Part shown: positions 1 through 33,013 of the stretch, piece after piece
How the letters are laid out: each line of letters opens with the position of its first letter
Position numbering within the stretch: the first letter of the stretch is position 1
Translations under genes and position numbers: made by a program
IMG/VR virus record: IMGVR_UViG_3300014846_000073
Direction: 5' to 3' (one strand)
DNA from: a virus
Taxonomy: Duplodnaviria; Heunggongvirae; Uroviricota; Caudoviricetes
Length of the DNA stretch: 33,013 nucleotides
Notes under the pieces: model-generated
Database searches by the model: none
The model's input: only the letters and a program-made list of their open reading frames with translations
What the model was told of the DNA's origin: nothing

Positions 1-423
1 CCGCCCCAGCCGTGCCAGGTGCTGCCTCAGATTCAGGTTATGCCGCTCAATTCGCTGCGTATATCGCTTGCTGATTACGTGCAGCTTTCCCTTCAGGCGG
101 GATTCATACAGCGGCCAGCCATCCGTCATCCATATCACCACGTCAAAGGGTGACAGCAGGCTCATAAGACGCCCCAGCGTCGCCATAGTGCGTTCACCGA
201 ATACGTGCGCAACAACCGTCTTCCGGAGCCTGTCATACGCGTAAAACAGCCAGCGCTGGCGCGATTTAGCCCCGACGTATCCCCACTGTTCGTCCATTTC
301 CGCGCAGACGATGACGTCACTGCCCGGCTGTATGCGCGAGGTTACCGACTGCGGCCTGAGTTTTTTAAATGGCGGAAAATCGTGTTGAGGCCAACGCCCA
401 TAATGCGGGCGGTTGCCCGGCAT
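1..423 (-). CDS. insB: IS1 InsB transposase reading frame (partial, C-terminus outside window)
   Basis: Minus-strand translation of 1..423 contains the recognisable InsB segment [38 protein letters not shown]; start ATG at 423..421 overlaps the insA 3' end as in IS1. Confidence 0.8.
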
Positions 424-617
424 CCAACGCCATTCATGGCCATATCAATGATTTTCTGGTGCGTACCGGGTTGAGAAGCGGTGTAAGTGAACTGCAGTTG
501 CCATGTTTTACGGCAGTGAGAGCAGAGATAGCGCTGATGTCCGGCAGTGCTTTTGCCGTTACGCACCACCCCGTCAGTAGCTGAACAGGAGGGACAGCTG
601 ATAGAAACAGAAGCCAC
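342..617 (-). CDS. insA: IS1 InsA (transposition regulator, zinc-finger/HTH)
   Basis: 91-aa [46 protein letters not shown]... matches IS1 InsA as I know it. Confidence 0.92.
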
Positions 618-672
618 TGGAGCACCTCAAAAACACCATCATACACTAAATCAGTAAGTTGGCAGCATCACC

Positions 673-861
673 CAGCGACGTACTTTATTTATGCACGCAC
701 GACTGACAGAAAAAGAATTCAACCAGCCGTACTGGCGAATTAATGAAGAATCATGTTACTGGCGTGATGCTTTATTCCGTGCATTACGTGAATTATTCAG
801 TCTGTTTGAGTATGCACCGACAATTCTGACGTCGGTAAAACCAGAGCAATATCTGCATTAA
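673..861 (+). pseudogene. 3' fragment of a phage early gene (position corresponds to P2 gene B) truncated by the IS1 insertion
   Basis: Open frame begins immediately at the IS1 end (673) with no start codon and runs 62 codons to TAA at 859..861; lies directly upstream of the orf80-83-like early genes. Confidence 0.4.
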
Positions 862-924
862 ATAATTAACCAGAGTTTTTAACGCACTTAATCGTGCGGG
901 GCTTCTTTTTGCCTGGAGAAAGTC

Positions 925-1149
925 ATGCATACAGTTTCTGAAAATCAGTGCGGTAAATACGCATTACTGCTGCAACAGGCCAGAACCGAAGCACAGGCCG
1001 ACGCTGCGACGCGCTTTTCTTCTCATCTTGACGCCATGATTCGCCATATCACAAAGGCGGAGTTATCCCGCGTGGAGATAGTCGAGCTGCTCAGTCAGGA
1101 GTCGGAAAAATTTCACAATATCGGATTGTCTCGCGGGGAGGTGCTTTGA
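925..1149 (+). CDS. small phage early protein (P2 orf80-like position)
   Basis: 74-aa ORF; stop overlaps the next start (ATGA-type coupling at 1146..1149); same strand and context as the P2 early operon. Confidence 0.55.
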
Positions 1150-1451
1150 TGTCCTGTTCTCATTCAGTTGTATTACTGAATAACGCCTTAAAAATCGCCG
1201 TTATGGAAAATGGTGATTTATCTCTTATTCAACTTTGTCTTGATAAAGAAAAACGCGACATAACTGAATCTGTTATCGCGATTTATCAGAATGAATTAAA
1301 CCTCCTGTCTGATGTGGTCAATTTACTTGTTAAACGCGCTGTATTCCACAAGCAAATTTCCTCCGTGGATGAACTGACAAAATTAACGACAGAAATCGTC
1401 AGCTATTGCGCTGATGAATTTAAGAAACTGAACGACAAAAGGAACTGGTAA
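1146..1451 (+). CDS. small phage early protein (P2 orf81-like position)
   Basis: 101-aa ORF translationally coupled to both flanking ORFs. Confidence 0.55.
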
Positions 1452-1675
1452 TGCCGGACAACGTAGATTTCATTCAGGAACAACAGGCTGAATTACTGGA
1501 GCGCCAGATTAACGCGGCAAGGGTAAAACATTGCGGTGTTTCTGCGCTGGTTTGCGAAGAGTGTGACGTGCCAATACCTGCTGCCCGTCGTGCGGCTTAT
1601 CCGTCAGCCACGCGTTGTGTTTCCTGTCAGTCAGTCTTTGAAGCAAAAAACAAACATTACCGGAGAACGGCATGA
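1451..1675 (+). CDS. DksA/TraR-family C4 zinc-finger protein (P2 orf82-like position)
   Basis: 74 aa with CxxC-(x17)-CxxC arrangement (CEEC...CVSC) typical of TraR/DksA C4 zinc fingers. Confidence 0.7.
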   Translation: MPDNVDFIQEQQAELLERQINAARVKHCGVSALVCEECDVPIPAARRAAYPSATRCVSCQSVFEAKNKHYRRTA

Positions 1676-1947
1676 GTATTCGTATTGAAATTGGCGAACG
1701 TTATGTCGTTACCAGTGACAGCTTTCAGTTTATTCTCCACGAGAAAAAGAGAGCGGAAAGCGGTAAAAACGCCGGTCAGGAATGGCTGTCGGTGGTTGGT
1801 TATTACCCGAAATTAAGCCAGCTCGTTTCCGGCATGATGCATCACGATATTCTGACCGGAAGCGCAAAGTCTTTTGCTGATTTAAACGCGCAGGTTGAGC
1901 AACTCAGCAAGCGTTGTTCAGAGGCTTTTGGCTCATATGGCCGTTAA
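1672..1947 (+). CDS. small phage early protein (P2 orf83-like position)
   Basis: 91-aa ORF coupled to the preceding ORF; overlaps the start of A by 11 nt. Confidence 0.55.
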   Translation: MSIRIEIGERYVVTSDSFQFILHEKKRAESGKNAGQEWLSVVGYYPKLSQLVSGMMHHDILTGSAKSFADLNAQVEQLSKRCSEAFGSYGR

Positions 1948-4216
1948 AGCCTCCGGGCGTTTTGTCCCTCCATCAGCATTTGCCGCAGGCACCGGTAAGG
2001 CGTTTACCGGTGCTTATGCATGGAACGCGCCACGCGAGGCTGTCGGGCGCGAAAGACCCCTTACACGTGACGAGATGCGTCAGGTGCAAGGTGTTTTATC
2101 CACGATTAACCGCCTGCCTTACTTTTTGCGCTCGCTGTTTACTTCACGCTATGACTACATCCGGCGCAATAAAAGCCCGGTGCACGGGTTTTATTTCCTC
2201 ACATCCACTTTTCAGCGTCGTTTATGGCCGCGCATTGAGCGCGTGAATCAGCGCCATGAAATGAACACCGACGCGTCGTTGCTGTTTCTGGCAGAGCGTG
2301 ACCATTATGCGCGTCTGCCGGGGATGAATGACAAGGAACTGAAAAAGTTTGCCGCCCGTATCTCATCGCAGCTTTTCATGATGTATGAGGAACTCTGCGA
2401 TGCATGGGTTGATGCACATGGCGAGAAAGAATCGCTGTTTACGGATGAGGCTCAGGCGCATCTGTATGGTCATGTTGCTGGCGCTGCACGAGCTTTCAAT
2501 ATTTCCCCTCTCTACTGGAAAAAATACCGTAAAGGACAGATGACCACGAGGCAGGCATATTCTGCCATTGCCCGTCTGTTTAACGATGAGTGGTGGACTC
2601 ATCAGCTTAAAGGTCAGCGTATGCGCTGGCATGAGGCGTTACTGATTGCTGTCGGGGAGGTGAATAAAGACCGTTCTCCTTATGCCAGTAAACATGCCAT
2701 TCGTGATGTGCGTGCGCGCCGCCAGGCAAATCTGGAATTTCTTAAATCGTGTGACCTTGAAAACAGGGAAACCGGCGAGCGCATCGACCTTATCAGTAAG
2801 GTGATGGGAAGTATTTCTAATCCTGAAATTCGCCGGATGGAGCTGATGAACACCATTGCCGGTATTGAGCGTTACGCCGCCGCAGAGGGTGATGTGGGGA
2901 TGTTTATCACGCTGACCGCGCCGTCAAAGTATCACCCGACACGTCAGGTCGGAAAAGGCGAAAGTAAAACCGTCCAGCTAAATCACGGCTGGAACGATGA
3001 GGCATTTAATCCAAAGGATGCGCAGCGTTATCTCTGCCGCATCTGGAGCCTGATGCGCACGGCATTCAAGGATAATGATTTACAGGTCTACGGTTTGCGT
3101 GTCGTCGAGCCACACCACGACGGAACGCCGCACTGGCATATGATGCTTTTTTGTAATCCACGTCAGCGTAACCAGATTATCGAAACCATGCGTCGCTACG
3201 CGCTCAAAGAGGATGGCGACGAAAGAGGAGCCGAGCGAAACCGTTTTCAGGCGAAACACCTTAACCGGGGCGGTGCTGCGGGGTATATCGCGAAATACAT
3301 TTCAAAAAATATCGACGGCTATGCACTGGATGGTCAGCTCGATAACGATACCGGCAGACCTCTGAAAGATACTGCCGCGGCTGTTACTGCATGGGCGTCA
3401 ACGTGGCGCATCCCGCAATTTAAAACGGTTGGTCTGCCGACAATGGGGGCTTACCGTGAACTACGCAAATTGCCTCGCGGCGTCAGCATTGCTGATGAGT
3501 TTGACGAACGCGTCGAGGCTGCACGCGCTGCCGCAGACAGTGGCGATTTTGCGTTGTATATCAGTGCGCAGGGTGGGGCAAATGTTCCGCGCGATTGCCA
3601 GACTGTCAGAGTCGCCCGTAGCCCGTCGGATGAAGTTAACGAGTACGAGGAAGAAGTCGAGAGAGTGGTCGGCATTTACGCGCCGCATCTCGGCGCGCGT
3701 CATATTCATATCACCAGAACGACGGACTGGCGCATTGTTCCGAAAGTTCCGGTCGTGGAGCCTTTAACTTTAAAAAGCGGCATCGCCGCGCCTCGGAGTC
3801 CTGTCAATAACTGTGGAAAGCTCACCGGCGGTAATACTTCGTTACCGGTTCCCACACCTTCTGAGCACGCCGTAGCAGTGCTAAATCTGGTTGATGACGG
3901 TGTCATCGAATGGAGTGACCCGGAGGTCGTGAGGGCGCTCAGGGGTGCATTAAAACACGGACTGAGAAGACCAAACCGCCAGCAAAGAAACGGAAGCCCG
4001 TTAAAACCGCATGAAATAGCGCCATCGGCCAGACTGACCCGGTCGGAACGAATGCAAATTACCCGTATCCGCGTTGACCTTGCTCAGAACGGTATCAGGC
4101 CGCAGCGATGGGAGCTTGAGGCGCTGGCGCGTGGCGCGACCGTAAATTATGACGGGAAAAAATTCGCTTATCCGGTCGCTGATGGATGGCCAGGGTTCAC
4201 AACTGTAATAGATTGA
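1937..4216 (+). CDS. A: P2-type replication initiation protein A (rolling-circle nicking endonuclease)
   Basis: 760 aa from ATG 1937 (MAVKASGRF...), which I judge the real start rather than the 1895 ORF-track start; contains the two-tyrosine active-site region GYIAKYISKNIDGY characteristic of P2 gpA. Confidence 0.9.
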   Translation: MAVKASGRFVPPSAFAAGTGKAFTGAYAWNAPREAVGRERPLTRDEMRQVQGVLSTINRLPYFLRSLFTSRYDYIRRNKSPVHGFYFLTSTFQRRLWPRIERVNQRHEMNTDASLLFLAERDHYARLPGMNDKELKKFAARISSQLFMMYEELCDAWVDAHGEKESLFTDEAQAHLYGHVAGAARAFNISPLYWKKYRKGQMTTRQAYSAIARLFNDEWWTHQLKGQRMRWHEALLIAVGEVNKDRSPYASKHAIRDVRARRQANLEFLKSCDLENRETGERIDLISKVMGSISNPEIRRMELMNTIAGIERYAAAEGDVGMFITLTAPSKYHPTRQVGKGESKTVQLNHGWNDEAFNPKDAQRYLCRIWSLMRTAFKDNDLQVYGLRVVEPHHDGTPHWHMMLFCNPRQRNQIIETMRRYALKEDGDERGAERNRFQAKHLNRGGAAGYIAKYISKNIDGYALDGQLDNDTGRPLKDTAAAVTAWASTWRIPQFKTVGLPTMGAYRELRKLPRGVSIADEFDERVEAARAAADSGDFALYISAQGGANVPRDCQTVRVARSPSDEVNEYEEEVERVVGIYAPHLGARHIHITRTTDWRIVPKVPVVEPLTLKSGIAAPRSPVNNCGKLTGGNTSLPVPTPSEHAVAVLNLVDDGVIEWSDPEVVRALRGALKHGLRRPNRQQRNGSPLKPHEIAPSARLTRSERMQITRIRVDLAQNGIRPQRWELEALARGATVNYDGKKFAYPVADGWPGFTTVID

Positions 4217-4322
4217 AATAGTGTGAATATCTAAGAGATAAAACTATATAAGGTGTGTATTAATACTGTGCTGGAGGAAAAGGTGAAAACCAGATGGCAT
4301 GGCTACAATAATAAAACGATAA

Positions 4323-4349
4323 GCCTCATTTTTAATGAGGCCGTTTTTA
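4323..4349 (+). terminator. rho-independent terminator downstream of A (hairpin plus T-tract); may also act on the convergent minus-strand operon
   Basis: GCCTCAT / ATGAGGC 7-bp stem with 5-nt loop, followed by CGTTTTTAT. Confidence 0.5.
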
Positions 4350-4381
4350 TTACATCAAAAGAATTGAATTGTATTGTTAAC

Positions 4382-5053
4382 TTAAAGGGCAAACCTTTCT
4401 ATGGTTCGATACACCTTGTCAAAAATTTGCTCTGAAAGTGAAATGGACCCATTTGTGTTAATTTCTAATGACTCATAACCGGTAACGTCCTTAACATTAA
4501 GTTTAACTTTATCAATTGTAAAATTTGCATTTTTGAAAATGTTTCTTATTTCCATAAGTGCGTCACTTGATGACTCAAGTTCCAGTATGCCGGATGTGTG
4601 TTTGCTAAACGTTAAGTCTTTTAATTTTGCCTTGTGCACTTGTATTTTTTCAAAGTGCGGGGTCAGGAAATAAATGAAGTCCTCAATTTTGATGTTGAGA
4701 TTTGACACATTAAAATCAGAATGTGTTGATTTAATTATGTTTGATATGAAGTTCTTAATGCTTCTGGGAGGCGACTCAATGATTAAGATGAAGTTTTTAC
4801 CTTTTGTTGTGTAAAGCCAAAAGTTAAATTGAATATATTTTAGCTGTGTATATTGAGTCTCGTTTCCATATGGATCAACGATTATCTCGTTGACCTCTAC
4901 TTTCTCGATGTATCGAGATGATATTGCATTTTCTTCATATGAGTTGATACTAAATCCCCAGCCTTTATCACTATCAAAAGGAGTGTTAATGATAGACTGA
5001 TATAAACTATCAAGTCCAGCAGGGAAGTTGGCAGTAAACCATTTTGTTTTCAT
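4382..5053 (-). CDS. hypothetical protein, third gene of AT-rich accessory operon (no recognisable domain)
   Basis: 223-aa ORF; AAGGAG Shine-Dalgarno 7-8 nt upstream of ATG; AT-rich codon usage unlike the phage backbone. Confidence 0.6.
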   Translation of the reverse strand: MKTKWFTANFPAGLDSLYQSIINTPFDSDKGWGFSINSYEENAISSRYIEKVEVNEIIVDPYGNETQYTQLKYIQFNFWLYTTKGKNFILIIESPPRSIKNFISNIIKSTHSDFNVSNLNIKIEDFIYFLTPHFEKIQVHKAKLKDLTFSKHTSGILELESSSDALMEIRNIFKNANFTIDKVKLNVKDVTGYESLEINTNGSISLSEQIFDKVYRTIERFAL

Positions 5054-5064
5054 AACAACTCCTT

Positions 5065-6177
5065 TTATTTATCAGTAACAACCTCAATTGTGTTGGAGGC
5101 GATAATACTGTTTGAAATTTCGCGAGCGGTTTTTTCAAGTGCTAATAATAGCAGTTTTTCCTTCTCTTTATCTACATTTTGACGATTTGCATATTCGTTT
5201 ATATTTTTGTACTTATAAACACCGCGAACGATATACGAGAATAACTTGCAATTATCTGGGTCGACAAATTGAGCCTCGAATTCATATTTGTCCGAGTCTT
5301 TATAAGTGTCAACAACAGAACTCCAAATGATTTTGGTAATATAAAATCCTTTTCCTAACAACTCCTTAAACTCGAGAGAGTCAAGAACGCTGCGCCCTTT
5401 TAGTGAAGCTTTGGAGATATGATATCCTGTGTCAATAATTGTATCGTCATCATCAGAATCATCTTCATTTTCGTTAGACTTATTTGACTCAAGAATTGGA
5501 TGCGTAACGTATACATCCGATACGTCAATGCATTTGTAGTTAGGTATGCTTGAGATTAGTTGCTCAAAAAATTTGCTTCTTTCCGCTGGTGATTTAACAG
5601 TTTCGAGCGAAATCTCATCAAGACTGGCTGGATCCTCATTGTTGTCTTCTTTGATCTTCTCCACGAGGCGCTCGTTGAATTCCCTTGCTTTAGCATTTTG
5701 AGGGAAACGGGTGATAAATTCACCGCTTTCATTCATTTCAACTTGTATTTTGGCTTCACGTGATGAGGATTGGCGAAACTCGCTCATTTTGAAATCTAGT
5801 TTCACATATTTTATTGATACTTCAAAACCATTCTCGGTGTAATTTATATTAGTTATATCGCCTTCTTTTTGAAGATCTTCACAAATAGATTTAATAGTAT
5901 TTTCCATACTATTTTTATCTATATTTGTATTAATAATGTTAATTGATACTTTTTCTCTCCGCCCAACAGAACCGAGTATGTTTGAAAGAAATTCAAAATC
6001 AGAATAGCCATGATAGTATCTGGAAAAATCCAAAGCCAATGTTTTTCGTTTAGTCTCTTTGGATATAATCATTCCTCTTTTAAAAAAGAGACTTTTCATA
6101 TCTTCATGAGTGACTTTAGTTTGATTCAATGCGTCAAACATTGCCTTATCATTTACACTATATAATCCAATTTTCAT
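5065..6177 (-). CDS. hypothetical protein with acidic patch (ENEDDSDDDD), second gene of accessory operon
   Basis: ORF-track frame 5065..6192 starts at a TTG; the ATG at 6177..6175 overlaps the stop of the upstream gene (ATGA coupling), giving 370 aa. Confidence 0.6.
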   Translation of the reverse strand: MKIGLYSVNDKAMFDALNQTKVTHEDMKSLFFKRGMIISKETKRKTLALDFSRYYHGYSDFEFLSNILGSVGRREKVSINIINTNIDKNSMENTIKSICEDLQKEGDITNINYTENGFEVSIKYVKLDFKMSEFRQSSSREAKIQVEMNESGEFITRFPQNAKAREFNERLVEKIKEDNNEDPASLDEISLETVKSPAERSKFFEQLISSIPNYKCIDVSDVYVTHPILESNKSNENEDDSDDDDTIIDTGYHISKASLKGRSVLDSLEFKELLGKGFYITKIIWSSVVDTYKDSDKYEFEAQFVDPDNCKLFSYIVRGVYKYKNINEYANRQNVDKEKEKLLLLALEKTAREISNSIIASNTIEVVTDK

Positions 6178-7238
6178 GCCTGTCGCTCCCAACCAATCTC
6201 TACCGAACTAAAACGAGGCTTTGTAAATTCTACCTGTTGAAAATCAATAGCATCTATTATCGTTTTTTTATGTTCATCGAAACCCCATTCTTGACAATAA
6301 CTATCCTTCGCACGCATAAAAATACTGCGAACATCTTTATGTATGTTAGGGTTAACTATTCTAATTCTTATATTTTCATTGCCATCCAGTAATTGATATT
6401 TAGATAGTGTGTCCAGAATGTAAATAAACTCTAGCTCGTTTTTTCCTTCGCCATTGTAATAAATAATGTAACCATGTTTAAATGTGGTTTCCCATTGTGA
6501 TGTTTCTTCATTGCAATGTCTGACGTCATTATGTTTTATAATAAGGAATGGGCCTGTCAATAATTCTACAGTTGCTGGAAGTTCTTCGGGCGAACCGCTT
6601 ACTTTATGTAGTGAAAGGTCTGGGTAAAAGAATTGATATTTTTTACCGAGTGGAAACTCTCTTTTGTGGCTTAGTTGTGATAAATCGCAGATTATTGACT
6701 GCAGGTAGTTTATAGTTCTTGGTTCAATAATGTGTATTTTTTGACCGGCCCTTACCGGTATATTGTCAAGATTGATACCTCTTTTCTTCTTATCAGTTTC
6801 AGTATTGTGAGACTGATAGAATACATCATAAAAAGATTGGTCAAAGTCTCCGTCATGGTTGTATACAAAGAGCATGCCTCTGACTTCTGACGCACCACTT
6901 TTATAAGAATAACGCTCCTTCCATTCTTTACAACCTTGAGCACAGTCAATAGAATTAGCCAGCGATACTAAAGCATTGCGCATTTTAGTTGCTGTAATTG
7001 AGCCTTTAATATAGCTTTTTAAATCAGTATTTAAAAAAATGGTTCTATTCAAATAGGGATCTTTATAAGAAAATACAACATCAGTTGGATGTGTTCCGGC
7101 TAGTGTTTTATGTTGATCTTTTTTCATGCATGGAAAGTTTTCATTGGTTGGACCAACGAGTTCCCACTTAAACCATTTGAATAGGTCTGAAGATATTTTT
7201 TCTGCCATTGCTGAAATATTTTGAGTTTCACCTGACAT
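6174..7238 (-). CDS. hypothetical protein, first gene of accessory operon (no recognisable domain)
   Basis: 354-aa ORF with ATG at 7238..7236 preceded by an AGGT ribosome-binding site; AT-rich. Confidence 0.6.
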   Translation of the reverse strand: MSGETQNISAMAEKISSDLFKWFKWELVGPTNENFPCMKKDQHKTLAGTHPTDVVFSYKDPYLNRTIFLNTDLKSYIKGSITATKMRNALVSLANSIDCAQGCKEWKERYSYKSGASEVRGMLFVYNHDGDFDQSFYDVFYQSHNTETDKKKRGINLDNIPVRAGQKIHIIEPRTINYLQSIICDLSQLSHKREFPLGKKYQFFYPDLSLHKVSGSPEELPATVELLTGPFLIIKHNDVRHCNEETSQWETTFKHGYIIYYNGEGKNELEFIYILDTLSKYQLLDGNENIRIRIVNPNIHKDVRSIFMRAKDSYCQEWGFDEHKKTIIDAIDFQQVEFTKPRFSSVEIGWERQA

Positions 7239-7476
7239 GATAATTACCTATATATATTTTGTGTAAATCCCTATGAGCCATAACTCTTATGAACCACATG
7301 TAACAACGTGGGGCATATTATGGCTAATCGATCTGTACCATAATTTCATCATTCTTGCATCATCTTGAATGAATTCGCATGCTTACGCCATATCCATATC
7401 AAAACATCAATGTCAACAATGGCGCGGATTCGGCTAAATCATGCAACTGCATTAAAATCGCCCCATGAAGCGGGCG

Positions 7477-7495
7477 GGCGAGGCGGGGAAAGCAC
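7477..7495. other. cos: P2-type cos site (19-nt cohesive-end sequence)
   Basis: Exact match to the P2 cohesive end GGCGAGGCGGGGAAAGCAC as I remember it, located just beyond Q where cos lies in P2. Confidence 0.7.
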
Positions 7496-7637
7496 TGCGC
7501 GCTGGCGGTGGTGCTGATTGTATTTTTTCAGCGTCTGAGCGCGTCTTGATGGCGTTTAGATTGTGCGCCGGGGCGTTGGTGTGTCTGCGGGGTGTTTTGT
7601 GCGGTGGTGAGCGTGTGAGGGCGTGATGACGGGGTGT

Positions 7638-7659
7638 AAAAAAGCCGCCCGCAGGCGGC
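7638..7659 (-). terminator. rho-independent terminator immediately downstream of Q
   Basis: GCCGCC / GGCGGC stem with CGCA loop followed by a six-U run on the minus strand, 5 nt after the Q stop codon. Confidence 0.5.
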
Positions 7660-7664
7660 GATGT

Positions 7665-8699
7665 TCAGCCGTTGTCAGTGTCCAGTGAGTAGTTTTTAAA
7701 GCGGATGACCTCCTGGCCGAGCCAGCCGTTTATTTCCCGAATCCTGTCCTGTAACGGGATAAGTTCATTGCGGACAAAGACCTTTGCCACTTTCTCAATA
7801 TCACCCAGCGACCCGACGTTCTCCGGCTTGCCGCCCATCAACTGAAAGGGGATGCGGTGCGCATCCAGCAGGTCAGCGGCGCTGGATTTTTTGATATTAA
7901 AAAAATCGTCCTTCGTTGCCACTTCACTGAGCGGGATAATTTTAATGCCGTCAGCTTTCCCCTGCGGGGCATAGAGAAACAGGTTTTTAAAGTTGTTGCG
8001 GCCTTTCGACTTGACCATGTTTTCGCGGAGCATTTCGATATCGTTGCGATCCTGCACGGCATCGGTGACGTACATGATGTATCCGGCATGTGCGCCGTTT
8101 TCGTAATACTTGCGGCGGAACAGCGTGGCCGACTCATTCAGCCAGGCAGAGTTAAGGGCGCTGAGATATTCCGGCAGGCCGTACAGCTCCTGATTAATAT
8201 CCGGCTCCAGCAGGTGAAACACGGAGCCGGGCGCGAAGGCTGTCGGCTCGTTGAAGGACGGCACCCACCAGTAAACATCCTCTTCCACACCACGGCGGGT
8301 ATATTTTGCCGGTGAGGTTTCCAGCCTGATAACTTTACCGGTGGTGCTGTAACGCTTTTCCAGAAATGCATTACCAAATACCAGAAAATCCAGCACAAAG
8401 CGGCTGAAATCCTGCTGGGAAAGCCATGGATGCGGGATAAATGTCGAGGCCAGAATATTACGTTTGACGTAAATCGGTGAGCTGTGATGCACGGCAGCAC
8501 GCAGGCTTTTTGCCAGACCGGTAAAGCTGACCGGCGGCTCATACCATCTGCCGTTACTGATGCATTCGACGTAATCCAGAATGTCACGGCGGTCGAGCAC
8601 CGGCACCGGCTCACCAAAGGTGAATGCCTCCATTTTCGGGGCGCTGGCAGTCATTTTTTTTGCCGCAGGTTGCGGTGTTTTCCCTTTTTTCTTGCTCAT
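7665..8699 (-). CDS. Q: portal protein
   Basis: 344 aa, MSKKKGKTPQPAAKKMTASAPKMEAFTFGEP...; length and sequence match P2 gpQ; minus strand, next to cos. Confidence 0.9.
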   Translation of the reverse strand: MSKKKGKTPQPAAKKMTASAPKMEAFTFGEPVPVLDRRDILDYVECISNGRWYEPPVSFTGLAKSLRAAVHHSSPIYVKRNILASTFIPHPWLSQQDFSRFVLDFLVFGNAFLEKRYSTTGKVIRLETSPAKYTRRGVEEDVYWWVPSFNEPTAFAPGSVFHLLEPDINQELYGLPEYLSALNSAWLNESATLFRRKYYENGAHAGYIMYVTDAVQDRNDIEMLRENMVKSKGRNNFKNLFLYAPQGKADGIKIIPLSEVATKDDFFNIKKSSAADLLDAHRIPFQLMGGKPENVGSLGDIEKVAKVFVRNELIPLQDRIREINGWLGQEVIRFKNYSLDTDNG

Positions 8700-10471
8700 C
8701 AGTAAAACTCCAGAATGGTGGATGTCAGCGGGGTGCTGATACCGGCGGTGAGTGGCTCATTTAACAGGGCGTGCATGGTCGCCCAGGCGAGGTCGGCGTG
8801 GCTGGCTTCCTCGCTGCGGCTGGCCTCATAGGTGGCGCTGCGTCCGCTGCTGGTCATGGTCTTGCGGATAGCCATAAACGAGCTGGTGATGTCGGTGGCG
8901 CTGACGTCATATTCCAGACAGCCACGACGGATAACGTCTTTTGCCTTGAGCACCATTGCGGTTTTCATTTCCGGTGTGTAGCGGATATCGCGCGCGGCGG
9001 GATAGAACGAGCGCACGAGCTGGAACACGCCGACACCGAGGCCGGTGGCATCAATACCGATGTATTCGACGTTATATTTTTCGGTGAGTTTGCGGATGGA
9101 TTCCGCCTGGGTGGCAAAGTCCATGCCTTTCCACTGGTGACGCTCAAGTATTCTGAATTTGCCACCGGCCACCACCGGCGGTGCCAGTACCACGCATCCG
9201 GCGCTGTCGCCACGGTGTGACGGGTCGTAACCAATCCATACCGGGCGGGAGCCGAACGGATTGGCGGCAAACGGCGCATAGTCTTCCCATTCTTCCAGCG
9301 TGTCGACCATGCAGCGTTGCAGCTCCTCGAACGGGAACACCGATGCCTTGTCGTCAACAAATTCACACATGAACAGGTTTTTAAAATCGTCGGCGCTGTT
9401 TTCGCGTTTGAGCTGCTCAATGTCGAACAGCGTGCAGCCACCTTTCAGGGCGTCCTCAATGGTGACAATCTGCCGCCACTGGCCGTCTGCACAGAGAAGC
9501 CCACCGGCAAGGGCGTTATGACTGACGTCGATTTCCACGCGTTCGGCGGCGCTGGCGCGTCCCCGGTTAAACAGTTCACCCGACCAGAACGGGTAGGCGT
9601 CGTGCGCCAGCGTGGACGGGGTGGAGAAATAGGTCGAACGCAGGTGACTCTGTGAGGCCATACCTGATGCCACCTTACGCAGTACCTGAAAATTCGGGAT
9701 CCAGAAAATCTCGTCGACGTACAGGTCGCCGTTATGGCTCTGTGCGGTGTTGGAGTTGGTGCCGAGAAAAATCAGTTTTGCGCCGTTATTGCCCAGGACA
9801 ATCGGGTCACCGGTCAGGTCAACGTCAACCAGCCGGGCAAAGGCGATGATGTATTCACGGAACACATACGCCTGCGTTTTACTGGCCGACAGAAAAATCT
9901 GGTTATGGCCGGTTTTCAGGGCGCGCAGCAGCGCCTCGCGGGAAAAATAAAACGTCGCGCCAATCTGGCGGGATTTCAGGATATCGCGGATGCGGTGCTC
10001 AAGCCCGGCGCGATACCAGTGCAACTGATATTCGAAAGACTGCTCAAAGAAAATCTGCTCCAGCTTTTCGATAGCCTCGTCGCTGAAAAAATTCTTTTTC
10101 GGTTTGCGCCGCCCGCCTTTGTTGCGGTTAGCGATGTTCGGATTAAGGTCTGCCTCGTTGCCGGTCTGGTTGTAGCGGTTTACCCGTGCCAGTCGTTCAA
10201 TCTGGCGTCCGAGCAGGTCAATTTCCTTGAAGTCACCGCCGGTTTTCTGCGGTTTTATGATGAGCTGGGTCAGCCGCGCTTCCAGACTCATTTCGACACG
10301 GCTGATGGGAGCAACGCTGTCCCAGCCGTCGCGCTGTTTCCAGCTCTGCACCGTCGGGCGTTTCATCTGCAACATGGCGGCAATCTGCGGCACGGAAAAC
10401 CCCTGCCAGTACAGCAGCGCCGCCTGACGACGCGGGTCGTGTAAAAGAGTGGTGTCTGTGGTGATGGTCAT
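8699..10471 (-). CDS. P: terminase large (ATPase) subunit
   Basis: 590 aa from ATG 10471 (MTITTDTTLLHDPRRQAALLYWQGFSVPQIA...) preceded by a GAGG ribosome-binding site; matches P2 gpP; the ORF-track start at 10501 is probably too long. Confidence 0.9.
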   Translation of the reverse strand: MTITTDTTLLHDPRRQAALLYWQGFSVPQIAAMLQMKRPTVQSWKQRDGWDSVAPISRVEMSLEARLTQLIIKPQKTGGDFKEIDLLGRQIERLARVNRYNQTGNEADLNPNIANRNKGGRRKPKKNFFSDEAIEKLEQIFFEQSFEYQLHWYRAGLEHRIRDILKSRQIGATFYFSREALLRALKTGHNQIFLSASKTQAYVFREYIIAFARLVDVDLTGDPIVLGNNGAKLIFLGTNSNTAQSHNGDLYVDEIFWIPNFQVLRKVASGMASQSHLRSTYFSTPSTLAHDAYPFWSGELFNRGRASAAERVEIDVSHNALAGGLLCADGQWRQIVTIEDALKGGCTLFDIEQLKRENSADDFKNLFMCEFVDDKASVFPFEELQRCMVDTLEEWEDYAPFAANPFGSRPVWIGYDPSHRGDSAGCVVLAPPVVAGGKFRILERHQWKGMDFATQAESIRKLTEKYNVEYIGIDATGLGVGVFQLVRSFYPAARDIRYTPEMKTAMVLKAKDVIRRGCLEYDVSATDITSSFMAIRKTMTSSGRSATYEASRSEEASHADLAWATMHALLNEPLTAGISTPLTSTILEFY

Positions 10472-10644
10472 GAATACCTCGCCGTGATGAATACACGGCA
10501 AGGCTACTGAGTCGCGCCCCGCGATTCGCTAAGGTGCTGTTGTGTCAGTGATAAGCCATCCGGGACTGATGGCGGAGGATGCGCATCGTCGGGAAACTGA
10601 TGCCGACATGTGACTCCTCTAATCACTATTCAGGACTCCTGACA
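10472..10644. promoter_or_regulatory. divergent late-promoter region between P and O
   Basis: Intergenic region between divergent late genes; contains a TGT-N12-CAC partial dyad resembling the Ogr-dependent late-promoter element; exact promoter not resolved. Confidence 0.35.
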
Positions 10645-11499
10645 ATGGCAAAAAAAGTCTCAAAATTCTTTCGTATCGGCGTTGAGGGTGACACCTGTGA
10701 CGGGCGTGTCATCAGTGCGCAGGATATTCAGGAAATGGCCGAAACCTTTGACCCGCGAGTCTATGGTTGCCGCATTAACCTGGAACATCTGCGCGGCGTC
10801 CTGCCTGACGGTATTTTTAAGCGTTATGGCGATGTGGTCGAACTGAAGGCCGAAAAGATTGACGATGATTCGGCGCTGAAAGGCAAATGGGCGCTGTTTG
10901 CGAAAATCACCCCGACCGATGACCTTATCGCGATGAACAAGGCCGCGCAGAAGGTCTACACCTCAATGGAAATTCAGCCGAACTTTGCCAACACCGGCAA
11001 ATGTTATCTGGTGGGGCTGGCCGTCACCGATGACCCGGCAAGCCTCGGCACGGAATACCTGGAATTCTGCCGCACGGCAAAACACAACCCTCTGAACCGC
11101 TTCAAATTAAGCCCTGAAAATCTGATTTCAGTGGCAACGCCCGTTGAGCTGGAATTTGAAGACCTGCCTGAAACCGTGTTCACCGCCCTGACCGAAAAGG
11201 TGAAATCCATTTTTGGCCGCAAACAGGCCAGCGATGACGCCCGTCTGAATGACGTGCATGAAGCGGTGACCGCTGTTGCTGAACATGTGCAGGAAAAACT
11301 GAGCGCCACTGAGCAGCGCCTCGCTGAGGTGGAAACCGCCTTTTCCGCACTTAAGCAGGAGGTGACTGACAGGGCGGATGAAACCAGCCAGGCATTCACC
11401 CGCCTGAAAAACAGTCTCGACCACACCGAAAGTCTGACCCAGCAGCGCCGCAGCAAGGCCACCGGTGGTGGCGGTGACGCCCTGATGACGAACTGCTGA
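10645..11499 (+). CDS. O: capsid scaffolding protein
   Basis: 284 aa from internal ATG 10645 (MAKKVSKFFRIGVEGDTCDGRV...), matching P2 gpO; the ORF-track start at 10579 is an upstream in-frame extension. Confidence 0.88.
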   Translation: MAKKVSKFFRIGVEGDTCDGRVISAQDIQEMAETFDPRVYGCRINLEHLRGVLPDGIFKRYGDVVELKAEKIDDDSALKGKWALFAKITPTDDLIAMNKAAQKVYTSMEIQPNFANTGKCYLVGLAVTDDPASLGTEYLEFCRTAKHNPLNRFKLSPENLISVATPVELEFEDLPETVFTALTEKVKSIFGRKQASDDARLNDVHEAVTAVAEHVQEKLSATEQRLAEVETAFSALKQEVTDRADETSQAFTRLKNSLDHTESLTQQRRSKATGGGGDALMTNC

Positions 11500-11557
11500 C
11501 CGGCGTCAGCCAGTCCGGGAAAACCTTCACGATTAACCCTTAATTTCAGGAAAAACT

Positions 11558-12631
11558 ATGCGCCAGGAAACCCGCTTTAAATTTAATGCCTACCTGTCCC
11601 GTGTTGCCGAACTGAACGGCATTGACGCCGGTGATGTGTCGAAAAAATTCACCGTTGAACCTTCGGTCACCCAGACCCTGATGAACACCATGCAGGAGTC
11701 CTCTGACTTTCTGACCCGCATCAACATTGTGCCGGTCAGCGAAATGAAAGGGGAAAAAATTGGTATCGGTGTCACCGGCTCCATCGCCAGCACCACCGAC
11801 ACTGCCGGTGGCACCGAGCGTCAGCCGAAGGACTTCTCGAAGCTGGCGTCAAACAAGTACGAATGCGACCAGATTAACTTCGATTTTTATATCCGCTACA
11901 AAACGCTTGACCTGTGGGCGCGTTATCAGGATTTCCAGCTCCGTGTCCGTAACGCCATTATCAAACGTCAGTCCCTTGATTTCATCATGGCCGGTTTTAA
12001 CGGCGTGAAGCGTGCCGAAACCTCTGACCGCAGCAGCAATCCGATGCTGCAGGATGTGGCGGTCGGCTGGCTGCAGAAATACCGCAATGAAGCCCCGGCG
12101 CGCGTGATGAGCAAGGTCACTGACGAGGAAGGGCACACCACCTCTGAGGTCATCCGCGTGGGTAAGGGCGGTGATTATGCCAGCCTTGATGCACTGGTGA
12201 TGGATGCGACCAACAACCTGATTGAACCGTGGTATCAGGAAGACCCTGACCTTGTGGTGATTGTGGGGCGTCAGCTACTGGCGGACAAGTATTTTCCCAT
12301 CGTCAACAAGGAGCAGGACAACAGCGAAATGCTGGCCGCTGACGTCATCATCAGCCAGAAACGCATCGGCAACCTGCCAGCGGTACGCGTCCCGTACTTC
12401 CCGGCGGATGCGATGCTCATCACGAAGCTGGAAAACCTGTCCATCTACTACATGGATGACAGCCATCGCCGCGTGATTGAGGAAAACCCGAAACTCGACC
12501 GCGTGGAGAACTACGAGTCAATGAACATTGATTACGTGGTGGAGGACTACGCCGTCGGTTGTCTGGTGGAAAAAATTAAGGTCGGTGATTTCTCCACACC
12601 GGCTAAGGCGACCGCAGAGCCGGGAGCGTAA
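11558..12631 (+). CDS. N: major capsid protein
   Basis: 357 aa, MRQETRFKFNAYLSRVAELNGIDAGDVSKKF...; matches P2 gpN in length and sequence. Confidence 0.92.
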   Translation: MRQETRFKFNAYLSRVAELNGIDAGDVSKKFTVEPSVTQTLMNTMQESSDFLTRINIVPVSEMKGEKIGIGVTGSIASTTDTAGGTERQPKDFSKLASNKYECDQINFDFYIRYKTLDLWARYQDFQLRVRNAIIKRQSLDFIMAGFNGVKRAETSDRSSNPMLQDVAVGWLQKYRNEAPARVMSKVTDEEGHTTSEVIRVGKGGDYASLDALVMDATNNLIEPWYQEDPDLVVIVGRQLLADKYFPIVNKEQDNSEMLAADVIISQKRIGNLPAVRVPYFPADAMLITKLENLSIYYMDDSHRRVIEENPKLDRVENYESMNIDYVVEDYAVGCLVEKIKVGDFSTPAKATAEPGA

Positions 12632-12634
12632 CCG

Positions 12635-13378
12635 ATGACGAGTCCCGCACAGCGCCACATGATGCGGGTCTCGGCAGCGATGACCGCGCAGCGGGAAGCC
12701 GCCCCGCTGCGACATGCAACTGTCTATGAGCAGATGCTGGTTAAGCTCGCCGCAGACCAGCGCACACTGAAAGCGATTTATTCAAAAGAGCTGAAGGCCG
12801 CGAAAAAGCGCGAACTGCTGCCGTTCTGGTTGCCGTGGGTGAACGGCGTGCTGGAGCAGGGCAAAGGCGCACAGGATGACATTCTGATGACGGTCATGCT
12901 GTGGCGTCTGGATACCGGCGATATTGCCGGTGCGCTGGAGATTGCCCGTTATGCCCTGAAATACGGTCTGACCATGCCGGGTAAACACCGCCGCACCCCG
13001 CCGTACATGTTCACCGAGGAGGTGGCGCTTGCGGCCATGCGCGCCCACGCGGCCGGTGAGTCTGTGGATACCCGCCTGCTGACGGAGACCCTTGAACTGA
13101 CTGCCGCTGCTGACATGCCTGATGAAGTGCGCGCAAAGCTGCACAAAATCACCGGTCTGTTTCTGCGTGACGGTGGTGATGCCGCCGGTGCGCTGGCTCA
13201 CCTGCAACGTGCGACACAGCTCGACTGTCAGGCAGGCGTCAAAAAAGAGATTGAACGACTGGAGCGGGAGCTGAAACCGAAGCCGGAGCCGCAACCCAAA
13301 GCGGCCACCCGCGCCCCGCGTAAGACCCGGAGCGTGACACCGGCAAAACGTGGACGCCCGAAAAAGAAAGCCAGTTAA
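12635..13378 (+). CDS. M: terminase small (endonuclease) subunit
   Basis: 247 aa; position and length match P2 gpM. Confidence 0.88.
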   Translation: MTSPAQRHMMRVSAAMTAQREAAPLRHATVYEQMLVKLAADQRTLKAIYSKELKAAKKRELLPFWLPWVNGVLEQGKGAQDDILMTVMLWRLDTGDIAGALEIARYALKYGLTMPGKHRRTPPYMFTEEVALAAMRAHAAGESVDTRLLTETLELTAAADMPDEVRAKLHKITGLFLRDGGDAAGALAHLQRATQLDCQAGVKKEIERLERELKPKPEPQPKAATRAPRKTRSVTPAKRGRPKKKAS

Positions 13379-13477
13379 CAACCGAATGCGCCCCGCGCCA
13401 GGGCGGCACGCCGGTCAGTGAGGGTGAATCACCTGACACTGCACCGGCGTCCACCGCCCGACTTTTCAGAGGTAGTC

Positions 13478-13987
13478 ATGATGACGCTGATTATTCCGCG
13501 AAAGGAGGCTCCCGTGTCCGGTGAGGGTACGGTGGTCATCCCGCAACCGGCAGGCGACGAGCCGGTGATTAAAAACACGTTCTTTTTTCCCGATATCGAC
13601 CCGAAGCGCGTCCGGGAACGTATGCGCCTTGAGCAGACCGTCGCCCCCGCCCGTCTGCGTGAGGCCATCAAGTCAGGCATGGCGGAGACGAATGCGGAGC
13701 TGTACGAGTACCGCGAACAGAAAATTGCTGCCGGTTTTACGCGTCTGGCGGACGTCCCGGCGGACGACATCGACGGTGAAAGCATCAAAGTTTTTTACTA
13801 CGAGCGCGCCGTGTGTGCGATGGCAACCGCATCGCTTTATGAGCGTTATCGCGGCGTGGATGCCAGTGCGAAAGGCGACAAGAAGGCCGACAGCATTGAC
13901 AGCACCATTGATGAGCTGTGGCGGGATATGCGCTGGGCAGTGGCGCGCATCCAGGACAAGCCGCGCTGCATCGTGAGTCAAATCTGA
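13478..13987 (+). CDS. L: head completion/stabilisation protein
   Basis: 169 aa from ATG 13478 (MMTLIIPRKEAPVSGEG...) with GAGG ribosome-binding site; stop overlaps the X start. Confidence 0.85.
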   Translation: MMTLIIPRKEAPVSGEGTVVIPQPAGDEPVIKNTFFFPDIDPKRVRERMRLEQTVAPARLREAIKSGMAETNAELYEYREQKIAAGFTRLADVPADDIDGESIKVFYYERAVCAMATASLYERYRGVDASAKGDKKADSIDSTIDELWRDMRWAVARIQDKPRCIVSQI

Positions 13988-14190
13988 TGAAGACCTTTGC
14001 GCTACAGGGCGACACGCTCGACGCCATCTGTGTCCGGTATTACGGGCGCACTGAGGGCGTGGTTGAGACCGTGCTCGCCGCAAATCCGGGACTGGCTGAA
14101 CTGGGTGCGGTGCTGCCACACGGCACCGCCGTCGAACTGCCCGACGTTCAGACCGCGCCCGTGGCTGAAACTGTCAATCTGTGGGAGTAA
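13987..14190 (+). CDS. X: tail protein X
   Basis: 67 aa from ATG 13987 (MKTFALQGDTLDAICVRYYGRTEGV...); matches P2 gpX. Confidence 0.85.
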   Translation: MKTFALQGDTLDAICVRYYGRTEGVVETVLAANPGLAELGAVLPHGTAVELPDVQTAPVAETVNLWE

Positions 14191-14193
14191 CGC

Positions 14194-14475
14194 ATGACAG
14201 CAGAAGAAAAAAGCGTCCTGTCGCTTTTCATGATTGGGGTGTTGATTGTTGTCGGCAAGGTGCTTGCCGGTGGTGAACCAATCACCCCGCGTCTGTTTAT
14301 CGGGCGCATGTTGCTCGGTGGTTTTGTCTCGATGGTTGCCGGTGTTGTTCTGGTGCAGTTTCCTGACCTGTCACTGCCTGCGGTGTGCGGTATCGGCTCC
14401 ATGCTGGGTATCGCCGGTTATCAGGTGATTGAGATTGCCATTCAGCGCCGTTTTAAGGGCAGGGGGAAACAGTAA
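14194..14475 (+). CDS. Y: holin
   Basis: 93 aa with hydrophobic transmembrane segments and a charged C-terminus (RRFKGRGKQ); first gene of the lysis cassette. Confidence 0.88.
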   Translation: MTAEEKSVLSLFMIGVLIVVGKVLAGGEPITPRLFIGRMLLGGFVSMVAGVVLVQFPDLSLPAVCGIGSMLGIAGYQVIEIAIQRRFKGRGKQ

Positions 14476-14972
14476 TGCCGGTAATTAACACGCATCAGAA
14501 TATCGCGGCCTTTCTCGACATGCTGGCCGTGTCCGAAGGGACGGCGAATCATCCGCTGACGAAAAACCGGGGCTATGACGTGATAGTCACCGGACTGGAC
14601 GGGAAGCCGGAAATTTTCACTGACTACAGTGACCACCCGTTTGCGCATGGCCGACCGGCGAAGGTGTTTAACCGTCGCGGTGAAAAATCCACGGCCTCCG
14701 GTCGCTATCAGCAGCTTTACCTGTTCTGGCCGCACTACCGCAAACAGCTTGCCCTGCCGGATTTCAGTCCGTTGTCACAGGACAGGCTCGCCATTCAGTT
14801 GATCCGCGAACGCGGTGCACTGGATGACATCCGGGCGGGACGCATTGAGCGCGCCATTTCACGCTGTCGCAATATCTGGGCGTCCCTGCCGGGTGCCGGT
14901 TACGGTCAGCGTGAGCATTCACTGGAAAAACTGGTCACCGTCTGGCGTACCGCCGGCGGCGTACCGGCTTAA
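14475..14972 (+). CDS. K: endolysin (lysozyme)
   Basis: 165 aa; position and length match P2 gpK. Confidence 0.88.
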   Translation: MPVINTHQNIAAFLDMLAVSEGTANHPLTKNRGYDVIVTGLDGKPEIFTDYSDHPFAHGRPAKVFNRRGEKSTASGRYQQLYLFWPHYRKQLALPDFSPLSQDRLAIQLIRERGALDDIRAGRIERAISRCRNIWASLPGAGYGQREHSLEKLVTVWRTAGGVPA

Positions 14973-14986
14973 ACGGAGTAAACACC

Positions 14987-15412
14987 ATGAAGAAATTATC
15001 CCTTTCACTGATGCTGAATGTGTCGCTGGCGCTGATGCTGGCACTGTCCCTGATTTACCCGCAGAGCGTGGCCGTCAGTTTTGTCGCCACCTGGGCGATT
15101 CTGGCGACGGTTATCTTTGTGGTTGCCGGTGGTGTCGGTGTGTATGCCACTGAGTATGTACTGGAACGCTATGGACGGGAGCTGCCGCCGGAATCGCTGG
15201 CCGTGAAGATTGTCACGTCGCTGTTTTTGCAGCCGGTGCCGTGGCGCAGACGGGCAGTAGCTCTGGTGGTGATGGTGGCGACATTTATCTCGCTGGTCGC
15301 TGCCGGGTGGATTTTTACCGCGCTGATTTATCTCGTGGCATCGGTGTTCTTCCGGCTGATACGTACGGCCTGCCGTCAGCGTTTTGAGGGGCGGGAACCA
15401 TGTCAAGGCTGA
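14987..15412 (+). CDS. lysA: lysis timing/membrane protein LysA
   Basis: 141-aa strongly hydrophobic protein with several predicted transmembrane helices, following the endolysin gene. Confidence 0.75.
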   Translation: MKKLSLSLMLNVSLALMLALSLIYPQSVAVSFVATWAILATVIFVVAGGVGVYATEYVLERYGRELPPESLAVKIVTSLFLQPVPWRRRAVALVVMVATFISLVAAGWIFTALIYLVASVFFRLIRTACRQRFEGREPCQG

Positions 15413-15825
15413 TGATTGTGCTGGTCGTGTTGTTATCGCTGGCGGTGGCGGGTCTGTTTCTGGCGAAGCATAAAAACGCCAGCCTGCGCACCTCACTGGA
15501 CAGGGCAAACAACGTAGCCAGCGAGCAACAGGCGACCATCACCATGCTGAAAAATCAGCTTCATGTTGCGCTCACCAGGGCAGACAAAAACGAGCTGGCG
15601 CAGGTGGCACTGCGTCAGGAACTGGAAAACGCCGCGAAGCGTGAAGCTCAGCGCGAGAAAACCATCACGAGATTACTCAATGAAAACGAAGATTTCCGCC
15701 GCTGGTATGGCGCTGACCTGCCTGATGCTGTGCGCCGGTTGCACCAGCGCCCCGCCTGCACCGACGCCAGTGATTGTCCACAACGCCTGCCCGAAAGTGA
15801 GTCTTTGCCCGATGCCGGGCAGTGA
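15400..15825 (+). CDS. lysB: LysB, Rz-like inner-membrane spanin
   Basis: 141 aa with N-terminal transmembrane helix and coiled-coil-like remainder. Confidence 0.75.
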   Translation: MSRLMIVLVVLLSLAVAGLFLAKHKNASLRTSLDRANNVASEQQATITMLKNQLHVALTRADKNELAQVALRQELENAAKREAQREKTITRLLNENEDFRRWYGADLPDAVRRLHQRPACTDASDCPQRLPESESLPDAGQ

Positions 15826-15970
15826 CCCGCAGACGAACGGCGATTTAAGTGCCGATATCCGGCAGCTTGAGAACGCGCTGGCACGCTGTGCCAGCCAGGT
15901 AAAAATGATTAAACACTGTCAGGACGAAAACGATGCTCAAACCCGACAGCCTGCGCAGGGCGCTGACTGA
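15680..15970 (+). CDS. lysC: LysC, Rz1-like outer-membrane lipoprotein spanin, encoded in the +1 frame overlapping lysB
   Basis: 96 aa from ATG 15680 (MKTKISAAGMALTCLMLCAGC...): lipoprotein signal peptide with lipobox LCAGC, proline-rich. Confidence 0.65.
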   Translation: MKTKISAAGMALTCLMLCAGCTSAPPAPTPVIVHNACPKVSLCPMPGSDPQTNGDLSADIRQLENALARCASQVKMIKHCQDENDAQTRQPAQGAD

Positions 15971-16400
15971 TGCCGTCACGGTGCTGAAAACTAACCCCGA
16001 TATGCTTCGGATATTCGTGGATAACGGGAGTATTGCCTCCACACTGGCGACGTCGCTGTCATTCGAAAAGCGTTACACGCTCAATGTCATTGTGACCGAT
16101 TTTACCGGTGATTTTGACCTGCTCATCGTGCCGGTGCTGGCGTGGCTGCGGGAAAATCAGCCCGACATCATGACCACCGACGAAGGCCAGAAAAAAGGCT
16201 TCACGTTTTATGCAGACATCAACAATGACAGCAGCTTTGATATCAGTATCAGCCTGATGCTGACCGAACGCACGCTGGTCAGTGAGGTGGGCGGCGCGCT
16301 GCATGTGAAGAATATCCCGGAACCCCCGCCGCCGGAGCCGGTCACCCGCCCGATGGAGCTTTATATCAATGGCGAACTGGTGAGTAAGTGGGATGAATGA
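15933..16400 (+). CDS. R: tail completion protein R
   Basis: 155 aa; position and length match P2 gpR. Confidence 0.85.
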   Translation: MLKPDSLRRALTDAVTVLKTNPDMLRIFVDNGSIASTLATSLSFEKRYTLNVIVTDFTGDFDLLIVPVLAWLRENQPDIMTTDEGQKKGFTFYADINNDSSFDISISLMLTERTLVSEVGGALHVKNIPEPPPPEPVTRPMELYINGELVSKWDE

Positions 16401-16845
16401 GTTTAAGCGTTTTGAAGACCGGCTGACCGGACTGATTGAGTCGCTGTCACCGTCTGGGCGTCGGCGACTGAGTGCCGAACTGGCGAAACGTCTGCGGCAG
16501 AGTCAGCAGCGTCGGGTGATGGCACAGAAAGCCCCGGACGGCACACCCTACGCGCCACGCCAGCAGCAGAGCGTCAGAAAAAAGACCGGTCGCGTTAAGC
16601 GAAAAATGTTTGCGAAACTTATTACCAGTCGTTTTTTGCATATCCGTGCCAGCCCGGAGCAGGCATCAATGGAATTTTACGGCGGGAAGTCGCCGAAAAT
16701 CGCCAGTGTGCATCAGTTTGGTCTGTCGGAAGAAAACCGGAAAGACGGTAAGAAAATTGATTATCCGGCGCGTCCCCTGCTCGGCTTTACCGGTGAGGAT
16801 GTGCAGATGATTGAAGAGATTATCCTGGCTCACCTTGAGCGTTAG
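16393..16845 (+). CDS. S: tail completion protein S
   Basis: 150 aa; position and length match P2 gpS. Confidence 0.85.
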   Translation: MNEFKRFEDRLTGLIESLSPSGRRRLSAELAKRLRQSQQRRVMAQKAPDGTPYAPRQQQSVRKKTGRVKRKMFAKLITSRFLHIRASPEQASMEFYGGKSPKIASVHQFGLSEENRKDGKKIDYPARPLLGFTGEDVQMIEEIILAHLER

Positions 16846-16875
16846 TTTTATCCAGGCAGAGGCTGATGCGCAATT

Positions 16876-16910
16876 AAACATTGAGCGGCCATGCTGGTCG
16901 CTCAATGTTT
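16876..16910. terminator. bidirectional hairpin terminator between S and the convergent membrane-protein gene
   Basis: Perfect 12-bp inverted repeat AAACATTGAGCG / CGCTCAATGTTT with 11-nt loop. Confidence 0.45.
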
Positions 16911-16916
16911 AGAGGT

Positions 16917-17702
16917 TTATGAGTGATTTTTATTTGATGCTTTGTATTCTAAAACCTTCTTATTGGCGTAAAAGAATTTTGTATATGACAGGAATATAAC
17001 CAGACCTGAAGTGAAATAGACGAGGGATAGTATTAATAATGCTTTTTTGTGACTGTTATTATCTTTAATCTCCTGGCTTAACCATTCGGAGTCCTCCTCG
17101 TTTAGCTGTAAGAGCTTATTGCAGGCGATCTCAGGAAGTGTGTCTTTTATAAATACGTTTTGCAGTTTCTTGCAATCGGCAAGGCTATAAGTTTTATTAA
17201 ATTCAACTGCTTTGTTTTTGAAGGATAAAAGAACTTTGTCACTATAAACATAGTACATCATGTTTTTATATGGTATGCCTATGGCATCCCTTACTATAAC
17301 GGATTGTTTGTTGTGTATGTAACATGCGAGGAGAATGTAAAAAATACTGGTCAGAATTACAATTATTGTTTTAATTATGTGTGGTGGTTTTGTTATGTCA
17401 CCCCAGATGCGAGTAAGGAAAAAATACGATGTTTTTAGTTTTCCATCAATCAGTCCCTGCTGTATCATTCTCACATTTTCAATGCCTGATACATTGATTC
17501 CGTTAATTATTTTAAATAGTTGAATGTCGCGCCACTCGCGGTCAAGTCTTTTTAATTTTTTGTCTGAATATCCAAAATTGAAATAATGTGCAATAAGCCT
17601 CATAAGGTTACTTTTACCAAAGCTAAAAAATGCTAATACTGCAAAGCTACAAAGGAAAAAAACGATTAGCCCCCACACATTAGTCACATTATAGCTGACC
17701 AT
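16917..17702 (-). CDS. AT-rich accessory membrane protein (three predicted transmembrane helices), inserted between S and V
   Basis: 261-aa minus-strand ORF with hydrophobic stretches VWGLIVFFLCSFAVLAFFSF, IIKTIIVILTSIFYILLACYI and ALLILSLVYFTSGLVIFLSY; composition and orientation differ from the flanking late genes. Confidence 0.6.
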   Translation of the reverse strand: MVSYNVTNVWGLIVFFLCSFAVLAFFSFGKSNLMRLIAHYFNFGYSDKKLKRLDREWRDIQLFKIINGINVSGIENVRMIQQGLIDGKLKTSYFFLTRIWGDITKPPHIIKTIIVILTSIFYILLACYIHNKQSVIVRDAIGIPYKNMMYYVYSDKVLLSFKNKAVEFNKTYSLADCKKLQNVFIKDTLPEIACNKLLQLNEEDSEWLSQEIKDNNSHKKALLILSLVYFTSGLVIFLSYTKFFYANKKVLEYKASNKNHS

Positions 17703-17785
17703 TACGCTCTCCTTGAATGTTGTCTGGTAGTTCTACAAATGAATCCAGATAGCATAACTTTTATATATTGTGCAATCTCACATGC

Positions 17786-18421
17786 ATGAACACTCTCGCA
17801 AATATTCAGGAACTCGCGCGCGCACTGCGCAACATGATTCGCACCGGCATTATCGTCGAAACCGACCTTAACGCCGGTCGCTGCCGCGTGCAGACCGGCG
17901 GCATGTGCACCGACTGGCTTCAGTGGCTGACCCATCGCGCCGGTCGTTCGCGCACATGGTGGGCACCTTCCGTGGGAGAACAGGTGCTGATTCTGTCCGT
18001 GGGCGGTGAACTCGACACGGCATTCGTTCTGCCGGGGATTTATTCCGGCGATAACCCCGCGCCGTCTGCGTCGGCGGATGCCCTGCATATCCGTTTCCCT
18101 GACGGGGCGGTGATTGAGTATGAACCCGAAACCAGTGCACTTACGGTAAGCGGAATTAAAACGGCCAGCGTGACGGCTTCTGATTCTGTTACTGCCACGG
18201 TGCCGGTGGTCATGGTGAAAGCATCAACCCGCGTCACCCTGGACACACCGGAGGTGGTCTGCACCAACAGGCTGATTACCGGCACGCTGGAAGTGCAGAA
18301 GGGCGGGACGATGCGCGGCAACATTGAACACACCGGCGGTGAACTCTCATCAAACGGTAAGGTACTGCATACCCATAAACACCCCGGCGACAGTGGCGGC
18401 ACAACAGGGGGACCTCTATGA
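17786..18421 (+). CDS. V: baseplate spike/assembly protein V
   Basis: 211 aa from ATG 17786 (MNTLANIQELARALRNMIRTGIIVETD...); matches P2 gpV. Confidence 0.9.
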   Translation: MNTLANIQELARALRNMIRTGIIVETDLNAGRCRVQTGGMCTDWLQWLTHRAGRSRTWWAPSVGEQVLILSVGGELDTAFVLPGIYSGDNPAPSASADALHIRFPDGAVIEYEPETSALTVSGIKTASVTASDSVTATVPVVMVKASTRVTLDTPEVVCTNRLITGTLEVQKGGTMRGNIEHTGGELSSNGKVLHTHKHPGDSGGTTGGPL

Positions 18422-18765
18422 CAGCGCGTTATCTCGGAATGAATCGCAGTGATGGCCTGACTGTCACTGACCTTGAGCATATCAGCCAGAGTATCGGCGA
18501 TATCCTGCGCACACCGGTCGGCTCACGGGTGATGCGTCGTGATTACGGCTCGTTGCTGGCGTCAATGATTGACCAGCCGCAGACCCCGGCGCTTGAGTTG
18601 CAGATTAAAGTCGCCTGTTACATGGCAGTGCTGAAATGGGAACCCCGCGTCACCCTGTCATCCGTCACCACGGCGCGCAGTTTTGACGGGCGAATGACGG
18701 TCACGTTAACCGGCCTGCACAACGACACCGGCCAGCCACTTTCGTTAACCATCCCTGTGAGTTGA
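18418..18765 (+). CDS. W: baseplate wedge protein W
   Basis: 115 aa; start overlaps the V stop. Confidence 0.88.
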   Translation: MTARYLGMNRSDGLTVTDLEHISQSIGDILRTPVGSRVMRRDYGSLLASMIDQPQTPALELQIKVACYMAVLKWEPRVTLSSVTTARSFDGRMTVTLTGLHNDTGQPLSLTIPVS

Positions 18766-18769
18766 AACC

Positions 18770-19678
18770 ATGCCGATTATCGACCTGAACCAGCTACCCG
18801 CACCGGATGTGGTCGAGGAGCTGGACTTTGAAACCATTCTTGCTGAACGCAAGGCGACACTGATTTCCCTTTACCCGGAAGACCAGCAGGAGGCGGTCGC
18901 CCGTGCCCTGATGCTGGAATCCGAGCCTCTCGTCAAACTGCTGGAGGAAAATGCTTATCGTGAGCTTATCTGGCGTCAGCGTGTGAATGAGGCCGCACGG
19001 GCGGTAATGCTGGCCTGTGCCGCCGGTAATGACCTTGATGTGATTGGTGCCAATTACAACACCACGCGCCTGACTATCACCCCGGCAGATGATTCGACCA
19101 TTCCGCCGACACCGGCAGTGATGGAATCTGACACCGATTATCGTCTGCGTATTCAGCAGGCGTTTGAAGGTTTAAGCGTCGCCGGGTCGGTGGGGGCTTA
19201 TCAGTATCATGGTCGCAGTGCCGACGGGCGTGTCGCGGATATTTCTGTCACCAGTCCGTCTCCTGCCTGTGTCACCATCTCTGTGCTGTCACGTGAAAAT
19301 AACGGCGTCGCATCCGAAGACCTGCTGGCTGTGGTGCGTAACGCCCTTAATGGCGAGGACGTCAGGCCGGTGGCCGACCGCGTGACCGTGCAGTCTGCCG
19401 CCATCGTTGAATACCAGATAAACGCCACGCTTTACCTTTACCCTGGTCCCGAAAGCGAACCCATCCGCGCTGCCGCTGTGAAAAAGCTGGAAGCGTATAT
19501 CACGGCACAGCATCGGCTGGGGCGCGACATCCGTCTGTCTGCCATTTATGCCGCTTTGCATGTGGAAGGCGTGCAGCGTGTCGAACTGGCTGCACCACTG
19601 GCTGACATCGTGCTCAACAGTACGCAGGCGTCTTTCTGTACCGAATACCGCGTCGTGACCGGAGGCTCGGATGAGTGA
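18770..19678 (+). CDS. J: baseplate assembly protein J
   Basis: 302 aa; P2 gpJ position and size. Confidence 0.88.
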   Translation: MPIIDLNQLPAPDVVEELDFETILAERKATLISLYPEDQQEAVARALMLESEPLVKLLEENAYRELIWRQRVNEAARAVMLACAAGNDLDVIGANYNTTRLTITPADDSTIPPTPAVMESDTDYRLRIQQAFEGLSVAGSVGAYQYHGRSADGRVADISVTSPSPACVTISVLSRENNGVASEDLLAVVRNALNGEDVRPVADRVTVQSAAIVEYQINATLYLYPGPESEPIRAAAVKKLEAYITAQHRLGRDIRLSAIYAALHVEGVQRVELAAPLADIVLNSTQASFCTEYRVVTGGSDE

Positions 19679-20201
19679 TTCGCGCCTGCTGCCGACCGGC
19701 TCATCACCGCTTGAAGTTGCCGCCGCAAAAGCCTGTGCGGAAATTGAAAAAACGCCGGTCAGGATTCGTGAGCTGTGGAACCCGGACACCTGCCCGGCAA
19801 ATCTGCTGCCGTGGCTGGCGTGGGCGTTTTCGGTCGACAGGTGGGATGAAAAGTGGCCGGAAGCGACAAAACGCGCCGTTATCCGCGATGCCTATTTCAT
19901 CCACTGTCATAAAGGCACTATCGGCGCAATCCGGCGTGTGGTGGAGCCGCTCGGCTATCTCATCAACGTGACGGAGTGGTGGGAAAACAGTGACCCGCCC
20001 GGCACCTTCCGCCTTGATATTGGTGTACTGGAAAGCGGTATCACAGAGGCAATGTATCAGGAAATGGAACGGCTGATTGCTGATGCCAAACCTGCAAGCC
20101 GTCACCTTATTGGTCTGAACATTACCCGGGACATTCCCGGCTACCTGTTCGCCGGTGGTGTGGCTTATGACGGCGATGTAATTACGGTTTACCCCGGATA
20201 A
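19671..20201 (+). CDS. I: baseplate/tail protein I
   Basis: 176 aa; P2 gpI position and size. Confidence 0.88.
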   Translation: MSDSRLLPTGSSPLEVAAAKACAEIEKTPVRIRELWNPDTCPANLLPWLAWAFSVDRWDEKWPEATKRAVIRDAYFIHCHKGTIGAIRRVVEPLGYLINVTEWWENSDPPGTFRLDIGVLESGITEAMYQEMERLIADAKPASRHLIGLNITRDIPGYLFAGGVAYDGDVITVYPG

Positions 20202-20211
20202 GTGAGGAATA

Positions 20212-20976
20212 ATGAGCACAAAATTCAGAACCGTTATCACCACTGCTGGTGCAGCAAAGCTGGCAGCGGCAACCGCGCCGGGAGGGCGGAAGGTCAACAT
20301 TACCACGATGGCCGTCGGGGATGGCGGTGGTAAATTGCCTGTCCCGGATGCCGGACAGACCGGGCTTATCCACGAAGTCTGGCGACATGCGCTGAACAAA
20401 ATCAGCCAGGACAAACGAAACAGTAATTATATTATCGCAGAGCTGGTTATTCCGCCGGAGGTGGGCGGTTTCTGGATGCGTGAGCTTGGCCTGTACGATG
20501 ATGCTGGAACGTTAATTGCCGTGGCGAACATGGCTGAAAGTTATAAGCCAGCTCTTGCCGAAGGCTCAGGGCGTTCGCAGACCTGCCGCATGGTCATCAT
20601 CGTCAGCAGTGTGGCCTCAGTGGCGCTGACCATTGACACCACAACGGTGATGGCAACGCAGGATTACGTTGATGACAAAATTGCAGAACATGAACAGTCA
20701 CGACGTCACCCGGACGCCTCGCTGACCGCCAAAGGTTTTACTCAGTTAAGCAGTGCGACCAACAGCACGTCTGAAACGCTCGCCGCAACACCAAAAGCGG
20801 TAAAAGCAGCATATGAACTTGCTAACGGGAAATACACTGCACAGGACGCCACCACCGCGCGAAAAGGCCTTGTCCAGCTCAGTAGCGCCACCAACAGCGA
20901 TTCTGAAACGCTTGCGGCAACGCCAAAAGCGGTGAAGACAGCGTATGGCGCGAAAAGGTCTTGTCCAGCTCAGTAG
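20212..20976 (+). CDS. H: tail fibre protein H, N-terminal part (frame terminates prematurely after a repeat-associated frameshift)
   Basis: 254-aa ORF carrying the conserved N-terminal baseplate-attachment region and the first TLAATPKAVK fibre repeats; ends 30 nt into an out-of-frame stretch. Confidence 0.7.
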   Translation: MSTKFRTVITTAGAAKLAAATAPGGRKVNITTMAVGDGGGKLPVPDAGQTGLIHEVWRHALNKISQDKRNSNYIIAELVIPPEVGGFWMRELGLYDDAGTLIAVANMAESYKPALAEGSGRSQTCRMVIIVSSVASVALTIDTTTVMATQDYVDDKIAEHEQSRRHPDASLTAKGFTQLSSATNSTSETLAATPKAVKAAYELANGKYTAQDATTARKGLVQLSSATNSDSETLAATPKAVKTAYGAKRSCPAQ

Positions 20977-21040
20977 CGCCACCAACAGTGATTCTGAAAC
21001 GCTGGCTGCAACACCAAAAGCGGTGAAGTCTGCCTATGAC
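20737..21040 (+). repeat. three imperfect tandem copies of a tail-fibre repeat (peptide ...LSSATNS.SETLAATPKAVK.AY); copies 2 and 3 are 91 bp apart
   Basis: Copy 2 begins at 20857 and copy 3 at 20948; the 91-bp spacing is not a multiple of three; several nucleotide differences between copies. Confidence 0.75.
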
Positions 21041-22261
21041 AATGCTGAAAAACGTCTTCAGAAAGATCAGAACGGTGCGGATATTCCTGATAAAGGACGC
21101 TTCCTGAGTAACATTAATGTTTACAGCAAAGGTGAAGTGGATAAGAAAAAGGGAATGCGAAAGTATTCGTTTGCAGCCCCTGCAAATGTCGTTGCCGGGA
21201 AGTGGTATCCCGTTATCTTTCGCCGTGCTGCCAGCCTTTCAGGAGAAATGGCATCCCGCGTCGTTATTTCAACTGGTTGTTATAACGGCGATTATGTAAT
21301 GAATAACTGCGAGTTTAATGGCATGGTTATGCCCGGAGGCTGGACCGATCGTGGTTCATATGCGGCAGGTTATTTCTGGACGTATCAGACTAATGAGCGT
21401 TCAATCCATTCCATTGTTACAAGCCTGAAAGATGATGATGTATGTAGTGTTTTTTATGTTGAAGCCAGAGCTTTCCCAGTACAAATTCTTGCAGAGGAAG
21501 GGCTAACGGTTATTGTTCCGACAGAGGATTATGTCGTCGGTCAGACGACATATAAGTGGGGGGCAACTAATCCCGCTACAGAAAGCACGAACGTACAGGC
21601 TATTCTGGATTTTAAAAATGGACGTGGTTATTACTGTTCACATCCATTTATTTCCAGCCTTTCAGGAAATGCTGCAACAGCCTCAAAACTCGAAACACCG
21701 AGGAAAATAGCAGGTGTTGCCTTTGATGGTTCTGGAGATATTACCCTTAATGCCAGAAATGTCGGTGCATTTGCACTTCGGCAGACAGGTAATACGGTTA
21801 ATGGTGATACAGCCGTTGGATGGAATTGGGACAGTGGCGCATACAACGCTCTGATTGGGGGAGCATCTGCATTAATTCTTCACTTTAATATAAATGCTGG
21901 TAGCTGCCCGGCTGTACAGTTTCGTGTGAATTATAAAAATGGCGGTATATCTTACAGGTCAGCCCGTGATGGTTATGGTTTTGAATCTGGCTGGTCTGAT
22001 TTCTATACCACAACACGAAAACCATCAGCGGGAGATGTTGGTGCATACACCAAAGCTGAATCAGATTCTCGCTATGTCCGGGATATTCGCCTGGGCACTC
22101 GTGTTGTTCAGACCATGCAGAAAGGGGTTATGTATGAGAAAGCAGGGCACGTAATTACAGGGCTTGGTATTGTCGGTGAAGTCGATGGTGATGACCCCGC
22201 AGTATTCAGACCGATACAAAAATACATCAATGGCACATGGTATAACGTCGCACAGGTGTAA
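20945..22261 (+). CDS. H: tail fibre protein H, C-terminal part (receptor-binding region), in the +1 frame relative to the N-terminal part
   Basis: 438-aa ORF beginning MARKGLVQLSSATNSDSETLAATPKAVK, i.e. restarting inside the repeat; the distal part is markedly lower in GC. Confidence 0.7.
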   Translation: MARKGLVQLSSATNSDSETLAATPKAVKSAYDNAEKRLQKDQNGADIPDKGRFLSNINVYSKGEVDKKKGMRKYSFAAPANVVAGKWYPVIFRRAASLSGEMASRVVISTGCYNGDYVMNNCEFNGMVMPGGWTDRGSYAAGYFWTYQTNERSIHSIVTSLKDDDVCSVFYVEARAFPVQILAEEGLTVIVPTEDYVVGQTTYKWGATNPATESTNVQAILDFKNGRGYYCSHPFISSLSGNAATASKLETPRKIAGVAFDGSGDITLNARNVGAFALRQTGNTVNGDTAVGWNWDSGAYNALIGGASALILHFNINAGSCPAVQFRVNYKNGGISYRSARDGYGFESGWSDFYTTTRKPSAGDVGAYTKAESDSRYVRDIRLGTRVVQTMQKGVMYEKAGHVITGLGIVGEVDGDDPAVFRPIQKYINGTWYNVAQV

Positions 22262-22264
22262 TTT

Positions 22265-22792
22265 ATGCAGCATTTAAAAAATATTACTGCGGGTAATCCC
22301 AAAACTGTTGCTCAATATCAACTGACAAAAAATTTTGATGTTATCTGGTTATGGTCCGAAGACGGAAAAAACTGGTATGAGGAAGTAAGTAATTTTCAGG
22401 AAGACACGATAAAGATTGTTTACGACGAGAATAATATAATTGTCGGCATCACCCGAGATGCTTCAACGCTTAACCCTGAAGGTTTTAGCGTTGTTGAGGT
22501 TCCTGATATTACTGCCAACCGACGTGCTGATGACTCAGGTAAATGGATGTTTAAGGATGGTGCCGTGATTAAGCGGATTTATACGGCAGACGAACAGCAG
22601 CAACTGGCAGAATCACAAAAGGCAACTTTGCTTTCCGAAGCCGAATCCGTGATTTTGCCGCTGGAACGCGCTGTCAGGCTGAATATGGCGACGGATGAGG
22701 AACGCAGCCGACTGGAAGCATGGGAACGCTACAGCGTTCTGGTCAGTCGTGTGGATCCTGCAAATCCCGAATGGCCGGAAATACCGCAATAA
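22265..22792 (+). CDS. G: tail fibre assembly protein
   Basis: 175 aa immediately downstream of H; size and position match P2 gpG. Confidence 0.85.
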
Positions 22793-23223
22793 GTTGTATG
22801 ATCTCTGGTGTGAGCTTACATATCTATAGCACAGAGTAAAGCCTAATCTGACAGTCCGCTATGTGCCAAAAGCGGACATAACGACACGTTAGTTAGAAAT
22901 CTCAAGACCAATTAGGTTGGATACTTACATGTATACTATTGCCTAACGATACTACCCTATCAACCTCATGGTTTATAGGCGGGGGTGAGAGCCAATCGAA
23001 CGCTATCGTACGTTTTTATGCTGTCTACCCTAGACCCCAAGTAGACATGAATCTTACCTGATTTCCATACGAGGGCGACGTTGATCATCCAGCTTTAGTG
23101 CGAGCACTGAACTTAACATTTACCAGCAATAGTGATATTTTCTACAAAGAAAAATATATGGAATAACGTCATCGCGGGTACAAAAATGACTATAAAAAAA
23201 CATATGTAACACCAACAGAAATA

Positions 23224-24177
23224 GTGAAATATTTTTATGACAAACCGGAAAACGATAACGTAAAAGAGAGAAAAACAATTGAGAGCCTGACCCGTCTCAA
23301 ACCTGAGTGGGAAAATACTCTCGATATGATGAAGTTAATACGCAATTGTGAAAAGCTAGCAACTGAAGGTATTTTAATGGAATTATCTTCAGGACATACT
23401 CTTTTGGACCGTTGCTATTTCGCACCGAATTTCAATGAATCAGATGCGAAATATGGAAAGTATGATTTTATAGCTGATGGATTTGAGTCAATCATAGACC
23501 GCCTTAGTCCTTCCGTTTTACCTGTTGTTGTTGAAAAAAGTGATGGTTCACATGATCTTGGTACTAGTTTTATTGTTGGGAATAACCACACGATATTTAC
23601 AGCCAGACATGTTATTGAAGACATGAAGAGTATCAGGATACTTAGAGCTGGTGGTGAGGCTTTACCAATACATAAAATCTTTGTATCTAACGATGAACGT
23701 ATTGATATCGCTTTAGTTTTCACAACCATTCCGAATGAAGATAATATTCAACCACTTAAGGTCTCAACCAAAGCCTCGGTACTGGATGAAATTTTATCAA
23801 TAGGATTTCCACCCATTCCAGGATTTGATGCATTAAAGTTATATGACGTTTCGCATATAAATTCGTTTGTCCGACTGTCAAAGGGGCGAATTGTTGGTTC
23901 TGGTCACTCTTACTTAGATTCACAAGACTTTTTATTATTCAATGCTAGGGTTAAGGGGGGGAATAGCGGTGGCCCTATAATTAACAAATACGGCTTTGTT
24001 ATTGGTATGCTTGTACAAATACCAATATCATCTGAGGACAGTTCAAAGATTGATAACCTTGGATATGGTATAGCTGTAACAGGAAAAAGCCTGCTGGATG
24101 CTATTACATTTACAGAAAATGGCCGCGAATTAACACTCACCGACCGAGGAAATGGAGAATATTCAACTCTAGCATAA
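23224..24177 (+). CDS. accessory protein with C-terminal trypsin-like (S1 family) serine-protease domain and an N-terminal domain of about 110 aa with no recognisable motif
   Basis: Catalytic-triad context in correct order: FTARHVIED (His), ERIDIALVF (Asp), KGGNSGGPI (Ser, GDSGGP-like). Start is uncertain: the frame opens at GTG 23224 with a weak ribosome-binding site, and the first in-frame ATG is at 23326. Confidence 0.7.
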   Translation: MKYFYDKPENDNVKERKTIESLTRLKPEWENTLDMMKLIRNCEKLATEGILMELSSGHTLLDRCYFAPNFNESDAKYGKYDFIADGFESIIDRLSPSVLPVVVEKSDGSHDLGTSFIVGNNHTIFTARHVIEDMKSIRILRAGGEALPIHKIFVSNDERIDIALVFTTIPNEDNIQPLKVSTKASVLDEILSIGFPPIPGFDALKLYDVSHINSFVRLSKGRIVGSGHSYLDSQDFLLFNARVKGGNSGGPIINKYGFVIGMLVQIPISSEDSSKIDNLGYGIAVTGKSLLDAITFTENGRELTLTDRGNGEYSTLA

Positions 24178-24384
24178 ATGATATTATTAATTAAGTTGTA
24201 CTAACTCAGTTTAAATGAATCAAGCATCCCCGTAACTTTGCCTGAAAAGGCTCATCGAGGGATGCACATTGTACGGATGTGTGAAAACTAAATCGGCTTT
24301 GTCACTTGGATTCGAGGGGAAAACTGAACTGAAAGCGATAAAAACGTCTAAAAAATCGTTTCGCAGACAGATGCACCCGATTCA

Positions 24385-24416
24385 AGCCATTTTGAGGATG
24401 GCTTTCTGCCTTTTAT
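24385..24416 (+). terminator. rho-independent terminator about 200 nt downstream of the protease gene
   Basis: AGCCAT / ATGGCT stem with 7-nt loop, followed by a T-rich tract (TTCTGCCTTTTAT). Confidence 0.4.
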
Positions 24417-24775
24417 ATTTATATTAATCATAAGGTTATTCCATTGGTGTACGATATCGTGCTTTGCCCCTCATCTCCCAGATAACTAATTAGCCTTAAA
24501 ATTACTCATGTGTTTCTGCCGGTTAAAATTATATGGTTTTCATTTACAATAGTCTCAAGTCCGCTCTTCGCTCAAAGCAGACTGTCAGATTTGATAGCGT
24601 TTTGGCTATGTAAATTGTCAGTCGGGAAATAAGTGAGTACAAATCATGACAGGCGGGCGGATTGTCCGCCTTTTCTTTATCTGTTGTTTCATCCACTGAC
24701 CAGCCAGGTCAAATAGCGTCTCATGCTCTGCACAACAGAAAATACCACTCACCCATTAACCACGGAGTTAGACGG

Positions 24776-25966
24776 ATGAGTGACTATCATCACGGCGTGC
24801 AGGTGCTGGAGATTAACGACGGCACCCGCGTCATTTCCACCGTATCCACGGCCATTGTCGGCATGGTCTGCACGGCCAGCGATGCGGATGCGGAAACCTT
24901 CCCCCTCAATAAACCGGTGCTGATTACCAACGTGCAGAGCGCAATTGCAAAGGCCGGTAAAAAAGGCACGCTGGCGGCGTCGTTGCAGGCCATCGCTGAC
25001 CAGTCAAAACCGGTCACCGTTGTCGTGCGCGTGGAAGACGGCAACGGCGATGACGAAGAAACGAAACTTGCGCAGACCGTTTCCAATATCATCGGCACCA
25101 CCGACGAAAACGGTCAGTACACCGGACTGAAAGCCCTGCTGGCGGCGGAGTCGGTAACCGGTGTTAAACCGCGTATTCTCGGTGTGCCGGGACTGGACAC
25201 CAAAGAGGTTGCCGTCGCACTGGCATCAGTCTGTCAGAAGCTGCGCGCTTTCGGGTATATCAGCGCATGGGGCTGTAAGACCATTTCCGAGGTGAAAGCC
25301 TACCGCCAGAATTTCAGCCAGCGTGAGCTGATGGTCATCTGGCCGGATTTCCTCGCATGGGATACGGTCGCCAGTACCACCGCTACCGCGTATGCCACCG
25401 CCCGTGCGCTGGGTCTGCGCGCTAAAATCGACCAGGAGCAGGGCTGGCATAAAACGCTGTCCAACGTCGGGGTGAACGGTGTTACCGGCATCAGCGCGTC
25501 CGTATTCTGGGATTTGCAGGAGTCCGGCACCGATGCTGACCTGCTTAACGAGTCAGGCGTCACAACGCTGATTCGCCGTGACGGTTTCCGCTTCTGGGGT
25601 AACCGTACCTGCTCTGATGACCCGCTGTTCCTCTTTGAAAACTACACCCGCACCGCGCAGGTGCTGGCCGACACGATGGCTGAGGCGCACATGTGGGCGG
25701 TGGACAAGCCCATCACCGCAACGCTGATTCGCGACATCGTTGACGGCATCAATGCCAAATTCCGTGAGCTGAAAACAAACGGCTATATCGTGGATGCGAC
25801 CTGCTGGTTCAGCGAAGAATCCAACGATGCGGAAACCCTCAAGGCCGGAAAACTGTATATCGACTACGACTATACACCGGTGCCTCCTCTTGAAAACCTG
25901 ACCCTGCGCCAGCGTATTACCGATAAATACCTGGCAAATCTGGTCACCTCGGTTAACAGCAATTAA
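24776..25966 (+). CDS. FI: tail sheath protein
   Basis: 396 aa from ATG 24776 (MSDYHHGVQVLEINDGTRVI...) with GGAG ribosome-binding site; the ORF-track start at 24662 is an upstream extension. Confidence 0.9.
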   Translation: MSDYHHGVQVLEINDGTRVISTVSTAIVGMVCTASDADAETFPLNKPVLITNVQSAIAKAGKKGTLAASLQAIADQSKPVTVVVRVEDGNGDDEETKLAQTVSNIIGTTDENGQYTGLKALLAAESVTGVKPRILGVPGLDTKEVAVALASVCQKLRAFGYISAWGCKTISEVKAYRQNFSQRELMVIWPDFLAWDTVASTTATAYATARALGLRAKIDQEQGWHKTLSNVGVNGVTGISASVFWDLQESGTDADLLNESGVTTLIRRDGFRFWGNRTCSDDPLFLFENYTRTAQVLADTMAEAHMWAVDKPITATLIRDIVDGINAKFRELKTNGYIVDATCWFSEESNDAETLKAGKLYIDYDYTPVPPLENLTLRQRITDKYLANLVTSVNSN

Positions 25967-25978
25967 GGAGCCTGACCG

Positions 25979-26497
25979 ATGGCAATGCCGCGCAAACTCA
26001 AGTTAATGAACGTCTTTCTGAACGGCTACAGCTATCAGGGCGTCGCGAAGTCCGTCACGCTGCCAAAACTGACCCGTAAGCTCGAAAACTATCGCGGTGC
26101 GGGGATGAACGGCAGCGCACCGGTAGACCTCGGCCTTGATGACGATGCGCTGTCAATGGAGTGGTCGCTCGGTGGCTTCCCGGATTCGGTTATCTGGGAG
26201 CTTTACGCCGCAACCGGTGTGGATGCCGTGCCGATTCGTTTTGCAGGCTCTTACCAGCGCGACGATACCGGCGAAACGGTGGCCGTCGAAGTGGTCATGC
26301 GTGGACGTCAGAAAGAAATCGACACCGGCGAGGGTAAACAGGGAGAAGACACTGAGTCGAAAATCTCCGTGGTCTGCACCTATTTCCGGCTGACGATGGA
26401 CGGTAAGGAGCTGGTCGAAATTGACACCATCAACATGATTGAGAAGGTGAACGGCGTCGACCGGCTGGGGCAACACCGCCGCAATATCGGCCTGTGA
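25979..26497 (+). CDS. FII: tail tube protein
   Basis: 172 aa; P2 gpFII size and position. Confidence 0.9.
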   Translation: MAMPRKLKLMNVFLNGYSYQGVAKSVTLPKLTRKLENYRGAGMNGSAPVDLGLDDDALSMEWSLGGFPDSVIWELYAATGVDAVPIRFAGSYQRDDTGETVAVEVVMRGRQKEIDTGEGKQGEDTESKISVVCTYFRLTMDGKELVEIDTINMIEKVNGVDRLGQHRRNIGL

Positions 26498-26553
26498 TTT
26501 TCATCCGGTCAGCCAGGCTGACCGGTTAACCCTGATTCAGAAGTGAGAAAACC

Positions 26554-26829
26554 ATGAACAAAGAAAATGTCATTACCCTGGACAATCCGGTCAAACGTGG
26601 TGAGCAGGTTATCGAACAGGTCACGCTGATGAAACCCAGTGCCGGGACGCTGCGCGGTGTCAGTCTGGCTGCGGTCGCGAACTCCGAAGTCGATGCACTG
26701 ATTAAGGTGCTGCCGCGCATGACGGCACCGATGCTGACCGAGCAGGAAGTCGCCGCACTGGAACTGCCTGACCTTGTGGCGCTGGCCGGTAAGGTGGTCG
26801 GTTTTTTGTCGCCGAACTCGGTGCAGTGA
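26554..26829 (+). CDS. E: tail assembly chaperone E
   Basis: 91 aa, MNKENVITLDNPVKRGEQVIEQV...; matches P2 gpE. Confidence 0.88.
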   Translation: MNKENVITLDNPVKRGEQVIEQVTLMKPSAGTLRGVSLAAVANSEVDALIKVLPRMTAPMLTEQEVAALELPDLVALAGKVVGFLSPNSVQ

Positions 26830-26981
26830 CGTTCCCGAAAAATCTCTCGGTCGATGACCTGATGGCGGATGTGGCAGTGATATTTCACTGGCCGCCATCA
26901 GAACTGTATCCCATGAGCCTGACCGAACTCATCACATGGCGCGAAAAGGCGCTCCGGCGAAGCGGAAACACGAATGAGTAA
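26554..26981 (+). CDS. E': E+E' fusion made by programmed -1 ribosomal frameshift at the GGTTTTTTG slippery run (about 26800..26808)
   Basis: Translating the -1 frame from the T-run gives FFVAELGAVTFPKNLSVDDLMADVAVIFHWPPSELYPMSLTELITWREKALRRSGNTNE, ending at TAA 26979..26981 and overlapping the T start, as in P2. Confidence 0.7.
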
Positions 26982-29421
26982 CAATGTAAAATTACAGGTA
27001 TTGCTCAGGGCTGTTGACCAGGCATCCCGCCCGTTTAAATCCATCCGTACAGCGAGTAAGTCGCTGTCGGGGGATATCCGGGAAACACAAAAATCACTGC
27101 GCGAGCTGAACGGTCACGCATCCCGTATTGAGGGATTCCGCAAGACCAGTGCACAGCTCGCCGTGACTGGTCATGCACTTGAAAAGGCACGGCAGGAAGC
27201 CGAAGCCCTTGCCACACAGTTTAAAAACACCGAACGTCCGACCCGTGCTCAGGCGAAAGTGCTGGAATCAGCAAAGCGAGCGGCGGAAGACTTACAGGCG
27301 AAATATAACCGCCTGACGGATTCCGTTAAACGCCAGCAGCGGGAACTGGCCGCTGTGGGAATTAATACCCGCAATCTTGCACATGATGAGCAGGGGCTGA
27401 AAAACCGTATCAGTGAAACCACCGCACAGCTTAACCGTCAGCGCGACGCACTGGCGCGTGTCAGTGCACAACAGGCAAAACTTAACGCAGTCAAACAGCG
27501 TTATCAGGCCGGAAAAGAACTGGCAGGAAATATGGCCTCAGTGGGCGCTGCCGGTGTGGGGATTGCTGCTGCGGGAACGATGGCCGGAGTTAAGCTGCTG
27601 ATGCCCGGTTATGAGTTTGCGCAGAAAAACTCAGAATTGCAGGCTGTGCTCGGTGTGGCAAAAGACTCCGCCGAAATGGCTGCACTACGCAAGCAGGCGC
27701 GCCAGCTCGGTGACAATACCGCCGCCTCAGCGGATGATGCGGCCGGTGCGCAGATTATCATTGCGAAAGCGGGTGGAGATGTTGATGCCATTCAGGCGGC
27801 AACGCCGGTCACGCTGAACATGGCGCTGGCGAACCGTCGCACGATGGAAGAAAACGCCGCCCTGCTGATGGGGATGAAATCTGCCTTTCAGCTTTCAAAC
27901 GATAAGGTCGCTCATATCGGGGATGTTCTCTCCATGACGATGAACAAAACCGCCGCTGATTTTGACGGCATGAGCGATGCGCTGACCTATGCCGCACCAG
28001 TGGCAAAAAATGCCGGTGTCAGCATTGAAGAAACTGCCGCAATGGTCGGGGCGCTGCATGATGCAAAAATCACAGGCTCAATGGCGGGGACGGGAAGCCG
28101 TGCCGTGTTAAGTCGCCTGCAGGCACCGACTGGAAAAGCATGGGATGCACTCAAAGAGCTTGGCGTGAAAACCTCAGACAGTAAGGGAAACACCCGACCA
28201 GTATTTACCATTCTGAAAGAAATGCAGGCCAGCTTTGAGAAAAACCGGCTCGGTACTGCCCAGCAGGCCGAATACATGAAAACCATTTTCGGGGAGGAGG
28301 CCAGCTCAGCCGCCGCTGTGCTGATGACTGCCGCGTCAACCGGAAAGCTGGACAAACTGACCGCTGCGTTTAAAGCCTCAGACGGGAAGACCGCAGAGCT
28401 GGTAAATATCATGCAGGACAACCTCGGCGGTGACTTTAAGGAGTTTCAGTCCGCTTATGAGGCGGTGGGGACAGACCTGTTTGACCAGCAGGAAGGCGCA
28501 CTGCGTAAGCTCACGCAGACGGCCACAAAGTATGTGTTAAAACTCGACGGCTGGATCCAGAAAAACAAATCACTGGCGTCAACCATCGGCCTCATTGTCG
28601 GTGGTGCACTGGCGCTGACTGCTGTCATCGGTGCCATTGGCCTCGTAGCCTGGCCGGTTATCACTGGCATCAATGCCATCATCGCGGCAGCAGGCGCAAT
28701 GGGGGCAATCTTCACGACGGTTGGCAGTGCTGTTATGACGGCCATCGGGGCGATTAGCTGGCCGGTTGTGGCCGTGGTGGCCGCCATTGTCGCCGGGGCG
28801 TTACTTATCCATAAATACTGGGAGCCTGTCAGCGCATTCTTTGGCGGTGTGGTGGAAGGGCTGAAAGCGGCATTTGCGCCGGTGGGAGAACTGTTCACGC
28901 CACTGAAGCCGGTGTTTGACTGGCTGGGCGAAAAGTTACAGGCCGCGTGGCAGTGGTTTAAAAACCTGATTGCCCCGGTCAAAGCCACACAGGACACCCT
29001 GAACCGTTGCCGTGACACGGGCGTCATGTTCGGGCAGGCACTGGCTGACGCGCTGATGCTGCCGCTTAATGCGTTCAACAAACTGCGCAGCGGTATTGAC
29101 TGGGTACTGGAAAAACTCGGTGTTATCAACAAAGAGTCAGACACACTTGACCAGACCGCAGCCAGAACTCATGCCGCCACGTATGGCACCGGTGGTTATA
29201 TTCCGGCGACCAGCTCTTATGCAGGCTATCAGGCTTATCAGCCGGTTACGGCACCGGCTGGCCGCTCTTATGTGGACCAGAGTAAAAACGAATATCACAT
29301 CAACCTGACGGGCGGTACTGCGCCGGGAACACAGCTTGACCGCCAGTTACAGGATGCGCTCGAAAAATACGAGCGGGATAAACGTGCGCGCGCCCGTGCC
29401 AGCATGATGCATGACGGTTAA
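26974..29421 (+). CDS. T: tail tape-measure protein
   Basis: 815 aa, coiled-coil N-terminal half and glycine/alanine-rich hydrophobic segment; P2 gpT size. Confidence 0.9.
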   Translation: MSNNVKLQVLLRAVDQASRPFKSIRTASKSLSGDIRETQKSLRELNGHASRIEGFRKTSAQLAVTGHALEKARQEAEALATQFKNTERPTRAQAKVLESAKRAAEDLQAKYNRLTDSVKRQQRELAAVGINTRNLAHDEQGLKNRISETTAQLNRQRDALARVSAQQAKLNAVKQRYQAGKELAGNMASVGAAGVGIAAAGTMAGVKLLMPGYEFAQKNSELQAVLGVAKDSAEMAALRKQARQLGDNTAASADDAAGAQIIIAKAGGDVDAIQAATPVTLNMALANRRTMEENAALLMGMKSAFQLSNDKVAHIGDVLSMTMNKTAADFDGMSDALTYAAPVAKNAGVSIEETAAMVGALHDAKITGSMAGTGSRAVLSRLQAPTGKAWDALKELGVKTSDSKGNTRPVFTILKEMQASFEKNRLGTAQQAEYMKTIFGEEASSAAAVLMTAASTGKLDKLTAAFKASDGKTAELVNIMQDNLGGDFKEFQSAYEAVGTDLFDQQEGALRKLTQTATKYVLKLDGWIQKNKSLASTIGLIVGGALALTAVIGAIGLVAWPVITGINAIIAAAGAMGAIFTTVGSAVMTAIGAISWPVVAVVAAIVAGALLIHKYWEPVSAFFGGVVEGLKAAFAPVGELFTPLKPVFDWLGEKLQAAWQWFKNLIAPVKATQDTLNRCRDTGVMFGQALADALMLPLNAFNKLRSGIDWVLEKLGVINKESDTLDQTAARTHAATYGTGGYIPATSSYAGYQAYQPVTAPAGRSYVDQSKNEYHINLTGGTAPGTQLDRQLQDALEKYERDKRARARASMMHDG

Positions 29422-29435
29422 GGAGGTGACGAAAA

Positions 29436-29915
29436 ATGATGCTCGCGTTAGGTATGTTTGTTTTTATGCGCCAGACGCTGCCACACCAGACCATGCAGCG
29501 TGAATCAGATTATCGCTGGCCGTCAAATTCCCGTATCGGTAAACGGGATGCCTTTCAGTTTCTCGGTGTGGGTGAGGAAAACATGACGCTTGCCGGTGTG
29601 CTTTATCCCGAACTGACCGGCGGCAAGCTGACGATGACCACGCTCAGACTGATGGCAGAGGAAGGCCGGGCGTGGCCGTTGCTGGATGGCACCGGCATGA
29701 TTTACGGCATGTATGTCATCAGCAGGGTGAGTGAAACAGGGAGTATTTTCTTTGCAGACGGCACACCCCGGAAAATTGATTTTACGCTGTCGCTCACCCG
29801 CGTTGATGAATCACTGGCCGCGCTTTATGGCGATATCGGTAAACAGGCGGAATCGCTCATCGGTAAGGCTGGCAGTATGGCGACCAGATTCACGGGTATG
29901 ACGGGGGCGGGATAA
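29436..29915 (+). CDS. U: tail protein U
   Basis: 159 aa; P2 gpU size and position. Confidence 0.88.
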   Translation: MMLALGMFVFMRQTLPHQTMQRESDYRWPSNSRIGKRDAFQFLGVGEENMTLAGVLYPELTGGKLTMTTLRLMAEEGRAWPLLDGTGMIYGMYVISRVSETGSIFFADGTPRKIDFTLSLTRVDESLAALYGDIGKQAESLIGKAGSMATRFTGMTGAG

Positions 29916-31078
29916 TGCTGGATGCGCTGACATTTGATGCAGGCAGTACGCTGACGCCGGATTACATGCTGATGCTCGACAGCAGGGATATTACCGGCAA
30001 TATCAGTGACCGTCTGATGAGCATGACCCTGACGGATAACCGGGGCTTTGAGGCTGACCAGCTTGATATTGAACTGAACGATGCCGACGGGCAGGTCGGG
30101 CTGCCGGTTCGTGGCGCTGTCCTGACGGTGTATATCGGCTGGAAAGGTTTTGCCCTGGTATGCAAAGGGAAATTTACCGTTGATGAGGTTGAACACCGGG
30201 GCGCACCGGATGTGGTCACCATCCGCGCCCGGAGTGCAGATTTCCGCGGGACGCTCAATTCCCGCCGGGAAGGCTCCTGGCATGACACCACGCTCGGTGC
30301 GATTGTTGAGGCGATAGCCTCCCGTAACAGGCTGGAAGCCAGTGTCGCTCCGTCACTGGCCGGAATTAAAATCCCGCACATCGACCAGTCGCAGGAGTCT
30401 GATGCGAAATTCCTGACCCGTCTTGCAGAACGCAACGGCGGTGAGGTGTCGGTAAAAATGGGAAAACTGTTGTTTCTCAAAGCGGGGCAGGGGGTGACGG
30501 CCAGCGGTAAAAAAATCCCGCAGGTCACCATCACCCGCAGCGACGGCGACCGCCATCATTTTGCGATTGCTGACCGTGGAGCCTATACCGGCGTAACGGC
30601 AAAGTGGTTACACACCAAAGACCCGAAACCACAAAAGCAGAAGGTAAAACTGAAACGCAAAAAGAAAGAAAAACACCTGCGCGCACTGGAGCACCCGAAA
30701 GCGAAACCGGTCACGCAGAAGAAAGCGCCAAAAGTACCGGAAGCGCGCGAAGGTGAATACATGGCCGGTGAGGCTGACAACGTTTTTGCCCTGACTACGG
30801 TATATGCCACGAAAGCGCAGGCCATGCGCGCCGCTCAGGCGAAGTGGGATAAACTGCAACGGGGTGTGGCGGAGTTCTCCATCAGCCTGGCTACCGGTCG
30901 GGCAGATATTTACACGGAAACACCGGTTAAAGTGTCAGGCTTTAAGCGCGTCATAGACGAGCAGGACTGGACAATCACTAAGGTGACACATTTTCTGAAT
31001 AATAGCGGCTTCACGACGTCCCTGGAGCTTGAGGTCAGGCTTTCTGATGTGGAGTACGAAACAGAAGATGATGAGTGA
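29915..31078 (+). CDS. D: tail protein D (late gene control D)
   Basis: 387 aa; start overlaps the U stop (TAATG); P2 gpD size and position. Confidence 0.88.
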   Translation: MLDALTFDAGSTLTPDYMLMLDSRDITGNISDRLMSMTLTDNRGFEADQLDIELNDADGQVGLPVRGAVLTVYIGWKGFALVCKGKFTVDEVEHRGAPDVVTIRARSADFRGTLNSRREGSWHDTTLGAIVEAIASRNRLEASVAPSLAGIKIPHIDQSQESDAKFLTRLAERNGGEVSVKMGKLLFLKAGQGVTASGKKIPQVTITRSDGDRHHFAIADRGAYTGVTAKWLHTKDPKPQKQKVKLKRKKKEKHLRALEHPKAKPVTQKKAPKVPEAREGEYMAGEADNVFALTTVYATKAQAMRAAQAKWDKLQRGVAEFSISLATGRADIYTETPVKVSGFKRVIDEQDWTITKVTHFLNNSGFTTSLELEVRLSDVEYETEDDE

Positions 31079-31159
31079 TGTTTTTGTTTTATCTGTTTGT
31101 TTTATAAGGATAAATTAACTAAAATGGCACCATCAACAAAACCGGAAGAGGTGCTCGCG

Positions 31160-31378
31160 ATGTTTCATTGTCCTTTATGCCAGCATGCCGCACATGCGCG
31201 TACAAGTCGCTATATCACTGACACGACAAAAGAGCGTTATCACCAGTGTCAGAACGTGAATTGCAGCGCCACGTTCATCACTTATGAGTCGGTACAGCGA
31301 TACATCGTGAAGCCGGGAGAAGTCCACGCCGTAAGGCCGCACCCGTTGCCGTCAGGGCAGCAAATTATGTGGATGTAA
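31160..31378 (+). CDS. ogr: Ogr zinc-finger late-gene transcription activator
   Basis: 72 aa from ATG 31160 (MFHCPLCQHAAHARTSRYITDTTKERYHQCQNVNCSATF...) with Cys4 zinc-finger spacing; the ORF-track start at 31097 is an upstream extension. Confidence 0.9.
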   Translation: MFHCPLCQHAAHARTSRYITDTTKERYHQCQNVNCSATFITYESVQRYIVKPGEVHAVRPHPLPSGQQIMWM

Positions 31379-31390
31379 TTAGAAACAGGA

Positions 31391-31417
31391 AGCCCCTCAG
31401 TCGAGGGGCTTTTTTTG
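31391..31417 (+). terminator. rho-independent terminator of ogr
   Basis: AGCCCCTC / GAGGGGCT 8-bp stem with AGTC loop followed by TTTTTTT. Confidence 0.65.
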
Positions 31418-31480
31418 TCGATGTGGTCAATGTGTGGACGTGACCAGAAATAAATCCTTTTATTTCAATTTGTTGTACGT

Positions 31481-31507
31481 AAAAAATAAGCCCGTGTAAG
31501 GGAGATT
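31481..31507. other. attR: prophage right attachment-site core (attR), overlapping the 3' end of cyaR
   Basis: AAAAAATAAGCCCGTGTAAGGGAGATT matches the 27-bp P2 att core as I remember it; sits at the phage/host boundary after ogr. Confidence 0.55.
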
Positions 31508-31567
31508 ACACAGGCTAAGGAGGTGGTTCCTGGTACAGCTAGCATTTTATGGGTTATGTTTTTCAGC
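31481..31567 (-). ncRNA. cyaR: CyaR (RyeE) Hfq-dependent small RNA
   Basis: Minus-strand sequence GCTGAAAAACATAACCCATAAAATGCTAGCTGTACCAGGAACCACCTCCTTAGCCTGTGTAATCTCCCTTACACGGGCTTATTTTTT matches CyaR including its terminator; located between yegQ and the ogr end as in E. coli K-12. Confidence 0.78.
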
Positions 31568-31602
31568 GAAACGGATGATAACCTTAATAAATGCAGCTGT
31601 AT

Positions 31603-31618
31603 GTGATCGGTTTCTAAG
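31603..31618 (-). promoter_or_regulatory. possible CRP-binding site of the cyaR promoter; candidate -10 TATCAT at 31575..31580
   Basis: TGTGA-N6-TCTAA centred about 43 nt upstream of the CyaR 5' end; CyaR is CRP-activated in E. coli. Confidence 0.3.
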
Positions 31619-31651
31619 AATTTTCCATCCGGGAAAAATAATCGAAATTAA

Positions 31652-33013
31652 TCACTTACCGTGTGGGTTACGCGTGGTTTCCCCGGAGAAATTACGCATC
31701 AGCAGCGCGTAATTTAGCTCAAGATCCTGCGGGACCGGGAGCCACACAGTATAACCATCGCCTGGTGCGACCGGCATCGCTTCACCTTTGGCGTTTTCCA
31801 TGTGCTCAAGGGTAAAGTTAATGTTGCCTTGCGGCGTCATCAGCTCAAGGCTGTCGCCAACGGAGAATTTATTTTTCACCGCTACCGCTGCGAGGTCCCC
31901 CTTGCGCTCACCGGTAAACTCACCAACAAACTGCTGGCGGTCAGAAACTGAATAACCGTATTCGTAGTTCTGATAATCGTCGTGAGTATGACGACGCAGG
32001 AAACCTTCGGTATAGCCACGATGCGCCAGACCTTCCAGAGTTTCCAGCAGGCTGGTATCGAACGGTTTGCCCGCAGCGGCATCATCGATAGCTTTACGAT
32101 AAACCTGTGCGGTGCGTGCGCAATAGTAGAAAGATTTAGTACGGCCTTCGATTTTCAGCGAATGCACGCCCATTTTGGTCAGGCGTTCTACATGGGCGAT
32201 GGCGCGCAGATCTTTCGAGTTCATGATGTAAGTGCCGTGCTCATCTTCAAACGCGGTCATATACTCGCCCGGACGCTGGGCTTCTTCGATCATAAACACT
32301 TTGTCGGTTGGCGCGCCGATACCTAGCGTCGGCTCAACATTTTGCACCGGAATCGGCTCGTACTTGTGTACGATGTTGCCAACGTCATCTTCTTTCCCTT
32401 CCTGGACGTTGTACTCCCAGCGGCAGGCGTTGGTGCAGGTACCCTGGTTCGGATCGCGCTTGTTGATATAGCCAGAGAGCAGGCAGCGACCGGAGTAGGC
32501 CATGCACAGTGCGCCGTGAACGAAGATCTCGATCTCCATATCCGGCACCTGATTGCGGATCTCTTCAATCTCTTCCAGCGACAGCTCGCGAGAGAGGATC
32601 ACGCGGGTCAGGCCCATTTGCTGCCAGAATTTCACCGTCGCCCAGTTTACGGCGTTAGCCTGCACCGAGAGGTGGATCGGCATTTCAGGGAAGTGCTCAC
32701 GCACCAGCATAATCAGCCCTGGATCGGACATAATCAGCGCATCCGGCCCCATTTCCACCACCGGTTTCAGGTCACGGATAAAGGTTTTCAGCTTGGCGTT
32801 GTGCGGTGCAATGTTGACCACGACATAAAACTTTTTCCCCAGCGCGTGGGCTTCATTGATGCCGAGCTGAAGATTTTCGTGGTTGAATTCGTTGTTGCGC
32901 ACACGCAGGGAGTAACGCGGCTGGCCCGCATAAACAGCATCTGCGCCATAAGCGAAAGCGTAACGCATATTTTTCAGCGTTCCCGCCGGGGAAAGGAGTT
33001 CCGGTTTAAACAT
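31652..33013 (-). CDS. yegQ: host peptidase U32-family protein YegQ (tRNA hydroxylation factor TrhP)
   Basis: 453-aa minus-strand ORF starting at the last three bases of the window; length and neighbourhood (next to cyaR and an ogr gene) match E. coli yegQ; GC and codon usage host-like. Confidence 0.8.
   Translation of the reverse strand: MFKPELLSPAGTLKNMRYAFAYGADAVYAGQPRYSLRVRNNEFNHENLQLGINEAHALGKKFYVVVNIAPHNAKLKTFIRDLKPVVEMGPDALIMSDPGLIMLVREHFPEMPIHLSVQANAVNWATVKFWQQMGLTRVILSRELSLEEIEEIRNQVPDMEIEIFVHGALCMAYSGRCLLSGYINKRDPNQGTCTNACRWEYNVQEGKEDDVGNIVHKYEPIPVQNVEPTLGIGAPTDKVFMIEEAQRPGEYMTAFEDEHGTYIMNSKDLRAIAHVERLTKMGVHSLKIEGRTKSFYYCARTAQVYRKAIDDAAAGKPFDTSLLETLEGLAHRGYTEGFLRRHTHDDYQNYEYGYSVSDRQQFVGEFTGERKGDLAAVAVKNKFSVGDSLELMTPQGNINFTLEHMENAKGEAMPVAPGDGYTVWLPVPQDLELNYALLMRNFSGETTRNPHGK

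What the first reader, a model, noticed from the sequence alone, without database searches (positions are those of the whole stretch)
4382..7238. Uncharacterised three-gene AT-rich operon at the P2 tin/old position between replication gene A and cos
Three minus-strand genes (354, 370 and 223 aa) form a tight operon: the first stop and second start overlap as ATGA, and the third gene sits 11 nt downstream with an AAGGAG ribosome-binding site. GC is about 33% in a sampled 60-nt line, against roughly 60% in the flanking structural genes, and the operon runs opposite to the neighbouring phage genes. In P2 itself this exact interval holds the phage-exclusion genes tin and old, so a defence or abortive-infection role is the most economical hypothesis. 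Reading the proteins, I find no Walker A motif, no HNH motif, no clear PD-(D/E)xK motif, no protease triad, no reverse-transcriptase motif and no transmembrane helices, so it does not resemble any named multi-gene defence system I can recognise. The middle protein has a striking acidic run (ENEDDSDDDD).
Basis: partly seen in the sequence, partly recalled or inferred. Interest (0 to 1): 0.85.

Follow-up and report, generated by a model that had tools for sequence, protein, structure and literature searches.

The report
Known 3HP anti-phage operon in P2 prophage
The three-gene AT-rich operon is a divergent copy of the already described "3HP" anti-phage system carried in the P2 prophage cargo hotspot; its first protein is a DNA-cutting enzyme and its second resembles a ring protein that encircles DNA, which suggests how this system of unknown mechanism may work.

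Summary
Three minus-strand genes (354, 370 and 223 aa) form a tight operon in a 34.5% GC island between P2 gene A and cos.

It is not an unnamed system. All three proteins match, full length and in order, the PADLOC models Hp1, Hp2 and Hp3. They are 36%, 31% and 19% identical to the "hp + hp + hp" system (pFR109) that Rousset et al. 2022 cloned from this same P2 hotspot and showed to protect against phage P1. The exact RefSeq proteins appear in that paper's hotspot table.

- Hp1 has invariant E4, H50-P51-x-D53 and D72-L73-K74.
- Hp1 carries Pfam PF26115 (PDDEXK_GAPS4).
- Its AlphaFold model matches NucS, Shedu SduA, Hachiman HamA and FokI.

The three genes co-occur in every related locus long enough to show all three, across several phyla, mostly outside prophages.

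The likely mechanism is inferred, not shown: an Hp2(/Hp3) DNA-sensing scaffold controls the Hp1 nuclease, as in GAPS4. Known family, modest interest.

The parts
6174..7238 (-). Hp1 (354 aa, 41.2 kDa). It has an N-terminal PD-(D/E)xK nuclease domain (about residues 1-140; E4, H50-P51-x-D53, D72-L73-K74) and a conserved C-terminal domain of unknown role. Predicted effector.
5065..6177 (-). Hp2 (370 aa, 42.7 kDa). It has a basic four-helix N-domain (1-72, pI 9.3) and an RdgC-like alpha/beta body, interrupted by an acidic disordered loop (about 227-251, includes ENEDDSDDDD). Predicted DNA-binding scaffold or sensor.
4382..5053 (-). Hp3 (223 aa, 25.9 kDa). Obligate third component with an unknown fold. 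Conserved PPRSIK.F motif (R97, K100, F102).
   Evidence: PADLOC Hp3 6e-8 over residues 2-201. 19% identical to pFR109 protein 3, E 1e-10. Present after Hp2 in every related locus with enough DNA. No Pfam, NCBIfam or PDB match, and no hhalign match to Hp2, RdgC or RexA.
6174..6177 (-). ATGA overlap of the Hp1 stop and Hp2 start (translational coupling).
   Evidence: Read directly from the sequence.
5059..5064 (-). AAGGAG ribosome-binding site for Hp3, inside the 11-nt Hp2-Hp3 spacer.
   Evidence: Read directly from the sequence.
4322..4342 (.). Bidirectional terminator hairpin between the convergent Hp3 and gene A.
   Evidence: The terminator scan hits both strands: 9 and 8 stem pairs, each followed by a T-rich tail.
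7239..7476 (-). Upstream non-coding region between cos and Hp1, which must hold the operon promoter. The promoter itself was not located with confidence.
   Evidence: Only weak sigma-70-like matches (9 of 12) were found, e.g. 7267..7240. A TTGACA is visible near 7411-7416. This is inference only.
7477..7495 (+). P2-type 19-nt cos sequence, marking the right edge of the cargo hotspot (context, not part of the system).
   Evidence: One exact match, none expected by chance. The same string appears in P2/P4 cloned sequences in Rousset Table S2.

Best explanation
The operon is a divergent, apparently intact member of the 3HP anti-phage system. It is carried as AT-rich cargo in the cos-proximal hotspot of a P2-like prophage.

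Shown here:
- Hp1 is a PD-(D/E)xK nuclease of the GAPS4a-type Pfam family.
- Hp2 has an RdgC-like fold, a basic helical N-domain and a conserved acidic disordered loop.
- Hp3 is an obligate partner of unknown fold.
- The three genes are translationally linked and always co-occur in related loci.

Inferred:
- Hp2, as a dimer or together with Hp3, forms a ring- or horseshoe-shaped DNA-binding scaffold that carries Hp1. [quoted passage not shown]
- In the resting state the nuclease is held off, possibly by the acidic loop occupying the DNA-binding surface.
- During infection the scaffold engages an abnormal DNA state, such as free ends, breaks or replication and recombination intermediates of the invading phage.
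- Hp1 is then released to cut DNA, which stops the phage either directly or by abortive infection.
For: Family identity: PADLOC Hp1/Hp2/Hp3 hits are full length and in gene order. Pairwise matches to the validated pFR109 proteins give E 2e-67, 2e-39 and 1e-10. pFR109 protects against P1. The identical WP_ accessions appear in the P2-hotspot table.

Obligate trio: every one of the 72 genome loci with enough DNA, plus plasmid and phage loci, has Hp1-Hp2-Hp3 in order. Defence-island and mobile-element contexts were seen.

GAPS4 precedent: a2b2 complex, ring-forming b subunit, break-triggered non-selective DNase.
Against: - This particular variant has never been tested. It is only 19-36% identical to the validated one.
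- No complex was modelled, so the ring, the Hp1 docking and the role of Hp3 are all inference.
- The RdgC similarity is structural only. hhalign against RdgC and RexA is negative, Pfam RdgC is not hit, and Foldseek TM-scores are low (0.2-0.35).
- The GAPS4a motif is HGxD-SxK, whereas Hp1 has HPxD-DxK. GAPS4 needs two genes, 3HP always has three. Homology of Hp2 to GAPS4b could not be tested.
- pFR109 protected against only one of eight phages. That fits a specific trigger better than generic sensing of DNA ends.
Confidence: 0.7

Rival explanations
1. The family is the same (3HP), but the system is switched on by a specific phage protein rather than by a DNA state. Hp2 and/or Hp3 would act as protein sensors, and Hp1 would be the abortive-infection nuclease.
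For: pFR109 protected only against P1 among eight phages, which suggests a narrow trigger. Hp3 has no nucleic-acid-binding signature that I could detect. In RexA, an RdgC-fold protein, DNA binding is not strictly needed for exclusion.
Against: Hp2's best structural match is a DNA-encircling protein, and it has a basic N-domain. In the GAPS4 work, no escape phages could be isolated for the system that shares Hp1's nuclease family, and it responds to DNA breaks.
Confidence: 0.2
2. It is a restriction-like system that cuts incoming phage DNA directly, without killing the host. It would tell foreign DNA from self by a structural feature rather than by methylation.
For: Hp1 has a PD-(D/E)xK nuclease fold with restriction-enzyme neighbours such as FokI, Upx, BstEII and McrC. 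The system resides in a prophage that must spare its own host.
Against: No methyltransferase or modification gene lies in the island. No sequence-recognition domain was identified. The related GAPS4 degrades both host and phage DNA.
Confidence: 0.15
3. It is not primarily a defence system. It would be a recombination or replication accessory module (an RdgC-like modulator plus a nuclease) that serves the mobile element itself.
For: RdgC modulates RecA and replication restart. In V. parahaemolyticus the trio lies near RecT, SSB and YqaJ genes.
Against: A homologous trio gives phage resistance when cloned alone. The trio sits in a variable cargo slot, not a core slot, and only 10 of 1528 related E. 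coli prophage-bearing genomes carry it. It also occurs beside Mrr and NYN genes in an Alteromonas island.
Confidence: 0.05

Closest known systems
3HP / 'hp + hp + hp' system of the P2 hotspot (Rousset et al. 2022, pFR109 from E. coli E1114; PADLOC Hp1/Hp2/Hp3; DefenseFinder name Rst_3HP recalled from memory)
   Same: Same three proteins in the same order, with full-length matches. Same genomic slot between gpA and cos/portal of a P2-like prophage. The family is a validated anti-phage system, active against P1.
   Different: Only 36%, 31% and 19% identical to the tested proteins, so this is a distinct subtype. Its phage range is unknown. I found no published mechanism for the family.
GAPS4 (Vibrio GMT-island system; Mahata et al., bioRxiv 10.1101/2025.09.07.674715)
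   Same: Hp1 falls in Pfam PF26115, PDDEXK_GAPS4. Hp1 (41.2 kDa) plus Hp2 (42.7 kDa) gives 83.9 kDa, close to the 80.4 kDa per a+b pair implied by the 160.8 kDa GAPS4 a2b2 complex. GAPS4b is described as a ring with an alpha-helical globular domain that docks the nuclease, which resembles Hp2's helical N-domain plus RdgC-like body.
   Different: GAPS4 has two genes, while 3HP always has three. The catalytic motif is HGxD-SxK in GAPS4a and HPxD-DxK in Hp1. Hp2-GAPS4b homology was not tested, and the GAPS4 preprint does not mention 3HP.
RdgC / lambda RexA / Iml3-Chl4 fold class
   Different: There is no sequence similarity to RdgC or RexA. Hp2 has an extra N-terminal helical domain and an acidic loop. 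Its partner is a nuclease, not a membrane protein like RexB.
Shedu (SduA) and Hachiman (HamA) PD-(D/E)xK defence effectors
   Different: The sensors differ (a helicase in Hachiman, self-assembly in Shedu). There are no PADLOC hits to those families.
P2 old and tin
   Same: They occupy the same cargo slot and play the same ecological role, phage exclusion by a prophage.
   Different: There is no homology. No Walker A or ATPase is present, and only the Hp1/Hp2/Hp3 models hit in PADLOC.

Membership tests
3HP (PADLOC Hp1/Hp2/Hp3; Rousset 2022 hp+hp+hp) | Three adjacent, co-oriented genes in the order Hp1-Hp2-Hp3 | tested here: met
   ORFs 6174..7238, 5065..6177 and 4382..5053, all on the minus strand, overlapping or 11 nt apart.
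3HP (PADLOC Hp1/Hp2/Hp3; Rousset 2022 hp+hp+hp) | Each protein matches its family profile over nearly its full length | tested here: met
   Hp1 1.7e-63 (profile positions 1-330 of 333), Hp2 3.6e-37 (4-353 of 359), Hp3 6e-8 (3-199 of 227). BLASTP against the validated proteins gives 2e-67, 2e-39 and 1e-10. The Hp3 match is weak but collinear.
3HP (PADLOC Hp1/Hp2/Hp3; Rousset 2022 hp+hp+hp) | Confers phage resistance when expressed | not testable with these tools
   Shown only for pFR109, against P1. This variant is untested.
PD-(D/E)xK nuclease superfamily (Hp1) | Conserved catalytic D ... (D/E)xK residues on the core fold | tested here: met
   D53, D72 and K74 (plus E4, H50, P51) are invariant in 78 sequences and in the distant clade. 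In the model D53 sits between strands 49-52 and 55-60, and D72-x-K74 lies in strand 65-76.
PD-(D/E)xK nuclease superfamily (Hp1) | Restriction-endonuclease-like alpha/beta fold | tested here: met
PD-(D/E)xK nuclease superfamily (Hp1) | Nuclease activity | not testable with these tools
   Needs biochemistry.
GAPS4 | GAPS4a-type nuclease domain (Pfam PF26115) | tested here: met
   All listed full-length Hp1 homologues, including the 100%-identical P0001, carry a precomputed PF26115 hit. The local Pfam copy lacks this model, so I could not recompute it.
GAPS4 | Catalytic motif HGxD-SxK | tested here: not met
   Hp1 has an invariant HPxD ... DLK instead.
GAPS4 | Two-component system (GAPS4a + GAPS4b, adjacent or fused) | tested here: not met
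   Three genes appear in every locus with enough DNA. There are no fusions among the top 150 Hp2 relatives.
GAPS4 | Second protein homologous to GAPS4b | not testable with these tools
   GAPS4b sequences (WP_055466294.1, WP_028132564.1) could not be retrieved. Only the architectural resemblance described in the text is available.
RdgC family (Hp2) | Sequence membership (Pfam RdgC, or a profile match to E. coli RdgC) | tested here: not met
   No Pfam hit. hhalign probability 0.8%.
RdgC family (Hp2) | RdgC-like three-dimensional fold | tested here: met
RdgC family (Hp2) | Ring-shaped dimer that binds DNA in a basic pore | not testable with these tools
   Only a monomer could be modelled.
P2 Old / Tin | OLD-family ATPase-TOPRIM protein, or Tin | tested here: not met
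   No Walker A. PADLOC returns only Hp1/Hp2/Hp3.

The most novel reading that the evidence does not exclude
3HP, GAPS4 and lambda Rex could form one mechanistic class in which an RdgC-fold DNA clamp senses abnormal DNA and gates an effector. In 3HP specifically, Hp2 and the orphan Hp3 would build a heteromeric clamp around DNA, analogous to Iml3-Chl4. The conserved acidic loop would act as a built-in DNA mimic that keeps the Hp1 nuclease silent until phage DNA displaces it. The literature I could search does not propose this.
Probability: 0.3. Interest if true: 0.55.

Novelty: already known. Interest (0 to 1): 0.3.

Why it matters
As a discovery it adds little. The system is named, standard defence-annotation tools detect it, and these exact proteins appear in the 2022 hotspot catalogue.

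Its remaining value is mechanistic, because I found no published mechanism for 3HP. The analysis here assigns a nuclease effector and an RdgC-like DNA-binding partner, and shows the trio is obligate across phyla. It also links 3HP to GAPS4, a break-sensing DNase, and by fold to RexA.

That gives concrete experiments: catalytic mutants, nalidixic-acid sensitisation, and complex stoichiometry. These could explain how a widespread but neglected system works, and why it needs a third subunit that GAPS4 lacks.

Tried and rejected
- Pfam-A and NCBIfam scans of the three proteins gave only noise. For Hp1 this is a gap in the local library, which lacks PF26115. Even P0009, which UniRef names as a GAPS4-domain protein, got no hit.
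- PHROGs gave only 'unknown function' families.
- Profile searches of PDB sequences with all three alignments found nothing.
- Hp3 as a paralogue of Hp2 was rejected at the sequence level (hhalign probability 0.3%).
- Hp2 and Hp3 against E. coli RdgC and lambda RexA showed no sequence signal.
- I tried to reach GAPS4b through fused proteins with an exhaustive Hp2 profile search. It found 614 clusters, but the top 150 are all stand-alone proteins of typical Hp2 size or shorter fragments.
- The weak plasmid hit H40 looked like a possible GAPS4a-type relative. It is a decayed copy of the distant three-gene clade.
- The afdb50 fold library was unavailable.
- Megablast of the island against INPHARED phages found nothing. 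Protein-level search found 8 phage records.
- The structure-prediction cap left no job for Hp3 or for any complex.
- A confident promoter could not be assigned.
Full report
**1. Observation**

The first stop and second start overlap as ATGA at 6177..6174. The third gene starts 11 nt after the second stop and is preceded by AAGGAG.

The operon is 34.3% GC. Gene A is 53.4%, the portal gene 52.7% and the terminase gene 57.1%. The island is therefore real, although the flanks are nearer 55% than 60%.

The P2 19-nt cos sequence lies at 7477..7495. Gene A stops at 4216, and a bidirectional terminator hairpin sits at 4322..4342. The operon converges on A but runs the same way as the portal and terminase genes, so the 'opposite to neighbours' statement is only half right.

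No Walker A, YxDD or transmembrane segment exists.

**2. Identity**

PADLOC models Hp1, Hp2 and Hp3 hit the three proteins in gene order and nearly full length, at 1.7e-63, 3.6e-37 and 6e-8.

Rousset et al. 2022 (PMC9122126) surveyed exactly this gpA-to-portal hotspot. [quoted passage not shown] This is plasmid pFR109, 'hp + hp + hp', from E. coli E1114.

The window proteins are 36%, 31% and 19% identical to the pFR109 proteins, with collinear alignments at E 2e-67, 2e-39 and 1e-10.

The island is 99-99.9% identical to nine complete E. coli chromosomes. In one of them the proteins are WP_024160514, WP_001398851 and WP_032238998. Those accessions are listed as a hotspot arrangement in Rousset's Table S5.

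So this is a catalogued, divergent subtype of a named and validated defence family, not an unnamed system.

**3. Cargo behaviour**

The cos+portal segment occurs in 1528 of 5426 complete E. coli genomes. The island occurs in only 10.

Among 80 species-representative genomes that encode an Hp1 relative, only three show P2 gpA or portal flanks. Other contexts are:
- a V. parahaemolyticus conjugative-type region,
- an Alteromonas island next to Mrr and NYN genes,
- plasmids, Klebsiella Peduoviridae, and 13-kb Pseudomonas elements.

**4. Obligate trio**

I built HMMs from my Hp1, Hp2 and Hp3 alignments. They find all three genes, in order and on one strand, in every locus with enough downstream DNA (72 of 80). 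The eight exceptions end at contig edges. The taxa include Gammaproteobacteria and Betaproteobacteria, Cyanobacteria, Acidobacteriota, Desulfobacterota and Zixibacteria.

A plasmid clade only 26-29% identical in Hp1 still keeps Hp2 (5e-27) and Hp3 (4e-22).

**5. Hp1**

All 119 full-length homologues listed carry precomputed Pfam PF26115, PDDEXK_GAPS4. The local Pfam copy lacks this model, which explains the empty result.

In 78 sequences H50, P51, D53, D72, L73, K74 and S75 are invariant, and E4 is nearly so. The distant clade keeps them too.

The AlphaFold model (pLDDT 87.1, pTM 0.86) places D53 between two strands and D72-x-K74 inside the next strand, after a long N-terminal helix that carries E4. 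This is the canonical arrangement.

The C-terminal ~180 residues are conserved but unassigned.

**6. Hp2**

The model is confident (pLDDT 83.3, pTM 0.73), except for residues 236-248, which lie in the acidic run.

The RexA structure paper (PMC11077077) groups RdgC, RexA, Iml3 and Chl4 into one DNA-binding fold class. In it, RdgC is a ring dimer with a basic pore, and RexA is a prophage exclusion protein.

No sequence similarity to RdgC or RexA is detectable, so this is a fold-level statement only.

The N-terminal four-helix domain is basic (pI 9.3). The loop is 10-34 residues across the family, with 42% D/E and 7% K/R. The family has 614 clusters at 50% identity.

**7. Hp3**

Hp3 is conserved (invariant G33, E50, G63, F78, R97, K100, F102, G202). 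It has no detectable relative by any method available.

**8. Mechanism**

The GAPS4 preprint (10.1101/2025.09.07.674715) reports the following:
- GAPS4a is a PD-(D/E)xK DNase.
- The a2b2 complex degrades host and phage DNA once DNA breaks appear.

Three things point to an analogous device in 3HP:
- Hp1 shares the Pfam family of GAPS4a.
- Hp1 and Hp2 are similar in size to the GAPS4 subunits (83.9 kDa against 80.4 kDa per a+b pair).
- Hp2 has a helical N-domain plus an RdgC-like body.

I therefore infer a DNA-sensing scaffold that gates a nuclease. I suggest the acidic loop as a candidate autoinhibitor, and Hp3 as an extra regulatory or clamp subunit. None of this was shown here.

Differences from GAPS4 are clear. 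The motif is HPxD-DxK rather than HGxD-SxK, there are three genes rather than two, and the Hp2-GAPS4b link is untested. I therefore do not file 3HP as GAPS4.

The narrow range of pFR109 (P1 only) keeps a specific-trigger model alive.

**9. Verdict**

The defence interpretation is right, but the claim of novelty is wrong. The system is already known as 3HP, and the only new content is a structure-based mechanistic hypothesis. I found no mechanistic paper on 3HP in the searchable library.

Noticed in passing
window 16917..17702 (-): A second AT-rich island (GC 0.35) lies between the S-like and V-like tail genes. It holds a 261-aa ORF (phrog_2407, unknown function) with no Pfam or PADLOC hit. From memory this is the P2 orf30 cargo slot. 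The adjacent 128-aa ORF at 17702..18088 (-) overlaps the V-like gene on the other strand and is probably spurious.
   Followed up: partly
window 23224..24177 (+), island about 23000..24500: A third AT-rich island (GC 0.37-0.38) lies between the tail-fibre assembly and sheath genes, the P2 Z/fun slot. It encodes a 317-aa trypsin-like serine protease (PF13365, 2.4e-17). PADLOC hits only the protease domains of RT-Protease_XI, LmuA and PDC-M35A. This is a possible single-gene defence candidate.
   Followed up: partly
window 31484..31569 (-) and 31652..33013 (-): A CyaR/RyeE sRNA (Rfam RF00112, 100.7 bits) is followed by a U32 peptidase gene. This is host DNA, so the prophage's right end abuts cyaR.
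   Followed up: partly
L042 6001..8835 compared with window 4382..7238: In an Erwiniaceae P2-like prophage the same trio lies between gpA and portal but in the opposite orientation to the window. That is what a freely inserted cargo cassette would look like.
   Followed up: no
phage records OR621024.1 and OR621021.1 (H11, H16): Pseudomonas 'phages' 99-2 and 54-4 are records of only about 13 kb, the size of a satellite. They carry an Hp1 homologue annotated 'nuclease related protein'.
   Followed up: no
L092 (pKP100-mcr8) 2307..5311: A decayed copy of the distant three-gene clade (Hp1 split) sits next to an IS110 transposase on an mcr-8 IncF plasmid.
   Followed up: no
L002 (V. parahaemolyticus) 3141..6761: The trio sits directly after an Endonuclease_1 gene, between a RecT/SSB/YqaJ module and TraN/TraU conjugation genes. 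This suggests carriage on an integrative conjugative element.
   Followed up: no
tool library (not sequence): The local Pfam-A copy has no PF26115 model, whereas the precomputed annotations do. A 'no Pfam domain' result for Hp1-like proteins from the local scan is therefore a false negative.
   Followed up: yes

What the first reader, a model, noticed from the sequence alone, without database searches (positions are those of the whole stretch)
16917..17702. Membrane-protein moron inserted between tail completion gene S and baseplate gene V
A 261-aa minus-strand ORF with three predicted transmembrane helices and very low GC (about 28% in a sampled line) sits between two plus-strand late genes. 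It is bracketed by a bidirectional hairpin on one side and a short divergent promoter region (17703..17785) on the other. This is the position where P2 carries a small non-essential ORF, so it behaves as an independently transcribed cargo gene. Membrane proteins at such sites in prophages are frequently superinfection-exclusion or abortive-infection factors.
Basis: partly seen in the sequence, partly recalled or inferred. Interest (0 to 1): 0.6.

Follow-up and report, generated by a model that had tools for sequence, protein, structure and literature searches.

The report
Phage P2 orf30 membrane gene
The flagged gene is orf30 of the classic E. coli phage P2, a long-known, dispensable, AT-rich accessory gene for a three-pass inner-membrane protein whose function has never been determined, so the sighting is real but not new.

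Summary
The ORF is real: 16917-17702, minus strand, 261 aa, three hydrophobic segments, 33.7% GC against about 51% for the window. It is phage P2 orf30 itself (98.5% aa identity to AAD03281, 100% to phage P2_AC1), annotated "nonessential". It lies in the S-V interval, one of three recognised variable regions of P2-like phages. Among 5426 complete E. coli genomes the S-V slot is empty in 1024 and holds orf30 in 464. Three other AT-rich single genes occupy it in 77, 18 and 14 genomes. No Pfam, PADLOC, NCBIfam, PDB or fold match gives a function; only PHROG 2407, "unknown function", matches.

New here:
- Orf30 belongs to a small Enterobacterales-only family (44 representatives among 1.84 billion).
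- Homologs of 24-39% identity sit in the same slot, antisense, in Enterobacter and Serratia P2-like prophages, and always at about 33% GC.
- The gene survives in decayed prophages, including E. coli B.
- Charge bias and an exactly conserved cysteine pair indicate N-out, cytoplasmic loop 1, disulfide-bonded periplasmic loop 2, C-in.
- The loops are under purifying selection.

A prophage-expressed, envelope-acting exclusion factor is the best guess (about 0.4) but remains inference.

The parts
16917..17702 (-). orf30 CDS (261 aa plus stop), the P2 Orf30 / PHROG 2407 family
   Evidence: ORF list. 98.5% aa identity to P2 Orf30 AAD03281 and 100% to P2_AC1. PHROG 2407 E 3.6e-148.
17619..17678 (-). 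TM1 (aa 9-28), signal-anchor-like, preceded by an 8-aa uncharged N-terminus predicted to be periplasmic
   Evidence: Hydropathy. No K/R in the N-terminus of any of 25 family members. Evolves fast, dN/dS about 1.2.
17376..17618 (-). Loop 1 (aa 29-109), predicted cytoplasmic helical domain and the most conserved part of the family (motif D-x-QLF(K/R)-x3-G(I/V)NV, G68 and G87 invariant)
   Evidence: Alignment A2. Mean net charge +5. dN/dS 0.35. AF2 helices.
17313..17375 (-). TM2 (aa 110-130)
   Evidence: Hydropathy. AF2 helix 109-134.
17043..17312 (-). Loop 2 (aa 131-220), predicted periplasmic domain: beta-meander plus helices, with a conserved Cys pair (C177, C194)
16980..17042 (-). TM3 (aa 221-241)
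   Evidence: Hydropathy.
16920..16979 (-). C-terminal basic tail (aa 242-261), predicted cytoplasmic
   Evidence: 5 K/R against 1 acidic residue; family mean net charge +2; K254 nearly invariant.
16874..16912 (.). Perfect hairpin between the S stop and the orf30 stop; the P2-annotated O-operon terminator, and a possible 3' end for orf30 mRNA
   Evidence: Folding. P2 annotation. 94-100% conserved among orf30-bearing phages.
17709..17714 (-). Shine-Dalgarno AAGGAG, 6 nt upstream of the orf30 ATG
   Evidence: Read directly from the sequence.
17703..17785 (+). PV late promoter region (Ogr/activator site at 17717-17744 by identity to P2); part of the cassette, and any orf30 promoter must overlap it or the start of V
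   Evidence: P2 annotation mapped onto a 100% identical sequence. No sigma-70 consensus on the minus strand.
16846..17785 (.). The whole S-V cassette: everything between the S stop and the V start differs from the 66-bp spacer of 'empty' P2-like phages
   Evidence: Junction comparison with L002-L005.

Best explanation
The feature is orf30 of phage P2 or a P2_AC1-like phage; this identity is essentially certain. It is a dispensable, AT-rich accessory gene that occupies the S-V slot antisense to the late operons.

It encodes a three-pass inner-membrane protein with this inferred topology: N-terminus in the periplasm; an ~80-aa conserved helical loop in the cytoplasm; an ~85-90-aa beta/alpha loop in the periplasm, stapled by a conserved disulfide; and a basic C-tail in the cytoplasm.

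The inferred mechanism is as follows. Because the gene is uncoupled from Ogr-dependent late transcription, it is made in the lysogen. There it acts at the cell envelope for the benefit of prophage and host, most probably by interfering with genome entry of other phages or with another envelope step of their infection (superinfection-exclusion-like). The periplasmic domain would be the contact or sensing surface, the conserved cytoplasmic loop the effector or partner-binding part, and the TM helices mere anchors. The 0.4 confidence refers to this functional reading.
For: Identity: (98.5-100% aa; P2 annotation 'orf30, nonessential') and PHROG 2407.

Accessory status:
- GC 0.337 against 0.515.
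- The slot is empty in 1024 E. coli genomes, holds orf30 in 464, and holds other single AT-rich genes in 77, 18 and 14.
- One alternative cargo is a RelA/SpoT-domain protein that matches PADLOC candidate PDC-S33.
- In the same window, the other two AT-rich hotspots carry defence-like cargo: Hp1-3 and a trypsin-like protease.

A real, selected protein:
- 461 of 464 copies are full length.
- dN/dS is 0.24-0.35 in both soluble loops.
- There is a full-length family of 44 representatives.

Topology: charge distribution, and exactly two Cys in loop 2 in all 25 members.

Host or prophage benefit rather than virion function:
- The gene is intact in the head-gene-deleted P2 remnant of E. coli B.
- In Serratia, homologs persist beside prophage remnants or alone at the same chromosomal locus.

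Independent expression: Serratia homologs carry a good own promoter, TTATCA-17-TAT(C/T)AT.

Literature: orf30 is listed among the horizontally acquired variable loci of P2-like phages (PMC3091744, PMC2771037).
Against: - There is no sequence or fold similarity to any known exclusion or defence protein.
- No consensus sigma-70 promoter lies upstream of orf30 in this window, and at 33% GC the gene may be H-NS-silenced.
- No exclusion phenotype for orf30 was found in the searchable literature, whereas old, tin and fun were all found through phenotypes.
- The slot has low cargo diversity and orf30 dominates it (about 81% of occupied slots). Its divergence also tracks phage divergence. This looks more like a long-resident phage gene than fast-swapping defence cargo.
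- The most conserved part is cytoplasmic, which simple entry blockers do not need.
Confidence: 0.4

Rival explanations
1. Abortive-infection-type membrane effector. Orf30 sits inert in the inner membrane. On sensing an infection cue, through its periplasmic or cytoplasmic domain, it oligomerises and collapses the membrane potential, killing the cell before the invader matures.
For: The N-out/C-in three-TM layout is the same as that of class I holins (established knowledge), with added sensor-like loops. It is a single-gene cargo in a phage hotspot. The conserved cytoplasmic loop suggests more than passive blocking. The extreme, persistent AT-richness is typical of tightly silenced, potentially toxic genes.
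Against: No PADLOC or Pfam match. The TM helices are the least conserved parts (dN/dS about 0.7-1.9; lowest column conservation), which is unexpected for a pore-forming surface. No partner or antitoxin gene is conserved next to it.
Confidence: 0.15
2. Lysogenic conversion unrelated to phages. Orf30 is an envelope protein that changes host physiology, for example immunity to a colicin, T6SS or CDI toxin, envelope-stress signalling, or niche fitness.
For: It is retained as an orphan chromosomal gene in Serratia and Enterobacter, outside intact prophages. The architecture of a periplasmic domain between two TMs plus a cytoplasmic domain resembles minimal transmembrane sensors. The family is confined to Enterobacterales.
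Against: There is no similarity to known immunity or signalling families. The gene is strongly and repeatedly linked to the S-V slot of P2-like phages across three genera.
Confidence: 0.2
3. An accessory function in P2's own life cycle, such as modulating injection, lysis timing, adsorption of progeny to lysing cells, or interplay with satellite P4. It would be non-essential in the laboratory but vertically inherited with the tail module.
For: Divergence of the homologs tracks divergence of the neighbouring S, V and R proteins: Enterobacter 39% with S 49% and V 84%; Serratia 24% with S 41% and V 64%. The gene keeps a fixed position and orientation across genera. The cassette carries its own conserved PV promoter.
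Against: About two thirds of E. coli P2-like prophages lack it, with otherwise about 97% identical flanks. It is antisense to all late operons. It is kept in prophage remnants that can no longer make virions. P2 annotates it as nonessential.
Confidence: 0.15
4. A functionless passenger: a decaying or selfish insertion that is merely tolerated.
For: No function has been assigned in about 30 years. The overall dN/dS (0.33-0.6) is much higher than for S and V.
Against: 461 of 464 E. coli copies are full length. The loops are under purifying selection. Architecture, motifs and the Cys pair are conserved down to about 20% identity. The gene is retained after prophage decay.
Confidence: 0.05

Closest known systems
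Bacteriophage P2 Orf30 (AAD03281; GenBank AF063097 9439-10224; PHROG 2407)
   Same: It is the same gene: 98.5% aa identity, with the same position, orientation, terminator hairpin and PV promoter context.
   Different: Only four amino-acid differences from the reference. It is identical to the P2_AC1 allele.
P2 lysogenic-conversion / exclusion genes old, tin and fun(Z)
   Same: All are AT-rich, non-essential cargo in the variable regions of P2-like phages and are swapped among near-identical phages (PMC3091744, PMC9122126). The corresponding slots in this window hold defence-like genes.
   Different: old, tin and fun have demonstrated exclusion phenotypes and, from established knowledge, are soluble proteins. 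Orf30 is a membrane protein with no phenotype found, and its slot shows far less cargo diversity.
Inner-membrane superinfection-exclusion proteins (T4 Imm, P22 SieA, HK97 gp15)
   Same: They are prophage- or phage-encoded small inner-membrane proteins, dispensable for growth. This resemblance rests on established knowledge only.
   Different: There is no detectable sequence or fold similarity. Orf30 is larger, with two conserved soluble domains on opposite sides of the membrane. No phenotype has been tested.
Morons in the sense of Hendrix and colleagues
   Same: It deviates in base composition, is present or absent between otherwise collinear phages, has a terminator hairpin at its 3' end, and is transcriptionally uncoupled from its neighbours by orientation.
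   Different: Its own promoter is not demonstrable here. The family appears to be a long-term resident of the slot rather than a recent arrival.

Membership tests
P2 Orf30 family (PHROG 2407) | Full-length sequence similarity to P2 Orf30 | tested here: met
   PHROG 2407 E 3.6e-148 over 1-261 of 261. tblastn gives 98.5% identity to AF063097 orf30.
P2 Orf30 family (PHROG 2407) | Location between tail-completion gene S and baseplate gene V, antisense to the late genes | tested here: met
   The same arrangement is seen for homologs of 24-39% identity in Enterobacter and Serratia.
Moron (independently transcribed phage cargo gene) | Base composition different from the surrounding genome | tested here: met
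   GC 0.337 against 0.515. Homologs are at 0.32-0.35 in hosts and phages of 0.53-0.58.
Moron (independently transcribed phage cargo gene) | Present or absent among otherwise collinear relatives | tested here: met
   1024 E. coli genomes have an empty slot and 464 have orf30, with flanks about 97% identical.
Moron (independently transcribed phage cargo gene) | Own promoter and terminator | tested here: inconclusive
   A hairpin is present 5 nt past the stop but without a U-tract on the orf30 strand. No sigma-70 consensus lies upstream. Serratia homologs do have a good one.
Known anti-phage defence systems (PADLOC-DB v2) | Match to a defence-protein model | tested here: not met
   0 families even at E <= 10.
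Superinfection-exclusion proteins (Imm / SieA / gp15 type) | Sequence or structural homology to a characterised Sie protein | tested here: not met
Superinfection-exclusion proteins (Imm / SieA / gp15 type) | Inner-membrane localisation | tested here: inconclusive
   There are three hydrophobic helices and a consistent positive-inside pattern in 25 homologs. This is prediction only.
Superinfection-exclusion proteins (Imm / SieA / gp15 type) | Expression from the prophage and block of DNA entry by superinfecting phage | not testable with these tools
   This needs RNA or protein data from lysogens, and plating-efficiency, adsorption and DNA-entry assays.
Virion or lysis components of P2-like phages | Homology to structural or lysis proteins, and conservation in all P2-like phages | tested here: not met
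   No Pfam or PHROG structural or lysis match. Absent from about two thirds of E. coli P2-like prophages.

The most novel reading that the evidence does not exclude
Orf30 founds an uncharacterised single-gene, envelope-spanning anti-phage (or anti-P2-competitor) system. A disulfide-bonded periplasmic domain detects an incoming phage component, and the highly conserved cytoplasmic loop transmits or executes the block. The gene has ridden in the S-V slot of P2-like phages since before Escherichia, Enterobacter and Serratia phage lineages split, and it is kept by the host after the prophage decays.
Probability: 0.25. Interest if true: 0.6.

Novelty: already known. Interest (0 to 1): 0.3.

Why it matters
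P2 is one of the best-studied temperate phages, and its other AT-rich cargo genes (old, tin, fun) were founding examples of prophage-encoded phage exclusion. orf30 is the one left without a function. It is carried by about 8.5% of complete E. coli genomes, including the laboratory B lineage. The analysis here makes it directly testable: a defined topology, a conserved Cys pair and cytoplasmic motif to mutate, natural presence/absence pairs, and a naturally orf30-positive laboratory strain. The payoff would be either one more envelope-level exclusion mechanism or a non-defence conversion function. As a sighting in this window, however, it re-identifies a known gene.

Tried and rejected
- Pfam, NCBIfam and PADLOC scans gave nothing usable. 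The only NCBIfam line (RP671a, E 0.018, far below its cut-off) is a low-complexity TM/tail match and was dismissed.
- A profile search against PDB sequences gave only a chance TM match to NdhD.
- The sigma-70 scan found no upstream promoter. The one minus-strand hit is internal to the ORF, and the count is within shuffle expectation (5 against 3.6 +/- 1.9), so it was dismissed.
- A lipoprotein reading was considered because of 'FFLCS' in TM1. It was rejected because that Cys is not conserved among alleles.
- I considered calling the S88 cargo gene CapRel. It was not adopted: it has a RelA/SpoT domain and a PADLOC PDC-S33 match, but its best solved relatives are RelQ/RelP-type synthetases.
- Literature searches for an orf30 phenotype or for accession WP_000490543 found none. 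Recent P2 hotspot surveys do not name orf30.
- The full family alignment was too divergent for the search for related loci; a closer subset was used instead.

Full report
**1. The observation**

The window contains an ATG-initiated ORF at 16917-17702 on the minus strand, 261 aa. It lies between gpS (PF05069, 16393-16845) and gpV (PF04717/PF18715, 17786-18421), both on the plus strand. Its GC content is 0.337 against 0.515 for the rest of the window. Sliding windows fall from about 0.57 to 0.33 and recover at the V start. Kyte-Doolittle analysis gives three hydrophobic segments, at aa 9-28, 110-130 and 221-241.

The hairpin between the S stop and the orf30 stop is real. Its 18-bp main stem spans 16874-16912, with dG -32.5 kcal/mol and z -4.2 (z -5.6 on the other strand). 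On the orf30 strand it is not followed by a U-tract.

The 83-bp interval 17703-17785 carries a strong Shine-Dalgarno for orf30 (AAGGAG, 17709-17714). No consensus sigma-70 promoter lies on the minus strand there or in the first 120 bp of V.

**2. What it is**

The 2-kb S-V region is 98.8% identical to bacteriophage P2 (AF063097) and 99.7% identical to phage P2_AC1. The protein is 98.5% identical to P2 Orf30 and 100% identical to the P2_AC1 allele. The P2 record annotates orf30 as 'nonessential'. It annotates the hairpin as the putative rho-independent terminator of the O operon. It annotates the interval upstream of V as the activator-binding site and start of the PV late operon. That interval is 100% identical in the window.

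The literature describes orf30 as a 786-bp ORF of unknown function inserted between S and V in P2. It is absent from the close relatives WPhi and L-413C and replaced by other ORFs in PhiCTX, R18C and Burkholderia phages. The orf30 locus is counted, with the TO and Z regions, among the three loci where P2-like phages carry horizontally acquired genes (PMC2771037, PMC3091744, PMC6823313, PMC13366799). The finding is therefore a correct sighting of a known gene whose function is still open.

**3. Variability of the slot**

Counts below are out of 5426 complete E. coli genomes.

| State of the S-V slot | Genomes |
|---|---|
| P2-like S-V region present | 1574 |
| Empty junction (66-bp spacer) | 1024 |
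| orf30 (461 at >=80% coverage; all chromosomal; essentially always in this slot) | 464 |
| 741-bp plus-strand ORF with weak HNH-like similarity | 77 |
| 744-bp minus-strand ORF | 18 |
| 1080-bp minus-strand RelA/SpoT-domain gene matching PADLOC candidate PDC-S33 | 14 |

All cargos have 0.31-0.36 GC.

Junction comparison shows that the exchanged unit runs exactly from the S stop to the V start. Each cassette therefore brings its own terminator and its own PV promoter.

orf30 accounts for about 81% of occupied slots. This slot is much less diverse than the old/tin hotspot.

In this same window the other two AT-rich islands hold defence-like cargo. One is a three-gene Hp1/Hp2/Hp3 set at 4382-7238. 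The other is a trypsin-like peptidase at 23224-24177, with similarity to the protease domains of PADLOC's RT-Protease, LmuA and HamA models.

**4. The protein family**

A word-indexed search found only close E. coli alleles plus one Enterobacter protein at 39% identity. An exhaustive profile search of 1.84 billion representatives found 44 clusters, most of them full-length at 250-270 aa. Named members are all 'hypothetical protein', from Enterobacter, Pectobacterium, Yersinia, Serratia, Cronobacter and Gibbsiella. The family is thus confined to Enterobacterales.

The 25-member alignment keeps the three-TM architecture. It shows a conserved motif, D-x-QLF(K/R)-x3-G(I/V)NV...DA..I, in loop 1, and invariant G68, G87, C194 and I212.

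Across the 25 members:
- The N-terminus has no K/R.
- Loop 1 has mean net charge +5.
- Loop 2 has net charge about 0 and exactly two cysteines in every member.
- The C-tail has net charge +2.

This is the signature of an N-out / loop-1-in / loop-2-out / C-in inner-membrane protein with a periplasmic disulfide. That topology is inference; no reporter data exist.

**5. Evolutionary behaviour**

Among eight phage alleles, orf30 has dN/dS of 0.26-0.61, against 0.00-0.63 for S (mostly 0.03-0.15) and 0.06-0.20 for V. Its dN is about tenfold higher. The two soluble loops are clearly constrained (0.35 and 0.24), whereas the TM segments change freely (about 0.7-1.9, mostly hydrophobic swaps). The flanking terminator and PV promoter are 94-100% conserved.

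Homologs of 39% identity (Enterobacter) and 24% identity (Serratia) sit in the same S-V slot, again antisense. Their divergence ranks with that of the neighbouring virion genes: S 49% and V 84% for Enterobacter; S 41%, V 64% and R 60% for Serratia. Every homolog has 0.32-0.35 GC whatever the host or phage GC. Together this suggests a long-resident, fast-evolving occupant of the slot, not a recent arrival.

The gene also outlives its phage. It is intact in the head-gene-deleted P2 remnant of E. coli B. It is present in a heavily decayed Serratia prophage. It stands alone or next to a GpR fragment at a Serratia chromosomal locus where P2-like prophages integrate. It is also found as an isolated islet in Enterobacter chromosomes.

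The Serratia copies have a good promoter of their own, TTATCA-17-TAT(C/T)AT.

**6. Mechanism**

Shown:
- The identity of the gene.
- Its accessory, dispensable status.
- That it is a selected protein-coding gene.
- Its fixed slot and orientation.
- Its retention after prophage decay.

Inferred:
- The topology and the disulfide.
- Expression in the lysogen.
- Action at the envelope.

The most likely function is a prophage-expressed envelope factor that interferes with other phages in a Sie-like way (about 0.4). This rests on the membrane-spanning two-domain design, the precedent of P2's other AT-rich cargo, the defence-like alternative cargo at this slot, and host retention.

Several points count against it. 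There is no homology to anything known and no recognisable promoter in E. coli P2. No phenotype for orf30 turned up in the searchable literature, although the gene was sequenced about 30 years ago. The pattern of low-diversity, vertical-looking inheritance also fits an accessory role in P2's own cycle (0.15). Other rivals are an Abi-type membrane effector (0.15), a non-phage lysogenic conversion (0.2) and a functionless passenger (0.05).

**7. Novelty and score**

The feature is already known: P2 orf30, in a known variable region. Added here are the family's extent and taxonomic limits, its conserved slot across genera, its persistent AT-richness, the topology and disulfide model, the selection pattern, slot-occupancy numbers, and its presence in E. 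coli B. These sharpen an old open question but do not answer it. Interest is 0.3.

Noticed in passing
window 4382-7238 (minus strand; ORFs 4382-5053, 5065-6192, 6174-7238): An AT-rich island (GC about 0.33) at the old/tin (TO) hotspot carries three genes matching PADLOC Hp3, Hp2 and Hp1 (E 6e-8, 4e-37, 2e-63). It is probably the three-gene 'AC1 locus' that Rousset et al. 2022 showed to act against lambda, LF82_P8 and P2 (PMC9122126).
   Followed up: partly
window 23224-24177 (+): At the Z/fun position, a 317-aa AT-rich ORF carries a trypsin-like peptidase domain (PF13365, 2e-17). It is similar to the protease domains of PADLOC's RT-Protease_XI, LmuA and HamA models, making it a candidate single-gene defence cargo.
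   Followed up: partly
L006 8915-9736 (-) and L010 9085-9879 (-): In Enterobacter and Serratia P2-like prophages the S-V slot holds a second AT-rich gene next to the orf30 homolog. It encodes 264-273 aa with two N-terminal TM helices, on the late-gene strand. The two copies are homologous to each other (27% identity, E 1e-27) and have no Pfam or PADLOC match. It is absent from the window.
   Followed up: partly
L003 727-1806 (E. coli S88), L004 860-1603 (NCTC9040), L005 664-1404 (GPEC1352): Alternative S-V cargo genes occur in E. coli P2-like prophages: a 359-aa RelA/SpoT-domain protein (PADLOC PDC-S33; 14 genomes), a 247-aa orphan (18 genomes), and a 246-aa protein with weak HNH-like similarity (77 genomes). 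All have 0.31-0.36 GC, and each cassette has its own version of the PV promoter region.
   Followed up: partly
L023 (E. coli B-DolR, NZ_CP117044.1 2101089-2120806): The defective P2-like prophage of E. coli B has lost the region from the portal gene to the S gene but keeps an intact orf30 (WP_000490543.1). Its TO hotspot holds an 'ABC-three component system' plus an AAA ATPase. B-lineage laboratory strains are therefore natural orf30 carriers.
   Followed up: partly
L007 and L008, 7968-8759 (Enterobacter sp. ECC-219 and E. nematophilus chromosomes): A 35%-identical orf30 homolog sits as an isolated 33-35% GC islet between an ECF-sigma/DsbD cluster and an MCP/LacI/GH32 cluster, with no phage genes within 8 kb.
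   Followed up: no
window 17374-17401 (minus strand, inside orf30): The best sigma-70-like match in the region (GTGACA-16-CATAAT, 10 of 12) lies inside orf30, just upstream of TM2. It is probably a chance match in AT-rich DNA (5 sites found against 3.6 +/- 1.9 expected).
   Followed up: no

What the first reader, a model, noticed from the sequence alone, without database searches (positions are those of the whole stretch)
22793..24775. Protease-containing island at the P2 Z/fun position between G and FI
A roughly 2 kb AT-rich insert (about 37% GC in a sampled line) sits between tail-fibre assembly gene G and tail-sheath gene FI, where P2 carries the T5-exclusion locus Z/fun. Its only long ORF (317 aa) has a complete chymotrypsin-fold catalytic triad in the right order and context (TARHV..., DIALV..., GGNSGGP) behind an N-terminal region of about 110 aa with no recognisable motif. 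This suggests a sensor domain fused to a protease effector, as in protease-based abortive-infection proteins. The ORF has no ATG start with a good ribosome-binding site (it opens at GTG 23224), and it is flanked by about 430 and 600 bp of non-coding DNA.
Basis: partly seen in the sequence, partly recalled or inferred. Interest (0 to 1): 0.8.

Follow-up and report, generated by a model that had tools for sequence, protein, structure and literature searches.

The report
Frameshifted solitary protease in P2 hotspot
A P2-like prophage of E. coli carries, at the spot where phage P2 keeps its T5-exclusion gene, a mobile cassette for an uncharacterised stand-alone serine protease that is a plausible but untested anti-phage gene, and the copy in this window has lost its normal start codon through a one-base deletion in a run of A's.

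Summary
An AT-rich insert lies between tail genes G and FI at the P2 fun(Z) position. Its only supported gene is a chymotrypsin-fold serine protease whose His/Asp/Ser triad is invariant in 110 homologues.

Three points need correction:
- The missing ATG is a lesion. The window has A7 at 23194-23200. All 41 complete E. coli genomes and 10 IMG/VR contigs with this cassette have A8, which gives an ATG-started 330-aa protein. A7 is a real circulating allele (14 independent assemblies), not a sequencing error.
- The N-terminal region folds as a winged helix. It occurs only in front of this protease, so it is not a shuffled sensor module.
- The variable cassette is 1,681 bp (22878-24558). It sits between the inverted repeats of the P2 Z-region and has a conserved promoter of its own.

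The gene is always solitary, rare and patchily distributed. It is under purifying selection and turns up in prophage hotspots, islands next to defence genes, and plasmids. It matches no PADLOC system beyond the protease domain, and I found no paper on it.

Best reading: an uncharacterised single-gene, protease-based defence or exclusion candidate, attenuated or inactive in this window. Function is inferred, not shown.

The parts
22265..22792 (+). P2 gene G (tail-fibre assembly); left anchor of the hotspot
   Evidence: ORF. Annotated as tail fiber assembly protein in the near-identical E. coli 789 prophage.
22845..22877 (.). Left arm of the Z-region inverted repeat. Homology to P2 ends at 22877.
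   Evidence: The arms are 33 nt and 85% complementary to 24559-24591. The arm lies inside the 'left inverted repeat' annotated in P2-EC46/EC67 records. P2 breakpoint.
22878..24558 (+). Variable cassette (1,681 bp, low GC) that replaces P2's terminator plus fun(Z)
   Evidence: The same cassette is 99% identical in a second genomic context, L002.
23113..23141 (+). Promoter-like site TTAACA-17 nt-TATTTT with TG upstream of the -10
   Evidence: Consensus scan. The block stays conserved in about 80%-identical homologues L010 and L011 while the surrounding DNA diverges. Promoter activity not tested.
23186..23209 (+). Stranded original start: ATG ACT ATA AAA AAA CAT ATG TAA, 7 codons, out of frame with the protease ORF
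   Evidence: In A8 relatives this ATG starts the 330-aa CDS.
23194..23200 (+). A7 homopolymer (A8 in relatives); site of the 1-nt deletion. It is an in-register A_AAA_AAA heptamer.
23224..24177 (+). 317-aa ORF from GTG, equal to residues 14-330 of the family protein
   Evidence: This exact protein is on record (WP_266264502.1 is among its accessions).
23224..23436 (+). Winged-helix-fold N-domain (residues 14-84 in 330-aa numbering); its first helix is truncated in this allele
23437..23520 (+). Helical linker with the family signature Y-G-x-Y-D-F-x3-G-F (residues 85-112)
   Evidence: Y90, G91 and G99 are conserved in 94-100% of 110 sequences. Helices 85-110 in the model.
23521..24081 (+). S1C (HtrA-like) protease domain. 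His 23608-23610, Asp 23704-23706, Ser 23965-23967.
   Evidence: Pfam. Foldseek against PDB finds DegS/DegP/DegQ at E about 1e-12. Triad invariant.
24082..24177 (+). C-terminal tail of about 30 aa (two short helices and a beta-hairpin) plus the stop codon; no PDZ domain
   Evidence: It is the least conserved region.
24224..24265 (+). Hairpin GCATCCC...GGGATGC, 47 nt after the stop
   Evidence: Read. The stem is retained in L011. Role unknown.
24384..24404 (+). Weak terminator-like hairpin inside the cassette
24559..24591 (.). Right arm of the Z-region inverted repeat. Homology to P2 resumes at 24560.
24592..24775 (+). Conserved P2 backbone upstream of FI, with a strong terminator-like hairpin at 24651-24671. 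By homology it includes the F-operon promoter region.
   Evidence: About 90% identical to P2 17433-17975. Hairpin. P2 annotation.
24776..25966 (+). FI tail sheath gene; right anchor of the hotspot

Best explanation
The insert is a 1.68-kb mobile cassette in the P2 fun(Z) hotspot. It is bracketed by the Z-region inverted repeats and carries one gene with its own promoter.

The product is most likely cytoplasmic, since it has no hydrophobic N-terminus. It has two domains: a family-specific winged-helix N-domain packed against an HtrA-like S1C protease with an intact His-Asp-Ser triad. It has no PDZ domain and no partner gene.

The most likely function (inferred) is a self-contained, prophage-encoded anti-phage or exclusion protease. 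The N-domain would take the regulatory place of the PDZ domain of HtrA proteases and hold the enzyme inactive until an infection cue, probably a protein rather than DNA. The protease would then cleave host or phage proteins and abort or block the infection.

In this window the gene carries a natural 1-nt deletion (A8 to A7) at codons 3-6. The ATG now reads a 7-codon dead end. Protein can arise only from the weak GTG at 23224 (317 aa, lacking part of helix 1) or from a -1 slip on A_AAA_AAA, which would restore the exact 330-aa sequence. This copy is therefore attenuated or off.

Shown: anatomy, fold, conservation, solitary state, mobility and the frameshift. Inferred: defence role, regulation by the N-domain, and the expression consequences.
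For: Position and borders:
- P2 has a terminator plus fun(Z) between the same breakpoints.
- Inverted repeat.

Protease:
- Trypsin_2 E 2.4e-17.
- Triad invariant in 110 sequences.
- Full-length AlphaFold2 model has pLDDT 89.5 and pTM 0.88.
- DegS/DegP/DegQ are the top PDB matches.

N-domain:
- Winged-helix fold.
- Found only with this protease.
- Mean net charge is -1.7, with no conserved basic helix.

Selection:
- dN/dS is 0.07-0.11 for the protease domain and 0.18-0.23 for the N-domain.

Solitary:
- No neighbour family is shared by more than 3 of 32 loci.

Mobile and accessory, sometimes beside defence genes:
- P2 hotspot in 13 complete genomes, and a decayed P2/P4 island with a reverse transcriptase (RT), DUF2971 and DUF4236 in 28.
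- HEPN_AbiU2 plus DUF4238 plus a primase.
- HEPN_LA2681 plus RT.
- Klebsiella IncF plasmids beside IS3 and a toxin-antitoxin pair.
- Only 32 loci among 185,579 species representatives, with a pattern-limited scan.

The same prophage carries a known defence system (Hp1-3) at its other hotspot. P2 hotspots are documented sources of defence systems (PMC9122126; PMC13586616; bioRxiv 10.1101/2024.10.15.618418).

Frameshift.
Against: - No phenotype is known. PADLOC gives only protease-domain hits.
- Some homologues sit among housekeeping genes, in Nitrospina and Pedobacter.
- None of 50,697 sequenced phage records encodes a homologue at E 1e-10 or better, so carriage by viable phages is unproven.
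- The N-domain shows no domain shuffling, which is the usual mark of defence sensors.
- Rousset et al. tested a different 'Peptidase + TM' P2 system. It is not among the three additional P2-hotspot systems for which they report defence.
- I could not inspect model coordinates, so autoinhibition by the N-domain is conjecture.
- The window's copy may make no functional protein.
Confidence: 0.5

Rival explanations
1. The cassette is a prophage 'moron' with a role other than defence. Examples would be regulatory proteolysis that benefits the lysogen, a counter-defence protease that protects P2, or a factor acting on competing mobile elements or plasmids.
For: - P2 hotspots also carry cargo unrelated to defence, such as plasmid-partition genes and cytolethal distending toxin (PMC9122126).
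- The gene also sits on IncF plasmids and in ordinary chromosomal neighbourhoods.
- The N-domain is not shared with any known defence protein.
Against: - Several contexts are next to HEPN, RT or DUF4238 genes.
- There is no signal peptide-like N-terminus, so a secreted virulence role is unlikely (sequence read directly).
- No partner or substrate gene is linked to it.
Confidence: 0.2
2. In this window the gene is simply a fresh pseudogene. The A7 deletion abolishes expression, and the cassette is a decaying passenger in a prophage that is itself defective.
For: - The ATG frame ends after 7 codons. Neither start has a good Shine-Dalgarno sequence.
- The GTG used by the 317-aa ORF is GTA in relatives.
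- There is no stimulatory RNA structure downstream of the slippery site; z = 0.07.
- The same prophage has a frameshifted tail-fibre gene H.
Against: - The rest of the gene is identical over 975 nt to the intact E. coli 789 allele.
- A_AAA_AAA is in register, and a -1 slip restores the exact protein.
- The A7 allele is widespread, and other A7 prophages keep H intact.

This reading is compatible with the best explanation for the gene family.
Confidence: 0.4
3. The A-run is a contingency (phase-variation) switch, or a programmed frameshift site, that tunes expression of a costly protease.
For: - The A7/A8 polymorphism lies at codons 3-6.
- 317-aa protein records exist on four allele backgrounds (P0122, P0127, P0129, P0132) that match alleles 0, 3, 5 and 1. 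Contig counts in the cluster listing are about 71 against about 372.
- The slippery heptamer is in register.
Against: - The tract is not conserved. Klebsiella has an in-frame A7 through ATT, L010 has A6, and L011 has none.
- All 41 complete genomes have A8.
- There is no stimulatory structure.
- I saw DNA for only one A7 lineage.
- Recurrent loss in an 8-nt run is expected for any dispensable or toxic gene.
Confidence: 0.12
4. The A7 run is a sequencing or assembly error, and the window really encodes the 330-aa protein.
For: Homopolymer errors are common on some sequencing platforms. All RefSeq complete genomes have A8.
Against: - Ten loci from NCBI, ENA and Logan assemblies and four metagenome contigs all carry A7.
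- It is the only indel in 12 kb of 99.5%-identical alignment to E. coli 789.
Confidence: 0.03
5. It is a housekeeping cytoplasmic quality-control protease that happens to sit in a prophage.
For: The fold is HtrA-like. The neighbours in Nitrospina and Pedobacter are housekeeping genes.
Against: - Only 158 clusters among 1.84 billion representatives, and 32 loci among 185,579 species representatives.
- Present in 41 of 5,426 E. coli genomes.
- Low GC, and cassette-like transfer between prophage, island and plasmid.
Confidence: 0.05

Closest known systems
HtrA/DegS/DegP family (MEROPS S1C) serine proteases
   Same: Both have the chymotrypsin double-barrel fold with the His-Asp-Ser triad and a GNSGGP oxyanion motif. 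They are the best structural matches, at E about 1e-12. A low-confidence loop directly before the oxyanion motif lies where I recall HtrA's L3 sensor loop to be (the comparison rests on my own knowledge).
   Different: This protein has no PDZ domain and no signal peptide or membrane anchor. Its N-terminal winged-helix domain is unique to the family. NCBIfam DegP/DegS/DegQ models score 21-46 bits against cutoffs of 408-756. Sequence identity is about 20%.
P2 Fun(Z), the T5-exclusion gene at the same locus
   Same: Both occupy the identical position between G and FI, within the same breakpoints. Both are non-essential lysogenic-conversion type cargo.
   Different: There is no sequence similarity; BLASTP E = 8. 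Fun(Z) is 528 aa on the opposite strand.
Protease-bearing defence proteins in PADLOC (retron/RT-Protease type XI, Lamassu LmuA-protease, Hachiman HamA-protease, PDC-M35A)
   Same: The trypsin-like domains are related, at E 5e-13 to 3e-7. The setting is a mobile element.
   Different: Matches cover only the protease domain. The RT, LmuA/HamA core domains and the partner genes are absent.
Trypsin-like protease plus proenzyme effector modules (trypsin-MBL, Pepco and others; PMC12799240, PMC12642450, bioRxiv 10.1101/2025.09.03.673762)
   Same: A trypsin-like protease serves as the executing part of an immune system.
   Different: Those proteases activate an adjacent effector and are fused to or paired with sensors such as Avs or Hachiman. 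Here there is no linked effector or sensor gene in 32 loci.
Lit protease of prophage e14 (from my own knowledge)
   Same: It is a single prophage-encoded protease that aborts infection when triggered by a phage product. This is the functional model proposed here.
   Different: Lit is a zinc metalloprotease with a known target, EF-Tu. There is no homology, and no trigger or target is known here. Not tested.

Membership tests
Peptidase S1 / Pfam Trypsin_2 | Profile score above the curated cutoff | tested here: met
   64.5 bits against 27.6; E 2.4e-17
Peptidase S1 / Pfam Trypsin_2 | His, Asp and Ser triad in that order, conserved in homologues | tested here: met
   H142, D174 and S261 are invariant in 110 sequences
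Peptidase S1 / Pfam Trypsin_2 | Chymotrypsin-type double beta-barrel fold | tested here: met
   AlphaFold2 pLDDT 89.5; Foldseek probability 1.00 to DegS/DegP
HtrA (DegP/DegQ/DegS) proper | One or more C-terminal PDZ domains | tested here: not met
   No PDZ hit in Pfam. Only a tail of about 30 aa follows the protease domain.
HtrA (DegP/DegQ/DegS) proper | NCBIfam equivalog or subfamily score above cutoff | tested here: not met
   21-46 bits against cutoffs of 408-756
HtrA (DegP/DegQ/DegS) proper | Export signal or membrane anchor (periplasmic location) | tested here: inconclusive
   No hydrophobic N-terminal stretch in the E. coli protein or in the family consensus. No signal-peptide predictor was available.
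P2 Z/fun hotspot cargo | Lies between G and FI at the P2 fun(Z) breakpoints | tested here: met
P2 Z/fun hotspot cargo | Flanked by the Z-region left and right inverted repeats | tested here: met
P2 Z/fun hotspot cargo | Homology to Fun(Z) itself | tested here: not met
   BLASTP E = 8
Known PADLOC defence systems | Full-length match to a system protein, with the system's partner genes present | tested here: not met
   Only protease-domain matches. No conserved neighbours. DefenseFinder and newer PADLOC releases were not available.
Protease-proenzyme effector modules (trypsin-MBL and others) | Adjacent co-evolving effector gene | tested here: not met
   No neighbour family occurs in more than 3 of 32 loci
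Anti-phage defence system (functional class) | Protection against phage on expression, dependent on catalytic residues | not testable with these tools
   No experiment was possible, and none was found in the papers searched.
Anti-phage defence system (functional class) | Enrichment next to known defence genes | tested here: inconclusive
   About 6 of 11 inspected contexts are hotspots, islands or plasmids with defence-type or toxin-antitoxin neighbours. The rest have no defence-type neighbours, and 2 are clearly housekeeping. No statistical score was computed.
Programmed -1 ribosomal frameshift site | X_XXY_YYZ heptamer in register, giving a meaningful product | tested here: met
   A_AAA_AAA at 23194-23200; the slip product equals the 330-aa protein
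Programmed -1 ribosomal frameshift site | Stimulatory element and conservation of the arrangement in homologues | tested here: not met
   No downstream structure; z = 0.07. Most copies seen are in-frame A8, and the tract is absent or different in relatives.
Phase-variable contingency gene | Tract-length polymorphism among isolates at a 5' coding homopolymer | tested here: met
   A7 against A8. 317-aa records exist on four allele backgrounds, although I saw DNA for only one.
Phase-variable contingency gene | Reversible switching within a clonal population | not testable with these tools
   Needs deep sequencing of lysogen cultures

The most novel reading that the evidence does not exclude
The winged-helix-plus-S1C protein is a new single-gene abortive-infection or exclusion system. 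Its family-specific winged-helix domain would replace the PDZ sensor of HtrA proteases and recognise a phage protein. In E. coli, its expression would be toggled by slippage of the A8 run at codons 3-6, with A7 acting as an 'off or low' state that can still leak full-length enzyme through a -1 slip. That would make it a contingency-switched immune gene in a prophage hotspot.
Probability: 0.1. Interest if true: 0.7.

Novelty: new variant of a known kind. Interest (0 to 1): 0.45.

Why it matters
The fun(Z) hotspot of P2-like prophages has been explored much less than the old/tin hotspot. In P4 hotspots, randomly chosen unknown genes proved defensive in 6 of 8 tests (PMC13586616).

A solitary 330-aa protease with no partner gene would be one of the simplest protease-based immune modules. 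It would be a tractable system for asking how an HtrA-type protease can be gated by a non-PDZ domain and what it cleaves.

The practical lesson is that the window's copy is the wrong one to clone. The A8 allele, for example from E. coli 789, is the intact gene. The A7/A8 pair also gives a ready-made natural control.

Tried and rejected
- **Hidden RNA or small gene in the flanks.** Rfam gave no hit at E 1 or better. Fold z-scores were -0.6 to -1.5. The flank segments 22878-23102 and 24265-24558 occur only with this cassette, in 41 genomes. They are not conserved in 80%-identical homologues. I did not search the 40-aa and 52-aa ORFs for homologues.
- **N-domain as a shuffled sensor.** Rejected.
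- **N-domain as a DNA binder.** Disfavoured by charge and by the lack of a conserved basic helix.
- **Conserved partner gene.** None found.
- **Membership of a PADLOC system.** No.
- **Homologues in sequenced phages.** None. BFVD has no viral protein with the two-domain fold; TM-score normalised to query length is 0.5 or less.
- **Literature.**
  - Rousset 2022, the DefensePredictor paper, Vassallo 2022, the 2026 NAR P2/P4 paper and the domain-centric paper do not mention this protein.
  - Full-text searches for three of its accessions (WP_044502276, WP_000152899, WP_034169312) found nothing.
  - Rousset's 'Peptidase + TM' system (pFR104) is a different two-gene locus.
- **Nilsson et al. 2004** on the Z-region repeats is not held.
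  - DNA for the other 317-aa records.
  - The A8 pattern scan of IMG/VR.
  - afdb50.
- **Sequencing error for A7.** Rejected.
Full report
**1. The observation**

Gene G (tail-fibre assembly) ends at 22792 and FI (tail sheath) starts at 24776. GC falls to 0.35-0.40 between about 23000 and 24650, against 0.54-0.61 in the tail genes. The only long ORF is 23224-24177, 317 aa, with a GTG start.

The ORF matches Pfam Trypsin_2 at E 2.4e-17, which is 64.5 bits against a cutoff of 27.6. The catalytic codons are His 23608-23610, Asp 23704-23706 and Ser 23965-23967. The window is a stretch of E. coli chromosome. The ORF at 31652-33013 on the minus strand is yegQ, and the prophage sits between yegQ and yegR as in E. 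coli 789.

**2. Exact borders**

Alignment to the P2 reference AF063097 shows that homology stops at window 22877 and resumes at 24560. Between those points P2 carries a terminator and fun(Z), which is on the minus strand, encodes 528 aa and is annotated as blocking T5. The position claim is therefore exact. The protease has no similarity to Fun(Z).

The breakpoints coincide with a 33-nt inverted repeat, 22845-22877 and 24559-24591, that is 85% complementary. The arms fall within the 'left/right inverted repeat' features annotated in the P2-EC46 and P2-EC67 Z-region records. The true insert is 22878-24558, 1,681 bp.

**3. The missing ATG is a frameshift**

PHROG 18002 is a 330-position profile, and the window's ORF matches positions 14-330 of it. 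The window has A7 at 23194-23200. E. coli 789 has a cassette that is otherwise 100% identical, has A8, and is annotated with a 330-aa 'S1 family peptidase' starting at the ATG that corresponds to window 23186.

- All 41 RefSeq complete E. coli genomes with the cassette have the extra base.
- All 10 IMG/VR contigs have it too.
- In the window the ATG frame reads MTIKKHM-stop.

The deletion is not a sequencing error. It is the only indel in 12 kb of 99.5%-identical alignment to strain 789. The exact 317-aa protein is on record, with WP_266264502.1 among its accessions, and is listed in 59 blocks of the collection's index. Ten loci fetched from NCBI, ENA and Logan assemblies and four metagenome contigs all carry A7.

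Three further 317-aa records (P0127, P0129, P0132) match other allele backgrounds, which suggests the event recurs. I could not fetch their DNA.

A_AAA_AAA is an in-register slippery heptamer, and a -1 slip reproduces the 330-aa protein exactly. However, there is no stimulatory structure downstream. The tract is not conserved, and the GTG is GTA in relatives. I read this as a mutable site, not a programmed one.

**4. The protein**

A search of 5.8 billion proteins returned 230 relatives. Nearly all are 310-350 aa and align over their full length at 30-57% identity. They come from Pseudomonas, Nitrospina, Bacteroidota and Nostoc among others.

In a 110-sequence alignment H142, D174 and S261 are invariant. 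So is most of the G-Y-P-P-I-P-G-F signature at 207-214; G207, P209 and F214 are strictly invariant. The motif K-G-G-N-S-G-G-P at 257-264 is likewise conserved.

The AlphaFold2 model is confident, with pLDDT 89.5 and pTM 0.88. The protease domain matches DegS, DegP, DegQ, MucD and AlgW at E about 1e-12. There is no PDZ domain, and the NCBIfam HtrA models score far below their cutoffs.

Both parts are under purifying selection. dN/dS is 0.07-0.11 for the protease and 0.18-0.23 for the N-domain.

**5. Is the N-domain a modular sensor?**

An HMM of the N-domain was searched against 1.84 billion representative proteins and found only 158 proteins. Essentially all have the domain at the N-terminus of a roughly 330-aa protein. 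The longer outliers contain nothing beyond Trypsin_2. The two domains form an obligate pair, so this is not the shuffled sensor-effector architecture typical of defence proteins.

**6. Context**

The gene is solitary. Clustering of neighbours within 4 kb across 32 loci found no family shared by more than three loci.

The contexts seen were:
- intact P2-like prophages, in 13 complete genomes;
- a decayed P2/P4 island at tRNA-Thr with a partial G gene, DUF2971, DUF4236, an RT and psu, in 28 genomes;
- a rearranged P2-like element with GAPS4 at the old/tin site;
- a Pseudomonas element with a DUF927/Toprim primase, HEPN_AbiU2 and DUF4238;
- a contig with HEPN_LA2681 and an RT;
- Klebsiella IncF plasmids, beside IS3 and a GNAT/DUF1778 toxin-antitoxin pair;
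- plain housekeeping surroundings in Nitrospina and Pedobacter.

Distribution is sparse. The cassette is in 41 of 5,426 E. coli genomes, and the family is in 32 of 185,579 species representatives by a pattern-limited scan. No sequenced phage in 50,697 records carries a homologue.

A promoter-like site at 23113-23141 stays conserved in 80%-identical homologues while the flanking DNA diverges. The rest of the flanks shows no Rfam match, no unusual folding and no conservation beyond the recent cassette.

**7. What it most likely does**

The anatomy, fold, conservation, solitary state and mobility are shown. The function is inferred.

By position in a documented hotspot (PMC9122126; bioRxiv 10.1101/2024.10.15.618418; PMC13586616), by its company and by its patchy spread, the best guess is a self-contained prophage-encoded anti-phage or exclusion protease. 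The winged-helix domain would take the regulatory place of HtrA's PDZ domain.

PADLOC recognises only the protease domain, with hits to RT-Protease_XI, LmuA, HamA and PDC-M35A. I found no paper on the protein. Protease-effector pair models (PMC12799240, PMC12642450) do not apply, because no effector gene is linked.

In this window the copy is attenuated or dead.

**8. Verdict**

This is a real and correctly located feature, and a reasonable but untested defence candidate. It is a new variant among protease-based candidates rather than a new category. Interest is moderate.

Noticed in passing
window 20212-22261: Tail-fibre gene H is split into two overlapping ORFs, 20212-20976 and 20945-22261. 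The span is 2,050 nt, which is not a multiple of 3. It lacks 173 nt found in the 2,223-nt H of E. coli 789, and the break is at a 132-nt internal repeat. Other A7 prophages keep a 740-aa H. The prophage may be defective, or the repeat may have collapsed in assembly.
   Followed up: partly
window 4382-7238 (minus strand): The old/tin hotspot carries three genes that match PADLOC Hp3, Hp2 and Hp1 at E 6e-8, 3.7e-37 and 1.7e-63. I take these models to be the three-gene '3HP' system of Rousset et al. None has a Pfam hit. The prophage therefore has a recognised defence system at its other hotspot.
   Followed up: partly
window 16917-17702 (minus strand): A 261-aa ORF on the opposite strand lies between the S-like and V-like genes, at what I recall as the P2 orf30 position. 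It has no Pfam or PADLOC match and is annotated 'hypothetical protein' in E. coli 789. It may be a third accessory locus.
   Followed up: partly
window 22858-22877; L013 1615-1634; L010 5764-5783; L002 8001-8020 and 9703-9722: The inner 20 nt of the inverted repeat, GCTATGTGCCAAAAGCGGAC, recurs in three other settings. It sits between the two cassettes of P2-EC46, at the cassette ends in the non-P2 island, and at the edge of a variable region just after a LysR-family gene on an unidentified Logan contig (1 mismatch). This may mark a recombination site for cassette exchange. The mechanism is unknown.
   Followed up: partly
window 31652-33013 (minus strand): This ORF is the host gene yegQ. The window is a chromosomal segment with the prophage integrated between yegQ and yegR, not a free phage genome.
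   Followed up: yes
L011 (Logan ERR119408 contig), 7596-12599: In a rearranged P2-like element, an 82%-identical protease gene lies between an inverted tail-fibre assembly gene and a tail-fibre gene, next to a resolvase/invertase. GAPS4-type genes sit at the old/tin site.
   Followed up: no
L076 (Klebsiella michiganensis plasmid NZ_CP029143.1), 6962-7954: An 86%-identical 330-aa homologue sits on IncFIA/IncFII plasmids, beside an IS3 transposase and a GNAT/DUF1778 toxin-antitoxin pair. Its lysine codons give an in-frame A7 run (ATT AAA AAA ACA).
   Followed up: partly
window 13281: There is a 6-nt in-frame insertion (GCCGGA) relative to E. coli 789, inside the ORF 12635-13378 that corresponds to the terminase endonuclease subunit gene.
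   Followed up: no
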